Positions 1 to 64,000 of a stretch of 64,000 nt of DNA are shown in pieces (positions within the stretch are counted from its first letter, which is position 1; the number at the start of each line of letters is the position of its first letter). The notes beneath the pieces were generated by a model. The model was not told where the DNA came from, ran no database searches, and saw only the letters and a program-made list of their open reading frames with translations. Source of the DNA: a virus (Duplodnaviria; Caudoviricetes). The stretch is taken from the IMG/VR virus record IMGVR_UViG_3300025892_000008, one strand, 5' to 3'. The translations under genes were made by a program, and so were the position numbers.

Positions 1-374
1 ACACATCTCATTGCTTTTTTGGTTGCGCTGTTAACAACACGTTCAACTGATGTTGGACGTTCTTCGGCAAGTTTTCCTATATCACGGACCTCACCTTGTC
101 CGTTTATCTTATTAAAACGTTTGTCAAGTGCTTTGAATTCTGTTTGCAATACTCTGTTCTTATCTTCAAGTTCTTTGTTAGCAGACAATATAGCAGTAAA
201 ATCTTTTTTCTGTTGTTCAATTACAGACTGTTGTTCAGACACACTGTCTAATAGTTTAGCATTATTTGCTTCACTAGTTGCAAGATCAGACTTTAATGTT
301 TTTACATACAAAAAGCCGCCGCCTGCACCTGCTAACATAATTACAATCATCGCTATTTTAATTGATCCAAACAT
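1..374 (-). CDS. Putative i-spanin/Rz-like membrane-anchored coiled-coil protein (runs off the window edge; missing from the ORF track)
   Basis: Manual translation MFGSIKIAMIVIMLAGAGGGFLYVKTLKSDLATSEANNAKLLDSVSEQQSVIEQQKKDF... shows an N-terminal TM helix then a coiled coil. Its ATG overlaps the ACP stop (TAATG). It lies downstream of the endolysin. Confidence 0.55.
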   Translation of the reverse strand, partial: MFGSIKIAMIVIMLAGAGGGFLYVKTLKSDLATSEANNAKLLDSVSEQQSVIEQQKKDFTAILSANKELEDKNRVLQTEFKALDKRFNKINGQGEVRDIGKLAEERPTSVERVVNSATKKAMRC

Positions 375-589
375 TATGCTTCTACCAGTTTAATAAAGTC
401 GCCAACAGTTTGAACGTTGGCTTCGTCTTCTTCTGAAATTGTTACACCTGTTGCTTTTTGAATAGCAACTGCTAACTCGATAATATCAAATTCATCAGCA
501 CCTAAATCGTCCATTAAATTTGCTTCTGGTACAACTTTAGATTCATCAATACCTAAGTGTTCTGCTACTGCTTTAATTACTTTTTTCAT
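374..589 (-). CDS. Acyl carrier protein homologue with Glu in place of the phosphopantetheine Ser
   Basis: Acidic 71-aa protein with the ACP pattern LGIDESKV.PEANLMDDLGADEFDIIELAVAIQK...ISEEDEANVQTVGD; canonical DLGADSLD reads DLGADEFD. Confidence 0.85.
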   Translation of the reverse strand: MKKVIKAVAEHLGIDESKVVPEANLMDDLGADEFDIIELAVAIQKATGVTISEEDEANVQTVGDFIKLVEA

Positions 590-716
590 CTACTTTTTCC
601 TCTTGGTAACGTGGATATGTACAAACAATTATTTCTATTGGTTTGTTGTCTCCATCCATAAATGTTTCGATTAATCTGCCTTCGTGTGCTCTTCCACAAT
701 TTTGACAGGTAAGCAT
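573..716 (-). CDS. Small CxxC-containing hypothetical protein, 47 aa (missing from the ORF track)
   Basis: MLTCQNCGRAHEGRLIETFMDGDNKPIEIIVCTYPRYQEEKVDEKSN; its ATG overlaps the endolysin stop (TAATG) and it fills the gap to the ACP gene. Confidence 0.6.
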   Translation of the reverse strand: MLTCQNCGRAHEGRLIETFMDGDNKPIEIIVCTYPRYQEEKVDEKSN

Positions 717-1582
717 TAGTCTAACAGTTTTTCCAATGTTGCAGGACCAGCAATGCCATCAGCAACTAAGCCATTTGACATTTGCCATTGCTTCAATGCA
801 CGTTCAGTGCCAGGACCAAAGTCACCGTCAGCGCCAATACCTAATGCTTCTTGCATCATCTTAACACCTTCGCCTTTACATCCTTTACGTAGTACACCGA
901 TATCATCAACATCAATGTGTCCTTCGTCTGTACCTAAATCGTCTGCATCCATACCTAATACTTTAAGTGCGTGTGCATAACGCTTTTGTCTATCTTCTAA
1001 ACCAATGTTACCGCCATTGATCTTTTTAGTCATTTTAACTACATTGTCTGTGTCAGCAATATTGTTAAGTTTAGTTGTGTCCCAGAACCAACAAGCACTT
1101 TCAATTGCACCTGCAGGAGTTGCAACATAATCTGATGCTTCCTCTGCTGTCTTACCAATACTTTCGCCAAACTTTGTATAGTTGTAACGACCAGTAAGTT
1201 GTTTTAATCCACGTCCACGGAATCTCCATCCGTCACCTTCGTTAACATTACCCATCTTGTATTTGCGATATGTGTCATTGTATACACGGTTAGCAATCAT
1301 TTCTGGGTTACGAGCATACTCTGCTGCATCTGCTTTTGGAGCATTACCAAAGTAACGACCAAACACTGCACGTAATGCCTTTTCACTGTAGTTTAAATTT
1401 TCTTCTAATTTTTTAAAGCCTGCACTTTCGTGAGCGCACTGACTTAGGAAGTGTGCTACTCTACGTTCTGTTGTGATACCATACTTAGGTAATAGTTCAC
1501 ATAGCGCATCATACCAGTTATCAGGATTATCAGAAATAATCTCTCCTAGGTGCGCTTTAGTAAATTCAAATTCAAAACTCAT
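716..1582 (-). CDS. Endolysin: glycoside hydrolase family 19 domain plus C-terminal peptidoglycan-binding domain
   Basis: GH19 motifs AHFLSQCAHESAGF and FRGRGLKQLTGRYNY; C-terminal PG_binding_1-like LRKG..G.GVK.MQEALG...DGDFGPGT...LVADGIAGPATL. Confidence 0.92.
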   Translation of the reverse strand: MSFEFEFTKAHLGEIISDNPDNWYDALCELLPKYGITTERRVAHFLSQCAHESAGFKKLEENLNYSEKALRAVFGRYFGNAPKADAAEYARNPEMIANRVYNDTYRKYKMGNVNEGDGWRFRGRGLKQLTGRYNYTKFGESIGKTAEEASDYVATPAGAIESACWFWDTTKLNNIADTDNVVKMTKKINGGNIGLEDRQKRYAHALKVLGMDADDLGTDEGHIDVDDIGVLRKGCKGEGVKMMQEALGIGADGDFGPGTERALKQWQMSNGLVADGIAGPATLEKLLD

Positions 1583-2352
1583 TTTGTATCCTTTAATTTT
1601 AGAACCATTGTTTTTGATTCATTAGTAAACAAAAATTTGTCGCCGTATTTTTGTATGTTATAGTCTCCCATAACTTTAGTTAACCAGAAAATTTCTGCTG
1701 TAGCATTATCATCTACTTGAATATCTTCCATACCTTCAATTAGTTTATCATCACCTTCTTGAACAAGTTCAAACTCAACTTTGATATCAAATGGTTTAAT
1801 TATTGTTATTTTGTTATTTTCTAAAACTAAATCATCCATTAGTGTCTTAGTAAAGAAACTTTTAACTTCGTCAGTTCTAAATTTAGTCATAACTTGTTCG
1901 TACATTTTCTTACTTGACGGAATCTTTCTCAAATTTTCTGTAGTAACAGACATTTTATCTTTATTTTTATAATACTTATATTCCCAATCTAAAATATTTG
2001 TTAACTTGCTTATACCAAAAACCATTTCCATAATGTTTTCTGCTAGTTTGTTATTTCTTTCTACTTCAACAAAAATAGAATATTCTCCATCTTTGTTTTC
2101 TCCTGCACTAACATCTGCATCTAGTACAAAAGGATATCCTTTCTCAATAAACTCCATAAAGTCTTTTGCAGGATTTCTATCTTTTGCTTGGAAAGTTACA
2201 ACACAAACATCTGGGTCTTCACCCATTTTTGATTTATGTGTATCTACTTCCATCATAGGATAAAACATATCCTCTAAATCGTGTTTTCTCAAACCTTCTT
2301 CTAAAACTTTATTATTGTGCTTCATCTGGTGTTCCTTGTGCAGTTTGGTCAA
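1579..2352 (-). CDS. Phage hypothetical protein (start may be 2325)
   Basis: Long ORF coupled to the endolysin; no recognisable motif. Confidence 0.7.
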   Translation of the reverse strand: MTKLHKEHQMKHNNKVLEEGLRKHDLEDMFYPMMEVDTHKSKMGEDPDVCVVTFQAKDRNPAKDFMEFIEKGYPFVLDADVSAGENKDGEYSIFVEVERNNKLAENIMEMVFGISKLTNILDWEYKYYKNKDKMSVTTENLRKIPSSKKMYEQVMTKFRTDEVKSFFTKTLMDDLVLENNKITIIKPFDIKVEFELVQEGDDKLIEGMEDIQVDDNATAEIFWLTKVMGDYNIQKYGDKFLFTNESKTMVLKLKDTK

Positions 2353-2833
2353 CTGGTTCTGGATTTTGTGCTTGTACTGAATTTGATAAAATGTCTTGTA
2401 CTTTATTCTTATCTAAATTACTATAACCCCTGTCAACATTTTTCATAAGTGTTTTAGGCATTTTAATTTTTACCAACCATACTTGATTGTAATCAACTTT
2501 ACCTTTTCTTGTGCCTGGACGTATATCATCTGGTGTTTTAATTCTTCTTACATTAGCCATAGCAGTTTCAGCATAAGAAACTTTACAACCATACTCCATT
2601 AATCTCTTACCGCCTGCAGGCTCTGGCATCTTATCATTAGGCCACATAAATGTACACGTAATATAATACCTGTCTTCTTTAGGACCTTCTGCTAATTCAC
2701 CATCGATCCAGTTGTCGAATACGTAAAGGTCAAGTTCATCAACAACACGCTCAAAGTCCTTTAATAGGTTTAAACTGTTGTTAGAACCGTAAATTTGTTC
2801 TATATTTGATATAATGTCTTTAATGCTGGCCAT
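2312..2833 (-). CDS. Phage hypothetical protein
   Basis: Start moved to MASIKD (2833) because GGAG lies at 2840-2843 and TAAATA at 2849-2854. Confidence 0.7.
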   Translation of the reverse strand: MASIKDIISNIEQIYGSNNSLNLLKDFERVVDELDLYVFDNWIDGELAEGPKEDRYYITCTFMWPNDKMPEPAGGKRLMEYGCKVSYAETAMANVRRIKTPDDIRPGTRKGKVDYNQVWLVKIKMPKTLMKNVDRGYSNLDKNKVQDILSNSVQAQNPEPVDQTAQGTPDEAQ

Positions 2834-2907
2834 GTTAGTCTCCACAAGTATTTATCGTTTTCTAAATGTTATACTATTATTTTCTTTTTACGAACTTAAA
2901 TAATAGT

Positions 2908-2991
2908 ATGTTCGATAACGGACTTTTGACAATCTATACATACCCACACTCTGTTGTTGAGCATATTTCACTAACGGAGGAAAACCCCTAA
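2908..2991 (+). CDS. Candidate leaderless 27-aa upstream ORF before phoH
   Basis: TAAATA(2897-2902)-N5-ATG; MFDNGLLTIYTYPHSVVEHISLTEENP; stops 1 nt before the phoH ATG. Confidence 0.3.
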   Translation: MFDNGLLTIYTYPHSVVEHISLTEENP

Positions 2992-2992
2992 T

Positions 2993-3712
2993 ATGAAAAG
3001 AAAAAACAAAGCCCACGCGGCACATAACTCAGCGTACAACAACATAGTTAACATAAACTCGCATAAATCACAGCGAAAACAAGTAGTTCCTAAGAACTTA
3101 AATCAAAAATTTTACCTACAAAAATTAGACAGCAAGGATAAGCATATAGTATTTGCTATAGGCCCTGCAGGCACGGGTAAAACAATGATTGCAGTCCAAT
3201 GGGCAATTAATGAATTTCGCGATAAATTATGTGATAAAATTGTAATAACTAGACCTGCAGTTTCAGTAGACGAAAGTCACGGTTTTTTGCCTGGAGATCT
3301 AAATGAAAAGATGGCACCGTGGACTCGACCTATTTTTGACGTTTTTTCAGAAAACTTTTGTCAAGCAGAAGTAGAAAGACAAATAAGAGAGGGAGTAGTT
3401 GAAATTGCTCCATTAGCATATATGAGAGGCAGAACATTTAAAAACTCCGTAATTATTGCGGATGAAATGCAAAACGCAACACCTAGTCAGATGAAGATGC
3501 TGTTAACTAGGTTAGGGGAAGGATCCAAGATGATTGTAACCGGAGACTTACATCAGGCAGACAGGCCTAGTAACAACGGTTTATTAGAGTTCCTTGAGTT
3601 GTATAACAACTTTAGTAATCATCAATATCTTGATATCTGTGAATTTACAAGAGCAGATGTAGAAAGACACGAAGCAGTAAAAGAAATTTTAAGTATATAC
3701 GGCGACAACTAA
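2993..3712 (+). CDS. phoH: PhoH-family ATPase
   Basis: Walker A GPAGTGKT, ITRPAV, GFLPGDLNEKMAPW, PLAYMRGRTF, IADEMQN, TRLGEGSKMIVTGD. Confidence 0.96.
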   Translation: MKRKNKAHAAHNSAYNNIVNINSHKSQRKQVVPKNLNQKFYLQKLDSKDKHIVFAIGPAGTGKTMIAVQWAINEFRDKLCDKIVITRPAVSVDESHGFLPGDLNEKMAPWTRPIFDVFSENFCQAEVERQIREGVVEIAPLAYMRGRTFKNSVIIADEMQNATPSQMKMLLTRLGEGSKMIVTGDLHQADRPSNNGLLEFLELYNNFSNHQYLDICEFTRADVERHEAVKEILSIYGDN

Positions 3713-3742
3713 GAGTTAACTTTTCTTGTAAGACTGGTAGAT

Positions 3743-4093
3743 CTAATCTATCAGTTTTGCAGGAATTGCCTTAAACAATTTTGTCTTGTTTTCTTTGTAG
3801 TTCTCTTTTGCGAAGTCTACATAGTTTTCCATAGGCGGCTGTTCATCTGCGATGTTAGGCCAGTTACCGTCTGTGCTAAAATAAAGATTGTGCTTGTACC
3901 ACGGATCATTTTCATCGTCTGTTTGATAAATTGCTTCTTCAGGACATTCAGGAATACATACACCGCAATCAATACACTCTTCCGGATTAATCACAAGCAT
4001 GTTTTCACCCTCGTAGAAACAATCTACAGGGCAAACACTTACACAAGTTGTGTGCTTACAATTTATACATTTATCATCTACTAAGTGTGCCAT
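3743..4093 (-). CDS. fdxA: Dicluster (7Fe-type) ferredoxin
   Basis: [21 protein letters not shown] and [17 protein letters not shown] match the FdxA pattern. Confidence 0.9.
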
Positions 4094-4094
4094 A

Positions 4095-4340
4095 TTATAT
4101 TAACCAGTTCCATATTGCTCGTAACCCTAATAACAAGTACATTCCTTCCATTAATGCTCTAGGAATATCTTTATCTTTAATACCAAAGTAAATCCACATT
4201 GTACAACTTACACAGGCAACTGCCCAGCCTATCCATTGTGTTTCTGTATTAGCATTTGAAAGAATAAAAGCAGCAATAATTGCTAGTATAAAGCCTATCC
4301 ATCTAGGCCCATCGATGTTGTGATAGTATCTAATTTTCAT
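4095..4340 (-). CDS. Small membrane protein (about 3 TM helices)
   Basis: 81 aa with hydrophobic, Trp-rich segments. Confidence 0.65.
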
Positions 4341-5251
4341 AATCTTCCTAACTTAATTAATACTGCTGCTAGATTAATTTCCGGATCAGCAACTAATGTA
4401 TGATCTACTAATCCTTGTTTAATTACTAGTACCGCAGTGTCTTGTTTTGCTTCATCACCAAAGATTGAAATGTTATCATATAGCCAACGATATACTTCTT
4501 CCATTTCTTCAGCACGTAGTTTGCCACAAAGTAATTGTCTTGCTTCACTAATCTTGCCAGCCTTAAATAGTTCAACCATATCAAACTTCCAGTCTGCTTC
4601 ACCTTCATCACCTTTACTAGGAGCATGCAGTTTAGCATCTGTAACGTTTTGTTGCACCATGTTAATACATTTACGTAAGTCTGGATACGTAGCCTTTACA
4701 TAAAGATCTAATGTTTCTAAATCAATATCAACTTGTTCTTCAACTAGTATTGTTGCAACACGAGCAGTAAACTCTGTTTGATCAATACGCTCCATATGAT
4801 AGCCTTGACACCTACTGTGAATAGCAGGAATAATTCTATTAGGATAATTGCAAGTTAAAATAAATCTTGATGTCATATGATACTCTTCCATAACACCACG
4901 CAATGCTGCCTGTGCGTTCGGCGACAAGTAATCAGCCTCATCTAATAATACAACCTTAAATGGACCAAATGGAATCATTTGCACAAAGTTTGTAATCTTA
5001 TTTCTTACTTCATCTACACTGTTTGTTCTACTAGCATTAATTTCTAGTACATCAAACTCTTCAATTCCAAGTTCATTTATAAGAATCTTTGCCATAGTAG
5101 TTTTACCGATACCGGCTGCACCACTAAACAATAAATGAGGAATACTTTTTTCTTTTACCCAAAGTTTTGCTTGTTTGCGTTGATGTTCATCTCTAAAAAC
5201 ATAACCATCTAAATTCTTAGGACGATATTTTTCTACCCATAGTTCTTTCAT
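4337..5251 (-). CDS. Sliding-clamp loader AAA+ subunit (T4 gp44/RFC family)
   Basis: LWVEKYRP, GAAGIGKTT, LEINASRTNSVD, VLLDEAD, FILTCNY, SRC. Confidence 0.93.
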   Translation of the reverse strand: MKELWVEKYRPKNLDGYVFRDEHQRKQAKLWVKEKSIPHLLFSGAAGIGKTTMAKILINELGIEEFDVLEINASRTNSVDEVRNKITNFVQMIPFGPFKVVLLDEADYLSPNAQAALRGVMEEYHMTSRFILTCNYPNRIIPAIHSRCQGYHMERIDQTEFTARVATILVEEQVDIDLETLDLYVKATYPDLRKCINMVQQNVTDAKLHAPSKGDEGEADWKFDMVELFKAGKISEARQLLCGKLRAEEMEEVYRWLYDNISIFGDEAKQDTAVLVIKQGLVDHTLVADPEINLAAVLIKLGRL

Positions 5252-5655
5252 TTTGCCTCACTTATACGTTTTCTTAATCCACTTGTACTAAATGAATGTT
5301 GTCTACTATTATAGTGTATTTTTATACCTTTGTCAACACATATTTGTTTGCCTGTAAAATCTTTGGTTTTATATTCTTCACCAATAAAACGGACATTAAT
5401 ATTATATGTTAACAAGATATCAACAAGATCCTGTTCAGTAGCATAGGGAATAATTTCATCTATGTACTTACAGCCCTCTAGTTGTACGTATCTTTCAAAC
5501 ACACTTTGTATTGGTTGATTTTTTTCTGGTCTATCTATAGTAGGATCAGTTTGTAGTCCAACTATCATAAAGTCGCAATTGGCTCGTGCTTCTTTTAACA
5601 TAGCAACGTGTCCACTGTGGAATAGGTCAAACGATGATGCTGTAAATCCTATCAT
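5248..5655 (-). CDS. Cytidylyltransferase (TagD/glycerol-3-phosphate CT-like)
   Basis: FTASSFDLFHSGH (HxGH), YIDEIIPY, C-terminal SFSTSGLRKRI. Confidence 0.85.
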   Translation of the reverse strand: MIGFTASSFDLFHSGHVAMLKEARANCDFMIVGLQTDPTIDRPEKNQPIQSVFERYVQLEGCKYIDEIIPYATEQDLVDILLTYNINVRFIGEEYKTKDFTGKQICVDKGIKIHYNSRQHSFSTSGLRKRISEAK

Positions 5656-5834
5656 GCGCCTGTTCCTCCTGGTGGCACTAGGTCAGGTGTAATACAATGT
5701 AGTGCTACGTATCCTGGATACAGATTGTTTGCTGTAGCAATACCTTGCTCACAGTTTGCGAACTCGCCTACCTTAACAATGTCCCACGGCTGATACGCCA
5801 TAGTCATCCAAATATATACTACAAATATTTTCAT
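5652..5834 (-). CDS. Small hypothetical protein with hydrophobic N-terminus
   Basis: 60-aa ORF with ATGA overlaps on both sides within the operon. Confidence 0.55.
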   Translation of the reverse strand: MKIFVVYIWMTMAYQPWDIVKVGEFANCEQGIATANNLYPGYVALHCITPDLVPPGGTGA

Positions 5835-6157
5835 ACTGTCCTGCCTCCGTCAAATACGCACACAAAATATAGTTCTTCGTTGCCTGCGTGTACACGATGA
5901 AAGACACCATCTTCAATTAGCACAGTGTCGCCTGCTTCTACATTGTGAGTAACACTATCAAGTTCCATTGTACCAGTACCTTCTAAAAACATATACACTT
6001 CTTCTTGTCCTGCGTGTTTATGTCCTGATGTACTTTTGTTTGGATTAAGCCTAGTACTACTTACAACTAGATTCTTCAACAAGGTATTATCCTTAACGAT
6101 ATAACGATCGTCGGACTTTACAACTATACCTTCTATGTTAGAGTGTTTAAACTTCAC
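5831..6157 (-). CDS. Cupin-domain protein
   Basis: H.H..QEEVY.FLEG.G motif 1 and GD.VLIEDGVFHRV motif 2. Confidence 0.85.
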   Translation of the reverse strand: MKFKHSNIEGIVVKSDDRYIVKDNTLLKNLVVSSTRLNPNKSTSGHKHAGQEEVYMFLEGTGTMELDSVTHNVEAGDTVLIEDGVFHRVHAGNEELYFVCVFDGGRTV

Positions 6158-6160
6158 AAT

Positions 6161-6574
6161 CTAAAGATCACCTTCTTTTCTGTTTTCAGAATAATGTACA
6201 TCAAACTCACCGCCTGGATATCTTGCTTTAAGTTTGTTTACATTTTCTTCTATGACTTCATTAGGATCCAACCCAAGAGCCCGGCAACTACTAATCCAAT
6301 ACCACATAATATCGCCAAGTTCTCGTTTGCAATGAAATACAGTTTCATCGTCCAAAGGTTTACCTTGGAAGATACATTTTTTAACAATTTCACTAAACTC
6401 TCCTCCTTCTGATGCAATACCAATTGCACCTGTTAATAATAAAGATGTTTTTACATTAGGATTATTTGCTTCAATATCCTTTGCTCTATAGAACATCTCT
6501 GATAGTTGATCACTTTCTTTACTTGTTACTTCTTGTACAAAGTCTTTGTACTTGTTTAAATCTACTTGTGTCAA
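6161..6574 (-). CDS. mazG: MazG-like nucleotide pyrophosphohydrolase
   Basis: GIASEGGEFSEIVKK...KRELGDIMWY...NVNKLKARYP; TTG start with SD. Confidence 0.9.
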   Translation of the reverse strand: MTQVDLNKYKDFVQEVTSKESDQLSEMFYRAKDIEANNPNVKTSLLLTGAIGIASEGGEFSEIVKKCIFQGKPLDDETVFHCKRELGDIMWYWISSCRALGLDPNEVIEENVNKLKARYPGGEFDVHYSENRKEGDL

Positions 6575-6599
6575 GATTCTCTCCTCTATTCTAATTTAT

Positions 6600-6628
6600 A
6601 TTATATACTATCTGTTTACTCTTGTCAA
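6600..6628 (-). promoter_or_regulatory. Consensus sigma70 (early) promoter for the mazG-clamp loader-ferredoxin operon
   Basis: TTGACA(6628-6623)-17 nt-TATAAT(6605-6600) on the minus strand. Confidence 0.85.
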
Positions 6629-6678
6629 GAGTTATACTAAATATTTTTATAACATTCGTTATCAAAAAGGAGAACCCC

Positions 6679-6867
6679 ATGATTACAAATCTTAATGTAA
6701 ACCTAGAAGTAGGCCAAGAAATACTTGTTGGAAAGAACAACGACAAGGCAAAGATTACTAAAATTGAATTTCATCCAAAATCAGGGGAAGTGTCTATAAA
6801 CACCACTAAGGGGCCTAGGAAGGCTTTGACTTTTAGATTGTGTCCGGAAAAAGTATATAGTTGTTAA
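6679..6867 (+). CDS. Small hypothetical protein (62 aa)
   Basis: AAGGAG SD before ATG 6679; TAAATA upstream at 6638-6643. Confidence 0.65.
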   Translation: MITNLNVNLEVGQEILVGKNNDKAKITKIEFHPKSGEVSINTTKGPRKALTFRLCPEKVYSC

Positions 6868-7260
6868 TTATTCGGCGCCAAACATACCGGCGTCAAATGT
6901 TGCTTTAGATCCGTCTGAATACTCTTGACCGAAGTACGCAAGGTCCTTGGGCTCTTCATCTTGCCATGCAAGTATTGAGTCCAACTCAATTTTTTGAATC
7001 TCTACTTCTTCGCCGTGTTCGTCTGTAACTTTAAGTTTACGTGTCCAACGACCGTGTGCGATTAAAATCCAATCGCCTACATCATACGGATCTTTATTTT
7101 CGTGTCCTTTAGAATATACTTGTGCCCAACGAGGTTTTACACCATGTGCCTTAGCGTCATCGGATCCAATAATGATTCCGCCTGCTGTCGTTGTTTCACC
7201 AAAGTGCATTTTATGCACTAATACATCACTACGGATAGCAGTAATTTTACCTTTGATCAT
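6868..7260 (-). CDS. groES: GroES-family co-chaperonin
   Basis: TTAGGIIIGSDD mobile loop, V.VGDWILI.HGRWT pattern. Confidence 0.85.
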   Translation of the reverse strand: MIKGKITAIRSDVLVHKMHFGETTTAGGIIIGSDDAKAHGVKPRWAQVYSKGHENKDPYDVGDWILIAHGRWTRKLKVTDEHGEEVEIQKIELDSILAWQDEEPKDLAYFGQEYSDGSKATFDAGMFGAE

Positions 7261-7274
7261 GTGCTATAGCCTTT

Positions 7275-7502
7275 CTATGATTTTTTAGATCTATCTACAA
7301 CTTCTTCTTGAATTGCTCTAGGGTTTTTATCATAGTAATCTTTTAGAATTGCTTCTCTTGTTCTTACTACTTTTCCGCCCTTACCAATTTCATCACCGCG
7401 AGCATTTACTTTCATATTACCAACTGCTGGTAATGTTTCATTTTTAAGATTAAGTTTTTCCATATCAATCTCTTTGCCGCGCATACTTTTAATTGTTGCC
7501 AT
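7275..7502 (-). CDS. Phage hypothetical protein
   Basis: 75-aa basic ORF with SD; no motif recognised. Confidence 0.65.
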   Translation of the reverse strand: MATIKSMRGKEIDMEKLNLKNETLPAVGNMKVNARGDEIGKGGKVVRTREAILKDYYDKNPRAIQEEVVDRSKKS

Positions 7503-7512
7503 TTTAGTCTCC

Positions 7513-7968
7513 TTATTTAAAGAATTCGTTTAGTGGTATATTGTATTTAATCGGATCAATCTTATGGACCCCTAATATGTGAAGAACAAGACTTGAAACA
7601 CTTGATCCTCTACCTACACCCCATACGATATCATTTTTTCTTAGTGTGTCTATTATATATTTTACCTGTTTTAGTAACATCGTAAGATTTCTATCTTCGA
7701 ATTCTTTCAGTTCAATCTTAGCTCTTTCTATATATTCGTCTGTTTTACACTGCATAATAACGAATTTTTCAATATCCATATCTTTATAACTGTCTGGCAT
7801 AAACCAATTATTTGTATTTAATTTAGATTTTGGCTTTGGATAGTCTAGGAATTCTGTTTCTATTCTTTCTAGATACAGACTAGCATCATCAATAACACAG
7901 TGTTCCAGTATTTCTGGCCCGTGTTTTTTAATACCTTGTATTACTTCTTTTATATTATTAGTCGACAT
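7513..7968 (-). CDS. dnaE: Stand-alone fragment of DNA polymerase III alpha (ends just before the catalytic PDxDxD)
   Basis: ERAKIEL..F......LL...KYIIDTLRKNDIVWGVGRGSSVSSLVLHILGVHKIDPIKYNIPLNEFFK aligns to DnaE GPGRGS.AGSLVAYAL.IT..DP....LLFERF. Confidence 0.8.
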   Translation of the reverse strand: MSTNNIKEVIQGIKKHGPEILEHCVIDDASLYLERIETEFLDYPKPKSKLNTNNWFMPDSYKDMDIEKFVIMQCKTDEYIERAKIELKEFEDRNLTMLLKQVKYIIDTLRKNDIVWGVGRGSSVSSLVLHILGVHKIDPIKYNIPLNEFFK

Positions 7969-8194
7969 TTATAAGTTGATCCAAATCCTTATCTTCATCA
8001 TTTGTTTTTACAGGTTGCATTGCTCTTCTGCGTAATTCATCTCTATATATTGTAACAAATGTTTGGAGTTGTGTCAACAGTTGTCCGTTGCCTAAACGTG
8101 CGGCTTGGGTATATTTTTTGCCCAATTCGGATATTTTCTGTGTTAATTCAGTTTCAGTAAGTTGTTTTGGGTCTTCTTGGAATGGGTGAAACAT
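7958..8194 (-). CDS. Hypothetical helical protein
   Basis: 78-aa ORF coupled to both neighbours. Confidence 0.6.
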   Translation of the reverse strand: MFHPFQEDPKQLTETELTQKISELGKKYTQAARLGNGQLLTQLQTFVTIYRDELRRRAMQPVKTNDEDKDLDQLINVD

Positions 8195-8805
8195 TATGCA
8201 AATGCGCCGATATATCTCATGTATATTACCGCAGTGCTGTGTCTAAATACTTCAACGATAATTGGATCAGTTGCTGAAGTTAATGTAAGTACTGGCGATC
8301 CGCTTGCATACCCTGGGAAATCTTTGCTTTTAATAATTGTACCACCTGAAGTTAAAAAGTTAACAGTTCTTGATGAACCATCACTATATAGTTCAAGTGT
8401 TACTTTGCCCATACCGATCGGAGTGGCTTCTCCTGTATATACAGGATCTCCTGGAAAATTTAAGAAGTCTATGGAAATATTGCCACCTACTCTATAAATT
8501 TGGTAGTCGCCATTTTTGTAATCAATAGTAGTAGGTGAAGCATCAACTGCTCCTCCGTCAAATTTACCAATTCTATTATTAATTAAAACAGCATTTGAGA
8601 TATTGTTTAATTCAAAATCGTTTGCTTCATCCTTATACGCAGCATTTGTAAGGACATCTGTAAGTTCATCTTTAGCATTTCTAAGACTTGTTTTAATTGT
8701 GTCTGAATTATCTCTAAAAACTTGTGTATCATTATCCTGCCCAGCAACTGGGAAGTTTTCATTTATACTTAGATAGTTTATTAAACTGTTGTTCGATCTT
8801 GCCAC
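8194..8805 (-). CDS. Probable virion structural protein
   Basis: GTG start with SD; TAAATA at 8833-8838; follows the baseplate gene. Confidence 0.55.
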   Translation of the reverse strand: MARSNNSLINYLSINENFPVAGQDNDTQVFRDNSDTIKTSLRNAKDELTDVLTNAAYKDEANDFELNNISNAVLINNRIGKFDGGAVDASPTTIDYKNGDYQIYRVGGNISIDFLNFPGDPVYTGEATPIGMGKVTLELYSDGSSRTVNFLTSGGTIIKSKDFPGYASGSPVLTLTSATDPIIVEVFRHSTAVIYMRYIGAFA

Positions 8806-8850
8806 GTTATTATCTCCGTTGTATTCAGTATGTATTTATCATATTACAAA

Positions 8851-11385
8851 CTAGCTCGGAATATTTTTCTGAGCAAAGGGTTTATCTTCAGTAGATTTAT
8901 GTGCTAAATTAGCATGATTTGTAATTTTATCTTGCGGAAACTGTATATAAGTATCCTGTATTTCTCCGTTTAGTATATCAATAATGTATCTATCAGCAGT
9001 AAAATCTATGGTTTTAAAGTCAAATGCACTTGATTTAATTCTACTTATTACTGTATCTGCTCTGTTAGGTTTAGTATAACAAATAACAAGTGCTTTTGTG
9101 AAACCAAGTTCATACGTACTTGTTTGCTGTATACTTCTCATCCATAAAGGTAAAAATTCTCTATCTCTTTCTCCTATAGCAGATAATCTTTTTCTCATAT
9201 TTTTGACTGAATTAGGAAATACTCGTTGCAAATCTGCATCACTCGCATATGGAATATCACTATCTATAGTAATATTGTCATAACTTACAAGAACTTTGCT
9301 ATTGCTGTTATTTGGTAAATTAATTTCATCTGATATACTTTTACCATTTTTTTCGTAATCATCAACTAGATCAACATATACTACTTCATATAGTACTTTT
9401 TGTGTAATTGGGTCTTTGGCTTGGGCTTTCTTTATTGCTCCAAACGTAAATCTTTTATTATAATGGTTTCTACTTAATGCTTGTACTACTGTTGTAGCAG
9501 CAGTGCTTTCTATACCTGCAAAAATTAAACTTTTAATTTCAGTCTGGACACCAAAATTAGTATCACCGTATCTATATATATCGTTAGAAGGAAAAATAGT
9601 TGCGTCAGTTATAAAGTTAAACCATGAAAGTCTTTTATTTTTATTTTGAAACGCTTTAACAAAAATATTAGCAAAAGACTTTTGACTGTCTGCAACAACC
9701 TTTACTGTAAATTTTCTTGTATCTTTTGCCAACCCAGATGAATCAGATGCTTGTACACTAAATGTATATAATTTATCATATGTGGTACCGATACCATCAA
9801 AGGTAGTATTGTACGTAATAGTTCCTGTTGAATCAACTGCACTACTATCTCTATCAAAAAATCTAGTCAACCCTTCTTGATCACTATCTGAAAACTGTGT
9901 TACTTTGCCTGTAATGTTTCCATTGGATAAGAAAACTAATCCTGGAGGTAACTCACCTGATGTAATACTATAACTAACTCTTCCACCATACAAAAGACTT
10001 GTTGCTTCTACTGCTAATTTACTAGGCTGATTGGGTTTAATAATTCCTAAGTCTGTACCTGTAATCCATTCGATAGAACTTTCTATTTCACCTATTAAAT
10101 CTACAGTGAAAGTTTTATCTGATGTTCCTACACCTAATTCCCAATAAGAACTATTTGCTTCATCTGGTAATTGGTTAATGTTAGATTCTTTACATACATA
10201 AACAAAACCGTTATATCTAACTGCTTCGTTTGCTTCATAGAATCTTATCGAACTCCAGTCACCTACAAGCGTGTAATCTTGTTGTGCTATACTTGCAGGA
10301 AAATTAACTGCTTTCATAGTAAATTGATAAGTTGTAGTTACAGCAGCCTGGTATGGAACTTTGCCTGCTAGTTCACCTGTAGTTGTATCTATAGTAAGTC
10401 CTGGCGGCAATGTACTAGGAGTTCCATCAGGATTATTGTCTACTATAAAATAACTGATTACTCCAGACAGTGTTGGTGGATCGTATACATCAAGGAATAA
10501 TGTTATGTAATTATTTGCTCTATATCTACCAAGATATGAATCTGTAATCCATAACGGAACTCTATCACTTGTTGTATCTGCTTGAAATAGATTAGTATCA
10601 ACTTGTACTAATGTATTATCTGCTTTTAAAAATTCTTCTGATACTACATATATTTTAAATATTCTGTTTACAGCATTCAATCCATCTGTAATTGCAATAC
10701 CGAATGTATAAATCCTACTTAATTTTTTAGGAACAATTCCTTGCTCACCGTAGTCGTAATATTGATTATCATAAAAGAATGAATCAAAACCTAAACTATT
10801 ATTCTTTGCAATGTCTAGAGGTGCTGTATCGAATGAAGCAGTATCGTATGCTCCAGTAATTGATGTAGCATAGTCTATTGCAGGTATTGGCTGTGTAAAG
10901 CCACTTATACGTCCTGTCTTAGAAATTTTTAATCCATAAGGTAATATTCCGCTATTAGGTACCAAATAATATTCTAAGTTCTCACCTGCTACAGCATCAT
11001 TATCCGTTGCTTCTAATTGGAAGTCTACCTGGGCATCATCCATAATAAAATAAGCCTGACCAGGTCCTACGTTTAAAAATCCTTCTTTGGTAATCCATTC
11101 AGGAATATCTGCACCAGTTACGCTTATTTTAAATGTTCTATCTTTTTCTTTATCGTTATCGTCTGCACGAATAACAAATCTGTATTCTGTAAATTTTGTT
11201 ACTTCAGCAGGTGACCCTTTTATAACATTTCCTGATATTATCATACCACGAGGAAGTTCACCTGCGATTACAGAATATTGAATTGGATTGCTAGTATCTG
11301 TTGTTGCTTCTATAGAGACTGAGGTAATAATTCTTTCTTCAAGTGTTCCTAGGTCTCCTGCTGGCGTTGTCCATGTCACTGCCAT
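8851..11385 (-). CDS. Baseplate wedge-like protein with repeated Ig-like domains
   Basis: Repeated Y.(V/I)..GELP.G(L/M)......G.(I/L).G units ending in FT(V/I) strands (He_PIG-like); lies in the tail gene block. Confidence 0.65.
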   Translation of the reverse strand: MAVTWTTPAGDLGTLEERIITSVSIEATTDTSNPIQYSVIAGELPRGMIISGNVIKGSPAEVTKFTEYRFVIRADDNDKEKDRTFKISVTGADIPEWITKEGFLNVGPGQAYFIMDDAQVDFQLEATDNDAVAGENLEYYLVPNSGILPYGLKISKTGRISGFTQPIPAIDYATSITGAYDTASFDTAPLDIAKNNSLGFDSFFYDNQYYDYGEQGIVPKKLSRIYTFGIAITDGLNAVNRIFKIYVVSEEFLKADNTLVQVDTNLFQADTTSDRVPLWITDSYLGRYRANNYITLFLDVYDPPTLSGVISYFIVDNNPDGTPSTLPPGLTIDTTTGELAGKVPYQAAVTTTYQFTMKAVNFPASIAQQDYTLVGDWSSIRFYEANEAVRYNGFVYVCKESNINQLPDEANSSYWELGVGTSDKTFTVDLIGEIESSIEWITGTDLGIIKPNQPSKLAVEATSLLYGGRVSYSITSGELPPGLVFLSNGNITGKVTQFSDSDQEGLTRFFDRDSSAVDSTGTITYNTTFDGIGTTYDKLYTFSVQASDSSGLAKDTRKFTVKVVADSQKSFANIFVKAFQNKNKRLSWFNFITDATIFPSNDIYRYGDTNFGVQTEIKSLIFAGIESTAATTVVQALSRNHYNKRFTFGAIKKAQAKDPITQKVLYEVVYVDLVDDYEKNGKSISDEINLPNNSNSKVLVSYDNITIDSDIPYASDADLQRVFPNSVKNMRKRLSAIGERDREFLPLWMRSIQQTSTYELGFTKALVICYTKPNRADTVISRIKSSAFDFKTIDFTADRYIIDILNGEIQDTYIQFPQDKITNHANLAHKSTEDKPFAQKNIPS

Positions 11386-11399
11386 TTGTGGTTATCCTC

Positions 11400-11975
11400 C
11401 TAGGTTAGATCGCCACAGTCGAGGTCGATATCTGATGTAAATGTTAGTGTTCCAAAATCTATATTTGCTGTCTGCATTGCTAACTGTATTGCGTTTTGAT
11501 ATACTCCATTGATTGAACCAAAATCATAAGTTTGCAAATATTCAGTTACAGGAATTACTGTTTTAAAATTGACAGAACTTCCAGACGTCGTTACTTCTAT
11601 ATCTTTTAAACCGGTTTCTGAACCTGGTGCTGCTATTCCTTGTAGTGTGATTTGTTCGTGAGTTGACGCTAACATGCTACCGCTATCAGTGTCAAATCTT
11701 ATAAACGCATCTTCCTGTGTAGTGTTAACAGTAAGAAAATCTGCAGATTCTTCAATTAATATTTTAGTTCCACTTACAAGAGATTTAAATTGTAAATCGT
11801 TATTTAATTTCTGTTTAAATACACCTGCACCTAACCCACTGTTTGACGCTGTTATAGTAAGCCCTGTATTAAGTTCAGAAAAGTTAGCATTTACCTTTAG
11901 AAACGCTGTTCTTAGATCATCACCTAATCCGTCGTTTACTAAATTTCCTACATTAATTGTTTGTATTGTTGCCAT
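11400..11975 (-). CDS. Tail/baseplate-associated protein with T4 gp9/gp10-like N-terminal motif
   Basis: INVGNLVNDGLGDDLRTAFLKVNANF. Confidence 0.65.
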   Translation of the reverse strand: MATIQTINVGNLVNDGLGDDLRTAFLKVNANFSELNTGLTITASNSGLGAGVFKQKLNNDLQFKSLVSGTKILIEESADFLTVNTTQEDAFIRFDTDSGSMLASTHEQITLQGIAAPGSETGLKDIEVTTSGSSVNFKTVIPVTEYLQTYDFGSINGVYQNAIQLAMQTANIDFGTLTFTSDIDLDCGDLT

Positions 11976-11996
11976 TTTTCTTTCCTATATGTATAT

Positions 11997-12251
11997 TTAG
12001 TGGAGATCCGCCCACCCTGCTGTGCTATCATTATTAGCATCTGCAGCATAACCTTGAAACTTTCCTGATGTTGTATTATAAACCATCATACCAAAAACTG
12101 GTGTAAGAGCATCTATCTCAGTCTGTGTAAGTTGCGGTGGACCAATATATACTTCATCAAAGTTTTGATTGATTTTGTTAAAGGCAGTACGTAGATTATC
12201 GCCTGTTCTATCGTTTGCACTAGAGCCAATGTTTACTGTAAGTTTTGCCAT
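11997..12251 (-). CDS. Miniature tail-associated protein (N-terminal anchor motif joined directly to a C-terminal fibre motif)
   Basis: VNIGSSANDRTGDNLRTAFNKINQNF followed by LTQTEIDAL....GMMVYNTT...W..LH. Confidence 0.6.
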   Translation of the reverse strand: MAKLTVNIGSSANDRTGDNLRTAFNKINQNFDEVYIGPPQLTQTEIDALTPVFGMMVYNTTSGKFQGYAADANNDSTAGWADLH

Positions 12252-12261
12252 TTATCCGCTC

Positions 12262-14556
12262 CTATACCCAACCGCCGATTGCAATTTTGCCCCAGCCCGT
12301 ACTCTTGCGGACATAGACATAACTGTCATCAACTCTAATTTCACCTATAGGTGCTACTTCTGTTTCTGAAGCCGGAGCCGCTGCACCTGGTGCAATAGTT
12401 CCTAACACTGTTCCTGATTCATTAATAACTACAGATGAGTCATCACTAAACACACTTCCGATAAGTTCACCTACGTGTGTTCCTCTAAGAACTCCATCTA
12501 CACCATCAACTAATTGTGTACTATTATCTGCAAATACTGAACCTGTTATATCACCTGTAAAGTTAAATTCAGGATTCGCTGTATGTGTTATCTCTCCTGA
12601 CGAAGCATCGTACATCAACATAGTTGTACCAACTGCACTTCTAATTGGTTTAACTACAAATGTATCTGCTCCAGCCTCAGTTAAAATATTGCCAGTTGCG
12701 TTAATTACAATTGAGTTTGCTGCTTGGTTTGAATAGCCTGCTTGATAACCAATTGCTATTGCACTTGCACCTTGAGTTGTATAACCGGCGCTGTTTCCAA
12801 GTGCTGTTGCTTGAGTGCCTTGAGTAAAACTTCCTGCGCCGTACCCAACTGCCACTGCGTTGTCACCTTGATTGTCATAACCTGCTGTTTTACCAAGTGC
12901 TACTGCTGAATCGCCTTGATTGTCATAACCTGCTGCGGTGCCAAGTGCTACTGCTGAATCGCTTTGATATCTGCTACCTGCCCGCTTACCAATTGCTACT
13001 GATTCTGCGCCTTGAACTACTTCGCCTGCTTCAGATCCAACTGCTACTGCATCATCACCTTGCGTACTTTTACCTGCTTCTTTACCAATTGCTATTGCTT
13101 CTATGCCTTGAGTAGTTCGACCTGCACTACTACCAAGTGCAACTGACCCAGCGGCTTGTGCGTTATTACCTGCTTGATTACCTATTGCTACTGAACTATT
13201 TTCTTGATCTGTTTGACCTGCTAGATATCCAAGTGCAATAGTTGGATTAGTTGTTCTTAAATTATATGTTTCTACTGGGCCAATGATCTTAGCATCTACA
13301 GCATCTACTAGCACTGTTGAATCATCAGCAAACACACTACCTGTAATATCTGATTGTCCACTAAACGCAATGTTTAATGTTTGTGTTCCACTGTTTCCAG
13401 TAAGAACAATACCGTTTCCTTCTTCTACAACTAATGTACCTGCTATACTAGGAGCAGCCAAGAATGTTCCTTTTACATCTACAGTTCTATATGCATTACC
13501 AGCCGGAGAAGCATTTGTAATTGTTACAATACCAGTTGCTGCATCAGTAAATACCGTTAAAGCAGCACTACCAGGTTGTATTTCTAGTACACCTGCGTTT
13601 GTTATTTTTACATTATCTCCAGTGCTATTATCAATATTAATACCAGCGCCTGCTGCTCTACCACTAGGTAATGCTGTTGTGCTTTGTATACTTCGAACAC
13701 CAGTGTTAGTTACTGTAACATTTCCTGTTGCAGAGCTAATACCTAAACCTAGTCCTGCTGTTAATTGTGTAACACCTGTGTTTGTAATTGTAATACTTTC
13801 AGCAGCACTATCCACTGCCATTGAAATTGCAGTTCCACTTATTAAATTTAATGTATCAACAAAGTCATCTGCTACTACTTGGTTTCCACTATCAACTTGT
13901 ACACTTTTGAAAAATGTTTGATCTGGATTAATTATTAATGAACCGTTTACAGTTGAACCTAACGGTAAATCAATTATACCTCCAGGCTTACCTTTTATTT
14001 GTGCTGAACCTAACCAAACACCATTAAATGCATTTGCATCATTGTCAGAATGTTCACCTGTATATAAAGACTTCCACGGTTTAGTAACACTACCTAAGTT
14101 AAATGTTGCAACACTATTAGGTGAAACATTCGTATTTAAATTTTCGAAATCCAAAGAATTGTATTCTGAAAATGCTTGGAAAATTCCACCACCTGAAGCA
14201 TATGCATCATATGTTGTGCCGTTTACTGATGTAGTTAAATTTTCGTCAGTATATAAATGAAAGGAAAATAAATCTATTAATTTTGCAAAAAAGTTTTGAT
14301 TATCTAATTGACTTATACCAGTGCTTGTTATGAATAATTTTTGACCATCGACTAACTCATGTTTGCTTGTAGCAACAACTCTAACAGGATTACTTTCTGA
14401 AGTTCCTGATTCAACATGGGCTATATCCTGATCACCTCCTCTCGAAAGTGTTGCGCCTATGATAGTAAAGTTTTCATTTACTTTTTCAAATGCTTCTTTT
14501 ACTCTGCTCCACACAATTGGTGGATTACCTGGATTAATATTACTATTGTATGCCAT
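12262..14556 (-). CDS. Tail fibre/adhesin with YadA-head-like repeat region
   Basis: N-terminal EAFEKVNENF anchor; three GSVF(A/S)D.S motifs; eleven 16-aa (A/S)(V/I)A(L/I/V)G..AG...Q repeats. Confidence 0.75.
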   Translation of the reverse strand: MAYNSNINPGNPPIVWSRVKEAFEKVNENFTIIGATLSRGGDQDIAHVESGTSESNPVRVVATSKHELVDGQKLFITSTGISQLDNQNFFAKLIDLFSFHLYTDENLTTSVNGTTYDAYASGGGIFQAFSEYNSLDFENLNTNVSPNSVATFNLGSVTKPWKSLYTGEHSDNDANAFNGVWLGSAQIKGKPGGIIDLPLGSTVNGSLIINPDQTFFKSVQVDSGNQVVADDFVDTLNLISGTAISMAVDSAAESITITNTGVTQLTAGLGLGISSATGNVTVTNTGVRSIQSTTALPSGRAAGAGINIDNSTGDNVKITNAGVLEIQPGSAALTVFTDAATGIVTITNASPAGNAYRTVDVKGTFLAAPSIAGTLVVEEGNGIVLTGNSGTQTLNIAFSGQSDITGSVFADDSTVLVDAVDAKIIGPVETYNLRTTNPTIALGYLAGQTDQENSSVAIGNQAGNNAQAAGSVALGSSAGRTTQGIEAIAIGKEAGKSTQGDDAVAVGSEAGEVVQGAESVAIGKRAGSRYQSDSAVALGTAAGYDNQGDSAVALGKTAGYDNQGDNAVAVGYGAGSFTQGTQATALGNSAGYTTQGASAIAIGYQAGYSNQAANSIVINATGNILTEAGADTFVVKPIRSAVGTTMLMYDASSGEITHTANPEFNFTGDITGSVFADNSTQLVDGVDGVLRGTHVGELIGSVFSDDSSVVINESGTVLGTIAPGAAAPASETEVAPIGEIRVDDSYVYVRKSTGWGKIAIGGWV
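12721..13248 (-). repeat. 11 tandem 48-bp (16-aa) coding repeats
   Basis: 11 x 48 = 528 bp; units DSAVALGTAAGYDNQG and DSAVALGKTAGYDNQG are nearly identical in DNA (tactgctgaatcgc at 12901 and 12949). Confidence 0.9.
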
Positions 14557-17500
14557 TATGATCTACCCACCGCTATTTCAATTGTTCCTATATGATCACT
14601 ATCGTAATCCTCAATTGCTTTACCAACAATTGTTCCTACTTTAGGATCTTCACTTACTGTTGCTACACCATGTATTCCTGCTGTAACTAATATATCACCT
14701 TTCTTAATTTTTCCTACAACTTTGCAAGGTACTCTACCAACAAGTGCTACTAGGTTTTTATGTCCTGGGCATGCTGTATACATAACATATGCTGCTGTAT
14801 TTGATACAACACCTGCTATTCTCTTATCTGTGCCTGTGTTCGAAGTTGTAACTTCCTTGTCACCACCAAATACTAACACTGTTCCGACTTCGTATTCCTT
14901 GTCACCTTCGTAGTATTCTGCAACGTCTGCTGAGTATGTTGCTTCAAGTCTAGATTCATTAGGTGAACTTCCTGTAAGACTCCATCTACCTGTAATTGTA
15001 CCAGCAGTAGTATTGCCGCCTGTTGTTAAACTGCTTACTTGAATGCTTGATGCAATAATAGGAGCATTTGCTAAACCATTTTGAGTTCTAAATGTGTGGT
15101 TATCATTATCATAAAAGTTTGATTTGTCTGATGCAAGTGTGCCGTCTTGTAAGAAAATTCCGCCGCCACCTCCGCCGCCAGTGCCGCCAAACGTATGCAA
15201 TCTAATAAATCCACCTGACCCAGATGTTCCAGAATCAACTGCTTCAAAGCCGTCAATGTTATACTGTGCTACGTCAATTATTCTACCACCGAAGTCACCG
15301 TTACTATCTCTAATTATAAGTTTGCCTGCTTCGACTGTACTACTATCACCTGCTGCATAGTCAATAATACCGTAATCACTATCAGAAGTTCCTGAACTTG
15401 CATTTGTTCTAGCAAGTAAACCTACACTACCAAACTGTGATTTCTTAACAGAACCACCTGCATCTACAATTGTTGTAAATGGAATATCTGCAACGTCACC
15501 AGGTGTTAGTGCATCATTACCTAACACACTCTGTGCAGCAACTTGTGCTAGTGCTGACTTAGGTGTACCGTTGTCTTTTAGTTGTACCCAACCGTCAGTT
15601 ACAGTAAATTCTGTACTACTGAAACTTGCTAAACCACTGCGTGCTTGTTTGACTGCTGCTGTTCCTGTTGGTGCATTTACATCAGTACCTGCTAATTGCA
15701 TTAATAATTTACTTTGAGCAATGTCAGCAGTTGCATTAACGTCTGCATCTAAAATTACATTAGGATTAAGTTGCGCATCAATTGAGTTTGCTGTTGAATC
15801 AATATCTAAACTTATATCACCTACAACTGTAACGTTTACAGCATCTCTATCATTACCTGTAAACACAAGTAATTGGTTTGCTGCTAAATCTGTAAATGTA
15901 AAGTTTTGTAGGTTATCAAAAGTAAAACTTCTCAAGTTCATTGCATCTTGAGGGTTAACTGGATTGGCAATATTTACAATTTTGTTTTGATTAAGATCCA
16001 TGTTGGCTTTCATAGCCTGTTGACCACTTAGGTCCATAAATCCACCAGTAACACTAGGTATTAAATTAGCATCAATAACCTTAGCACCACTGTGCGAGAT
16101 ACCTAATCTTCTTTCAATGTAAAGTCTTGCAGCATTCTCTGTAGGAACAGTATCAACTGCGTTATCTGAGAATGAACTATCTGTTGAGAATTCCGAAACT
16201 GGAACACCTCGTTTGAATCCAATACCGTCCAAGTTACTCAAAGCAATCGCTGCTGAGAATGTCACACGTCCTGTTCCTTGGTCAACTTTAAAGAAAGGTC
16301 CTACGTTAAAGTTACCAAACTGGTCAGTGGTTACATAGAACACACGTCCCACAGTACGTTCTTGTGTTTCATTATCTGCGTTTAATGCATTAACTGCTGG
16401 ACCATAAATTTCGTTTGGATAGTTTGTATCTGCATACGAACCACTACCAATTTCAAGTAAGTCATGTCCAGTTACACGAGTTAATGAAATTCTAATAGTT
16501 AAGTTACCATAACTGTTTAAACTCCTAGTTGGAACTGCACTTCGTATTGTGTAAGATCCTTCAAATTCTATTATACTATCTTCTAGTGGTCTATTAAGAG
16601 TTATTCTAGCATAGTTATCGTTAAGATCGTCTTCTGATTCATACTGGCTAACAATATATTCTTCACCTTTGAATACAAATCTTGAATTAGCAACCCGCGC
16701 TCGCTCTTGAGGAGCAACCGGAACAACACTAATCGTTGAATCACCTGCTCTACCTAATACTTTTGCAAAAGTCTGTGTTCCACTTTGTGTACCTGAAGTA
16801 TCAACTTCTACTGAACTTGCAAGTGCAGGTGGTGTAGTTGTTACAGTAAATTGTACAGAACTAGCACCTAAACTATCTTTATTGTTATTGGATACAAAAT
16901 AGTGTAGACTTTCGTTTAAACCAGTTGGTAATGATCCTGTTGTTTTTAATCTAATTACATCACCAACTGCAAATCCATGCGGTGATGCAGTTGTGAATAC
17001 TGCTGGTGCTGCAACACTAATACTAGTAAGCCCTGTAAATGCTCCAGGAACCACAGGATTTGCACCAGTTGTGCCAACACTTTCACTAGGTTGATATACA
17101 GTTAAATCAATGTAATCATAGTTTTCTCTAAGCGTAGTCTTTGTAATACCATCTGCTATTGCAGTTATATCTCCAGAACCAGCACCTGTTACTTCTAGTG
17201 CAGCACTAGTTTTACTTGTACCAATTTCAAAAGTTGTAGATGTTAAATTTGTTTCTAGTACAAAATATGTAATACCAGCAGTAATTCCTGTTGGTAATGT
17301 TCCAGTCGAAGCAAATGTTAGTCTATAGTCTGCTAACTGTTTGTGAGCAATAACATTTACTAAACTTAATCCTGATCCATTAGTTAAGCCTCCAAGTAAT
17401 GTACCGCCTAATGACGTAGTAAGTTGTATTGTATTATAAGTAGGAACATCAAATACATAATAAGTTGTTGATGCTGTTAATCCGTTTGCTGTAGTCTTAG

Positions 17501-20500
17501 GAACAAATGTATCACCACGTCTTAATCCGTGGTTTCTATCTGTAGTAAGCGTATTATTACTTGCAATATCAGTTACAGTAATAGTAAATGTTAGTACTGT
17601 AGGGTTTGCTACAGTAAATTCTACATCAAAAGCACCTCTACCTGCTGTGCTATCATTAAAATCTTCAAATTGTAATACACGATAAACATCGGTTGGCGAT
17701 TCAGCAAAACGTAAACCTGTTGATGGTCTTGTAGCAACGTCAGCAAGTTCACCTGTTAAAACAATTTGAGAATTACTTCTAAGTGACAACTTCGTTCCAT
17801 CTGAAATAGCAGCAAACAATCCATCAAAGTTTCCTGTTGTATCACTTGTTAAATTAAGTTTTGCAACACCTGTTGGTAAGTCTGTAGTTGAAACTGATGT
17901 AACAGGATATCTAAAAATTAAATTACCATGGTCGACTTCAAGTTCTGAATTGTTAAGAGGAGTATAATCATAATTGTTAACATATACAACTAACCCACCC
18001 GTTACGTTTTGGAAAGAAGCACTTGGGAAATAACAATCAACTCTCTGTGCAACATCATAATACAATGTTGTAGGAGTTGGAACTTCAAGTGGGTCTGAAC
18101 CATCTGCAACCAATGCATAGATACCATGTGCAGAAGAACCACCAATACTTCTAATCTGCGCACCATTAAGTGACATGTAAGAAGCATAACAGTAATATGT
18201 AAACATAGATACTGCTTCTGTTAAACCACCGTTAGTAGCCAACAAGCCGTAACCCATATCTGAAATCTGTGTAAAGTCATTCGATAACATTGATCTGTTA
18301 CCAGGCATCAATATTTCATATTTTCTCTGATAACTGTGTGTTCCGCTGCCTGCACTAGTTGTTGCAATTTGGACACTGCCTAAAAATTGAGAAGTTATTC
18401 TAAATGTGTTACCTGTTAGTCCTGTTTCAGAAACATAATATTCTTTGCCGGCTACTATTCCTGTTGGCAATGTTCCTGTTGTACTAAAGACAATTGTAGC
18501 GCCTGCTTGTAACCCGTGATCTGTTTTAGTAAACACAGCAGGATCTGCTTGTGTAATACTTGTTAATGTTTGTGCACCGGGTGTTAAACTAAAAGGTGTA
18601 GTTTCATCAAGTACAAGTGTTGCAGTACTTCCGCTCGCACCATATACATAATCTCTAACATAGTTTACTTTGAAAATATCATCGCCAACAATAAATGATG
18701 CTGGTAGTTCTGGGAATCTATCTAGTCCTGCTACATTAATACGTGTTGTGCTTGTGCTACTAGCGTGTAAAAATTGTAAGTTACCAGCAAACCCGTCAAC
18801 AAACATACCGCCTGCAAATGTTTGTGCGTTAATAGATTTACTAAATGAAGCACATTCCTGTGCATAAGGTGACTTAGCAAGTATCTGTCCTGTTGGATCA
18901 AGTGTCATAGCAAAACCGCCATGTCCTTGCATTGTCATCGCTCTAAGTATTACAGCATCGTTACATAAGAATACGTCAAGTTTATCATTATCTTTAGGAT
19001 AGTTTACACTTCCTGATCCATCAATTACATCTTCTAGTGCATCAAATAACTCTTCTAGTACACCTTCTGTACCAGTTTCTTTAACAAATGCTGCATCAGT
19101 AATTTGAAGGAACCCTGTATTATAAACTGTTGTAATAGGATCATTAGCAATAATTTTATCTAGTATAGTTTCTAAATATGTAAGTGATGCAAGTGTTTCA
19201 GAAAGTTGAGTTGTAATTGCAAGTCTTCCACTTGCATTTTGATAATATTTTAAACCTGCTGATATAGTTCTATTGTATTCACCATACTTCAAATCAAATA
19301 TCATTGCATCTAGTATCAGTCCAACATCTCGTTTACATAATGCTTCACTATAAGTGAATGAAGATGTATAAGGTGCTATGTTATTTGTGATTTGATAGTT
19401 AATCCAAGCAGCAATTTCTTCTTGCAAAAATGTTCTATTTAATTTTATAAGTGCTGCTGATGCTTTGTAGCCGCCGCCGTTGTTTATTCTAGGATATACA
19501 GGTTGTGTAGTATCTTCTAGGTAATGGTATCCATATAAATCGCTTGCAGTTGTAAGTCCATCAATGGTTGTATCTCTTCTAAATCTTTGGAAAGCCCAAG
19601 GAGAACTAGAAGTTCCTGCTCTTGGCTTTATGATACAACGTCTAAATTCATTACCTACAATAGCAACGTTCTGCGGAACTTTAATAGGATAGTTTTCCTC
19701 GTACACTCCGCTTTCAAGTAAGATAGTAATTTGTGTTTGGTTACTAATATCACCATATGATAGTTCTTCACCAATTTGGAAATTACCAAACTTAATATCA
19801 ACATCAAATATTTCATTTCCACTACTATCTAATGCACCTTCATGTGCAAGTATCTGTGCTTGTGCACCAGATGTTAAACCTTTAATAAACAAGCCTTCTC
19901 TAATATCTCTTGTTCTAAATGCAACTTCAGTGTCTGTTAAAACATCACCAGTATAATCAGTGCGCTGTCCTTCAGTCTTTAAAAGGAATCTAGGCAAATC
20001 AGCCGCAACAGTTGGAATGCTAGTAAATCCGCTTCCACTATCAGTAACTTCGATAGCAGTAATAACACCACCAACTACGGTTGCTTCACCAAACGCACCT
20101 ACGCCGCCTCCGCCAGTAATACGTACTGAAACTAAACTGTGTCCTGATCCACCATTACTAATTGTAACGTTGTTTACTTTGTAAGTAACATTAAATGTTG
20201 CACCCGAACCAAATGCACTATCTGAAGTAGTTGTAACTCCAGTAGAACCTGGCAATGCAGTATAGTTACCTGAACTAAGTTGTTTAAATGTTACAACACC
20301 GCCTGGTGAAGATGCAGTTGTTAAAACTTCATATTTTGCAGCGCCACCTGTTCCGCCAGCAAGAGTAATAATGTCTCCTGCTTGGTAGTTTGTTCCTACA
20401 GCATTTAATGTAATAGTATCAACACTTAGTCTTGGTGATCCAACAAACCCTGTACCTGATGTAGGTGATGTACCAATAGTTGCTAGTTCAACTGATTTTG

Positions 20501-21311
20501 TTCCGTTAGCATAAGTTAATTTCTTTTCGTATGGACCAATATCGTCGTTAGATTCAAGTAAAATTTCTTCTGCTTTTTTACATGCTGCTTCAAGTGTTCT
20601 GTAGGCATAAGCAAGTGCTCTACCTTGTAAGGCATCTGAAACTCCTGTTCTAACATCAGAACCTGATGTTGCAACATATAAGTTTACACTCGATCCAAAA
20701 GATGATCCGTCAACATATGATTTAGTCGCAGCAATTAATCCATCGTATCTAGCATCGTCATCCGGTTCAGGAGAACGTGAAAGAATCAACGGCCCACTCA
20801 TAGTTCCAAAAGAAATATTTGTTGCGCCTGTAGCAGGATCTATTGCGTCAACACCAGCCTTTGAAATCTTTGAATCAACGTAGCCTTTGTTTGCTGCTTC
20901 ATCATCTGAAACAGGAGTAGCCATATCTTTAATACGGTATGTGTTACCACCTGAAGCAACAGATAAGTTACCACCAAGTTGTGGTGACGTATCACCTGAT
21001 ATTTCAGAAAACTCTGTGCTTACAATAATTTGGTTACTATTACTAGTAGTATCAACTGCTACACCAGTTCCGCCTGTAATCTGTTTAAATTGTAGTCCGT
21101 CTGTAGTATTATTAACAGAAACAACTGCTGCTTCTTGCCCAACGAAATTGGATGGTGTATCATCAAGTCCTAAGAAAGTTAATTTTTCTCCTAAACCTAA
21201 TGAACTGTATAATTCTCTAAAGTTATCGTTTACTTTACTAAACGAATCGCGGATACTATCGCCAGTTCCGTCGTTACCTACTACACCGGTATCTATTACT
21301 TTTCTTGCCAT
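14556..21311 (-). CDS. Very large tail fibre/spike-like structural protein (2251 aa) with C-terminal autoproteolytic chaperone-like domain
   Basis: N-terminal GNDGTGDSIRDSFSKVNDNF; four HG(L/F)..G......TG.LPTG......Y(Y/F)V repeats; C-terminal ADVAEYY...GTVLVFGG...VALVGRVPCKVVG...GD.LV...GTIVGKA (peptidase G2/IMC-like). Confidence 0.75.
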   Translation of the reverse strand: MARKVIDTGVVGNDGTGDSIRDSFSKVNDNFRELYSSLGLGEKLTFLGLDDTPSNFVGQEAAVVSVNNTTDGLQFKQITGGTGVAVDTTSNSNQIIVSTEFSEISGDTSPQLGGNLSVASGGNTYRIKDMATPVSDDEAANKGYVDSKISKAGVDAIDPATGATNISFGTMSGPLILSRSPEPDDDARYDGLIAATKSYVDGSSFGSSVNLYVATSGSDVRTGVSDALQGRALAYAYRTLEAACKKAEEILLESNDDIGPYEKKLTYANGTKSVELATIGTSPTSGTGFVGSPRLSVDTITLNAVGTNYQAGDIITLAGGTGGAAKYEVLTTASSPGGVVTFKQLSSGNYTALPGSTGVTTTSDSAFGSGATFNVTYKVNNVTISNGGSGHSLVSVRITGGGGVGAFGEATVVGGVITAIEVTDSGSGFTSIPTVAADLPRFLLKTEGQRTDYTGDVLTDTEVAFRTRDIREGLFIKGLTSGAQAQILAHEGALDSSGNEIFDVDIKFGNFQIGEELSYGDISNQTQITILLESGVYEENYPIKVPQNVAIVGNEFRRCIIKPRAGTSSSPWAFQRFRRDTTIDGLTTASDLYGYHYLEDTTQPVYPRINNGGGYKASAALIKLNRTFLQEEIAAWINYQITNNIAPYTSSFTYSEALCKRDVGLILDAMIFDLKYGEYNRTISAGLKYYQNASGRLAITTQLSETLASLTYLETILDKIIANDPITTVYNTGFLQITDAAFVKETGTEGVLEELFDALEDVIDGSGSVNYPKDNDKLDVFLCNDAVILRAMTMQGHGGFAMTLDPTGQILAKSPYAQECASFSKSINAQTFAGGMFVDGFAGNLQFLHASSTSTTRINVAGLDRFPELPASFIVGDDIFKVNYVRDYVYGASGSTATLVLDETTPFSLTPGAQTLTSITQADPAVFTKTDHGLQAGATIVFSTTGTLPTGIVAGKEYYVSETGLTGNTFRITSQFLGSVQIATTSAGSGTHSYQRKYEILMPGNRSMLSNDFTQISDMGYGLLATNGGLTEAVSMFTYYCYASYMSLNGAQIRSIGGSSAHGIYALVADGSDPLEVPTPTTLYYDVAQRVDCYFPSASFQNVTGGLVVYVNNYDYTPLNNSELEVDHGNLIFRYPVTSVSTTDLPTGVAKLNLTSDTTGNFDGLFAAISDGTKLSLRSNSQIVLTGELADVATRPSTGLRFAESPTDVYRVLQFEDFNDSTAGRGAFDVEFTVANPTVLTFTITVTDIASNNTLTTDRNHGLRRGDTFVPKTTANGLTASTTYYVFDVPTYNTIQLTTSLGGTLLGGLTNGSGLSLVNVIAHKQLADYRLTFASTGTLPTGITAGITYFVLETNLTSTTFEIGTSKTSAALEVTGAGSGDITAIADGITKTTLRENYDYIDLTVYQPSESVGTTGANPVVPGAFTGLTSISVAAPAVFTTASPHGFAVGDVIRLKTTGSLPTGLNESLHYFVSNNNKDSLGASSVQFTVTTTPPALASSVEVDTSGTQSGTQTFAKVLGRAGDSTISVVPVAPQERARVANSRFVFKGEEYIVSQYESEDDLNDNYARITLNRPLEDSIIEFEGSYTIRSAVPTRSLNSYGNLTIRISLTRVTGHDLLEIGSGSYADTNYPNEIYGPAVNALNADNETQERTVGRVFYVTTDQFGNFNVGPFFKVDQGTGRVTFSAAIALSNLDGIGFKRGVPVSEFSTDSSFSDNAVDTVPTENAARLYIERRLGISHSGAKVIDANLIPSVTGGFMDLSGQQAMKANMDLNQNKIVNIANPVNPQDAMNLRSFTFDNLQNFTFTDLAANQLLVFTGNDRDAVNVTVVGDISLDIDSTANSIDAQLNPNVILDADVNATADIAQSKLLMQLAGTDVNAPTGTAAVKQARSGLASFSSTEFTVTDGWVQLKDNGTPKSALAQVAAQSVLGNDALTPGDVADIPFTTIVDAGGSVKKSQFGSVGLLARTNASSGTSDSDYGIIDYAAGDSSTVEAGKLIIRDSNGDFGGRIIDVAQYNIDGFEAVDSGTSGSGGFIRLHTFGGTGGGGGGGIFLQDGTLASDKSNFYDNDNHTFRTQNGLANAPIIASSIQVSSLTTGGNTTAGTITGRWSLTGSSPNESRLEATYSADVAEYYEGDKEYEVGTVLVFGGDKEVTTSNTGTDKRIAGVVSNTAAYVMYTACPGHKNLVALVGRVPCKVVGKIKKGDILVTAGIHGVATVSEDPKVGTIVGKAIEDYDSDHIGTIEIAVGRS

Positions 21312-21342
21312 CTTATCCCCTAGAAGTCCTTTGTTTCAATAA

Positions 21343-21394
21343 TATTTATCAATTTATTCTGTAAGCCTAATGTAAAATAGTAAATATAACTATG
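21343..21394. promoter_or_regulatory. Back-to-back TAAATA phage promoters for the large fibre gene (-) and a Zn-finger-like gene (+)
   Basis: TATTTA at 21343-21348; TAAATA at 21381-21386 followed by N5-ATG at 21392. Confidence 0.65.
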
Positions 21395-21679
21395 TTTATA
21401 GGCACCAAAAAAGTTATAACAGAACACAAAAGGAAGAGCAAGTTAGGTAGAGAACACGTTTATAACCGTATTAAAACTATCGTTGAACTCCGATGTGATA
21501 ACTGTGACAGTGTATTTACCAGGGATTTAAAAAAGATAAGCAAAGCCCGGCTAAGCAATAATTACTTTCACGTTTGTGGAGATTGTGATGCCAAGCGTTT
21601 TGCACAACGCAAAGGCGTAGAGCAAAAACAAATGTGGGATATGCCTGCTGATGCAAACATTGTAATTGGGAATAACTAA
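21392..21679 (+). CDS. Small basic protein with two CxxC pairs (Zn-binding)
   Basis: RCDNC...VCGDC; TAAATA-N5-ATG start. Confidence 0.7.
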   Translation: MFIGTKKVITEHKRKSKLGREHVYNRIKTIVELRCDNCDSVFTRDLKKISKARLSNNYFHVCGDCDAKRFAQRKGVEQKQMWDMPADANIVIGNN

Positions 21680-22002
21680 AACCCTACGCTTTCGCCGCAG
21701 CCACAACTTGATGTTGAGTTAGGATTTTTAATTGTGAGATGGGAACCGAACACTTCTTCAACATAATCTATTTCAGTACCTATAAGATATAGTAAACTTG
21801 AACTATCAATAGCAAATTCACCACTTGGAAGTTTTATAATTTCGTCATCTAATTCTTTAGAATCACTCATCTGCCAATCGTATGAAAATCCGGCACAGCC
21901 ACCGCCCTTCATTTGAAGTCGGACAATAGGCTTGCCGGTCTTTTCAATTAAGCCTTCCATATGCTTAATTGCAGAATCTGTGATGTTAACTGCGTCTGGC
22001 AT
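21676..22002 (-). CDS. iscA: HesB/IscA-family Fe-S cluster carrier
   Basis: ITDSA, GGGCAGFSY, GTEIDYVEE.FGS...I.NPN..SSCGCGESV. Confidence 0.93.
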   Translation of the reverse strand: MPDAVNITDSAIKHMEGLIEKTGKPIVRLQMKGGGCAGFSYDWQMSDSKELDDEIIKLPSGEFAIDSSSLLYLIGTEIDYVEEVFGSHLTIKNPNSTSSCGCGESVGF

Positions 22003-22006
22003 CTAA

Positions 22007-22180
22007 CTATTCACTTTTCCAAATAGTCCAAGCACCATATGCAATAGCAGCATATGCTAATAAGCCGGCTAAAGGTTTTGCAATTAATACTATAATACCA
22101 AATGCAATTAAGACTGCTCCATCCCAAGATGTTCTTTCTTGAAATGATTTGCTTACCCAACTTTTAAATGTATCTAACAT
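22007..22180 (-). CDS. Small two-TM membrane protein, 57 aa (missing from the ORF track)
   Basis: MLDTFKSWVSKSFQERTSWDGAVLIAFGIIVLIAKPLAGLLAYAAIAYGAWTIWKSE; SD upstream. Confidence 0.75.
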   Translation of the reverse strand: MLDTFKSWVSKSFQERTSWDGAVLIAFGIIVLIAKPLAGLLAYAAIAYGAWTIWKSE

Positions 22181-22197
22181 GTTATTGTTTCCTTATT

Positions 22198-22419
22198 TTA
22201 TTTTTTAGGTTTAACTATTTTCCATAGTTGATCAACTAGTTTAGTTTTAGTTAATCTACGGTCTAACTCAACATCATAAGCACGACCTAGTTCTTCTAGT
22301 TGTACTTTTGACATCTTTGTTAGTTCCGATTTCTTTCCGATTACTTGCTTTTTTAACACTAGAACTTCTTCTTTAGTGTCTACAGCAGGTACGAAAATCT
22401 TTTTAAGCCACTTTAGCAT
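22198..22419 (-). CDS. Small basic protein, possible Rho-N/HeH-like nucleic-acid-binding domain
   Basis: ELTKMSKVQLEELGRAYDVELDRRLTKTKLVDQL pattern. Confidence 0.5.
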   Translation of the reverse strand: MLKWLKKIFVPAVDTKEEVLVLKKQVIGKKSELTKMSKVQLEELGRAYDVELDRRLTKTKLVDQLWKIVKPKK

Positions 22420-22422
22420 AAA

Positions 22423-22980
22423 TTATTCTCCTTGTATTCTATCGTTCACGATTGGCCAGTTTATGATACGCCAAATGTTCTCAAGATATTTGTCTTTAGT
22501 TGAGTCGAGCAAATAAGAGTGTTCCCACATATCAACAAGAAAAGCAATCTGTGTTCCTTTCTTGAAATCTTGATTAGCAATTAATCCTAACTTGCCTTTG
22601 ACATCCATATAACACCATCCACTGCCCTGAAGGCTCTTGGCTTTTTCTATGAATTCATTTTTAAATTTTTCGTAAGATCCAAACTTAGTGTTAATAAGTT
22701 CTTCAGATGCTCCTAAGGGCTTATTCCCTGAACTTGGTGATTGTAACATAGGCCAAAACAAATTATGTAAATGAGCACCACCAAAGTTAAAAGTGTCATC
22801 ACCTTCTTTGTTGTTGTATCGATCTACATATCCTTTAGACAACTTAGCATAGTGTAAATCTATACTTTCTTTGCTCATCACAGGTTCTAATGCATCACGC
22901 GAATACGGTAATGGATTTAAAACCAATGTAGGACGTTGCTTTTCAGCCTCTATTATGATATCTTTAAGTTCTTTTAGCAT
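22423..22980 (-). CDS. sod: Fe/Mn superoxide dismutase
   Basis: LPYSRDALEP, LHY (His ligand), GGAHLHNLFW, GSGW, DMWEHSY. Confidence 0.92.
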   Translation of the reverse strand: MLKELKDIIIEAEKQRPTLVLNPLPYSRDALEPVMSKESIDLHYAKLSKGYVDRYNNKEGDDTFNFGGAHLHNLFWPMLQSPSSGNKPLGASEELINTKFGSYEKFKNEFIEKAKSLQGSGWCYMDVKGKLGLIANQDFKKGTQIAFLVDMWEHSYLLDSTKDKYLENIWRIINWPIVNDRIQGE

Positions 22981-22994
22981 CTAACATATTTATG

Positions 22995-24035
22995 CTAGAC
23001 TTCCTCGAAGAGAACAGAATGCTGGTGTAATGCAATACTTGCCAAATTCTTAGCCTTGCTTTCTACCATAATGTCTGCAGAGTCGTTAAACTGTAGAGCC
23101 CAGTCATTAACAGCATGATTCCACATCATATCGCTATGAGCTCGTAGTTTTTGTTTCTTAAAGCCTTGTTCAAGTAGTTCGTTCATGTTAGGTAATACGT
23201 TAGGATCATGTCCTACAAGTAAGTCTTCACGTGAAACACTGTAATGAATAACAGGACGTACACCACGCCAACTGTCAACTATGCGTAGAAATCTATCGTC
23301 GGTTGGTTGAATGTATTCACCACTAGCGACCCAGTGATGGTGTATGTCAAGAACGAGGGCAAGGTCGTTTGCAAGTTCGAGGCTTGCATCAATACCCCAC
23401 GACATTTCGTCGTTCTCGATCGTAATAATATTTCGCGCCTCTTGAGATAATCTTGGGAGAGCTCGTTGGATACCGGCTGGACCTTGCCTACCGGATATGT
23501 GTACATTGCACTTCGCATCTTGGAAGGACTTGCCGTATCCCATCCAGCGGAAGACATCGGTGTGATATTCAAATTCTTCTATGCTCCTTTCTACAATATT
23601 AGGATTATCTGACGCAAGTACAGTGAACTGACCAGGATGCATAGACACCCTAACATCAAGTTCACGAGCTTTTGCGCCGACGTTAGCGAAGTTGGTCTCG
23701 CAATATTTTCGTACATCAGGCTTGCGCCAGAAGTAAGACCAATCAGACTGAGTATAAACAGGCAGGACGTCACTTCCCAACCTAACCATTCGTAATTCAT
23801 TTGGTAGTCCTCCTACATAACAAATAAGATTCATATACGATTGTATGTTATGGACCATAATATCCCACAATCGTTCTTCTGCAACTTCTTTAGTCTGTCT
23901 GTTTAGCCACGCAACAGTTGTTGAACGTGTATTAAAGGGACGCTGTATCTCCTCAAGAAGTTTTTTCTTCTGAGTTTGATCAGTGTACATGTATTTGCAG
24001 GCAAAGCCTATGCGTTTATATTGAGAATTCGTCAC
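22995..24035 (-). CDS. uvsE: UV damage repair endonuclease
   Basis: RIGFACKY, RLGSD, RVSMHPGQF.VL.S, NVHISG, ITIENDE, VLDIHHHW, HYS, RAHSD, DIMVESKAK. Confidence 0.93.
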   Translation of the reverse strand: MTNSQYKRIGFACKYMYTDQTQKKKLLEEIQRPFNTRSTTVAWLNRQTKEVAEERLWDIMVHNIQSYMNLICYVGGLPNELRMVRLGSDVLPVYTQSDWSYFWRKPDVRKYCETNFANVGAKARELDVRVSMHPGQFTVLASDNPNIVERSIEEFEYHTDVFRWMGYGKSFQDAKCNVHISGRQGPAGIQRALPRLSQEARNIITIENDEMSWGIDASLELANDLALVLDIHHHWVASGEYIQPTDDRFLRIVDSWRGVRPVIHYSVSREDLLVGHDPNVLPNMNELLEQGFKKQKLRAHSDMMWNHAVNDWALQFNDSADIMVESKAKNLASIALHQHSVLFEEV

Positions 24036-24735
24036 GTAATATTTTCCAAGTTTCTTTATAATCTTTTACATTATAGCAGAAACCTAAGTCGTTGTCAATG
24101 ATTTCTTTTTTCAAAGGATAATCATTTCCTTCAGGATGCATATCGTCACCGAAGAAATGCAAAATATCATTTGGATTAAAATCTTTTAGTATTTGGCCTT
24201 TATCACAGCCTTTTGGAAATATATCAATACCTGTTTCACCACCTACTTTGGCATCTATATCTGGGAATAAAGTACAAAATGCTTTTGCTATTGTGTTTCT
24301 TTCATTTATTTTTTCATCATGACCAACATATAACTTACGCTCTCCTAGTGTAGCATTTCTACCTACAACGCTAAAGTTACACATGCCTGGACGATGTTCA
24401 AAGTGTAATCCTGTTCTTAGTACAAATTCACTTTCTTTCATACACTGCGTTAGGAATTTTTCTGCTAGTTCTGGAAGTTTCCAAGAACTTGTGTGAATAT
24501 TTTTCTTGCCTTGATAGACATCACATCCACTGCAATTATATACACGTTCAGCCATACCATACAGCGTGTCGCCTACTTGTTCAACTGTTTTATCTCTATC
24601 ACTACCTGTAACAAAGTAAACGTAATTAGTTTTACAAAAATGTAAAAAGAACTTTGCAAACTCTTTGTCTATTTGTTTCCTACTAGGGGTAAGTGTCCCG
24701 TCAACATCAAATATAAATCTATTACTCACTGTCAT
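24016..24735 (-). CDS. HAD-IIB phosphomannomutase-like sugar phosphomutase/phosphatase
   Basis: FIFDVDGTLTPSR, VTGSD, EHRPGM.NFSVVGRNA, VGGETGIDIFP.G.DK, FFGD...P.GNDY; ATGA overlap at 24732-24735. Confidence 0.8.
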   Translation of the reverse strand: MTVSNRFIFDVDGTLTPSRKQIDKEFAKFFLHFCKTNYVYFVTGSDRDKTVEQVGDTLYGMAERVYNCSGCDVYQGKKNIHTSSWKLPELAEKFLTQCMKESEFVLRTGLHFEHRPGMCNFSVVGRNATLGERKLYVGHDEKINERNTIAKAFCTLFPDIDAKVGGETGIDIFPKGCDKGQILKDFNPNDILHFFGDDMHPEGNDYPLKKEIIDNDLGFCYNVKDYKETWKILRDEFSI

Positions 24736-25550
24736 ACCCAATTCTCCACAACAAATTTATCTTGTACAATACCAGGGTTTGGATCCCCATGAAATACTGC
24801 TATACAGCATTCTAGTGGTATTTCTACATCATCTTTCTGTTCTACAAATTGTCTAACTCCATTTATCACTTGTAACTCATTTCTATTTCTAATTTCCCAT
24901 TTGTAACTTTGTATCCAATGCTCTGGCCAAAACCTAATAATAGGTTTAGCACACTTCCACGTCCAATCTTGGTCACCATGTAACCTCATTGCAACTTGTG
25001 GGTTTTGTTTAAATTTTGTATAGATATACGCTTGGCTTCCATGAATCCAACTCATAACACTACTGTTTAGGTATTTCCAATCTCTATGAAATTTTCTGTT
25101 AAAGTCTCTTATTCCCATAAAGACATTGCCTTGTAAGTTTAGCAGTTTATCTATGTTATCACAAATTACAACATCTAGATCCATATATAATATTCTACCG
25201 GACACTGGTAAATCAGCATCAAACATATGTACTTTGTGCCACCATCCTTTTGCATATCCTTCATTTGGTCGGACAATAAGTGAAACTCCTTTTATAGGAG
25301 TAGGATCATCTGTAAGGCAATACAATTTATAAGGAACAGTAGTATGTCTATCAATCATATTTCTTAGTTTTTCTACATAAGAAATAGAATACTTGTTACC
25401 AAAGCGTACACATAGTATATTAGAAATTGAAGGCTGTAAGTCTCCTCCTGTTCTTTTAAGATCTCGCGATTGTTCTTTTTCAAATTTTCTACGTAATTTA
25501 TATGCTTTACGCTGTTCTTTTGTGTATTGTGATTTGTCTAGTTTTGCCAT
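24732..25550 (-). CDS. GT-A fold glycosyltransferase (GT8-like)
   Basis: GWWHKVHMF, ILYMDLDVVI (DxD), NSSVM, GDQDW, AVFHGDPNP. Confidence 0.8.
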   Translation of the reverse strand: MAKLDKSQYTKEQRKAYKLRRKFEKEQSRDLKRTGGDLQPSISNILCVRFGNKYSISYVEKLRNMIDRHTTVPYKLYCLTDDPTPIKGVSLIVRPNEGYAKGWWHKVHMFDADLPVSGRILYMDLDVVICDNIDKLLNLQGNVFMGIRDFNRKFHRDWKYLNSSVMSWIHGSQAYIYTKFKQNPQVAMRLHGDQDWTWKCAKPIIRFWPEHWIQSYKWEIRNRNELQVINGVRQFVEQKDDVEIPLECCIAVFHGDPNPGIVQDKFVVENWV

Positions 25551-26209
25551 CTATCAATATCCTCTGGAGTGTTTATTTCTACTCCATTAAAATCAGCATG
25601 TAGGCATCCTATATCCCAACCTGCTTTAAGCCAGCGTAATTGCTCTAACTTCTCAACTTGTTCTTCTTGTTCAACATCGTATGAACTATAAAATTCTAAT
25701 ACACTACGACTATATCCGTATATACCTAAATGCCAGTCACCATAACCTGTAATACCTCTACCGAACCATAATGCCTTATCGCCTGTTCGGATCATCTTAA
25801 CACTGTTAGGATCGTCTTGCATTTCTTTGGGCATGTCTGTCCACAATGTAGTTATTTGATAATGCTGTAAATGCCAAACACATTTCTCAATCATGTCAAC
25901 TGTTACGTCGGGCATATCACCTTGCACATTTATGAATTGATCATACTGTGCAAAGAAGTCGTTTTTAATAGCACCAGCACATCGTTCTGTACCGTTTGCA
26001 TAATCAATTTGTTCTATCCAACACTTATCAGGACCAAACAAATTAAAAATACGCATATCGTCAGTAAGCACATATGTTGGTATATTAGACGCTGTACAAG
26101 CGTCATACACTCGCTTTATCATAGGAACACCATTAAGCATAGCAAGTGGTTTACCAGGGAAGCGTGTACTAGCGTATCTAGCCGGTATAAGAATAGCGGT
26201 GGATTTCAT
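25538..26209 (-). CDS. kdsB: CMP-Kdo synthetase (3-deoxy-manno-octulosonate cytidylyltransferase)
   Basis: ILIPARYASTRFPGKPLA, GTERC, INVQGDMP, HLGIYGY, EKLEQLRWL. Confidence 0.92.
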   Translation of the reverse strand: MKSTAILIPARYASTRFPGKPLAMLNGVPMIKRVYDACTASNIPTYVLTDDMRIFNLFGPDKCWIEQIDYANGTERCAGAIKNDFFAQYDQFINVQGDMPDVTVDMIEKCVWHLQHYQITTLWTDMPKEMQDDPNSVKMIRTGDKALWFGRGITGYGDWHLGIYGYSRSVLEFYSSYDVEQEEQVEKLEQLRWLKAGWDIGCLHADFNGVEINTPEDIDRWQN

Positions 26210-26966
26210 CTACTACCTTTTTAAAGTCTTTTAAATGTAATGCGTTTGGACCATCACTAGGTGCATTATCTGGATCATGATGAACTTCTAAAAAGAAGTT
26301 TGTTATACCCATTGCAGATGCAGCACGAGCCAAGCCAGGCACATACTCACGATTACCGCCACTGCTAGTGCCCATACCTCCGGGTTTTTGAACCGAGTGC
26401 GTAATGTCATAAACAATGGGAACGTTATAATTAGACAGCATAAACTGAAGGCCAGTGAAATCAGTGACCAAAGTATTATATCCAAAACTTGTTCCCCTTT
26501 CTGTAATCCAAACTTCTTTAGCACCTTCCGTTTTAGATAAAATGTTTTCAATGTCCCAAGGTGCAAGGAACTGTCCTTTTTTAATGTTTACAATCTTGTT
26601 TGTTTTACAGGCTGCACGTACTAAGTCAGTTTGTCTACACAAGAATGCAGGTATCTGTAACACATCGATTATATCATCATAGTACGCACCAATTTTTAGA
26701 ATCTCATTGATGTTATGTACATCTGTAATAATTTTTAGACTAGGTATAATCTGCTTAAGACTTTTAAAGTCTTGCATAGTGTCCGCTAATCCCCGGCCTC
26801 TAATGCCGTGAATACTCGACCTATTCGCCTTATCGTAACTTGCTTTAAAAATGTATTCGATACCGTGTTTATCACAAACACGTTTACATTCTTTTGCAAT
26901 AGCGAGACTTTGTTCTTTTGTTTCGTGTTGACAAGGTCCTGCAATTATTCTAATATTATGCTTCAT
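26178..26966 (-). CDS. kdsA: Kdo-8-phosphate synthase
   Basis: IAGPC, FKASYDKANRSS, QIPAFLCRQTDL, KKGQFLAP, TERGTSFGY, DITHSVQ, SDGPN; start taken at MKHNI. Confidence 0.95.
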   Translation of the reverse strand: MKHNIRIIAGPCQHETKEQSLAIAKECKRVCDKHGIEYIFKASYDKANRSSIHGIRGRGLADTMQDFKSLKQIIPSLKIITDVHNINEILKIGAYYDDIIDVLQIPAFLCRQTDLVRAACKTNKIVNIKKGQFLAPWDIENILSKTEGAKEVWITERGTSFGYNTLVTDFTGLQFMLSNYNVPIVYDITHSVQKPGGMGTSSGGNREYVPGLARAASAMGITNFFLEVHHDPDNAPSDGPNALHLKDFKKVVDEIHRYSYTG

Positions 26967-27405
26967 AGATTGCACTATTTGCTCCGTGTTCTGCACACTC
27001 TACTCTTACGCAGTAGCAACGGTTGTCACTCATTTCACGTACTAGTTTGTCTGCAAAGTTAAAAGCGTGTTCTGCAAATTTTTCTGCACCAACACCATCC
27101 ATTACAACAATTTCTGCTAGGTCAAGTTCTTGTAGTTCCATAAACTTGTCCATGTGTGGATCGTTTTTATCAATTGCTGTTTTGTGATCAAAGTGATCTT
27201 CTAGCCATTTCTTCAAAGGCTTTAGTCCACCAAAGTCAACTGCCCAGTTTTTGTTGTCTAATTCATTACAACCAAATGTAAATGTAAATGCTAAACTATA
27301 ACCGTGTAGCAAATGACAGTGTGAATGATCTGCGTTAGGCTGTCTGAATACTGCCGAAAGACCAATGTTGTGTCCGTAATGTTTTGTACTTAAATGTTTT
27401 CCCAT
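26956..27405 (-). CDS. queD: 6-carboxy-5,6,7,8-tetrahydropterin synthase (PTPS family)
   Basis: HSHCHLLHGY, VDFGGLK..K.WLED.FDH, GAEKFAE, VECAEHGANSAIY. Confidence 0.9.
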   Translation of the reverse strand: MGKHLSTKHYGHNIGLSAVFRQPNADHSHCHLLHGYSLAFTFTFGCNELDNKNWAVDFGGLKPLKKWLEDHFDHKTAIDKNDPHMDKFMELQELDLAEIVVMDGVGAEKFAEHAFNFADKLVREMSDNRCYCVRVECAEHGANSAIYEA

Positions 27406-27430
27406 AATGTTCTCCTACTATAATGTTTTA

Positions 27431-27468
27431 TGGGCGGCAGAATTAGAAGGGATGACGCCAAGTCCTTT
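27431..27468 (-). ncRNA. Candidate riboswitch-like pseudoknot in the queD 5' UTR
   Basis: RNA AAAGGACUUGGCGUCAUCCCUUCUAAUUCUGCCGCCCA: AAGG/CCUU stem, loop GGCG pairs with downstream CGCC; GC-rich patch between the promoter and the SD. Confidence 0.45.
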
Positions 27469-27484
27469 GTTAAACATACTAGTA

Positions 27485-27513
27485 ATTATACGTTCTATTT
27501 AGGCAAGAGTCAA
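27485..27513 (-). promoter_or_regulatory. sigma70 promoter for the queD-kdsA-kdsB-GT-PMM-uvsE operon
   Basis: TTGACT(27513-27508)-17 nt-TATAAT(27490-27485); a TAAATA also lies in the spacer. Confidence 0.8.
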
Positions 27514-28106
27514 GAACTTGAATGTAAAAACTTTACCGAAACGTTATTTCGATTCCACGTTTTTGGTAATTCCCAACTAGGATCGTTGTAAATTACAAAC
27601 TGCTTGTCAGGAAAATATTCAAAAACTTTTGCAATTTGATATTGCCAAAATGAATAATCAATAGGTTTTGATTTTTTAGAAGAATAATTGTTTGTACCTT
27701 TGTAGATATTATTGACTGTATTAGATTGACTAGGATATAGGTCAAACCCTAATAAAACAATTTCTTGTACTGGTAAATTTGCAGCCACAAGAACTGCATA
27801 AGGACCACTACCCCAATGTATAGGAGTATCTGCTTTTGTTTTACCTTTGTATGGTAGTTGAGGTACAAGATTTACTCTTGGATCTTCTTTTGAATAAAAA
27901 TTAATATAGTCCTGCCTAACATAAATTTTTGTATTTTTTGTGTTATCACTATCCAAAGATTCATCAACCATCCTTCTGTCGCAACATACAAGATGATCAA
28001 CATGTGTATCTCTGTGTAGAGCATTGCAACCGACTATTAGTCGTTCACCAAAACTCGAGAGATCTATTCCTTGTCTACTTTCGCCATTTCCTATTACTAG
28101 TGCCAT
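27510..28106 (-). CDS. GT42/Maf(DUF115)-like putative CMP-sugar-dependent glycosyltransferase
   Basis: N-terminal LVIGNGESRQGIDL...IVGCNAL resembles the GNGPS...RCN pattern of CstII/Maf proteins; IVLLGFD; TAAATA-N6-ATG start. Confidence 0.55.
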   Translation of the reverse strand: MALVIGNGESRQGIDLSSFGERLIVGCNALHRDTHVDHLVCCDRRMVDESLDSDNTKNTKIYVRQDYINFYSKEDPRVNLVPQLPYKGKTKADTPIHWGSGPYAVLVAANLPVQEIVLLGFDLYPSQSNTVNNIYKGTNNYSSKKSKPIDYSFWQYQIAKVFEYFPDKQFVIYNDPSWELPKTWNRNNVSVKFLHSSS

Positions 28107-28127
28107 GGCAGTTATTTAAATGGGTGT

Positions 28128-28961
28128 TTAGGTGATAGGTCCGAATGTGGTCCATAGACCAGGACCGCCTGCTTTAACACATACCCAACCTATAAATCTT
28201 CCTGATGTTGGATTGGTGTTCCACACAATGTCACCTTGATTGAATTGTCCGCCTGTTGGAGCAGCATTTCCTGATAAATGCTTCTTATTGTCAAACTTAA
28301 TAGCACCTCTTACGTGTAAGTCTACATCGCTATCTGGATTATTAACTCCAATAGCAAGTTTACCTTTGACTGAAACCTTTACTGGTGATGCATTTGGATT
28401 ACCTAATTCAATATCACCGCCTGCTTTAATTGCTACTCTGGTAGTACTATCTGTTTTTAATTCTAAATCGTGACTAGCAAATGTACCAACAAAACCTTTT
28501 ACAAAGTCTTCTGTACCAACCATTACTTCAATGCCGTCTTCTGCAACACTTAAAGCAGCATTTGGTTCTTCTGTTCCAATACCTAGTCTATCACTGTTAG
28601 CATCAAATATCAAATAGTTATTGATAGACATTCCGCCATCAACGATAAGTCCTTTTAGTTTTCCAACTTCTTTTAAATTACTTTTTGTAACATTATTACC
28701 TAATGTATCGTTACTTAGAACAACTTGATCGTCAATCTTTACATGTTTACCTTTAGCAATATTAATGTTTTCTGATGAGAATAAGTTATCATCTTGAAAG
28801 ACAAATTGTTTTGTGTAGTCTTTGCCAGTCCATAGCAATCCTTTTCCTGCTATCGGATCTTTAAATTTAATATGCTGCACACTATCTAGATTAGGTTCGT
28901 CCTGTGCTAGATCAGCCAGCGCCGCCGCTAATGCATCTAGTTTTTCTTGTTCAGTTGCCAT
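28128..28961 (-). CDS. Probable virion fibre/appendage protein
   Basis: RLGIGTEEPNAAL and LAIGVNNPDSDVDLHVRG fibre-type segments; C-terminal GDIVWN..P......GWVC...G.PG.W..FG. Confidence 0.55.
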   Translation of the reverse strand: MATEQEKLDALAAALADLAQDEPNLDSVQHIKFKDPIAGKGLLWTGKDYTKQFVFQDDNLFSSENINIAKGKHVKIDDQVVLSNDTLGNNVTKSNLKEVGKLKGLIVDGGMSINNYLIFDANSDRLGIGTEEPNAALSVAEDGIEVMVGTEDFVKGFVGTFASHDLELKTDSTTRVAIKAGGDIELGNPNASPVKVSVKGKLAIGVNNPDSDVDLHVRGAIKFDNKKHLSGNAAPTGGQFNQGDIVWNTNPTSGRFIGWVCVKAGGPGLWTTFGPIT

Positions 28962-29005
28962 TATTGTTGTCCTGTTTTACCATAGGTATTCGTGTTGTTG
29001 CTCAT
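28961..29005 (-). CDS. Candidate leaderless 14-aa upstream ORF coupled to the next gene
   Basis: TAAATA-N4-ATG; MSNNTNTYGKTGQQ; its stop overlaps the downstream start (TAATG at 28963-28959). Confidence 0.3.
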   Translation of the reverse strand: MSNNTNTYGKTGQQ

Positions 29006-29033
29006 ACTGTATTTATATAAAACAATAACAATG

Positions 29034-30323
29034 CTAATAAACGGCTATTAATAATGTTTCGGGATTAAGTCTACCATTCATCTTAATAGGAGTAGTAGTG
29101 ATTTTTTCCATCCAATTCTCAAATTTCTTACGAGTATTCAAGTCCTTAACTTCTTTTAGTTGTTCTAGAGGCTTTCTAAGCGTGTAAGAAACGCTGGTTT
29201 TGTCATTAAATCTTTGTAAAGTCTGTCCTTTGAGATGCAATCCGCTACCATCTCTCCCAGTGCCTAACGGATCTTCTACAGATGTGTAATATATACCTAG
29301 TTTACGTGTTTTTGAATTAAACACAACCAAGCAGTTTGCACCTATAAATTTGTGTGGTTGAACACTACTGATAGCATATTTGTCATCTGAAATTTTGTAT
29401 TTCAGTTTTTCTACTACTTTTTCAGGTGATTTAGCATGAACTTTGCGAGGCTTTCTATTTGCTTTAGACTCAGCAATAATAGCATCACATGCACCTTGCA
29501 CTGCTAGATAAAACTGATACATCTTCTTAATCTCTGATTTACTAAAAATACTGTATCCTTCTTTTAATTGGGTAGCATAGTCTTTTTCTTGTTCAGTCAT
29601 GTTTTTTGTGCTAGGAGGATTTAGTATTTCTTCATATTCTTTGATTAAAGGCTCGTAAAAGCTCTTTATCATTCTAGCATGCGGCTGCTTACAGTCTAGT
29701 CGACGTAGTTTTGTTGCCGGTTTAATCGCCTTAAAATCACTTATCTTACCTTCAATAAAGTCATCATGTGCCTCTTCTATAAACTCTGACATAAGATTTG
29801 CTGCCTGTCTAAGCCTTTCTTGTATACTAGGCACGTATTTTACTTTACCTACATTTTCTTTCTTTTCTTGTTCTTCTTTTTGCTTTTCAATCTTTTCTTC
29901 GTCCTGAGCTTCCCCTAAAGCAACAGCAATTCTACTTCTAATAAATTCTGTGACAGGTTTAAGTTCTCCACTAGTACCTGGTAGACTGTCCCAATAATCT
30001 GCTGCTGGTTTGTAAATGTCGGGCATGCCTTTATTAAGCATTCTACATGTAATAGCAGCAGTACCGCTTATTGTATAATCATTTACAGTTTTTGCTTTTT
30101 TTATTTCGTCTTTTGTGTAATCATTGGCTCCCATCCATTTCCAAACATCACCCATTAGATCGGAAGTCTTGTAATTATTGTAATACCATTGATGTGAGCC
30201 TTGGCGCTTGCGGTGAAACTCTTCCCCTGTAAGTTTGTCGTAATCATCCCATGACGGCTCTTGAAGTTTTGCCGCATTTCTAAAACGTTGCGCCGCTTTT
30301 GCTATTTTCTTTCTTCCAGCCAT
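29034..30323 (-). CDS. Phage hypothetical protein (429 aa), probably early-expressed
   Basis: Long ORF with SD and its own consensus sigma70 promoter. Confidence 0.75.
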   Translation of the reverse strand: MAGRKKIAKAAQRFRNAAKLQEPSWDDYDKLTGEEFHRKRQGSHQWYYNNYKTSDLMGDVWKWMGANDYTKDEIKKAKTVNDYTISGTAAITCRMLNKGMPDIYKPAADYWDSLPGTSGELKPVTEFIRSRIAVALGEAQDEEKIEKQKEEQEKKENVGKVKYVPSIQERLRQAANLMSEFIEEAHDDFIEGKISDFKAIKPATKLRRLDCKQPHARMIKSFYEPLIKEYEEILNPPSTKNMTEQEKDYATQLKEGYSIFSKSEIKKMYQFYLAVQGACDAIIAESKANRKPRKVHAKSPEKVVEKLKYKISDDKYAISSVQPHKFIGANCLVVFNSKTRKLGIYYTSVEDPLGTGRDGSGLHLKGQTLQRFNDKTSVSYTLRKPLEQLKEVKDLNTRKKFENWMEKITTTPIKMNGRLNPETLLIAVY

Positions 30324-30352
30324 GTCCTGTTTGCTCCTTCAACAAAAAATAA

Positions 30353-30381
30353 AGTATATGATGATATATATCATTTGTCAA
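30353..30381 (-). promoter_or_regulatory. sigma70 promoter with a 14-bp palindrome in the spacer
   Basis: TTGACA-17 nt-TATACT; ATGATATATATCAT at 30361-30374. Confidence 0.8.
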
Positions 30382-30416
30382 GAAAAAAGTTACGAAAAAG
30401 AATTAATATGATTAAT

Positions 30417-31073
30417 TTAGACTAAATCATGTGCTAACGGAAATATATCTGCTATAACTTTTGCACAAGCATGTGCAATGTCCATATGCTCTTTTTGTGT
30501 TCCGTTTGCACCACGTAGTTCAATGTAATGGATCCAACTACGTAAACTACCATTCATATATAATGTAGTTTTTGTAATACCTTCAGGCAGTACTTTTCGT
30601 GCTTGTTCTTTAGCAATACCTTTTTTAATTGCCCAATCATATTCTTTCTTGGCCCAATGCGCAACACGCATTTGTGCATGTAGCCAATCAAGTTGTAGTT
30701 TTTCATCGGCAACATCAATACTATTTTGTCTGTTCTTTAGATCTTGTAATCGTGCTTCACTGTATTCGAACATATCGCCTTGGTCTTCAGGATTAGCATA
30801 ACGCTGACTAAACTCTTGGAAGGCAAAACTTCTATGTCTTACAATTTGGTGTGCAATATCACGTGTAGTTTGAATTTCTAAACAAGCACTTACCATTTCT
30901 AAAGGTGACCAATGTGCGTGTTTGATTAGATATTTAATTAGTTTTTCACTAGTTTCCATATTCATCTGATTACTAGGATTGCTTACTCTAGCACAATAAG
31001 CAATTAGCTCTTGGCAGTCTTCAAGTCCTAGTTCATCAGGTGCTTTACTATATGAAATTAATTTAACTTGCAT
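30417..31073 (-). CDS. thyX: Flavin-dependent thymidylate synthase
   Basis: AYCARVS, HWSPLE, IAHQIVRHRSFAFQEFSQRY, KEQAR.VLP, GSLRSWIHYIELR...TQKEH. Confidence 0.96.
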   Translation of the reverse strand: MQVKLISYSKAPDELGLEDCQELIAYCARVSNPSNQMNMETSEKLIKYLIKHAHWSPLEMVSACLEIQTTRDIAHQIVRHRSFAFQEFSQRYANPEDQGDMFEYSEARLQDLKNRQNSIDVADEKLQLDWLHAQMRVAHWAKKEYDWAIKKGIAKEQARKVLPEGITKTTLYMNGSLRSWIHYIELRGANGTQKEHMDIAHACAKVIADIFPLAHDLV

Positions 31074-31074
31074 G

Positions 31075-31428
31075 TTATTGGTCCTCTTCTATCTCGCAAA
31101 GTTTTTCTAAATGTTTATAATGTTCGTATGCTTTTTGTAATGCTTCGAACTTTTCTAGTTTCTCAGGGTCTGGTACTAAAATGTTTAACCTATTCTCAAT
31201 TGCTTCTAATCGTTTGCGCATTGCACCTCCGACTTCATGATCCATGCTAGTATCCCCGAAGGTTATAGTTGGCTTATTGTATGACCATTCTGATCCTGTA
31301 TCGTTTGTATCTGATATGCTTATGCTGTAGGCAATATCTTCTGATGGAAGAATGCCACCGACGGTGCTGCCTGCACCGCCAGTGTATGTAGTATCAGACG
31401 AAAGAGTAAAATCTAAATCGTCGTCCAT
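31075..31428 (-). CDS. Phage hypothetical protein
   Basis: Acidic S/T-rich N-terminus and a C-terminal coiled coil. Confidence 0.65.
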   Translation of the reverse strand: MDDDLDFTLSSDTTYTGGAGSTVGGILPSEDIAYSISISDTNDTGSEWSYNKPTITFGDTSMDHEVGGAMRKRLEAIENRLNILVPDPEKLEKFEALQKAYEHYKHLEKLCEIEEDQ

Positions 31429-31430
31429 TA

Positions 31431-31625
31431 CTAACTCCCTTGCTTTTCTGCTTTACGGGCATTTTTAGTGTCAGTAATTTCTTTACGTCTTTCTTTGATT
31501 GCTTTTGTTAGTACCTGTAATGCTTTTCTAGCTCTTGTACCTGCTGCTCCATTACCTGCTTCGAATTTCTCATCTTCAGCAAGGAAATCTTCCATTGCTG
31601 TTTTGATTGCTTCTGTTTGTGACAT
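31431..31625 (-). CDS. Histone H1-like (Hc1-family) small nucleoid protein
   Basis: KFE.GN.AAGTRARKALQ.L.K..KERRKEI pattern. Confidence 0.75.
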   Translation of the reverse strand: MSQTEAIKTAMEDFLAEDEKFEAGNGAAGTRARKALQVLTKAIKERRKEITDTKNARKAEKQGS

Positions 31626-31669
31626 TTTCTGTTCTCCATTATTAATGTCATGTATTTAAACATAACACA

Positions 31670-31698
31670 ATTATATAAGTCTTTAATAGGACTGTCAA
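31670..31698 (-). promoter_or_regulatory. Consensus sigma70 promoter for the Hc1-hypothetical-thyX operon
   Basis: TTGACA(31698-31693)-17 nt-TATAAT(31675-31670). Confidence 0.85.
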
Positions 31699-31725
31699 CC
31701 ACAAAGGTGGTTAAATACGTATATA

Positions 31726-32787
31726 ATGACTCAGCAAATTTCCAAAGTAACCACAGTACATCTTGAACTCACGGACAAGTGCCAGGCTCAATGCCCTATG
31801 TGTGCTAGGAATTATCATGGTGGTCCAACAAGACCCTTTATCAAGAATGGCGATATGAGCATTGATGATTTTAAAAAATGGTTTCCGAAATCATTCCTTG
31901 GACAATTACAAAATTTTTATAGTTGTGGCAACTACGGTGATCCGGCATTTGCACGTGATTGTTTGGAAATCTATTCCTATGTAAGAGAATGCAATCCTAA
32001 TACTAGATTGGCACTACACACAAATGGCGGAATGCGCAACCCGGAATGGTGGGCTAAATTAGCCAAGGTGATAGGAACAGTATCATATAGCACGGTTGTG
32101 TTTGCTGTAGACGGATTCAAAGGCAAACATGAACTTTATAGAAGAAACACGAACTTTGATAAAGTTATAGAAAATATGAAAGCGTATATAGATGCTGGAG
32201 GCGAAGCAAGAGTTGATAGTTTAGTATTCAAACATAATGAGGATGAAACCGAAGAACTAAAAAGTTATCTTCTTGCCCTCGGAGTGAAGGAAGTTAATTT
32301 TATAAGCACTACTAGATTTTACGAAATGAAAAAATTTGAAGTGCTTGATCAAAATTTAAATACTGAATATTACCTGGAACCAGCACAAAAGAAAGAATTT
32401 ATAAAACACCCAAACGCAGAGCTTGTTAAATTACTTGATGAGAATTACAGAAAGGATGTGTTTAGATCAGCAAAAATATCACCTAGGTGTGTAAACGAAG
32501 ACGCAATATATGTTGACCCGTACGGAAACATAAATCCGTGCTGTTATATTGGTAGCGACTATCTGGAAGAACCTATTGAGGAAACACTGCCGATTCACAC
32601 TCTTAGAAATCAGAGCGTGTTGAATACAAGGGCAGTATTAGATGATATCGGACATTACACATGTCAGTCAGGCATACTAGGATCAGATGGATATCTTTTT
32701 ACAGGGTTGGACAAGTATTGGCATGGTGAAGACAAATGCATGACCTGTGTTAAGGCATGTTCAAATGCAATAGTGGAGCGCAAATGA
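31726..32787 (+). CDS. Radical SAM protein 1 with C-terminal SPASM/Twitch-like cysteines
   Basis: CQAQCPMC; CGNYGDP; C-terminal C...YVDPYG..NPCC...C..AC. Confidence 0.9.
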   Translation: MTQQISKVTTVHLELTDKCQAQCPMCARNYHGGPTRPFIKNGDMSIDDFKKWFPKSFLGQLQNFYSCGNYGDPAFARDCLEIYSYVRECNPNTRLALHTNGGMRNPEWWAKLAKVIGTVSYSTVVFAVDGFKGKHELYRRNTNFDKVIENMKAYIDAGGEARVDSLVFKHNEDETEELKSYLLALGVKEVNFISTTRFYEMKKFEVLDQNLNTEYYLEPAQKKEFIKHPNAELVKLLDENYRKDVFRSAKISPRCVNEDAIYVDPYGNINPCCYIGSDYLEEPIEETLPIHTLRNQSVLNTRAVLDDIGHYTCQSGILGSDGYLFTGLDKYWHGEDKCMTCVKACSNAIVERK

Positions 32788-33770
32788 GTTTTACTCTAAT
32801 ACCCTTTGACAATATAGTTAAGTTTGGTCAGTCCACTATGATTGAACGTCCTTTGTTTAATGTTAGTTGGATACTGGGTAGATTTTGTAATTACAAGTGT
32901 TCCTATTGTTGGCCATATGCCAATACCGATACACCTGATCATCAAGACTTTGAAGTATACACAAACGCAATTGATGAAATAAAACGCCAAGCGAGAGAAA
33001 ACGGATTTACTGAATTTCATTTTAGTTTTAGTGGTGGAGAACCAACAGCATATAAAAAGTTTGGTGATCTAGTTGAGTACTATGCTAACGACAATGAGGC
33101 TAAGTATCAAAGCATACACCTTACAACGAATTTAAGTCCGGGTGAAAAATGGTGGGCAAGATTTATAAACAACACCAGCCACTTGACACGTCGTAGTATC
33201 ACTGCAAGTTATCATGCAGAGTTTGCAAATGAACAAGACTTTGGAGATAGATGTTTACAACTCATAGAAGGAGGAGTATTTGTTACAATTAATCAAGTTA
33301 TGGTTCCTGAATACTTTGAAGAATATTATGAACGTTGCAGTAGATTCGCAGACAAAGGAATTAACGTCACTCTTAAACCGCAGTCCGATCCTACCGCGTC
33401 TAGAATAGTAGACGGTTATACTGATGAACAAATTGACAAGTTACAAACAGGCTTTCCACAGAATTGGAATGGCGAGCAAATTATGCAAATGTATCTAGAA
33501 GATGCTAAAGGTAATGATTACGGATTGGATCAAGCAGAAAGAATGAATGCATTTAACTTTAATAAGTTTAAAGATTGGACATGCGCAGCAGGCTATCAAA
33601 GTTGCGTTATAAGAGGGGTGGAAGTTAAAAGAGCATATAGTTGTGCGGAAGAGCCTTTAGGCACGCTTACAGAGGGTTTTACGCTGTTTAAAGCACCATC
33701 TAAATGCATTACTAGCACTTGTGTAAGCAGTGCAGACAGTAAAATACCAAAATGGAAAGAACATGAATAA
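32784..33770 (+). CDS. Radical SAM protein 2
   Basis: CNYKCSYC, SFSGGEPT, C-terminal CAAGY...C...C...C; ATGA overlap with the previous gene. Confidence 0.9.
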   Translation: MSFTLIPFDNIVKFGQSTMIERPLFNVSWILGRFCNYKCSYCWPYANTDTPDHQDFEVYTNAIDEIKRQARENGFTEFHFSFSGGEPTAYKKFGDLVEYYANDNEAKYQSIHLTTNLSPGEKWWARFINNTSHLTRRSITASYHAEFANEQDFGDRCLQLIEGGVFVTINQVMVPEYFEEYYERCSRFADKGINVTLKPQSDPTASRIVDGYTDEQIDKLQTGFPQNWNGEQIMQMYLEDAKGNDYGLDQAERMNAFNFNKFKDWTCAAGYQSCVIRGVEVKRAYSCAEEPLGTLTEGFTLFKAPSKCITSTCVSSADSKIPKWKEHE

Positions 33771-34500
33771 GTTTGGAATATTAGGATATGGATATGTTGG
33801 CAAGGCAACGCACAAAGGTCTGCTAAAGGATGCCAAGGCAATTGTGTATGATACAATGTTTGATGTTGACAAGAGCATTATATACGCTGCCGACACGGTG
33901 TTTATCTGTATTCCTACTAATACGGAGCAGGACATTGACATCATAATTGATGAAATAACTTACCTACAACTAAAAAACCCCAAGGTATCTATTATCATTA
34001 GAAGCACACTACCACTAGGGTCTTGCGAAAGGATACAGAAAGCAGTTGGACCTATAATATACATTCCAGAATTCCTAAGAGAAAGATACTGGGACACAGA
34101 CTGCTTAAAGCGACCTCTGGTTGTGGGACACGATAAGTTAAAACTCCCCACTTGGTTATTGGATGAAGAAATACACGAGTGTACTACAAAGGAAGCAGAA
34201 CTTGTGAAAATGTTTTCTAACAATTTTGCAGTAATGAGAATAGCCTTTGCAAACGTGTTCTATGATCTCTCAGAAAGTGTGGGTGCAGATTACGATAACG
34301 TATTAAGTATGTGGAAACAGGTTCAGCAGAATCAGTCATACATGGAAGTTCCGGGACATGACGGAACGAGAGGCTTTGGCGGCAAGTGCTTGCCTAAGGA
34401 CCTAGACTTTCTAATCGAAACACTAGAAAAGCATAACATTAAACAGGAATGGTTTAAACACATAAGGGAACTGAATAAGTCATGGACAAAAAAGTCTTAG
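33763..34500 (+). CDS. UDP-glucose/GDP-mannose 6-dehydrogenase family, short form without the C-terminal domain
   Basis: GILGYGYVG, FICIPT, IRST, PEFLRE, AELVK.FSN.F, GFGGKCLPKD. Confidence 0.85.
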   Translation: MNKFGILGYGYVGKATHKGLLKDAKAIVYDTMFDVDKSIIYAADTVFICIPTNTEQDIDIIIDEITYLQLKNPKVSIIIRSTLPLGSCERIQKAVGPIIYIPEFLRERYWDTDCLKRPLVVGHDKLKLPTWLLDEEIHECTTKEAELVKMFSNNFAVMRIAFANVFYDLSESVGADYDNVLSMWKQVQQNQSYMEVPGHDGTRGFGGKCLPKDLDFLIETLEKHNIKQEWFKHIRELNKSWTKKS

Positions 34501-35357
34501 TAACAGGTGCCGCAGGATTGATAGGCAGGGAGTTGTGCAAACAACTCAAGGACAAGTTCTATGTGATTGGTGTTGACAACAATTTTAGATACGAAAATTA
34601 TAAGCCCGACTGCAACGAATTTATCAGCGAAAGCATATCGTCTTATCTAAGCAACACTAATAACGATTTTGATTATGTGTTTCACATGGGGAACATTAAT
34701 GGTACTAAGTATTTTTACGAAATACCCAACAGACTTGCAGAAAACAACGTAATTTGTGATTTTGCTGTTTTCGATTTTGTAAAAGAAAATCCTGATTGTA
34801 AATTAATATATGCGAGCAGCAGCGAAGTGGTAGCAGGCTCGGAAGAATTTCCAACACCTGAACTAACAGACATTACCATAAAGGATATACACAATCCAAG
34901 ATGGAGTTACCGATTGCCAAAGATACTAGGCGAAAACTTTTTGATGAATAGTGATCTAAATTTTCTTATAATAAGATTCTTTAACGCATTTGGTGCTGAT
35001 ACAGGCAGTGGACATTTTGTAAGAGATATACTGGACAAGATTGAGAGTGGAGATCATACCTTGATAGGAGCAGATGAAACACGTTCATTCTGTCGTGTGG
35101 AAGATTCTGTTGATGCAATAGTAAACATTTTTAAACTGGCAGGGCAACAGGTAGTTAACATTGGAAGCGATGAAGAAATAACGGTATTAGAAGCAGCAAA
35201 TATAATTGCAGCACATAAGAACAAAAGTATCGAATGGAACTGTGTTGCTGGTAAGCAAGGTAGCGTTAAGAGACGAAAGCCTGATCTTACTCTTTTAAGA
35301 AAATACTATCCTAAATTTAATCCTACAAAGTTTGCTGACGCAATACAAGATTTATAG
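34482..35357 (+). CDS. NAD-dependent nucleotide-sugar epimerase/dehydratase
   Basis: VLVTGAAGLIG, YASSSEV, RWSYRLPK (YxxxK), IIRFFN, TRSFC.V.D. Confidence 0.88.
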   Translation: MDKKVLVTGAAGLIGRELCKQLKDKFYVIGVDNNFRYENYKPDCNEFISESISSYLSNTNNDFDYVFHMGNINGTKYFYEIPNRLAENNVICDFAVFDFVKENPDCKLIYASSSEVVAGSEEFPTPELTDITIKDIHNPRWSYRLPKILGENFLMNSDLNFLIIRFFNAFGADTGSGHFVRDILDKIESGDHTLIGADETRSFCRVEDSVDAIVNIFKLAGQQVVNIGSDEEITVLEAANIIAAHKNKSIEWNCVAGKQGSVKRRKPDLTLLRKYYPKFNPTKFADAIQDL

Positions 35358-36212
35358 TTGTAGTATTTTAATTTTTTTAATTTTTGATTTTTCAGGAAGT
35401 GTAATTTTATTTTCCCATTTACACAAACGACATTGCTCTTGAGGTTCTAATCTTGTCTTTATCCAAGTTTCAAATTCTTCTGCACTACACCCAAGATCTT
35501 GTTTTGCAATGTCAGCAAACGGATCTTCTATTTGAAATTTTCTTGATAACTGAGGAAGTATTGCCTGTTGATGACAGCGATAAAATCTACCATCTACTAG
35601 ATACATACATTGTATAGCAGGACACTTAGAATGTTGATCATCTTTATCTCTAAGTTTATCCCAACTTAATTTATTACCTTTCTTCACAACAGCAGGGTTT
35701 TCGTAAAACTGCCATGCTTCTGTAATTTCACCTCTTTCAATTCCGTCAACAACAAGTTTATAATGCCACTCACCATCTTCGTGTCTAGTATCTTGGAATC
35801 GCTCGCAGGACACATCTGTCCACCTTTTGTTGACCCATGACATAACTGTGTCGAGGTCTTCTTTAGAATGAGCTGATATTTCTATTTTCCAATCACGCTC
35901 TATCCATTCAGGATACAATTCGTCAAATTTGTCTAAATCTCTTCCATTAGTGACTACCCACTTTTTAGCATTAGGCCACATGCTTTCCAAGTATGCCATC
36001 CATTCTCCTAGTGCAGGATTAGATGTAGGTTCTCCGCCTATAATAAAAACTTCTTCGAAGTCAACTTTATTCTGTAGGCCTTTTAATTTTTCCTTAGATG
36101 TATCTGGCTTAAAATGATTGCCCCAATTAAGATGATTAAACGTACAACAACTGTCACACGCCAAGGTACAGGTGTGAGTAATATAAACACTTAATTCAGG
36201 AAGAAGCAACAT
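35352..36212 (-). CDS. Radical SAM protein 3
   Basis: CTLACDSC, IIGGEP, VTNG, C-terminal C...C....YRC...CRLC; start set by TAAATA-N5-ATG. Confidence 0.88.
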   Translation of the reverse strand: MLLLPELSVYITHTCTLACDSCCTFNHLNWGNHFKPDTSKEKLKGLQNKVDFEEVFIIGGEPTSNPALGEWMAYLESMWPNAKKWVVTNGRDLDKFDELYPEWIERDWKIEISAHSKEDLDTVMSWVNKRWTDVSCERFQDTRHEDGEWHYKLVVDGIERGEITEAWQFYENPAVVKKGNKLSWDKLRDKDDQHSKCPAIQCMYLVDGRFYRCHQQAILPQLSRKFQIEDPFADIAKQDLGCSAEEFETWIKTRLEPQEQCRLCKWENKITLPEKSKIKKIKILQL

Positions 36213-36242
36213 ACTTCTATTTATAGCATATATATACATATG
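36210..36242. promoter_or_regulatory. Divergent phage promoters (TAAATA-N5-ATG on -, TATATA-N5-ATG on +)
   Basis: TATTTA at 36218-36223; TATATA at 36229-36234. Confidence 0.55.
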
Positions 36243-36842
36243 AAAGTAGAACTTGAAGATGTAGCATTTTGGATGGATGCAATTCGCAATAGCGATGATA
36301 GATACCGCACGCTGGAAAGTTTTTGGAAAGGCCAAATCAACAGTAAAGTTTGGTTAGTAGAAGCATTAGAAGAACTAAACATTAATAGTCCTCAAACAAT
36401 TGCTATACATGGAGGCTGGAATGGTTTATTGGCAAGTTTACTTTTCAACAGCAACTTAAATATACAACATATTACAAGTGTAGACATTGATCCTAAATGT
36501 AAAGAAACAGCAATAACAGTAAACAAGCGTCAGGAAATGCAAGGACGTTTCACAGCAGAAACAGCAGACATGTGTACTTACACAGAATTTGCAGATATTG
36601 TAATCAATACAAGTTGTGAACATATTACGCAGGAGCAGTACAACGAATGGCTTGAACGACAACAAAACTCGCTTATTGTATTACAAAGCAATAACTATTT
36701 TGAATTACAAGAGCATGTTAGATGTGCTAACGATTTAAATGAATTTATAAGTCAAAGTAATATAAAACCGTTTTTTAAAGGAACACTTGAAACACCTAAA
36801 TATACAAGATATATGATAATAGGGAAAAAACAAATTGGCTGA
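36240..36842 (+). CDS. Class I SAM-dependent methyltransferase-like protein
   Basis: IAIHGGWNG motif I, ITSVDIDP motif II, TADMC, IVINTSCEH. Confidence 0.75.
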   Translation: MKVELEDVAFWMDAIRNSDDRYRTLESFWKGQINSKVWLVEALEELNINSPQTIAIHGGWNGLLASLLFNSNLNIQHITSVDIDPKCKETAITVNKRQEMQGRFTAETADMCTYTEFADIVINTSCEHITQEQYNEWLERQQNSLIVLQSNNYFELQEHVRCANDLNEFISQSNIKPFFKGTLETPKYTRYMIIGKKQIG

Positions 36843-38217
36843 ACTAGACAAATATAAAAAAGCAATAGCAGATGCTGCTGGTACAGAAACATTTTGTGTC
36901 TTACCATGGATACATTTCGCTACAAGGCCCAACGGTGATATGCGTCTGTGCTGTTCAGCAAACGCCAGCGGCGCAGGTGAGGACCATGAAGTAGGTTTGG
37001 TAAAAATGGAAAACGGCAAGCCTGCAAACTTTGGTAGGGAAACACCGATGGAAGCATGGAATAACGATTACATGAAAAGTGTAAGGACGACTATGCTTGA
37101 TGGCAAAATACCTGCAAGTTGTAGAAAATGCTTTGAGGAAGAGTCTAAAGGAGTTGCAAGTAAACGTGTTTGGGAAAGTTATACTTGGATGGAAGATGGT
37201 GTTGATATACCTGAACTTATAAGACAAACAAAAGAAGATGGCACAGTTCCTGAAAATTTAAAATATCTAGACTTACGTTTAGGACATACATGTAATATTA
37301 AATGTGTCATGTGTTCACCACACGATAGTAGCAAGTGGGTTGCCGATCATAAAAAATTAATTCCAGTTTTACAAGATCCTGAAGTTAAAAGACAAATGCA
37401 ATGGGATAGAAAAGAGTTCAATAACAAATGGCATGAGAAAGATACATTCTGGGAAGAAATGAATGCACAGATCCCTAACTTAAAACAGGTATACTTTGCA
37501 GGTGGCGAGCCGTTAATGATTAGAGAACACAAAAAATTTATTGAAGAAATTATTAGACAAGGATATCAAGACAAAATACTGTTACGTTATAACAGTAACG
37601 GATTGCTAGTTGATGAAGATTTAATAGAATTATGGAGCAAGTTTAAGAAGGTCAAGTTTGCAGTGAGCATGGATGCTAGTCATGGACGTGATGAATATAT
37701 ACGTTATCCTACAAACTTTGAAACTGTAGAAAAAACTTTGCATATGCTTGATAACACACCTGACAACATACAAACAAGTTTAGCAACAGCAATACAGATA
37801 TTCAACATAAAACACTTGCCTGATTTTATGAAGTGGAAACTTGAAAGCGGATTTAAAAAACTAAATGCAGGAACAGTTCCAGGCGGCATACAAATGGGCG
37901 GTGGCCTAGTTAATATGCACCTGTTGTATATTCCAACATTCCTTAGTATACAAATACTACCTGAAGAAGATAAGCAAGAAGTTAAAGAACGCTTCATGGA
38001 CTTTAAAGATTGGCTATGGAATAACTATAGACAAGATGACGAATATTGGAAACATAATCCATATGGGTGGAAACGTTGGGAAGCAGTTCTTAATCACATG
38101 AATGCACAAGACAACAGTCACCTATTACCAGGCTTTAAAGAATATACAAACAAACTTGATGCTATACGTGGACTGTCAGCAGCCAAAGTATTTCCAGAGT
38201 TAGCACACTTACTGTGA
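36835..38217 (+). CDS. Radical SAM protein 4 with N-terminal Twitch/SPASM-like domain
   Basis: FCVLPW...NGDMRLCC...CRKC; CNIKCVMC; YFAGGEP. Confidence 0.92.
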   Translation: MAELDKYKKAIADAAGTETFCVLPWIHFATRPNGDMRLCCSANASGAGEDHEVGLVKMENGKPANFGRETPMEAWNNDYMKSVRTTMLDGKIPASCRKCFEEESKGVASKRVWESYTWMEDGVDIPELIRQTKEDGTVPENLKYLDLRLGHTCNIKCVMCSPHDSSKWVADHKKLIPVLQDPEVKRQMQWDRKEFNNKWHEKDTFWEEMNAQIPNLKQVYFAGGEPLMIREHKKFIEEIIRQGYQDKILLRYNSNGLLVDEDLIELWSKFKKVKFAVSMDASHGRDEYIRYPTNFETVEKTLHMLDNTPDNIQTSLATAIQIFNIKHLPDFMKWKLESGFKKLNAGTVPGGIQMGGGLVNMHLLYIPTFLSIQILPEEDKQEVKERFMDFKDWLWNNYRQDDEYWKHNPYGWKRWEAVLNHMNAQDNSHLLPGFKEYTNKLDAIRGLSAAKVFPELAHLL

Positions 38218-39179
38218 TTAAACAAGTAATAAATTCGCAAAATCCTAAAACACTTCGTATTGAATATATGATTGGCAATACTTGTAATCACAAGTGTTGG
38301 TATTGTTTTAAAGGCTCAAATGAAGGTGAGTTTAGATGGACTGACAATTTTGATGCTACTACTAAAAACTTTTTCCATCTATTAGATCATTATAAAAAAT
38401 ACGGCAAAGAAAGATTTGAAATACACATTGTAGGCGGTGAACCTACACTATGGCCTGAATTAGGTAAGTTTACAAAACTTCTTAAAGAAAATTATAATTC
38501 TTGGATTAGTATTAGTACTAATGGTTCTCGTACATCAAGGTGGTGGGAACAGTACGGAAAATATTTTGATGATGTAATGATTAGTGTACATCATGAATAT
38601 GCTGATATAGAACATTTAAAGAAAATATCTGATATAGTTTATAAGCAAGGACCTGTTGTAAATGCAATGGTATTAATGGATCCGTTTGCTTGGGATAAGT
38701 GTATAGATATAGTAAAGCAATTACGTACAAGTGAATATAGATGGTTTATAAATGCAATGGAAATTATGCACACAACTATTGATTATACAACTGAACAATT
38801 AAAATATATAAGCAAACCAATAAAGAGATATCCTAATCCTTTATGGATATTAAAAAAATTAAAAAACTTAAAACGTAATCCTAAAGTTGTGTTGGATAAC
38901 GGCAAAACAAAAACTGTAAATAGAAATTGGATCGGATTAAACAAGCAAACTAATTTCAAAGGTTGGTTATGTAACATTGGTGTAGATAATCTTTATATTG
39001 ATAAAGACGGTAGAGTTACAGGTGCGTGTAGAACAGTACTATTTGAAAATTATAACATTAATGATGTAGATTTTATAGAAAAATTTAATCCAGTAATCAA
39101 ACCTAAGATATGTGATATGGATTTTTGCGGATGTCAACCTGAACAGTTGTTAGATAAGGTTAAAGTAGTTCCTTTGTAA
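38214..39179 (+). CDS. Radical SAM protein 5
   Basis: CNHKCWYC, IVGGEPT, STNG, C-terminal CNIG...GAC...C...CGC. Confidence 0.9.
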   Translation: MIKQVINSQNPKTLRIEYMIGNTCNHKCWYCFKGSNEGEFRWTDNFDATTKNFFHLLDHYKKYGKERFEIHIVGGEPTLWPELGKFTKLLKENYNSWISISTNGSRTSRWWEQYGKYFDDVMISVHHEYADIEHLKKISDIVYKQGPVVNAMVLMDPFAWDKCIDIVKQLRTSEYRWFINAMEIMHTTIDYTTEQLKYISKPIKRYPNPLWILKKLKNLKRNPKVVLDNGKTKTVNRNWIGLNKQTNFKGWLCNIGVDNLYIDKDGRVTGACRTVLFENYNINDVDFIEKFNPVIKPKICDMDFCGCQPEQLLDKVKVVPL

Positions 39180-40074
39180 GAGGGATGTCAGCGGCACAAG
39201 TACACCACTTACGAGTACAAGTTATCCAATCTTCCGGTTGTTCAAAACTACCGTCATAAATGTTACCTATACTTCCGCCAACTCTACAAGTAGCACGATG
39301 AACTTCACCGTCCCAATTAATCATTAGGCTTTCTATACCTGCACTACACTTCCAACCTTCAAATTGATTTAGATGTTGTTTAATAACATCGTTGGCATGC
39401 ATTTCTTCTTTATCGTCAATGATGACATTAGGCTTTGCTGTTGATGTTTGATTAAGTATCCATTCTAAATCTTTGCCTTCATATTTTAAATCATTAAACA
39501 CGTCATGGTCACCTTCTGTCCATCGTATTCGTCTTACAACATAAGGAATACTGTGTCCGTCAAACATTGTAGCACACTCTTTTACTCTATCCATAAATTT
39601 ATGATGTGCCATTAAGTTAACTTGAAATGGCTTTTTTGTATATGCACCTTCATTTATCTGAGAAAACATTAACACAGTTTCTGCACATCTTCTCCAATGT
39701 TCATTATCTTCTACATGCAAACTAAACACAATATGATTTACATTAAGGTCACTGTAGTACTGTGCTGTCCGTGTTCCGTTAGTAGTTACATTGATCCAAT
39801 CAACACGCTGACTTGCATGATCAACTAGTTCTGTAAACTGTGGGTGTACACACGGTTCACCGCCTGTAAAACTTACACGAATTGATTTATCAATTTCAGC
39901 AAGTGCATCAACTGCATCTATTAATACTTTAATATGTGTGTGTGGGCTAGTGTTATCGTGTATTTCTGCTGGACAATAACTACAATCAAAGTTACAACGT
40001 TTGCCAAGGTTCCATTCAACATGTATACTATTTTGATGTGGCCATTTGCTTATTACTTTATACATAAGGAGCAA
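39160..40074 (-). CDS. Radical SAM protein 6
   Basis: CNFDCSYC, SFTGGEP, TTNG, C-terminal CSAG...ATC...C...CTC. Confidence 0.9.
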   Translation of the reverse strand: MLLMYKVISKWPHQNSIHVEWNLGKRCNFDCSYCPAEIHDNTSPHTHIKVLIDAVDALAEIDKSIRVSFTGGEPCVHPQFTELVDHASQRVDWINVTTNGTRTAQYYSDLNVNHIVFSLHVEDNEHWRRCAETVLMFSQINEGAYTKKPFQVNLMAHHKFMDRVKECATMFDGHSIPYVVRRIRWTEGDHDVFNDLKYEGKDLEWILNQTSTAKPNVIIDDKEEMHANDVIKQHLNQFEGWKCSAGIESLMINWDGEVHRATCRVGGSIGNIYDGSFEQPEDWITCTRKWCTCAADIPLTKELL

Positions 40075-41326
40075 ACTCAGGGTTGGCTGTGAGAAAGTCT
40101 TGCCCCCTAGTTTTATCTAGATTATGGTTGAATGCTATACAGTCTTGCCAATGTGTGTCGTGCATACATTTAGCCTGTAAAAAATTAATGTTGTCTTGTA
40201 TTTGTTGTAGAGTAACTTTTTTAAGCAATTCATTTTCTTTTATAGCATCATAATTTAAAACTTTGGTTTTCATTGCTTCTAAGTCTTTTATTACTTTTTC
40301 TTTTAGTTCTGGCGGCACTACTTGAGCTGACAAAGACATAGGATAGTTTACTCTGTGTGAGTAAAATACAATACCCATATCGTTTAAGAAATAATCAATA
40401 ACATCACAAATCTGCATAATGTTATTTGCTTGAACTGTGAAAGCACCTACTACTCTACTTACATTAGGAAAACTTTTAAAAATTTTTACATTTTCTTCTA
40501 CTTCACTAAACTTACCATTGCCTCTAATATATTCATATGTGTCATGCAAACCATCTATGCTTACATTTACTGCAACACTTTTAAACTTAGGCCAGTAGTC
40601 ATGAATAGTACGTCCACCTTTAATACCTAATGTTGTGCCGTTAGTAGCATACTTAATTTCTATATTTTCTCCATACTCTGCTAGTCTATCTAAAATTTTA
40701 TAGTGGTATGGATCCATCAATGGTTCTCCACCTGCAAATTCTACACGTCTAAAGAAAGGCAATAGTTTTTCAAAACTACTCCACCAGTTGTCTGAGTTAT
40801 CAAACGGACCTATATACTTTCCAGGTGTATCGACTAGTTTTTCAACTGTAGGAATAAGATAGTTGTTTTCTTTTTTATAAAATTCAGTAACTTGATTCCA
40901 ATCTTTCCATTGTGTGCTATCTAACGGATTGCACATACGACACTTTAAATTACAAAGATTGTTAAGTTTTATTTCCATAGTAGGAAGTTCAAATGGCATT
41001 GTGTAATCTTCGTTCAAAGCATCTAAAGCATCAGGGTATAAGTTTACCCTTGCTTCAGGTATTACTCCTGCTATATGACGCTGTCGTAAGCTCTCTACAC
41101 CCTGATCTTCAAGATCAAAGCACGGCTTACAAACATCTGGTCGCTCGTCATTCATTACCTGGCGCCTGACTTCTTTCATCTTGTCGCCATTCCACACTTC
41201 TTCTACTGTTTCATTTTGTATCCAACCAATTGGTTGACTACGACAGCATACTTTGATAGCACCGTCTTCTCTTGTTGCCAAGCCTGTAAAGGGGTGCATA
41301 CAAAATGTTTTACTTTTGCATGGCAT
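40058..41326 (-). CDS. Radical SAM protein 7 with N-terminal Twitch/SPASM-like domain
   Basis: FCMHPF...DGAIKVCC...CKPC; CNLKCRMC; EFAGGEP. Confidence 0.92.
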   Translation of the reverse strand: MPCKSKTFCMHPFTGLATREDGAIKVCCRSQPIGWIQNETVEEVWNGDKMKEVRRQVMNDERPDVCKPCFDLEDQGVESLRQRHIAGVIPEARVNLYPDALDALNEDYTMPFELPTMEIKLNNLCNLKCRMCNPLDSTQWKDWNQVTEFYKKENNYLIPTVEKLVDTPGKYIGPFDNSDNWWSSFEKLLPFFRRVEFAGGEPLMDPYHYKILDRLAEYGENIEIKYATNGTTLGIKGGRTIHDYWPKFKSVAVNVSIDGLHDTYEYIRGNGKFSEVEENVKIFKSFPNVSRVVGAFTVQANNIMQICDVIDYFLNDMGIVFYSHRVNYPMSLSAQVVPPELKEKVIKDLEAMKTKVLNYDAIKENELLKKVTLQQIQDNINFLQAKCMHDTHWQDCIAFNHNLDKTRGQDFLTANPEFAPYV

Positions 41327-41996
41327 TCATTACTCCCCATTGTCTTTCTTGACACCAGAAACATTTACCGCAGGTTGGAACTACCTGTCCTGGTGTGTAC
41401 GTTGTATAATCCAATCCTTCAAATTCTCCCTCACAACTCCTTGTGATATCAAATAGGCTTTCTATTCCGTGTTGGTGATATTGCCCCACTATCCAATCCT
41501 TTGCTGTCTGTGCAAATGGATGGAACACATCTATGCCCATGTGCTTCATGTGTGTGGGCAGAACGCCCTCATCTCTTTCCGGCAATGCACCCTCAAAGCT
41601 CACATCAGGATTTTTAGTAACTGCTGAATACCAAGCATCCAACTTGTAATTATGTATTATAAACTCATTGTGTGATCTGAGTATGATTCTATTGCCCGAT
41701 TTAGTCTTGCCGTATTCGTCAGTGATGTATGTAGTATTCGGCTCTTCCATTTCCGGCGGTATGAATCCCTCGTGCCTCACAAACTTGTTTTTTGGAAAGT
41801 TGTCAACTAGCCAATGGTATACGTCCAGACTATTCTGTCTCTGCCACGGACGATTCTTCCAGCATCTTACCTGTGTGACAACGTGTATTTCAGCATCGGT
41901 CTGCGTGCAGATTAGATAGGCTAATAGGGCACTATCTGCACCACCACTTAGGCTTATGCCAATCCTTTTCCATTTTGAATTTATACAAAGGTCCAT
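41310..41996 (-). CDS. QueC-like PP-loop ATPase (adenine nucleotide alpha-hydrolase family)
   Basis: ISLSGGADSALL PP-loop; ITRSCE and CGKCFWCQER Zn-site pattern; start set by TAAATA-N5-ATG. Confidence 0.7.
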   Translation of the reverse strand: MDLCINSKWKRIGISLSGGADSALLAYLICTQTDAEIHVVTQVRCWKNRPWQRQNSLDVYHWLVDNFPKNKFVRHEGFIPPEMEEPNTTYITDEYGKTKSGNRIILRSHNEFIIHNYKLDAWYSAVTKNPDVSFEGALPERDEGVLPTHMKHMGIDVFHPFAQTAKDWIVGQYHQHGIESLFDITRSCEGEFEGLDYTTYTPGQVVPTCGKCFWCQERQWGVMNAMQK

Positions 41997-42053
41997 GTAG
42001 ATATTTACCAGTAAATATGTGCAGTTAATTATTTCATGGTAAATATTAGTATG
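41994..42053. promoter_or_regulatory. Divergent TAAATA-N5-ATG promoters
   Basis: TATTTA at 42002-42007 for ATG 41996 (-); TAAATA at 42040-42045 for ATG 42051 (+). Confidence 0.7.
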
Positions 42054-42704
42054 CTTGAAAAAACGCAATATTTTGCTGACATAGAAAAACACTCCTTTGA
42101 TGGGTTCAGTGATAAGACAATTCTGAATCAACCCACGGGAGATTTTTTCTACGACCCTTGGATCATCAAGGACGAATACAAGGGAACCATGTGGGAAGAA
42201 ATACTATCCACTCTGCCCGAACAGCATGGCGAAGCAAGGATTATAGTGATGGAGCCAGGAACCACCTACATGGCACATTCCGACATAGATGATAGATGGC
42301 ACCTTAATCTACAGGGCAAAGAGAGTTATCTCATAGACTTGGATAACCTTGACATGCATGCACTTAGCCGCGACGGATGTTGGTATATCATGGATGCTGG
42401 CAAGAAACACGTTGCATCGAACTTTGGACCCGTGGATAGAATACAATTAGTAGTTAGGCAGTTGCTGAACCCAACAACGGAAAAGAATCTAGTGGAAGTT
42501 AGTATTAAGCCATCGGCGGAAAAATTTGATTATCGCTTTCAGTTTGACAAGCATGTGAGTCCATGGCTCAATCGTATTAACAAGCAGGGACTAATGAAGG
42601 ACTTTGCTCCTGACGGGAGCAGTGTTAGTTTTAAGATTGTAGAGTCAGCACTAGAAGATTTAAAGTTAACTAGCGACTTCGAAATCACTACTTCTAGAGT
42701 GTAA
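42051..42704 (+). CDS. Fe(II)/2OG oxygenase 1 (Asp/Asn beta-hydroxylase-like)
   Basis: ARIIVMEPG..Y.AHSD...HL...DAGKKHVASN....RIQLVV. Confidence 0.78.
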   Translation: MLEKTQYFADIEKHSFDGFSDKTILNQPTGDFFYDPWIIKDEYKGTMWEEILSTLPEQHGEARIIVMEPGTTYMAHSDIDDRWHLNLQGKESYLIDLDNLDMHALSRDGCWYIMDAGKKHVASNFGPVDRIQLVVRQLLNPTTEKNLVEVSIKPSAEKFDYRFQFDKHVSPWLNRINKQGLMKDFAPDGSSVSFKIVESALEDLKLTSDFEITTSRV

Positions 42705-43313
42705 TACAAGCAACACCACATCTTCTCCTGTGTTGTTATACATCTTGTGTTTGAATTGTGCATTAAAACAAAAAGCATCATAATCCATTAGATCAAAACT
42801 CTCATTGTCGACGTGTATAATGCAGCCCTTGCTATCAGGTTTGCTCAACGGAATGATTATGTTTGTCCTTCCAGTTTCGGATTTTTCAGGACTGGTTGTT
42901 TGATCATAGTGTTCGAATATGAACGTGTTCGCACTGCAATGATGGAATGCACCATATGTCAGGGGAAGTTTCGTTATATGATTTATAATGCTAGAATACT
43001 TTTCCTTAATGCTGCCATCTATATCTTCATTAAGTGATTGATCGTAAAACTTTAAGAAATACCAGTCAAACTCTTTGTCGTAGTCTTTAATAGGATTGAC
43101 TTCGGTTTCGCCGTTTTCGTAATAGGTAATTTTATCATCCTTACCGTGAACGTGATAGCAGATATCCGATTTATCGTTTTTTATTTTGACTCTTTGGACA
43201 ACGTCTTTACCTATATCAACTTCTTTTAAAAAGTTTTTTACGATATCTTTTAGATCCAGTATTTCTCTTTTGTAGGTATAATCCTCAAAGGATCGTGTCT
43301 TGTTTACCATCAT
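42666..43313 (-). CDS. Fe(II)/2OG oxygenase 2 (Asp/Asn beta-hydroxylase-like)
   Basis: IFEHYD...NIIIPL...FNAQFKHKMYN....VVLLV; TAAATA-N5-ATG start. Confidence 0.72.
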   Translation of the reverse strand: MMVNKTRSFEDYTYKREILDLKDIVKNFLKEVDIGKDVVQRVKIKNDKSDICYHVHGKDDKITYYENGETEVNPIKDYDKEFDWYFLKFYDQSLNEDIDGSIKEKYSSIINHITKLPLTYGAFHHCSANTFIFEHYDQTTSPEKSETGRTNIIIPLSKPDSKGCIIHVDNESFDLMDYDAFCFNAQFKHKMYNNTGEDVVLLVLHSRSSDFEVAS

Positions 43314-43321
43314 GCTCATAT

Positions 43322-43666
43322 TTATGATCCTTCTACCTTAACAAAAATATATTGATCATCTTCCTCAATTATTGTTCCTGATCTTCCTGCTTCGTTAAAA
43401 ATATCTTTGCCTATTTCTTCAAAATATTCATAAGCATTTCTGTGGAAATAATTTAGAGTGCAGGTATCAGACACTCTTAAAAAATACCAAGCAAAGTCCT
43501 TACAAGCATACGATTTATGACACACAAACAATTTTCCACCTTCATTATGCCATAATAGTCTGTCTTGAACTTTAATGATAAACGCAGTGTCAGGAGGACT
43601 GTTTACATCATTTGCCCTTGTCATTACGTCTTGCCTGAATTCTTTAATAGTAGCACTTTTTAGCAT
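43322..43666 (-). CDS. Hypothetical protein (114 aa)
   Basis: TAAATA(43677-43672)-N5-ATG start at MLKSAT. Confidence 0.55.
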   Translation of the reverse strand: MLKSATIKEFRQDVMTRANDVNSPPDTAFIIKVQDRLLWHNEGGKLFVCHKSYACKDFAWYFLRVSDTCTLNYFHRNAYEYFEEIGKDIFNEAGRSGTIIEEDDQYIFVKVEGS

Positions 43667-43695
43667 AAGTATATTTATTATATGGAGTATTGGCA

Positions 43696-44607
43696 GTGAA
43701 AATATTAATGACAGGATCATCGGGATTCATAGGTTCTCATCTATCTGAAAGGCTAAAGAATCACGAAGTGCATCACTTGAAAAGTGATTTGCTAGATCAT
43801 CAATCAGTTGCTGGTGAAGTATTATCAGTAAAACCTGATATTATTGTTCATCTTGCTGCACGTACAGAAGTAGAACAAAGTTTTTACGAGCAGATTACAT
43901 TTAGTGAAATTAATTATGTTGGAACAGTTAACTTAATTGAAACAGCAGCCAAGGTAAAAAATTTAAGAAACTTTGTATTTGCAAGTACAATGGAAGTATA
44001 CGGTTGGCAACCTATTTCAGATGAAATTGAAGAACACGGTACACCAAAGCAATCTATAGCATTTGATGAGTACACTGTTCCTAATCCTAATGCTCCGTAT
44101 GCAGTTGCAAAGTATGGTTGTGAAAAGTATTTAGAATATGCACATCGCTGTTATAACTTTCCTTTTACAGCTCTAAGGCAAACAAACTGCTATGGTAGAA
44201 AAGACAATCAGTTTTTTGTAACTGAACAAATTATTAATCAAATGTTAACTAATCCAGATGAGTGCAACTTAGGTTATGCTGAGCCTTATCGTAATTTTAT
44301 TTTTGTTGACGATATGCTAGATGCCTGGGAAACAGTAATTAACAATCCTGACAAATGTAATGACGGAAGTATCTTTACAATTGGTCCAGATAATCCTATC
44401 AAGATTAGAGACTATGCAGAACTAATTGCTAAAAAGTTAGACTGGAAAGGAACTATTAATTGGGATACAAAACTATTTCGTGCAGGAGAGATTTACTGGC
44501 TTAACTCCAACAATACACTAATTAAGAAAAAACTAGGGTGGGAACCAAAAGTTACACTAGACGATGGACTTGATAAAACTATCAAGATATGGAAGGCTAA
44601 AGTATGA
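43696..44607 (+). CDS. NAD-dependent nucleotide-sugar epimerase/dehydratase (dTDP-glucose 4,6-dehydratase-like)
   Basis: TGSSGFIGSHL, VHLAA, FASTMEVYG, PYAVAKYG, LRQTN.YG; GTG start 8 nt after GGAG. Confidence 0.88.
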   Translation: MKILMTGSSGFIGSHLSERLKNHEVHHLKSDLLDHQSVAGEVLSVKPDIIVHLAARTEVEQSFYEQITFSEINYVGTVNLIETAAKVKNLRNFVFASTMEVYGWQPISDEIEEHGTPKQSIAFDEYTVPNPNAPYAVAKYGCEKYLEYAHRCYNFPFTALRQTNCYGRKDNQFFVTEQIINQMLTNPDECNLGYAEPYRNFIFVDDMLDAWETVINNPDKCNDGSIFTIGPDNPIKIRDYAELIAKKLDWKGTINWDTKLFRAGEIYWLNSNNTLIKKKLGWEPKVTLDDGLDKTIKIWKAKV

Positions 44608-45281
44608 AGTGGAATTCATATTTAAAACTTGACAGCATAGGTAGTCCTTGTATGGCACAGCAAACCTACGAGCCATTAGTAAGTGAGGATGGTAAGACAT
44701 TTTGCAAAAACTATTCATTTCCGAACGAATACCAATATAGAGATATCAAGGACCGCCCTCTATACACAAAGGAAGTTGTTGATTGGTTTTTCCAAAATGA
44801 ACTAGCATTCATAGAATATTTCAAGAGTAAGCCTTACGCTCCTGAAATTAAGGACATCGATTATGCCAATCAAAAAATATATCTAAAGTGGTATAGTGAA
44901 AGTTGCAACCAAGTAATGTATAGCGGCCGCGATTGGCCACAAGCACAATGGCGCAAACAGATTAGAGACATAATTATCGATCAGTATGATGAGGGTGTTT
45001 ATAAGTTAACTATGTATCCACACTGCCACTACATTGATGATAATGATAACATGCGGGCAATTGATTGGTATGGATGTGTTCCGGTTGACGAGCCATTCAT
45101 TGAAGAAAAATACATGCAGGGAATTATACACGAGACCGCACAATTTAGATTAGACGAAACCGGCAAACCTATTGAAGATAAACTAAACTTAGAAATAATG
45201 TTCCAACGCAGCCTAAGCACACATGTATTATGGGGAGATCAAGACATGAGTTATATCTACAAGGAATTATTTAATGCCTAA
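44604..45281 (+). CDS. Protein-kinase-like fold protein with degenerate catalytic loop (paralog A)
   Basis: TFCKNY (beta3 Lys), NEL (alphaC Glu), GVYKLTMYPHCHYID in place of HRDLKPEN, RAIDWYG in place of DFG. Confidence 0.55.
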   Translation: MKWNSYLKLDSIGSPCMAQQTYEPLVSEDGKTFCKNYSFPNEYQYRDIKDRPLYTKEVVDWFFQNELAFIEYFKSKPYAPEIKDIDYANQKIYLKWYSESCNQVMYSGRDWPQAQWRKQIRDIIIDQYDEGVYKLTMYPHCHYIDDNDNMRAIDWYGCVPVDEPFIEEKYMQGIIHETAQFRLDETGKPIEDKLNLEIMFQRSLSTHVLWGDQDMSYIYKELFNA

Positions 45282-45846
45282 ATATTTTGGAACTACAAAT
45301 AATATTATAGACTGGGATTCTATTGTAGACGTCTGTAAAAAATGTACAACAGGAGATGTTAATACTCCGGTTGCTGTAATTGATAGAAGCGAAACAGAAG
45401 CCGAAGGCACACTGTTAGAAAGTTATAGAGATATAATGAATACTTGGCTTGAAGCAGGTTATAAACTAGAAGAAATAAAATGGGTTGACTATTATCCTGG
45501 AGAACATTTTGATATTGATATACAAAACAAATTTGCAAAAATAGTAGATGCACAACCTTTAAGAGTGTTTGTAAGTGATGTTGCTCCAGGAAACAATGTA
45601 CCTTACCATTGGGACGTAGAAGATAAAGAAGAAGAATGGTTAGCACAAGGTGAACTTAAACGTTGGGTATGTTTTATAGACAAACCGCGTTGGGGTAATG
45701 TATTAGTATTAGAAGAACAAGCATATCATAATATAGCTCAAGGCGAAATATGGGAATGGGATAATTATCGTAGTCACCATGCAGGAACTAGTATGGGCGT
45801 ACATCACCAGTACTTGTTTCATTTTTTAGGAAGGCCAAACAAATGA
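45274..45846 (+). CDS. Fe(II)/2OG oxygenase 3
   Basis: VPYHWD...SHHAGT (HxD...H). Confidence 0.75.
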   Translation: MPKYFGTTNNIIDWDSIVDVCKKCTTGDVNTPVAVIDRSETEAEGTLLESYRDIMNTWLEAGYKLEEIKWVDYYPGEHFDIDIQNKFAKIVDAQPLRVFVSDVAPGNNVPYHWDVEDKEEEWLAQGELKRWVCFIDKPRWGNVLVLEEQAYHNIAQGEIWEWDNYRSHHAGTSMGVHHQYLFHFLGRPNK

Positions 45847-46370
45847 AAAATTTAGGAGTATGTGATACTATTGACTGGGATAGTGTAATAGAACAATGTG
45901 CAAGTGTTGATCCAGAGTTTGTAGGGCCAAGCCACAAACGTGGAGATACTATTCCTGGACTAGATCCTATATTAGATATGTGGGTGGAAGCAGGATATAA
46001 AACTGTACATGAAGGCGGCACAGCAGGATGGGATATGTTTATTCCGGGAAAGCAGTTTGATGAAAGTGTAGTTGATGAATGGAATACATACTATGGATTA
46101 GAATGTAATAATGTTTGGATCAGTAGAGTATGGCCTGGACGATTTGCTCCTATACACTGGGACGTACATGATGACGAAGTTAATTTACCTGACTGTCCAA
46201 GATATCATTGTCACATAGGAAAACCACAATGGGGACATATTTTTATTGCAGATGAAGAATTATTTTATAACCAGCCACAGGGCACAACTTGGCAATGGAC
46301 TGATAGAAAGATATGGCATGCAGGAACAAACTGTGGAACACAACCTAAATATATATGGAATGCATGGTAA
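45843..46370 (+). CDS. Fe(II)/2OG oxygenase 4 (tandem paralog of oxygenase 3)
   Basis: APIHWD...IWHAGTN...KY; shares IDWDS, PG..FD and KP.WG with the previous gene. Confidence 0.75.
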   Translation: MKNLGVCDTIDWDSVIEQCASVDPEFVGPSHKRGDTIPGLDPILDMWVEAGYKTVHEGGTAGWDMFIPGKQFDESVVDEWNTYYGLECNNVWISRVWPGRFAPIHWDVHDDEVNLPDCPRYHCHIGKPQWGHIFIADEELFYNQPQGTTWQWTDRKIWHAGTNCGTQPKYIWNAW

Positions 46371-47401
46371 TGGAAACAGGAATAGTTACTTGGTTTAATG
46401 ACGCAAAAGGTTTTGGATTTGTAAAAACTGATAGGGGCGATGACATCATCTGCGAAAAATGGCATATGATAACCGAACCAAGAACACTAAAAGAAAGACA
46501 GAAAGTTTCCTTTAACAGATTCCCTTACAAGGGCAAGGAACATGCAGGCGAAATATCAGTACTAGAAGATGATGCAGTTCCAGCACCAGTATTAAATATG
46601 TCACAGGGCAGAGTATACTGCGAGGAACCACTGATAGTAGTATTTGATAATGCTGTTCCGGAAGATGTGTGTGATGAAATAATGTCTAAGCACATTGCTG
46701 ATGGAATGAATCCAGATAGCGGCAAGCAGAGTCGACAGGAAAGTTATACACAAGTTACTGAAGAAGTAGAACAGCGTGGCATTAGTTTAGGAATGGATCC
46801 ACATCACTATAACATCATTGCAAACGCAATTGTGGAGAATTGTGGATTTCCACACTCGCATATTGAAGCAATTGATATCTATAATTATGATAAAGGTAGA
46901 TACTTGGATCTGCATCACGACTATCCTTACTTTCCGGACAAGATTAACTATTACTCTCATGGAAGAAATGATAGGGTAGGCACAGGAATACTATACCTTA
47001 ATGATGATTATGAGGGCGGCAGCACATACTTTCCAAAACTGGATATTGATGTGAAGCCAAAGAAAGGTAGCATGCTATACTTCAAGCAGTGCTATAATGA
47101 AGCCGTTAACTGGAGTACCATACACGAAAGCAAGGTAATTACTAACGGAACGAAATGGATAGCCAGTTGCTTTTTTAGTGAAAGAGAAAGGATTGGCTTT
47201 ACAGACAGGGAGAATTTTGTGCCGGAGAAAAATCCAACATTTGATGAACCATTCTATGTTAAGAAGTTTATGGCTATACAGAGAGATAACGTTCGCCTAT
47301 ATCGCAAACTCAAGAATCTAGAAGAAAGCGAATTAAAAAAAGCAATTGAGGAAACACTAGGCAAGGACTTTTTTGATAAACTAGACGATCTACTAAAATG
47401 A
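46370..47401 (+). CDS. Cold-shock domain fused to a prolyl-4-hydroxylase-like Fe(II)/2OG oxygenase (5)
   Basis: TGIVTWFNDAKGFGFV (CSD RNP1); LHHD...ILYLNDDYEGGSTYFPKL...PKKGSMLYF...IHES..I..GTKW; TAATG coupling. Confidence 0.85.
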   Translation: METGIVTWFNDAKGFGFVKTDRGDDIICEKWHMITEPRTLKERQKVSFNRFPYKGKEHAGEISVLEDDAVPAPVLNMSQGRVYCEEPLIVVFDNAVPEDVCDEIMSKHIADGMNPDSGKQSRQESYTQVTEEVEQRGISLGMDPHHYNIIANAIVENCGFPHSHIEAIDIYNYDKGRYLDLHHDYPYFPDKINYYSHGRNDRVGTGILYLNDDYEGGSTYFPKLDIDVKPKKGSMLYFKQCYNEAVNWSTIHESKVITNGTKWIASCFFSERERIGFTDRENFVPEKNPTFDEPFYVKKFMAIQRDNVRLYRKLKNLEESELKKAIEETLGKDFFDKLDDLLK

Positions 47402-47847
47402 AATTTTATATATTAGGCAGCAACAGAGGATTAGGATTACATCTACGCAACGAGTTTGATTGTGTTAGTTTTGATCGGCCTTATAATCTTGCCAAGGACA
47501 TAGACACCATAGTTGAAAAGATTGAATCAGACAGTGTTGTCATACTAAACGCACACGCAGAAGGTAAGCAGATAAAATATGTGGAAGCACTAAAGGATAG
47601 ATGTAGGTTAGTTGTGTGCGGAAGCATAGCATCACAGAAGAAAGATTTTAGCATGCCAATATACAGCCAACAGAAACAGAAGTTAGAAGAGTATGTATTG
47701 GAACAATCCCTACACAGCAAAATGCCAATGCTGTATCTTAGGTTGACTAGCAGTAGTTATAGGAACTATAATTTAATTACTAACACTATTAGATTCTGGT
47801 TAGACAATCCAGACTTTACATTTGCAGGATATAACATAAATGATTAA
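47398..47847 (+). CDS. Truncated short-chain dehydrogenase/Rossmann-fold protein
   Basis: YILGSNRGLG, VILNAH, VVCGS.AS, YSQQK (YxxxK). Confidence 0.6.
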   Translation: MKFYILGSNRGLGLHLRNEFDCVSFDRPYNLAKDIDTIVEKIESDSVVILNAHAEGKQIKYVEALKDRCRLVVCGSIASQKKDFSMPIYSQQKQKLEEYVLEQSLHSKMPMLYLRLTSSSYRNYNLITNTIRFWLDNPDFTFAGYNIND

Positions 47848-48418
47848 TCAGTATAAAGAATTTACATCATGGGTAGATGTTGACAAGTGGAATGGCATTT
47901 GTAGTGAGATCTATAATGCAAAGATTCTCAACGAATCTAGTAACAGAATGACCAAAGAAAAATGGATTCTTGCTGCGTTAAAATTAAGCAATCACAAGGA
48001 TAATATTGACTGGGTTGATTGTTATGATTATGATGTGGTATTCCAAGAATGGAATTTAGGAAAAGTTGAAATTAAGACCGGTAATCATCCCATGTTTAGC
48101 AAGGTGCAGTGCAAACCAAAAGACATTGTTAAACTTAAATTAAAAAATATTTACGAAAGTTCCTATGATAGAGAAACGTTGGATAAGGACTTTGATCACT
48201 TGATGATTGTTAATCTTGCACCTGTGTTCTGTGTAGCGTTCTGTGATTATGCGACTGCAAATAAACATTTGGTTCAGTTAAAAGACGGATTTCTAACAAA
48301 GATACCTATGGATGAACTAACAATAGTGTATAAAGAATCTAATAAATTTACACAGAGTAAGATCAATTTTGATCCAAAAAGTGTTATAATAGGACAGTTG
48401 GAAGAAGCAGGTTACTAG
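47840..48418 (+). CDS. Hypothetical protein, possible PD-(D/E)xK nuclease fold
   Basis: YDYDVVF......VEIKT matches the D...(D/E)xK signature. Confidence 0.45.
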   Translation: MINQYKEFTSWVDVDKWNGICSEIYNAKILNESSNRMTKEKWILAALKLSNHKDNIDWVDCYDYDVVFQEWNLGKVEIKTGNHPMFSKVQCKPKDIVKLKLKNIYESSYDRETLDKDFDHLMIVNLAPVFCVAFCDYATANKHLVQLKDGFLTKIPMDELTIVYKESNKFTQSKINFDPKSVIIGQLEEAGY

Positions 48419-48419
48419 C

Positions 48420-49022
48420 ATGAGTGAAAACAAAATTATTATAACAGGACATACTAAAGGTATTGGTAAAGCAATATTTGATAAATTTACAGAAGTAAGT
48501 TGCCACAAAATTATAGGTATGAGTCGTAGCAATGGCTACGACATAGAAAAAGACTTTGATAAAATAGTTGAAGAGGCAACTGGTGCAGACTTTTTTGTTA
48601 ATAATGCATATAGAGACGGACAGCAGTTAAAACTGTTTCACGCACTAAAAGACAAAGTGAACATGATGGTTGTTATGGGCAGTGTAAGTAGACACTATCC
48701 TGAACTTATTCCTACAGACTATGTACATGATAAACAAGCACTTGCAGAAGCATGCAGGCTAGAAAGTATTAATCCAAACGGCATTCCTATACTGCACCTA
48801 GATCTTAGTTTTATAGAAGGCACTGAAATACAAGGCGACGATACTACAGCGTTCTTAAGCGATTACAACACACCATTAAATGATATTGTTGATACAATTA
48901 TGTTTTGGGCGCAGAAACCTACTATAAGGCAAATTGAATTTAGGTGGAAACTAACTGAACACGTTAGAAAAGAATTAGAACGTATTAATCCTAACTTAGA
49001 CCCATCTAGGGTACAATTCTAA
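48420..49022 (+). CDS. Short-chain dehydrogenase/reductase
   Basis: IIITGHTKGIG, GMSRSNGYDI, FVNNA, VVMGS, YVHDK (YxxxK). Confidence 0.78.
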   Translation: MSENKIIITGHTKGIGKAIFDKFTEVSCHKIIGMSRSNGYDIEKDFDKIVEEATGADFFVNNAYRDGQQLKLFHALKDKVNMMVVMGSVSRHYPELIPTDYVHDKQALAEACRLESINPNGIPILHLDLSFIEGTEIQGDDTTAFLSDYNTPLNDIVDTIMFWAQKPTIRQIEFRWKLTEHVRKELERINPNLDPSRVQF

Positions 49023-49556
49023 ATTAGCATAAAATTTATCAGGGTGTATCTCCCATACAGTTTGATCTGTATGCCTATAATGCACTTCTTTAATTTTACT
49101 TACTACACCTACCTTAGCAAGTGTAGGAAAATATATTGAGTGTACTAGTCTTTGGCTTCCTTCTTTACTTTTGTTTGAAGTTGCATACACTCTGCCTTTA
49201 CCTTTTGTCCACTCTAAACATGCAGGAAGTAAAAACTGATCAGTAAGATTTTGATGTTCAGCACAAAGTCTATGTGCTTTTACTAATCCGTTGTGCGGTC
49301 TTGCATCACCAAACGTACATACCCTTGTAAGTATTCTATAAGAGTTAGGACCCATAACATCATCAAATGAATGTGCGGCAACACTTCCTATAGCAGTATC
49401 GTTTTCGTATAGTATCCATACATTCCATTCACGCTCATTACGAAAACAGTCAATCATTACTTTCTGACTAGCGTTGTTTACAAAACCTCTGCCTTCAGCC
49501 TTAGCATAAAACTCAGACAAGTCTAAGTTTTCATTCCATTCAACTAACTTATGCAT
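48996..49556 (-). CDS. GNAT-like acyltransferase (tentative)
   Basis: WILYENDTAIGSVA...YRILTRVC...FLLPACLEW pattern; start at MHKLVE. Confidence 0.45.
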   Translation of the reverse strand: MHKLVEWNENLDLSEFYAKAEGRGFVNNASQKVMIDCFRNEREWNVWILYENDTAIGSVAAHSFDDVMGPNSYRILTRVCTFGDARPHNGLVKAHRLCAEHQNLTDQFLLPACLEWTKGKGRVYATSNKSKEGSQRLVHSIYFPTLAKVGVVSKIKEVHYRHTDQTVWEIHPDKFYANLELYPRWV

Positions 49557-50241
49557 AGATTGCTTTTGCCTTTTCCATAACTTCATCAGGGAAGTTTGTT
49601 TTAAAACTATCAAATGCTAGTAATTGTATTTGAACATGGTCTGTAGGAGTATTAACATCGATACCTGCCTCTGTCATTTTAGGCAACAAGTCTGCTTGTC
49701 TATCTTCACTGATGTGACTCATTACACTTTTTAAACTTATTGGTAAATCTGTGTCTTTATAGCAGAAAAAATAGTTAATACTTTTTAGTGTTCCGTCTAC
49801 AACAAAATAACTGCTAGGGTGCATACTGTATTTGTACAACCCCAGGTCCTTGTGTGCTTGAATAATATCAAGCATTTGCTCTTCCCAATTATCAACAACA
49901 CTGTAATCTTTACCTTGACAGCCTGCAAGTTCCCACATGTCAGGTCCGTCAATTTTTAAAAACAACTTTCTGTTAACAAAGTCAATGTCTTGTATTTCTG
50001 GCACATGCTGTGGGTACTTCATTTCCATTTGTTGTATAAAGTTAATCTCACGTAACCATTTCGATTCCATTAGTTCAGAATCCACTACTTGATTATGCCC
50101 GCCATGATATTGTTCATCATTATAGTACCATTGGCAAAATGTCTTTTTATCCTTACTAATCAAACTAGTATATATTAGATTATTTCGGCATTGACCTTTA
50201 CCAGGAACTGTGTTATAATAGTATTCAAAGTTGTTACTCAT
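49549..50241 (-). CDS. Protein-kinase-like fold protein with degenerate active site (paralog B)
   Basis: Similar to 44604-45281 (TFC, PEI.DID..N.K..LK, YK..M.P); GLYKYSMHPSSY and INYF replace HRD..N and DFG. Confidence 0.5.
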   Translation of the reverse strand: MSNNFEYYYNTVPGKGQCRNNLIYTSLISKDKKTFCQWYYNDEQYHGGHNQVVDSELMESKWLREINFIQQMEMKYPQHVPEIQDIDFVNRKLFLKIDGPDMWELAGCQGKDYSVVDNWEEQMLDIIQAHKDLGLYKYSMHPSSYFVVDGTLKSINYFFCYKDTDLPISLKSVMSHISEDRQADLLPKMTEAGIDVNTPTDHVQIQLLAFDSFKTNFPDEVMEKAKAIYA

Positions 50242-50270
50242 AGCACTATTTAACGGTAAATATCTACATG
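50239..50270. promoter_or_regulatory. Divergent TAAATA-N5-ATG promoters in a 26-bp gap
   Basis: TATTTA at 50247-50252; TAAATA at 50257-50262. Confidence 0.72.
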
Positions 50271-51083
50271 ATTAGAGGAATTGGCGGAAAGCCTTACATT
50301 AACTTAGATTCACACCTAGACATTTCGTCTTTCAAAGATCTGCATCCTGAGATTGCTAGAGGTTTTGCATTAGCAAGAGATTATGCAAAAGAAGGTACTT
50401 GGATGGCCCCTGGCTTTGAATGGAAGGATAGCAGTTATATTCTTAATTGGAAACCAATTTACAAAGCATGGAACGAGTATCAAGCATTAGATGATAATGA
50501 TCCTATTAAAATTGAAGGTAACAAAATATTACCTACAGACTTTAGCGATTACAAACAGCGTAATATATTCACACGCTATTTAAAAGCAACAATGGGTGCT
50601 AATGATCCATACATTTACTACTTCCTTTGGAATGAAGGTGACTGGAATGAACGTAACGCTGAAAGACAAAAGACAGAAGAAGCAAGTTATTTTCCAGGTG
50701 TAGTTGAGTGGGTAGAAAATTTACAAACACAAGGTATTATTGATCGGATAGGTAGAGTTATTTTCTTTCACTGCGATCATAATGGCAGAGCATTTGAACA
50801 TAGAGACCTAGATGCAGATAACGGAGTACATGATGATAAGCAATATAGTCCGCACAATAATGAATTCATACATATACGCTATCGCACAAAGAGAGGATTT
50901 TATATTTGGGATCCAGAGAGCGAGAACAAACATTACTTAAACTGTAACGCTGCTTTTTGGAATGACCAAGACTGGCACGGTGGCGAAAACAGTGTAGAAG
51001 TTGAATACGGTTTACGCATTGACTGCAAATTTACAAACGACTTTAGAAAGAGGCTAGGGATTGATCATCTCAAAACATATTAG
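50268..51083 (+). CDS. Fe(II)/2OG oxygenase-like protein 6
   Basis: GRVIFF...FEHRD...FWNDQDWHGG....Y.LRID (HxD...H...R). Confidence 0.65.
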   Translation: MIRGIGGKPYINLDSHLDISSFKDLHPEIARGFALARDYAKEGTWMAPGFEWKDSSYILNWKPIYKAWNEYQALDDNDPIKIEGNKILPTDFSDYKQRNIFTRYLKATMGANDPYIYYFLWNEGDWNERNAERQKTEEASYFPGVVEWVENLQTQGIIDRIGRVIFFHCDHNGRAFEHRDLDADNGVHDDKQYSPHNNEFIHIRYRTKRGFYIWDPESENKHYLNCNAAFWNDQDWHGGENSVEVEYGLRIDCKFTNDFRKRLGIDHLKTY

Positions 51084-51087
51084 AAAC

Positions 51088-51588
51088 ATGGAGTGGATAG
51101 GTAACTTTAATAAGGACCTGAGTAAAGACCTTAACGACCTTGTGATGATTACAGAAGGACAAGCTCGTCCTGGTGACTGGAAACCTGTAAACGAAGTTGA
51201 AAAAGCACTTTGGGAAAAAGGAAAATCCGCACTAGATTTTAGTAAGACAATGTGGTATGTATACGAACAACAAGACCTACAAGTAGATTTAAAATTTCCT
51301 TGGACAGAAGGTAAATGCCATTGGTGGATTACTAAACTGCTACCTGGGCAAATGATGCCTATGCATACGGATCCACATACTCACGATGACCAAAACTGTA
51401 AACGTTACTGGGTACCTTTACAAGATTATGTTCCTGGGCACGTTTTTATATACAATAATGTAATGGTATCAGATTACAAAAGAGGTGATGTGTTTCAATA
51501 CTCACATTCGCAAGACGAACACGGTGCTGCTAACCTTTCTTTTGTTCCAAGAATAGTATTGCAAGTGACTGAATATCCATGCCATTAA
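51088..51588 (+). CDS. Fe(II)/2OG oxygenase 7
   Basis: LLPGQMMPMHTD...DEHGAAN....RIVLQV. Confidence 0.78.
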   Translation: MEWIGNFNKDLSKDLNDLVMITEGQARPGDWKPVNEVEKALWEKGKSALDFSKTMWYVYEQQDLQVDLKFPWTEGKCHWWITKLLPGQMMPMHTDPHTHDDQNCKRYWVPLQDYVPGHVFIYNNVMVSDYKRGDVFQYSHSQDEHGAANLSFVPRIVLQVTEYPCH

Positions 51589-52211
51589 CAATAGGATTTT
51601 ATGGTGATAGTTTCTGCTGCGAAACATCTAACCCACACAGCATTGCAAAAGGTTATGATACCTATATTGAAAAACTAAAAACACACCACGATGCAAAAAT
51701 TACCAACCTAGGGTATGGCGGAAGCTCAGTGTGGGACGTTATATTAAAACAGTTTGATGAAAGTGATGTACCTGATATTTGTATTTTTTGCTGGACAGAC
51801 TATAATAGGTTGTATGATACTAAACTTAGAAACATTACAAAAGGCAGCATTGAAAACAAACAATGGAAGGATTATTCTTTTAAAGATTTATTCTTTCATA
51901 AAAAAATTAATGCAGCAGCAGAATATTTTAAATATTTACACGACTACGAAAAAGCAGGAGTTGAACAAAAAGCAGCACTGCAATACTTTGACCTAAATGT
52001 ATTAAGCAAAGTAAAAAGTAAAATAATCCATATGTGGAGTTTTAAAAAAACATATAATTGGAAGCATGGAGTTGAAATAGAAACTCCTTTATATAATTTT
52101 GTTAATAAAGATGCAAACGGATTTGAAACATGGGCAGCGAACCATATAGGCGGCGATAAAAATAATCAAGATATTTTTGAGTTAATTAATGCCCAGCATC
52201 GGCTTTCATAG
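51579..52211 (+). CDS. SGNH/GDSL-hydrolase-like protein
   Basis: GFYGDSF block I, NLGYGGSS block II, C-terminal ANH. Confidence 0.7.
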   Translation: MPLTIGFYGDSFCCETSNPHSIAKGYDTYIEKLKTHHDAKITNLGYGGSSVWDVILKQFDESDVPDICIFCWTDYNRLYDTKLRNITKGSIENKQWKDYSFKDLFFHKKINAAAEYFKYLHDYEKAGVEQKAALQYFDLNVLSKVKSKIIHMWSFKKTYNWKHGVEIETPLYNFVNKDANGFETWAANHIGGDKNNQDIFELINAQHRLS

Positions 52212-53280
52212 TAAAGTTAATTTTCACATCAGAAACCGCATCAAGTTTATTAAGTAATTTGTTTTGTGCTGTTAGCCTTTGTTCTAAACTATACTTTGCT
52301 GCTGTACCTTCATAACAGAATATGTTAGATAAGTTGACTAATGTTTTTAGGTTAACCTCTAAGTAGTTTATAAGGTTCTGTTCTTCAAGTAAATTAGTAT
52401 ACACAAACAAATAATCTATGCCGTCCTTACGTGGGCATGTTTCTTTCCAGTGGTCTAGTGCTTTTTTATTATAGTCATAAAATACTACACGCCCTTTATC
52501 TATTAAGTCTAAGTACAATGTCCCACTAGCAGGTAGCACAACTTGTTCATACTTTTCTGTAATACCAGTTGTCCATTCTGTGTTGTCAGTATGTACGAAT
52601 TCTTCCTCGCAGTATTTTAATTTGTGATCAATGTGTTCTTTCTGTTTTAAAAAGTCCTCTGTGCTTTCAGGATAGTAATGTCGTTTGTTATTACGAATAC
52701 TATCGTCAAATACAACAACAGGCAAGTTCCATTCAAATGCTACTTTTAACAGATTCCAACCATGACATCTATTAGCATACGTAACTTGTTTGTATCCTTT
52801 TGCTACAGTTATAGGTGTATAGTCGTCGTGTATGTTGTTTATGCTGCGTTTAGGTTCTAGTTGGGTATGTACTATGTCTTTTTCTAAAGCGCCTACTGTA
52901 GGGCGTTTAAATGCGTTATAGGTATCCATATTAATTACATAACATTGATGATGCAGTTCATAATAAGCATCGTGCATAGTACGATCTAATACATGTCCTG
53001 CTAGAAAAAAATCTTGTTCTACTAGTTTATCTAGTGCTTCAAAGAATGCAAAGCCGTTAATAAATTCTGTGCCAGGACTCATTACTACTGCATGTTTATA
53101 ACCTTTTAGATTTTGTAATAGTTGATCTTCGTCTTTACCTATGTTTACTGTGTAGCCTTTAGTACGCAAATTGGATATTGTAAAGTCAACAATATTTCTA
53201 ATAGTCTGTTTAATGCTATCGTTTTCATATGTATCTATATCATCTACGATACAAAATGCTAGTTTCTTATTCAAGTCCAT
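52186..53280 (-). CDS. Hypothetical protein; possible GT-like N-terminus and Rossmann-like C-terminus
   Basis: TAAATA-N6-ATG start; VVLPASG..YL and VFYDYN resemble SAM-binding motifs (weak). Confidence 0.45.
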   Translation of the reverse strand: MDLNKKLAFCIVDDIDTYENDSIKQTIRNIVDFTISNLRTKGYTVNIGKDEDQLLQNLKGYKHAVVMSPGTEFINGFAFFEALDKLVEQDFFLAGHVLDRTMHDAYYELHHQCYVINMDTYNAFKRPTVGALEKDIVHTQLEPKRSINNIHDDYTPITVAKGYKQVTYANRCHGWNLLKVAFEWNLPVVVFDDSIRNNKRHYYPESTEDFLKQKEHIDHKLKYCEEEFVHTDNTEWTTGITEKYEQVVLPASGTLYLDLIDKGRVVFYDYNKKALDHWKETCPRKDGIDYLFVYTNLLEEQNLINYLEVNLKTLVNLSNIFCYEGTAAKYSLEQRLTAQNKLLNKLDAVSDVKINFTMKADAGH

Positions 53281-53311
53281 GGCAAATATTTATGGCATAA
53301 ATATTGGTATG
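53278..53311. promoter_or_regulatory. Divergent TAAATA promoters (N6 on -, N5 on +)
   Basis: TATTTA at 53287-53292; TAAATA at 53298-53303. Confidence 0.7.
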
Positions 53312-53956
53312 AACATAGAATTGATAGATTTAAAGCAATATAAAGACTTTTCAAAGTTAACACCTTTTATTGAAAGTTTCAAAGATTTTGACATAAATGC
53401 AGCAATAAAGTTTTTGGAAGATAAAAACGTAAAAGACACAGAGGATATGGATGCCGAATACTGGCATCATGCTGTTGGTACTGAAAGCGGAACAACATAC
53501 ACAAGTAATTGGATCATGAAAGAAGAGGATGAAGAATATCTTGATGATCCTGATGACTTCAAAGGTGTATGGAAATACGTAAAATTTTATTCCCCTAAAG
53601 AATTCGTTCCAGATTTTCTACAAGAATATTTTAAAAAACATATTGATGCGTTGGCGTTTGATTATGAGGTTGAACTACATAGCCTTGCAAGTGGAGCAAG
53701 AATAGAGGATCATGTAGATAAGCCAGGAGTTCCTGTAGGCGAGTCGTCTAACAGAAACTTAGTTATTAGTTTGCAATATCCTAAAGGGTTGCCACCTGAT
53801 ACTATAGGTGTTCATGTAGACAATAAAGCATTTACTCCAGAAGCAGCACCAGTGTTTATGTTTGACTCACAGTACCTACACGGTGCATGGAACAACTCAG
53901 ACGAGCCTTGGGTGTTTGCTGTAGTTTATATTCCTAGTGATAAGATAGATTTATAA
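53309..53956 (+). CDS. Fe(II)/2OG oxygenase 8 (Asp/Asn beta-hydroxylase-like)
   Basis: LASGARIEDHVD...FDSQYLHGAWNNSDEPWVF. Confidence 0.78.
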   Translation: MNIELIDLKQYKDFSKLTPFIESFKDFDINAAIKFLEDKNVKDTEDMDAEYWHHAVGTESGTTYTSNWIMKEEDEEYLDDPDDFKGVWKYVKFYSPKEFVPDFLQEYFKKHIDALAFDYEVELHSLASGARIEDHVDKPGVPVGESSNRNLVISLQYPKGLPPDTIGVHVDNKAFTPEAAPVFMFDSQYLHGAWNNSDEPWVFAVVYIPSDKIDL

Positions 53957-54955
53957 TCTATTTTTTGCGTACTTAGGTAGTACGTTTTGTTCATTTTGTT
54001 TTACTTGATTAATATTTTTAGGACACATATTACAAGCATCTATATGTGAGTAGTGTGTATTATAAAAATTGTTTATAGATTCTTGATCATTAAGTGTTAG
54101 ATCTACAGGCTTGTAATTTAAGTAAGGTTGCCAATCTTCATCATCTAATTGATTTGTTTTTGTTAGTACATTTTTAAGTGTGCCTAATGCTCCGCACTTG
54201 TAAACTTTTTTGTTAATTAGCATTGCACAAAAACAACTAGGGCAGCCTTGCCAATATGATGATTCAGGATCTCCTTGATTAAAAGGTTTTAGTTTTCCTA
54301 ACTCATTCCTGTTATGTATTTTTTGAAAACTATGAGCTTCCATATAGTATATGCCACTCTTTCCATTCATCCATGCTGCTTCGTTAGGTGACTCTTCCAT
54401 TGTTATGTCCATGCCTTTACGCTTATTAAATTCTTGCCACGCAGCATTGCCGCCACCTAAATTCATTATAGCAGACCACCAACTATTTGTAGGTTCGACT
54501 TTATCATATCCTACACGGTCTGCAAGATCGTATACATTTTCTAACATTTGATTATGCTTTGCTAAAACGTCCCATGCTGCTACATGACTACAAATTTGCA
54601 TCCATACATTATGTTTTGTAATTAACTCTACAGCAAGATCCATTACCTTTGGTTTGTTTAGTGCAATACCATTAGTAGGAAAGAAAATAACTTTATCTTT
54701 TTCTTTTTCTAAACTTCGAATATGTTCAATAATTGCTATAACTGTATCTGTGTATAAGAAAGGTTCTCCGCCTAACACACTCCAACAATCTACATTAAAC
54801 TGTTGGCTAGCAAGTGTAACACTTTCTAAAATGTTATCAAGTGTAGGATCAAATTCTCCGTGTCGTATGTAGTCACTTCTTGTATCACAGTGAGCACAAG
54901 CAAGTTGGCATTTGTTGCCGTAGAATATATCTAATATTTTAATACTATCGTTCAT
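53951..54955 (-). CDS. Radical SAM protein 8
   Basis: CQLACAHC, VLGGEP, PTNG, C-terminal GCP..C....YKC...CNMCP. Confidence 0.88.
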   Translation of the reverse strand: MNDSIKILDIFYGNKCQLACAHCDTRSDYIRHGEFDPTLDNILESVTLASQQFNVDCWSVLGGEPFLYTDTVIAIIEHIRSLEKEKDKVIFFPTNGIALNKPKVMDLAVELITKHNVWMQICSHVAAWDVLAKHNQMLENVYDLADRVGYDKVEPTNSWWSAIMNLGGGNAAWQEFNKRKGMDITMEESPNEAAWMNGKSGIYYMEAHSFQKIHNRNELGKLKPFNQGDPESSYWQGCPSCFCAMLINKKVYKCGALGTLKNVLTKTNQLDDEDWQPYLNYKPVDLTLNDQESINNFYNTHYSHIDACNMCPKNINQVKQNEQNVLPKYAKNRL

Positions 54956-55610
54956 TCTGTTTTCTATAACTTCTTGCTATAAGTTCAACAAATTCATCTT
55001 TACGTTTACCTGGTATTCCATGTGCTATTAAGTGTATTCTAGGTGTGTTAGAATTGTTAACAAAACTATGCACGTTTCTTATATTAATTATAAAAGCCTT
55101 TCCTTCTTTAAAAGGAACAGTACCATGTCCTTCAAGGGTCATATGACAATCGTCTGGGTGAATAATTGCTATGTTAATAGGTACTCCAAACTCAAGCATA
55201 TCTAAATTTTCTTCACCTGGTAACTTTCCAGGAGCATCACTGTGCGGACTTATTTTGCCGCCAGGTTCAAGTTGCATAAAACGTATTCTTCTATAGCGTT
55301 CATATGGAAACAATTCCCAAAAGCCTTTGATGCTAGGTGTATGCTCACTTATACTAGTCCATTTGTAAGGAACATCTTCTTCTCTTTCATAGCCGTAGTT
55401 TGTCCAAGCACCAGTTTTATCCACATCAATGCCATGTATGCAACTACTGTTCCATCCAGGATGTTCTCCGCCTCTATGATCTACAAATTTTGCAGCGGCA
55501 GTTTCCTTTTTCCATACGTCTAAATTGAACTCTATATCTAATTCAAGCCAACCAAAATTGCTTCTATTCAGTAACCAATCTGCAACTTCGTAGTCATTTT
55601 GTGCTATCAT
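54945..55610 (-). CDS. Fe(II)/2OG oxygenase 9 (Asp/Asn beta-hydroxylase-like)
   Basis: RIRFMQLEPGG.ISPHSD...NVHSFVN....RIHLI. Confidence 0.82.
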   Translation of the reverse strand: MIAQNDYEVADWLLNRSNFGWLELDIEFNLDVWKKETAAAKFVDHRGGEHPGWNSSCIHGIDVDKTGAWTNYGYEREEDVPYKWTSISEHTPSIKGFWELFPYERYRRIRFMQLEPGGKISPHSDAPGKLPGEENLDMLEFGVPINIAIIHPDDCHMTLEGHGTVPFKEGKAFIINIRNVHSFVNNSNTPRIHLIAHGIPGKRKDEFVELIARSYRKQNER

Positions 55611-55652
55611 AAGTATATTTATGTGCGTATATTATAGATAAGTAGTAGTATG
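55608..55652. promoter_or_regulatory. Divergent promoters (TAAATA-N5-ATG on -, TAAGTA-N5-ATG on +)
   Basis: TATTTA at 55616-55621; TAAGTA at 55639-55644. Confidence 0.65.
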
Positions 55653-56504
55653 GTATCAATATCTCACTTAGAATGGCATGTAGCACACGCTTGTAATTTT
55701 ACATGCGAAAACTGCTGTCATTTTTCTAATCATGGACATAGTGTTCCTGTAACATATGAACAAATTGAACAATGGTATGATAGTTGGGCGCATAGAATAG
55801 CACCTAAAACAATAGACATACTAGGAGGCGAGCCATTACTTAACAAACGTATTTGCGATATTGTAGAACTTACACGTAAGAAATGGGATAAGCCTAGTCT
55901 AGAAAGATTAGATATAACAACAAATGGTGTGCTATTGAATAGGTATCCTGATTTACCAAAGGTTCTTGCAGATAATAACTGTGGATTAAAAATATCTAAG
56001 CACGGTACTAATGCTGAATATAATGAACTTTGGAAGGGCATAGAAGCAACTGCACTAGAATGGATTGACCAATACGGAATCAATGTTGACTTTTGGAAGT
56101 CAGATGTTGTTTGGTATAAGATGTATAAAGGATTTGGATCTACAATGGAGCCGTATGAAGATAACGATCCAGAGCAAAGTTGGAACAATTGCATTACAGG
56201 ACAAGACTGTTGGCAAATACATGAGAATAATTTGTACAAGTGTGCTCCATTAGCGTACTTGCCTATGACAGCAAAAACATACAAGTTGTCTAGTAAGTGG
56301 GATCCTTATTTAAAGTACCAAGCACTTACGCCAGATTGTACAGACGAAGAGCTACAAGAATTTTTTAACAGGAAAGCAGAAAGTTTTTGTGCAATGTGTC
56401 CTAAGAACCCTAAAATATTACATAGGAAAAACGATCCTAGATTAAGTAAAAAACATTACGAACAGATACCGTTGGAGGAAGTACATGAAGAACAAATACG
56501 ATAA
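55650..56504 (+). CDS. Radical SAM protein 9
   Basis: CNFTCENC, ILGGEP, TTNG, C-terminal C....C....LYKC...CAMCP. Confidence 0.9.
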   Translation: MVSISHLEWHVAHACNFTCENCCHFSNHGHSVPVTYEQIEQWYDSWAHRIAPKTIDILGGEPLLNKRICDIVELTRKKWDKPSLERLDITTNGVLLNRYPDLPKVLADNNCGLKISKHGTNAEYNELWKGIEATALEWIDQYGINVDFWKSDVVWYKMYKGFGSTMEPYEDNDPEQSWNNCITGQDCWQIHENNLYKCAPLAYLPMTAKTYKLSSKWDPYLKYQALTPDCTDEELQEFFNRKAESFCAMCPKNPKILHRKNDPRLSKKHYEQIPLEEVHEEQIR

Positions 56505-57411
56505 GAAACATTTACCTTTTGGAAATGCATTTGCTATAGCAGATCCATTGGTTACACAATTCTTATCTAATCTTGATATTGACGTAACAAAAGTTACACA
56601 AGACCAAGATGTACTGAAAAAGTTTTTAGATAGATATATTGCGTGGATATCAGAAACAAAAAATAATAATGTTACAGGTTTAGAAAAATATCCATATGCT
56701 TGTTTTGCAAATGGTACGACAGAAGCATTTGAAAAGTTTTATGCAAAACATCATAAACGTAGATTTAGATTTTACAAAGGCGAATATGTATATCATAGAC
56801 TCAATTGTAGAAACAACGGATATGATTGGGAGTGGTTGGATGATGCTCCGCTTGCTGGAAATGATGTTCTAATGATTAGTTTACCTTTTAGTGATACAGG
56901 CAACACACCTAGCAATTTAGATTCTATACTTGACCAGTGTGACAAGTTGAAAATACCTGTGTTACTTGATTGCGCTTATCTTGGTGTATGCAGCGGCATA
57001 GACTTTAATCTTGATAGAAAATGTATTACTGATGTAACATTTAGTCTATCTAAAACACTATACTGCGCTCATGCTAGAATAGGAATGAGATTAACTAAAG
57101 AAGATGATGACGATCCATTGTTTGTTACAAACAAAGCAGGATACATCAATAGAGTGTCTGCATATATAGGATTAAAATTACTAGACAACTTTTCACCAGA
57201 TTACATTTACAACAAGTACAGAGAAAGACAAGAACGTTGTTGTGAAATACTAGATGTAGAACCAAGTAACTGTATTTTATTTGGAATCGGTGACCACCGA
57301 TGGGATGAATATAACAGAGATAGAGAAACAAATAGACTAAGCCTACACAGATATATTTCTAATGATAACCTTGAAGATGAGATAAAAGCAATAGCAGATG
57401 AAAAAAGGTAG
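56485..57411 (+). CDS. PLP-dependent enzyme (fold type I, aminotransferase-like)
   Basis: NGTTEAF, VLLDCAY (pyridine-N Asp), FSLSKT (Schiff-base Lys), RIGMR. Confidence 0.7.
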   Translation: MKNKYDKKHLPFGNAFAIADPLVTQFLSNLDIDVTKVTQDQDVLKKFLDRYIAWISETKNNNVTGLEKYPYACFANGTTEAFEKFYAKHHKRRFRFYKGEYVYHRLNCRNNGYDWEWLDDAPLAGNDVLMISLPFSDTGNTPSNLDSILDQCDKLKIPVLLDCAYLGVCSGIDFNLDRKCITDVTFSLSKTLYCAHARIGMRLTKEDDDDPLFVTNKAGYINRVSAYIGLKLLDNFSPDYIYNKYRERQERCCEILDVEPSNCILFGIGDHRWDEYNRDRETNRLSLHRYISNDNLEDEIKAIADEKR

Positions 57412-58537
57412 AATACTTAATTTCGAAATCCTTTGGGATACTGATGAAGGCCTAGTCTCATTAGCAGAGAAGTATATACCTACGGATATACAAAAGGCTG
57501 CCGATGAAGGGTGTACTCATGTTGTAGGAATAGTTTTAAACGAGGGGATACTACCATTCGATGACAGAAACTTACAGCAATTTTTCTATAATTTACATAA
57601 ACAAACAAATGAGCTCGGTATTGAATTAGTAATACTATCTTCACTAGGAGAACAATTTAAAAATATTACTGTTCCGTTTGAGGTACACTATTTTCCCTAC
57701 CATGCAAGATTTGTTTACAACTGCTATAAGAAGTCAGAACTTCCGTTGTATGATAATAATGACAAGTTTTTGTTTCTCGGTGGTGCAGCAACTAGGTCAA
57801 ACAGAATAGGACTGCTTAGTAAGTTTTATGACGCAGGACTATTAGATAGAGCAGAATGGAGTTTCTTTAAACCAACATATGCTGAGGATGTCAAATGGTG
57901 TAGAGATCATTTAAAAAGATATAGCGATACAGAATACAGCAAGTTTATTGATACAGTTGAAAGAAGCATAGATGATAGGTACGATGAAGTTAAATTATTA
58001 ATTAAAGATGCTCAAGAAACTTACGGAGATTGGCACGATATTGTCAACACAAAGTTTTACAAAAGACCTGGATATCTAACACCTAAGGTATTTGAAGATA
58101 CACACTTTAGTATACTATCAGAAGGTCCTAACTTTTGGTCAGACGACTATGACTTTGTTACAGAGAAAACATGGCGTACAATTATAAACAGGCATCCTTT
58201 TATATTTGCTGGTCCTGTAGAACAGTTTAATTATATAAAGTCCTTAGGCTTCAAAACATTTGAAAACTATCTTCCAATTAAGGATTACGCTTATATTAAA
58301 AATGAAGATGAAAGGCTAGATGCTATTATAGAGAATACAAAATACCTTTTAGATAATCACAGCCAAGGGATTGCTACTGATGTTGAACATAACTATAAGC
58401 AATATATGGAAATAATAAAAGAACAGGATATTCTATTTACTAGTTTAGAAAAAGACATGGCAGTTCCTAGAAGTGAAATAGATTACTATTTAGACAACGA
58501 AGGATTAGATCACCTTATAAGGAAAAAAAATGAATAA
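57398..58537 (+). CDS. Glycosyltransferase-like protein (GT10-type TEK motif), paralog A
   Basis: KFLFLGG...NRIGLL; FSILSEG...FVTEKTWRTIIN.HPFI..G......IKSLGFKTF. Confidence 0.5.
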   Translation: MKKGRILNFEILWDTDEGLVSLAEKYIPTDIQKAADEGCTHVVGIVLNEGILPFDDRNLQQFFYNLHKQTNELGIELVILSSLGEQFKNITVPFEVHYFPYHARFVYNCYKKSELPLYDNNDKFLFLGGAATRSNRIGLLSKFYDAGLLDRAEWSFFKPTYAEDVKWCRDHLKRYSDTEYSKFIDTVERSIDDRYDEVKLLIKDAQETYGDWHDIVNTKFYKRPGYLTPKVFEDTHFSILSEGPNFWSDDYDFVTEKTWRTIINRHPFIFAGPVEQFNYIKSLGFKTFENYLPIKDYAYIKNEDERLDAIIENTKYLLDNHSQGIATDVEHNYKQYMEIIKEQDILFTSLEKDMAVPRSEIDYYLDNEGLDHLIRKKNE

Positions 58538-59699
58538 GGGTAGAGTAATTAACTTTGAATGGATGCGTGATTATAATAAATGGTCAGCAGAAGATTTTAA
58601 CGTGCTTAGAACAAAGTTAATTAGTAAAGAAATTGATCAAGCAGCAGAAGATGGTTGCAATATTATAGTAGGAGTATATCTTCTTGATGGCTTTCTGCAA
58701 CCTAAAGCAAATTTAAAAGACTTTCTTCTCCACATTCATGCTATCAAAGATCATGCAAAAAGCAAAGGTATAGAGCAGATGTATATTGTAAGTGGACAAG
58801 GAGAAACCATAGAAGGATTGCCAGTTCCATTTTTCTTTTTTGATTATAATGTAAGAATGATATACAACAGTTACAAAGACGTGCAGCATCCGTACTATAA
58901 TCCAAACAACAATAAGTTTTTATTTTTAACAGGGATGCCTAATAGAGAAAATAGAATAGGACTTATGAGTAAGTTTTATGATGCAGGTATGTTGGATAAA
59001 GCAGAGTGGACATTCTTTCCTCCTTGGACTGAACTAGATAAAGAATGGTGTAGAAACTGTTTAGCTCATTACACAGACGAACAATATAATAAATTTTTAC
59101 TAGACTGCAAACGTTCTTTTGATGGAAGGTTTGAAACAGCCAAGGACTTTTATGGTTCTTATAATCAAGATACTGATATAGTTTGGCACGATATAGTTGA
59201 TACTGATTGGGTCAAAGCACCTGCACACATTGATACTAGTGTGTTTAATAATACACTGTTTAGTATAGTAAGTGAAGGTCCAAACTACTGGGACGATGAC
59301 AATGCGTTTGCAACAGAAAAGTCTTGGCGTTGCTTTTACCTTAGACATCCATTTATATTTGCAGGACATCCTGATCAGTTCCTATACTTGAAAGACTTAG
59401 GCTACAGAACGTTTGAAGAATACTTGCCTATACCAGACTATTATAAACTACCGAATGAAAATGATAGAAACAACGCAATTGTAGAAAATGCCAAGTATCT
59501 ATTAGAGCATAGAGAACATGACGATGACATACGTTTAGACACTGAAGAAAATTACTTGCAGTTTCTTAAGCATGTTATAACGCAGGATAACTTACTTGCC
59601 AAGTTTAAAGACGAGTTTAATATTCCTAAAGAAGAATTAGATTACTACTTCGAAGGCTTAGGATACACACAACTTATTAGGAGATTACCTAATGACTAA
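58530..59699 (+). CDS. Glycosyltransferase-like protein (GT10-type TEK motif), paralog B
   Basis: KFLFLTG...NRIGLM; FSIVSEG...FATEKSWR.F...HPFI.AG......LKDLGYRTF. Confidence 0.5.
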   Translation: MNKGRVINFEWMRDYNKWSAEDFNVLRTKLISKEIDQAAEDGCNIIVGVYLLDGFLQPKANLKDFLLHIHAIKDHAKSKGIEQMYIVSGQGETIEGLPVPFFFFDYNVRMIYNSYKDVQHPYYNPNNNKFLFLTGMPNRENRIGLMSKFYDAGMLDKAEWTFFPPWTELDKEWCRNCLAHYTDEQYNKFLLDCKRSFDGRFETAKDFYGSYNQDTDIVWHDIVDTDWVKAPAHIDTSVFNNTLFSIVSEGPNYWDDDNAFATEKSWRCFYLRHPFIFAGHPDQFLYLKDLGYRTFEEYLPIPDYYKLPNENDRNNAIVENAKYLLEHREHDDDIRLDTEENYLQFLKHVITQDNLLAKFKDEFNIPKEELDYYFEGLGYTQLIRRLPND

Positions 59700-60597
59700 G
59701 TGTGCAGCATTTTGGAAACATACTAATATACGTGGTGATAACAGAGTATTTCCGTGTTGTAGATACAAAGCACCTGTAACAACATTTAAAGGTAGCCTTG
59801 AAGATGTACTACAATCAGAAGAGTATGTAAAGTTAAGGAACACTGATGTGTCAACTTTATGGGAATGTTCGAAGTGTATGTATGAAGAAAAGAACGGCAA
59901 AGAAAGTTTACGCCAACGCATGAACAAAGAATATGATACTGATACTGTTGGCTTAGAATACTTAGAAATAGGCTTTGATAATATATGTAATCTAACATGT
60001 GATGGCTGTTGGAGCGAGTTTAGTTCAGCATGGGCTAAGAAAGAAACAGGAGTTGCAAAGTATACAAGTGTTGATGAAATAGAAACAGTTCCAGACACTG
60101 TAAAGAAAGTATTGTTTCTCGGTGGTGAGCCTTTAATGACAAAAAGGCATCAACAGTTCCTTGAAAAAATTAATAATCCTAAACAAGTTGAAGTAATATA
60201 TAACACCAACGGAACTTTCCTTTTAAAAGACGATGTTATAGAACTGTTAGAAAAATTTAAAAAGGTACACTTTATATTAAGTATTGATGCTGTTGGTCCG
60301 TTAAATGAAATAGTTCGTAGCGGAAGTAAGTGGCCTGACATACTAAAATTTATAGAACAAATTAAAAAATTAGGTTATGGACTTGAAGTAAACAGTGTGT
60401 TACATTTAAATAATTGGCATGGTATTGTCGATTTAGAAAAGTTTGTTAACGGCATTACTCCTATATGGACCGTAAATGTTTTAACATACCCAAAGCATCT
60501 TGATATTATCAACTATCATGACAAGCAAGAAATAATAGATTTAGTCGAACAAACGAGGATACCAAACAAGAGTTATGTTATCAACCATTTATCATAA
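59692..60597 (+). CDS. Radical SAM protein 10 with N-terminal Twitch/SPASM-like domain
   Basis: KCAAFW...VFPCC...CSKC; CNLTCDGC; FLGGEP; NTNG. Confidence 0.9.
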   Translation: MTKCAAFWKHTNIRGDNRVFPCCRYKAPVTTFKGSLEDVLQSEEYVKLRNTDVSTLWECSKCMYEEKNGKESLRQRMNKEYDTDTVGLEYLEIGFDNICNLTCDGCWSEFSSAWAKKETGVAKYTSVDEIETVPDTVKKVLFLGGEPLMTKRHQQFLEKINNPKQVEVIYNTNGTFLLKDDVIELLEKFKKVHFILSIDAVGPLNEIVRSGSKWPDILKFIEQIKKLGYGLEVNSVLHLNNWHGIVDLEKFVNGITPIWTVNVLTYPKHLDIINYHDKQEIIDLVEQTRIPNKSYVINHLS

Positions 60598-61144
60598 TAT
60601 ACAAAAACAAGCAACAACAGAAGCACAATCTGTTGAAAGGCTAATACCGCATTTTGTTCGTGTAACTGACGTTGACAGTTCTCCAGACCTAACTGACATA
60701 CACCCACGTGACAGAGAAGATATGGATTTGCGTTTTATTACAATTGACGATAGTCTTTTTCCTAATACGCTTAAACTTATTGAACAGGTTCCAGGAATCA
60801 ACAATGCATTAATTATTGGCATAGCACCGCAGTCTCAATTGTACACACATGTAGACACTATTGATTTAGAACCATATGAGGAAATAGACTGGCTAAGTGT
60901 TTACATGGGCATGTTTGTTCCAAGTTTAGATCAGTCTAAGTTAGGAGTAAAAGTTGGTGATAAAATTTTTAATCATAAAAACACAATTATATTTGATACA
61001 CAAATACCTCATAGTGCATGGAATTGGACAGATAATTGGTGGGTATCTGTTAGACTATCAGTTGATAAAACAATGATATCAACTACCGATAAATATACGC
61101 ATATAATAACAAAGGAAAGCAAGCATGAAAGTATCGACCCATAA
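60575..61144 (+). CDS. Fe(II)/2OG oxygenase 10 (Asp/Asn beta-hydroxylase-like)
   Basis: IAPQSQLYTHVD...IFDTQIPHSAWN. Confidence 0.75.
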   Translation: MLSTIYHNIQKQATTEAQSVERLIPHFVRVTDVDSSPDLTDIHPRDREDMDLRFITIDDSLFPNTLKLIEQVPGINNALIIGIAPQSQLYTHVDTIDLEPYEEIDWLSVYMGMFVPSLDQSKLGVKVGDKIFNHKNTIIFDTQIPHSAWNWTDNWWVSVRLSVDKTMISTTDKYTHIITKESKHESIDP

Positions 61145-62177
61145 TCATTGGGATCCGTTAGAAGAAATAGTAGTTGGAATTGCAGACTACGCAAGAGTTC
61201 CTACTGTAGATCGTAGCACAATGAGCATGAGCTACACCAATCACCCAATGGATTTAATCAAGCCTTTAGAAGGCGAGTACCCAAAATGGCTTATTGATGA
61301 AGCCAACGAAGATTTACAAGGGTTGAGCGATGTACTAACCAAAGCAGGTGTAATAGTACATAGACCAAAACCAATTGATCATAGTGTAGAGTTTAGTACT
61401 CCTGAATGGAAAACAACAGGTTGGTACACGTGGTGCCCGAGAGACTTATTGCTACCAATGGACAATCTTGTTATTGAAACTCCGAGTGCTTGCCGAGCAA
61501 GACAATATGAAACTAGAGCATATAGAGAGGTAATGTTTGCAGCATTGGAAGATGGTGTTGAATGGATAGCAGCACCTAAACCTATACTACCTGATGAAGG
61601 ATACCAATTCGATGATATTGAAGGTAAGCCAAGTCTACTAAATTTAGAACCTGTGTTTGATGCACCTAACTGTGTACGCATGGGAAAAGATATATTGTTT
61701 CAAATTAGTAATACTGGAAACCATTGGGGACTTACATGGCTTAAGAATGTTTTGGAGAGAAGGGGATACAGAATACATCCTGCAGAACACATTTACAGTT
61801 ATGGACACTTTGATAGCACAATAGTCCCATTACGTCCTGGATTAGTATTACTAAACAGTTCAAGGGTAACCGCAGAAAACTGTCCTAAAATATTTGAGAA
61901 ATGGGATAAAATTTGGTTTGATGATTGTGTTGCACAAGGAAGTAAAATTCCAGGTGGTGTTGCTCCTTGTAGTCCTTACATTGGAATGAATATTTTAAGT
62001 ATTGATCACAATACTGTTTGTGTAGATGACACACAAGAACCTTTGATGAGAGAATTAGATAAGCACGGTATTACAAGTGTACCTATACGTTTTAGGCACG
62101 CTATGACTCTTAGTGGTGGATTACATTGCGCTACACTTGACCTACGTAGAAAAGGAGAGTTAGAAGATTACACATGA
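61125..62177 (+). CDS. Amidinotransferase (glycine/inosamine-phosphate amidinotransferase, pentein family)
   Basis: HNHWDPLEEIVVG, CPRD, FDA (Asp), HFDST (His), LSGGLHCATLD (Cys) catalytic triad. Confidence 0.9.
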   Translation: MKVSTHNHWDPLEEIVVGIADYARVPTVDRSTMSMSYTNHPMDLIKPLEGEYPKWLIDEANEDLQGLSDVLTKAGVIVHRPKPIDHSVEFSTPEWKTTGWYTWCPRDLLLPMDNLVIETPSACRARQYETRAYREVMFAALEDGVEWIAAPKPILPDEGYQFDDIEGKPSLLNLEPVFDAPNCVRMGKDILFQISNTGNHWGLTWLKNVLERRGYRIHPAEHIYSYGHFDSTIVPLRPGLVLLNSSRVTAENCPKIFEKWDKIWFDDCVAQGSKIPGGVAPCSPYIGMNILSIDHNTVCVDDTQEPLMRELDKHGITSVPIRFRHAMTLSGGLHCATLDLRRKGELEDYT

Positions 62178-62680
62178 TAAAGTTTGAAAAAAATATAGAA
62201 GATTTTTGGTCGCAGGATCTTAAAAACTTTAAGTTTACAGTTTTGTCTCCATTAACACAAGCACAGAGAGATGAATGGTCTCACCCTAATTACACTAATG
62301 AGATAAACTTACTTGAACAAGCATTTGATGATGATCTTCCTGATCACTGGCCTAGGTTCATGTCTGATTTAGAAATAGAACACGGCACAGTTTCGTGGAC
62401 AAATATTGGTGCTGGTAATGTTATACCAACACACACAGATCATTTCTATAAACTAAGGACCAAGTATGGAGTTGAGAAAGATGAGTGTCTGCGATATCTT
62501 ATATTTCTACAGGACTGGGAATTAGGACATATGGTAGAGTTTGAAAATAAAATTCTTAATAGATGGAAAAAAGGAGATGTGTGGAGTTTTGGAATAGATG
62601 ATCCACATTGTGCAGCAAACGCAACACAAACAGATTTTATAACCTGTCAGGTTAACACTTTTAAACGGAAAGAAAAATGA
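62174..62680 (+). CDS. Fe(II)/2OG oxygenase 11
   Basis: GNVIPTHTD...IFLQDW..GH...PHCAAN.....TCQV. Confidence 0.78.
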   Translation: MIKFEKNIEDFWSQDLKNFKFTVLSPLTQAQRDEWSHPNYTNEINLLEQAFDDDLPDHWPRFMSDLEIEHGTVSWTNIGAGNVIPTHTDHFYKLRTKYGVEKDECLRYLIFLQDWELGHMVEFENKILNRWKKGDVWSFGIDDPHCAANATQTDFITCQVNTFKRKEK

Positions 62681-63804
62681 AATTAACACCTACACAAGAG
62701 CATTGGAATAATGCTACACTAAACTATGATCTAGAAAAATTCAACTGGCCTGAATGGGCGTTAAGTGTTGTACAAGAAGTAGCACCACAGGTTAACAAAC
62801 TAGAAACACTACACGAAGTACTATCTCCTAAAGAAATTGTAACTGTTAGTAGGCATGTACAAAATGCATGTAGTCGTAAAGATTTTATGGAACGCTTTGA
62901 TGCTTTTGTTGCTGAATATATTCCGCAGCGTATCGATAATAAAAGATACATGATTCAACGTCAAGGAACGTTACGTGTTGTTATTCCTAATCAAGCAGGT
63001 GTAGGACGAAGACTTGCTTTCCATCAAGGTATTTTTGTAGGGAATGGTAGAGGTTGTAGAACTATATGGACACCGTTTACAGAAGCACATGGTACTAACA
63101 CTATGTGGATGGTAGATGTAGAAAACAGTAGAAGAATTACAAAACAAATTATGTCTGAAAAATGGAGTTTGGAACAGATAGAAGATGAATGTTTAAAACA
63201 TGCTTTTCCTATTACACTAAAGCCAGGGCAAAGCCATTTGTTCTTTCAAGAGATGTTACATGGTAATGTAAACAACGAAGAAGGTTATACACGGGTAAGC
63301 ATGGACATGCGTATCCTTATTGAAGGCGAAGAATACGGTAGAAGACATCCAGGTGGATTTATGCGTTTGCCAGGTGATCACGAAGTTGCTGGAGAATCAG
63401 ACTATACAGGAAAGAGTGCTATAACATATGCAGGCTGGAATAGTAAGTTTTCAAATCAAATTCCGTTACCTATGCAAAGAGCAATCATTGAGCCATACTG
63501 CGTCAAAAACAAAATTGAATATACAAGTTACGAATTTGAAAACGAACACCTAGACTGGATGCCTGGTTTAGAATTTTATATTAATGAACAACCAGATGTT
63601 ATTGTACTATGCAGTATCTATTCAATGACTGATGATGTTGAAAGACGCAAAGAACTTTTTAATCTAGCATTAGAGAAAGGTGTTGAACTACACTTTGCAA
63701 ATGAACTGTGTTCTATAAAGACAGTTAATGATCTTGACAAAATTGAAACTTATCTCAACTTTGCTGTTGCTAAAAAAGATCCTTATGTTTGGGAATTAGT
63801 GTAA
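62677..63804 (+). CDS. Two-domain StrG/PhyH-like Fe(II)/2OG enzyme 12 with HxG motif
   Basis: LAFHQG...TIWTPF...LHGNV.N....TRVSMD.R; separate C-terminal domain of about 130 aa. Confidence 0.7.
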   Translation: MKLTPTQEHWNNATLNYDLEKFNWPEWALSVVQEVAPQVNKLETLHEVLSPKEIVTVSRHVQNACSRKDFMERFDAFVAEYIPQRIDNKRYMIQRQGTLRVVIPNQAGVGRRLAFHQGIFVGNGRGCRTIWTPFTEAHGTNTMWMVDVENSRRITKQIMSEKWSLEQIEDECLKHAFPITLKPGQSHLFFQEMLHGNVNNEEGYTRVSMDMRILIEGEEYGRRHPGGFMRLPGDHEVAGESDYTGKSAITYAGWNSKFSNQIPLPMQRAIIEPYCVKNKIEYTSYEFENEHLDWMPGLEFYINEQPDVIVLCSIYSMTDDVERRKELFNLALEKGVELHFANELCSIKTVNDLDKIETYLNFAVAKKDPYVWELV

Positions 63805-64000
63805 CGCTACCCATACACTGTTAGCATATGCTTCAATCTTAGTAGTATCTGTATTATAAATCATTTGACCGTTAACTGCTGTAAGAGCATCACGTTGTAC
63901 TGTTGTATATGATTTAAGTTGAGCTGGTCCACCAAATATTGCTTCTTGCTTAGAGTTCAGCGTTAGTGCTTGTGTTGCTGTACCTGTTGAGTTAGTAGTA
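63796..64000 (-). CDS. C-terminus of a virion fibre/structural protein (begins outside the window; missing from the ORF track)
   Basis: ...QLKSYTTVQRDALTAVNGQMIYNTDTTKIEAYANSVWVALH*; same motif as the C-terminus of 11997-12251. Confidence 0.7.
   Translation of the reverse strand, partial: TTNSTGTATQALTLNSKQEAIFGGPAQLKSYTTVQRDALTAVNGQMIYNTDTTKIEAYANSVWVALH

Follow-up and report, generated by a model that had tools for sequence, protein, structure and literature searches.

A cold-shock-like domain fused to a collagen-type prolyl 4-hydroxylase in marine giant phages: a candidate swappable adaptor within a conserved enzyme module

Prolyl 4-hydroxylases (P4Hs) have established roles in collagen, in plant cell walls, in oxygen sensing, and on EF-Tu. 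To our knowledge, they have not been found in multi-enzyme phage pathways, nor with a cold-shock-like domain attached, and our literature searches returned no description of a fusion between a cold-shock domain (CSD) and a P4H. The best sequence-profile match and top Foldseek match to the phage protein described here is BaP4H of Bacillus anthracis (PDB 3itq, 5hv0, 5iat, 5v7y), which is about 216 aa long, stands alone with neither a cold-shock domain nor a helical tail, and reportedly modifies EF-Tu. The same fold is found in CrP4H-1 of Chlamydomonas (2jig, 3gze), human C-P4H alpha (7zsc), and the PBCV-1 hydroxylase vCPH (5c5t). The bacterial cold-shock proteins CspA and CspB (1mjc, 1csp, 9xw3) likewise stand alone, with an RNP2 motif that reads V-F-V-H-F. 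A further system of interest is Skp1 of Dictyostelium and Toxoplasma, in which a cytoplasmic P4H (PhyA) hydroxylates one proline near the C-terminus, to which sugars are then added [PMC6437050].

Here, we describe a gene of an uncultured marine giant phage that joins a CSD and a P4H in one protein. The window, i.e., the whole stretch of DNA that was analyzed, spans 64,000 nucleotides. The open reading frame at 46370-47401 (+) encodes 343 aa (protein P0001; ATG 46370, stop TGA 47399-47401). Its start codon shares bases with the preceding stop (TAATG), and its own stop shares bases with the following start (ATGA). An in-frame ATG at 46355 would extend the protein by five residues; the start at 46370 is supported because relatives, e.g., the one in locus L014, begin METG or MEKG. 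The order of domains proposed by the sequence-only reading, a CSD followed by a P4H-type domain and a helical tail (Table 1), is confirmed by a predicted model and by Pfam matches to PF00313 CSD (residues 3-63, E 2.8e-9, 37.1 bits; cut-off 27) and PF13640 2OG-FeII_Oxy_3 (residues 170-269, E 2.4e-10, 41.7 bits; cut-off 27). PHROGs are concordant, assigning residues 80-278 to phrog_61 (2OG oxygenase) and also matching phrog_729 (cold-shock protein). The AlphaFold2 model (pLDDT 86.6, pTM 0.80) places a five-strand barrel at residues 2-66 ahead of a jelly-roll core, with helices at 294-318, 323-330, and 338-342, and its pTM suggests that the CSD and tail may dock onto the catalytic domain. The linker is gapped at residues 67-75 in about 47 of 121 family members and has a dN/dS of 0.25-0.97; in the model, its pLDDT exceeds 90.

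Table 1. Coordinates of the fusion gene, its parts, and neighboring genes in the window
Feature	Position	Strand	Basis or remark
CSD + P4H-type oxygenase + helical tail, 343 aa	46370..47401	+	ORF, Pfam
Cold-shock-like domain, residues 1-66	46370..46567	+	Pfam CSD, structural match
Linker, residues 67-84	46568..46621	+	Sequence and length vary among relatives
Prolyl-4-hydroxylase-type Fe(II)/2OG oxygenase domain, residues 85-272	46622..47185	+	Profile and structure matches
Codons H182-H183-D184 (HxD iron ligands)	46913..46921	+	H182, D184 invariant
Codons H252 (distal iron ligand) to K262 (2OG C5-carboxylate lysine, +10)	47123..47155	+	Both invariant
Helical C-terminal tail, residues 286-343	47225..47398	+	Homologous to free 60-66 aa gene
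Small protein-kinase-like-fold protein	44604..45281	+	In 43/48 related loci
Cupin-like putative oxygenase A	45274..45846	+	In 41/48 loci
Cupin-like putative oxygenase B	45843..46370	+	In 40/48 loci; stop overlaps start of the 46370 gene
Downstream genes 47398-47847, 47840-48418, 48420-49022	47398..49022	+	Overlapping starts/stops; some short-chain-dehydrogenase-like
Paralogue of kinase-like protein	49549-50241	minus	

The sequence-only reading had raised the prospect that the fusion is an assembly artifact absent from related genomes; instead, the fusion is conserved across clusters, loci, and studies. It is present in more than 100 protein clusters plus about 50 viral loci, and nearly all of the 158 homologues found carry PF00313 plus PF13640. 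Neighboring phage genes here share 1-8 nt, which makes fusions easy to form, and the gene might be taken for an assembly or gene-calling artifact or for a recent, functionless read-through that arose by accident. However, the identical protein occurs on 36 contigs, the architecture is unchanged where family identity falls to 30%, and near-identical DNA appears in marine metagenome runs from eight studies with dates from 2014 to 2025. Every segment of the CSD-P4H-tail protein is also under purifying selection (dN/dS 0.25-0.28 for the CSD, 0.07-0.16 for the oxygenase domain, and 0.14 for the tail). These conservation data refute the artifact explanation, to which we assign a negligible probability.

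The genome-contig collection searched contained no cellular copy of the fusion; the cellular matches in that collection are P4Hs at 27-31% identity or separate Csp genes. Phage GenBank records yielded no close relative (none by blastn; at most 34% identity by tblastn, in the oxygenase only). Contigs from RNA libraries span the operon; such contigs cannot prove transcription, with DNA carry-over being possible. Promoter and terminator scans around the gene gave hits at chance level only.

The oxygenase domain belongs with the collagen-type P4Hs. A family profile compared with the PDB matched BaP4H (E 5e-38, residues 74-269), CrP4H (6e-20), human C-P4H alpha-2 (1e-19), and PBCV-1 vCPH (7e-15), and the top 12 Foldseek matches for the model were all BaP4H. 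VIA Z scores were 19.4 for CrP4H, 18.8 for BaP4H, 17.4 for both C-P4H-II and vCPH, 15.1 for the EF-Tu hydroxylase PPHD (4iw3), and 12.8 for PHD2. PPHD and PHD2 thus rank under the collagen-type P4Hs but are clear structural matches nonetheless; both are absent from the sequence-profile matches at E up to 0.01. The likeness to AlkB and TET is at the level of the generic fold: AlkB, ALKBH proteins, and NgTET1 score Z 10.6-12.7, 5-8 Z units under the P4Hs, and rank below more than 15 non-nucleic-acid enzymes in the structure search. PF13640 and PF00313 were the only Pfam matches at E up to 0.1, with none to AlkB PF13532 or TET/JBP.

Across 54 diverse members of the family, six residues of the active site (H182, D184, H252, K262, E166, and R202) do not vary. 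The first four align to CrP4H His143, Asp145, His227, and Lys237, while the other two, E166 and R202, correspond to Glu127 and Arg161, a couple that positions the peptide substrate in CrP4H [PMC5684110]. With BaP4H, the phage protein has in common the HxD...H triad, the +10 Lys, and a conserved Glu and Arg in the substrate cleft, and it conserves the iron ligands, 2OG lysine, and Glu127/Arg161 couple of CrP4H-1, C-P4H, and vCPH. In contrast, identity to BaP4H is only 26-32%, and the accessory domains differ from those of the other three, with neither a PDI subunit nor a peptide-substrate-binding domain in the phage protein. At the positions of CrP4H Tyr140 and Trp243, the phage protein has L179 and F268, and its handling of the substrate may therefore depart from that of known P4Hs. 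An aromatic residue (Y/F178) lies one position before L179, and the Tyr140 alignment may be off by one. Two loops (about 113-141 and 186-201) have low pLDDT, yet their sequence is nearly invariant, which leads us to infer that they are substrate-embracing lids recognizing a conserved substrate; the first is a longer insert than in BaP4H.

The CSD has kept the cold-shock fold but lost much of its canonical binding surface. In the predicted structure, it forms a five-stranded, OB-like beta-barrel (strands 2-10, 15-20, 25-29, 45-53, and 56-66) that superposes on CspA 1mjc (Foldseek TM 0.87, rmsd 1.1 Å) and Mtb CspB (Z 11.2, rmsd 1.6 Å). Residues 4-18 are GIVTWFNDAKGFGFV and residues 25-30 are DIICEK, both as previously noted, and family column counts bear out the description of RNP1 as intact and RNP2 as degenerate. 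The RNP1 motif KGFGFV occupies residues 13-18, with K13 and G16 each in 118 of 121 members and F or Y at position 17 in 118; W8, F/Y9, K13, F/Y15, and F17 are retained in the family, and RNP1, W8, and K13 are common to the phage CSD and CspA/CspB. In place of RNP2 V-F-V-H-F, residues 26-31 read I-I-C-E-K-W: F27 is mostly I/L, H29 is E in 92/118, and F30 is K/R in 99/118. The F38-equivalent is deleted and a Pro inserted, leaving a shorter loop than in CspA/CspB. Altogether, four of the seven canonical base-stacking residues are gone in every lineage; for comparison, the stand-alone Csp of locus L047 has I-Y-V-S-H at RNP2. The CSD also falls below the NCBIfam Csp equivalogs CspA/C/D/E/G (best 41.9 bits against cut-offs of 115-152), and a search with residues 1-66 alone returned only the same family, with no other partners. 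The phage CSD, which is fused to enzymes rather than standing alone, is probably a divergent, swappable adaptor and not a canonical single-strand nucleic-acid clamp. Some residual RNA or ssDNA binding is possible because the platform retains an intact, conserved RNP1 half.

Related phages reshuffle the same parts. Our census of viral loci found CSD-P4H-tail in 20, CSD-P4H plus a free tail gene in 21, and a CSD joined to glutathione peroxidase (CSD-GPx), followed by P4H and then a free tail gene, in 14, with one CSD per locus. The CSD-GPx family recurs in 17 loci; in these sister phages, the hydroxylase is encoded separately and has no CSD. Locus L051 has a CSD-less hydroxylase paralogue in the same island type. 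Other viral loci pair GPx with generic 2OG oxygenase genes in the absence of a CSD; these matches are weak and carry no weight here. By Rosetta-stone logic, the CSD, peroxidase, hydroxylase, and small protein would act together, either in a complex or in successive steps; the patterns of fusion and adjacency point to a putative physical association.

A new finding is that the helical tail exists elsewhere as a gene of its own and was fused once. Free small ORFs match residues 286-340 at 38-58% identity (BLASTP, E 1e-11 to 8e-19), and the triple fusion CSD-P4H-tail forms one clade (99/99 support). Since related loci encode the tail as a free gene of 60 aa, the protein in the window is a three-part fusion that arose once. 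The tail matched no known fold or family, with PDB matches at chance level (E of at least 0.24) and atlas scores below 0.85. The free small proteins end in Thr/Cys/Gly-Pro-Ala, whereas the fused tail has no C-terminal proline. One further protein, P0054, has a P4H-tail form without a CSD and may have been called from an internal Met.

The fusion gene belongs to a co-directional block (43690-49022), in which it is translationally coupled, and its module partners recur in 40-43 of 48 loci even though the loci are rearranged. The model of the upstream kinase-like protein (pLDDT 90) weakly matches RIO2, WbdD, and Ark1 (TM 0.4-0.54), with no Pfam or PDB sequence match. The two cupin-like oxygenases are paralogues (hhalign E 7e-44); for cupin B, the protein atlas gives a weak lead to PF05118, an Asp/Asn hydroxylase family (11% of one cluster). 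Neither cupin, nor the kinase-like protein, had a match in PDB profile searches. Downstream, gene 48420 has a weak adh_short match, and synteny is kept in L001-L018 and L049. The surrounding island encodes NAD-dependent epimerases/dehydratases, a UDP-glucose dehydrogenase domain, at least nine radical SAM enzymes, and SDR-like proteins. Among the proteins encoded in the 64-kb window, part of a genome of roughly 267 kb, none is Pro-rich or collagen-like. The position of the gene, midway in a translationally coupled biosynthetic operon, fits a pathway enzyme better than one acting on the ribosome or a translation factor. The sugar epimerases, UDP-glucose dehydrogenase domain, and many radical SAMs also fit a small-molecule or glycan pathway.

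Our best explanation, with a probability of roughly 0.5, is a peptidyl-proline hydroxylase within a conserved phage enzyme module, with the CSD as a swappable adaptor. It builds on the domain identities, catalytic and peptide-positioning residues, conservation, synteny, alternative architectures, and single origin of the tail fusion established above. The protein would be a catalytically active member of the collagen-type P4H clade of Fe(II)/2-oxoglutarate oxygenases, hydroxylating a proline of a protein or peptide. This would be one step of a module made up of the kinase-like protein, two cupin-like oxygenases, the hydroxylase, and the small helical protein, located in a large island where radical SAM and sugar-nucleotide enzymes abound. 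The CSD adaptor would be used once per island, on the hydroxylase or on a glutathione-peroxidase domain, and the C-terminal tail would be a partner protein fused on once by this phage lineage. Since related phages reshuffle these parts, a protein or peptide is most likely what is modified, rather than RNA or DNA.

The sequence-only reading had favored a hydroxylase targeted to nucleic acid or the ribosome. An aim at nucleic acid is unsupported because the catalytic domain is that of a collagen-type P4H, with its peptide-positioning Glu-Arg couple intact and a likeness to AlkB/TET at the level of the generic fold only, because the CSD is degraded, and because the same CSD sits on glutathione peroxidase in sister phages, where the hydroxylase is alone. 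One alternative is a base oxygenase functionally analogous to AlkB or TET/JBP, aimed by the CSD at ssDNA or RNA and feeding DNA or tRNA hypermodification. QueD-like and QueC-like genes and a thymidylate synthase do lie in the same window, and the structure of the kinase-like partner weakly resembles the RNA kinase Ark1 and RIO kinases. However, this alternative is highly improbable given the missing Pfam matches, Z scores far below the 17-19 of the P4Hs, conserved peptide-positioning residues, and a degraded nucleic-acid surface on the CSD; the window also has no tRNA gene. A ribosome or translation-factor target, a narrower form of the sequence-only reading, is possible because of the reported activity of BaP4H on EF-Tu. 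The CSD would then tether the hydroxylase to RNA or the ribosome, and hydroxylation of a proline of EF-Tu or a ribosomal protein would reprogram host translation in an oxygen-dependent manner. The structural match to the Pseudomonas PPHD-EF-Tu complex, the conserved RNP1 and aromatics W8, F15, and F17, and the intact peptidyl-proline machinery all agree with such a role. We nevertheless consider it unlikely, as RNP2 and F38 are lost in all lineages, Glu occupies the central His position, and the CSD and hydroxylase part company in the sister phages and in the L051 paralogue. The gene is also coupled to a biosynthetic operon rather than placed among early host-takeover genes.

Two further possibilities concern what the island itself makes. 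The hydroxylase may act on an island-made small molecule, such as a free or carrier-bound amino acid, amino-sugar, or nucleotide-sugar, leaving the CSD and tail to serve only in scaffolding or oligomerization. The neighboring epimerases/dehydratases, UDP-glucose dehydrogenase domain, radical SAMs, and SDR-like proteins would suit this, as would the small-molecule enzymes among the structural matches (PiuC, Z 16.2; PolD, Z 14.0; HygX; EvdO2). It is unlikely all the same, since both sequence and structure are closest to peptidyl-proline hydroxylases, the couple equivalent to Glu127/Arg161 is invariant, and the free-proline hydroxylase 7dzz reaches only Z 11.3. Alternatively, the 60-aa helical protein would be a scaffold or carrier whose near-C-terminal proline is hydroxylated by the P4H, after which the kinase-like, cupin, radical SAM, sugar-nucleotide, and glycosyltransferase enzymes of the island elaborate the protein. 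The Skp1 system offers an analogy here, not homology: in the phage, too, a P4H is encoded with a small protein (with an X-Pro-Ala end in relatives) and adjoins sugar-nucleotide enzymes and glycosyltransferases. Unlike in the Skp1 system, the fused tail in the window has no C-terminal proline, and we rate this elaborated-carrier scheme as rather improbable. If true, it would amount to phage-encoded, protein-templated hydroxyproline glycosylation or a peptide-derived metabolite pathway, with the cold-shock-like domain and peroxidase as assembly-line adaptors.

Returning to the peptidyl-proline hydroxylase with a swappable CSD, the CSD-P4H family is both abundant and conserved among marine giant phages, and the reshuffled CSD, peroxidase, hydroxylase, and small helical protein mark a functional unit. 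The identity of the substrate would reveal the product of the large island of radical-SAM and sugar enzymes, as well as whether a cold-shock fold can take on the role of protein adaptor rather than RNA binder.

The gene under study encodes a cold-shock domain (CSD), a prolyl 4-hydroxylase (P4H)-type oxygenase and a C-terminal helical tail (residues 286-343) in one reading frame, as the sequence-only reading had described. Pfam matches the CSD at residues 3-63 with 37.1 bits and 2OG-FeII_Oxy_3 at residues 170-269 with 41.7 bits, the cut-off being 27 in both cases, and the PHROGs assignment of the protein is consistent with both. An AlphaFold2 model based on 54 relatives (pLDDT 86.6, pTM 0.80) predicts a five-strand barrel, then a jelly-roll core, then three C-terminal helices. 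The gene sits within a co-directional, overlapping gene block (43690-49022); it overlaps the genes on both sides, its start codon sharing bases with the preceding stop codon (TAATG) and its own stop codon with the following start codon (ATGA).

The possibility that the fusion is an assembly artefact missing from relatives did not hold. A search among 5.8 billion proteins yielded 158 homologues, nearly all with both Pfam domains. Two size groups can be told apart, one of ~343 aa (58-98% identity) and one of ~272-291 aa that lacks the tail (52-57% identity). The identical 343-aa protein is present on 36 contigs of up to 266.6 kb, and pairwise dN/dS is low (CSD 0.25-0.28, oxygenase 0.07-0.16, tail 0.14). 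In an exhaustive HMMER search over 1.84 billion cluster representatives, scores fell steeply beyond the CSD-P4H family, with one extra lineage carrying both domains (P0124, 32% identity). We found no CSD-P4H fusion in cellular genomes of the GTDB species set, only distant stand-alone oxygenases in isolated-phage records, and no published description of the fusion in the literature searched.

The window has a GC content of 36%, and its other genes include those for tail proteins, an endolysin, a ThyX-type thymidylate synthase and a clamp loader. The likeness of this clamp loader to those of PA5oct-like Pseudomonas jumbo phages, taken with the 266.6-kb contig, assigns the window to an uncultured marine jumbo myovirus. 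Near-identical DNA to 44604-49022 is present in marine metagenome runs of eight studies (2014-2025) and in two metatranscriptome runs, and contigs cover 43600-49100 with 0-1 differences. The RNA-library contigs over the operon are compatible with transcription, which they do not prove. One 200-nt metatranscriptome contig (depth 2.5x) joins 46376 to 46755 via 155 unrelated letters, with flanks of only 22-23 nt; this weak evidence probably reflects a related phage with another N-terminal region.

Coordinates of the features discussed (positions in the window unless preceded by the handle of a related viral locus, L)
Feature	Position	Strand	Remarks
CSD-P4H-tail gene	46370-47401	+	ATG 46370, TGA 47399-47401, 343 aa
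Kinase-like-fold protein	44604-45281		predicted model; accompanies P4H in 43/48 loci
Kinase-like paralogue	49549-50241	-	one row in the alignment of the 44604-type family
Cupin-like tandem paralogues	45274-45846; 45843-46370		175-190 aa, conserved His/Asp motifs
Radical SAM genes	31726-41326; 53951-56504		at least nine, in ~25 kb
Clamp loader	4337-5251	-	54% identity to PA5oct-like Pseudomonas jumbo phage clamp loaders
CSD-GPx	L130:5992-6717	+	fusion
CSD-GPx	L044:9261-9983; L135:2402-3109; L139:5989-6720; L208:4258-4989		fusion
Free tail genes (examples)	L039:6414-6596; L024:8956-9138; L022:8839-9039

The catalytic domain resembles peptidyl-proline hydroxylases. The family profile matches the Bacillus anthracis enzyme BaP4H at E 5e-38, Chlamydomonas CrP4H at 6e-20, human C-P4H alpha-2 at 1e-19 and the PBCV-1 enzyme vCPH at 7e-15, and the top-ranked Foldseek matches are BaP4H chains. 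An independent all-against-representatives structural search gave Z scores of 19.4 (CrP4H), 18.8 (BaP4H), 17.4 (C-P4H), 17.4 (vCPH) and 15.1 (the Pseudomonas EF-Tu hydroxylase PPHD); AlkB, ALKBH proteins and TET reached only 10.6-12.7, and a nucleic-acid base, one target that the sequence-only reading had raised, is an unlikely substrate. Six residues are unchanged in all 54 diverse members and align by HMM to CrP4H: H182 (His143), D184 (Asp145), H252 (His227), K262 (Lys237), E166 (Glu127) and R202 (Arg161). In CrP4H, Glu127 and Arg161 act as a pair that holds the peptide substrate in position (PMC5684110). CrP4H has Tyr140 and Trp243, whereas the window protein has Leu179 and Phe268 at the aligned sites. 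Loops ~113-141 and 186-201 have low model confidence yet near-invariant sequence, and we infer that they are mobile lids closing over a conserved substrate.

The predicted CSD superposes on CspA (TM 0.87, rmsd 1.1 A), and the intact RNP1 and degenerate RNP2 noted from the sequence prove to be family-wide. RNP1-side residues are kept (W8, F/Y9, K13, F/Y15, F17), while the RNP2 strand is replaced by I-I-C-E-K-W, where Glu takes the place of His29 (92 of 118 members) and Lys/Arg that of Phe30; the Phe38 loop is shorter and contains Pro. The CSD scores 42 bits, compared with NCBIfam Csp cut-offs of 115-152. Every lineage has thus lost roughly half the canonical stacking platform. Because the replacements are themselves conserved, this points to changed function rather than decay.

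HMMs of the CSD, glutathione peroxidase (GPx), P4H and tail were run on six-frame translations of all viral loci retrieved. Single-ORF CSD-P4H-tail genes occur in 20 loci, including the window, and CSD-P4H with a separate tail gene in 21. Another 14 carry, in this order, a CSD-GPx fusion, a P4H lacking the CSD and a tail gene of its own; four more loci of this type, truncated at contig ends, are outside that count. There is exactly one CSD per locus, and the same patterns recur on two metagenome contigs. P0054, a protein cluster of 266 aa, has hydroxylase and tail without a CSD; it could represent a fourth architecture, or its gene could have been called from an internal Met.

CSD-GPx is a family of its own (17 loci, 43-46% identity across full length). 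The ~240-aa protein carries the same divergent CSD and a Cys-type GPx (recognised at E 8e-35) with the Cys, Gln and Trp-Asn motifs present. Its gene always adjoins or neighbours the CSD-less hydroxylase copy, and in L139 an epimerase gene lies between them. In a maximum-likelihood phylogeny built on the P4H domain, the triple fusions group together in a single clade (support 99/99; its member L017 ends at a contig edge), and CSD-GPx loci are dispersed among short forms on an unresolved backbone. The divergent L049 lineage (kinase-like, SDR-like, CSD-P4H, free tail, SDR-like) has the window's order prior to fusion.

The helical tail is also homologous to free genes of 60-66 aa, which align to window residues 286-340 (38-58% identity, E 1e-11 to 8e-19), and so represents a third protein that can have a gene of its own. 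Of 14 distinct free tails, 13 end in X-Pro-Ala/Arg/Thr (X = Thr/Cys/Gly/Ala), placing a conserved penultimate proline beside a proline hydroxylase gene. Most fused tails, including the window's, end in Asp-Asp-Leu-x-Lys, and the window's tail lacks this proline. We regard the free-tail terminus as a lead to the substrate; no Pro-rich candidate was found within the 64-kb window.

The hydroxylase also keeps constant company. Kinase-like paralogues of 225-230 aa have a compact protein-kinase-like predicted fold (pLDDT 90, modelled for the 44604-type family only), with unusual catalytic-loop motifs (Y-P-H-C-H, D-W-Y-G-C) and weak matches, nearest to RIO2, WbdD and the RNA kinase Ark1. The two cupin-like proteins are paralogous (hhalign E 7e-44), accompany P4H in 41/48 and 40/48 loci, and have no sequence match in Pfam, NCBIfam or PDB and a weak lead to the Asp/Asn beta-hydroxylase family. 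These partners are retained even in loci with different gene order. Genes nearby encode NAD-dependent sugar epimerases/dehydratases, Asp/Asn-hydroxylase-like proteins, a UDP-glucose dehydrogenase domain and numerous radical SAM enzymes. Some of these radical SAM enzymes have SPASM domains, and two place SPASM N-terminal to the radical SAM core, an unusual order.

Two other substrates remain rivals to a peptidyl proline. A translation factor, also raised by the sequence-only reading, stays in contention because BaP4H reportedly modifies EF-Tu (title of 5v7y; reference list of PMC6437050), and a small molecule does so because of the sugar-enzyme and radical SAM surroundings. Based on sequence, predicted structure and gene context, as for all functional readings here, active peptidyl-proline 4-hydroxylation is the most likely role of the enzyme. 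The patterns of fusion and adjacency argue that CSD, GPx, P4H and tail act together. Peptidyl-proline hydroxylation would be one step inside a conserved phage module, in which the cold-shock-like domain appears to be a swappable adaptor common to hydroxylase and peroxidase, and the tail appears to be a partner protein.
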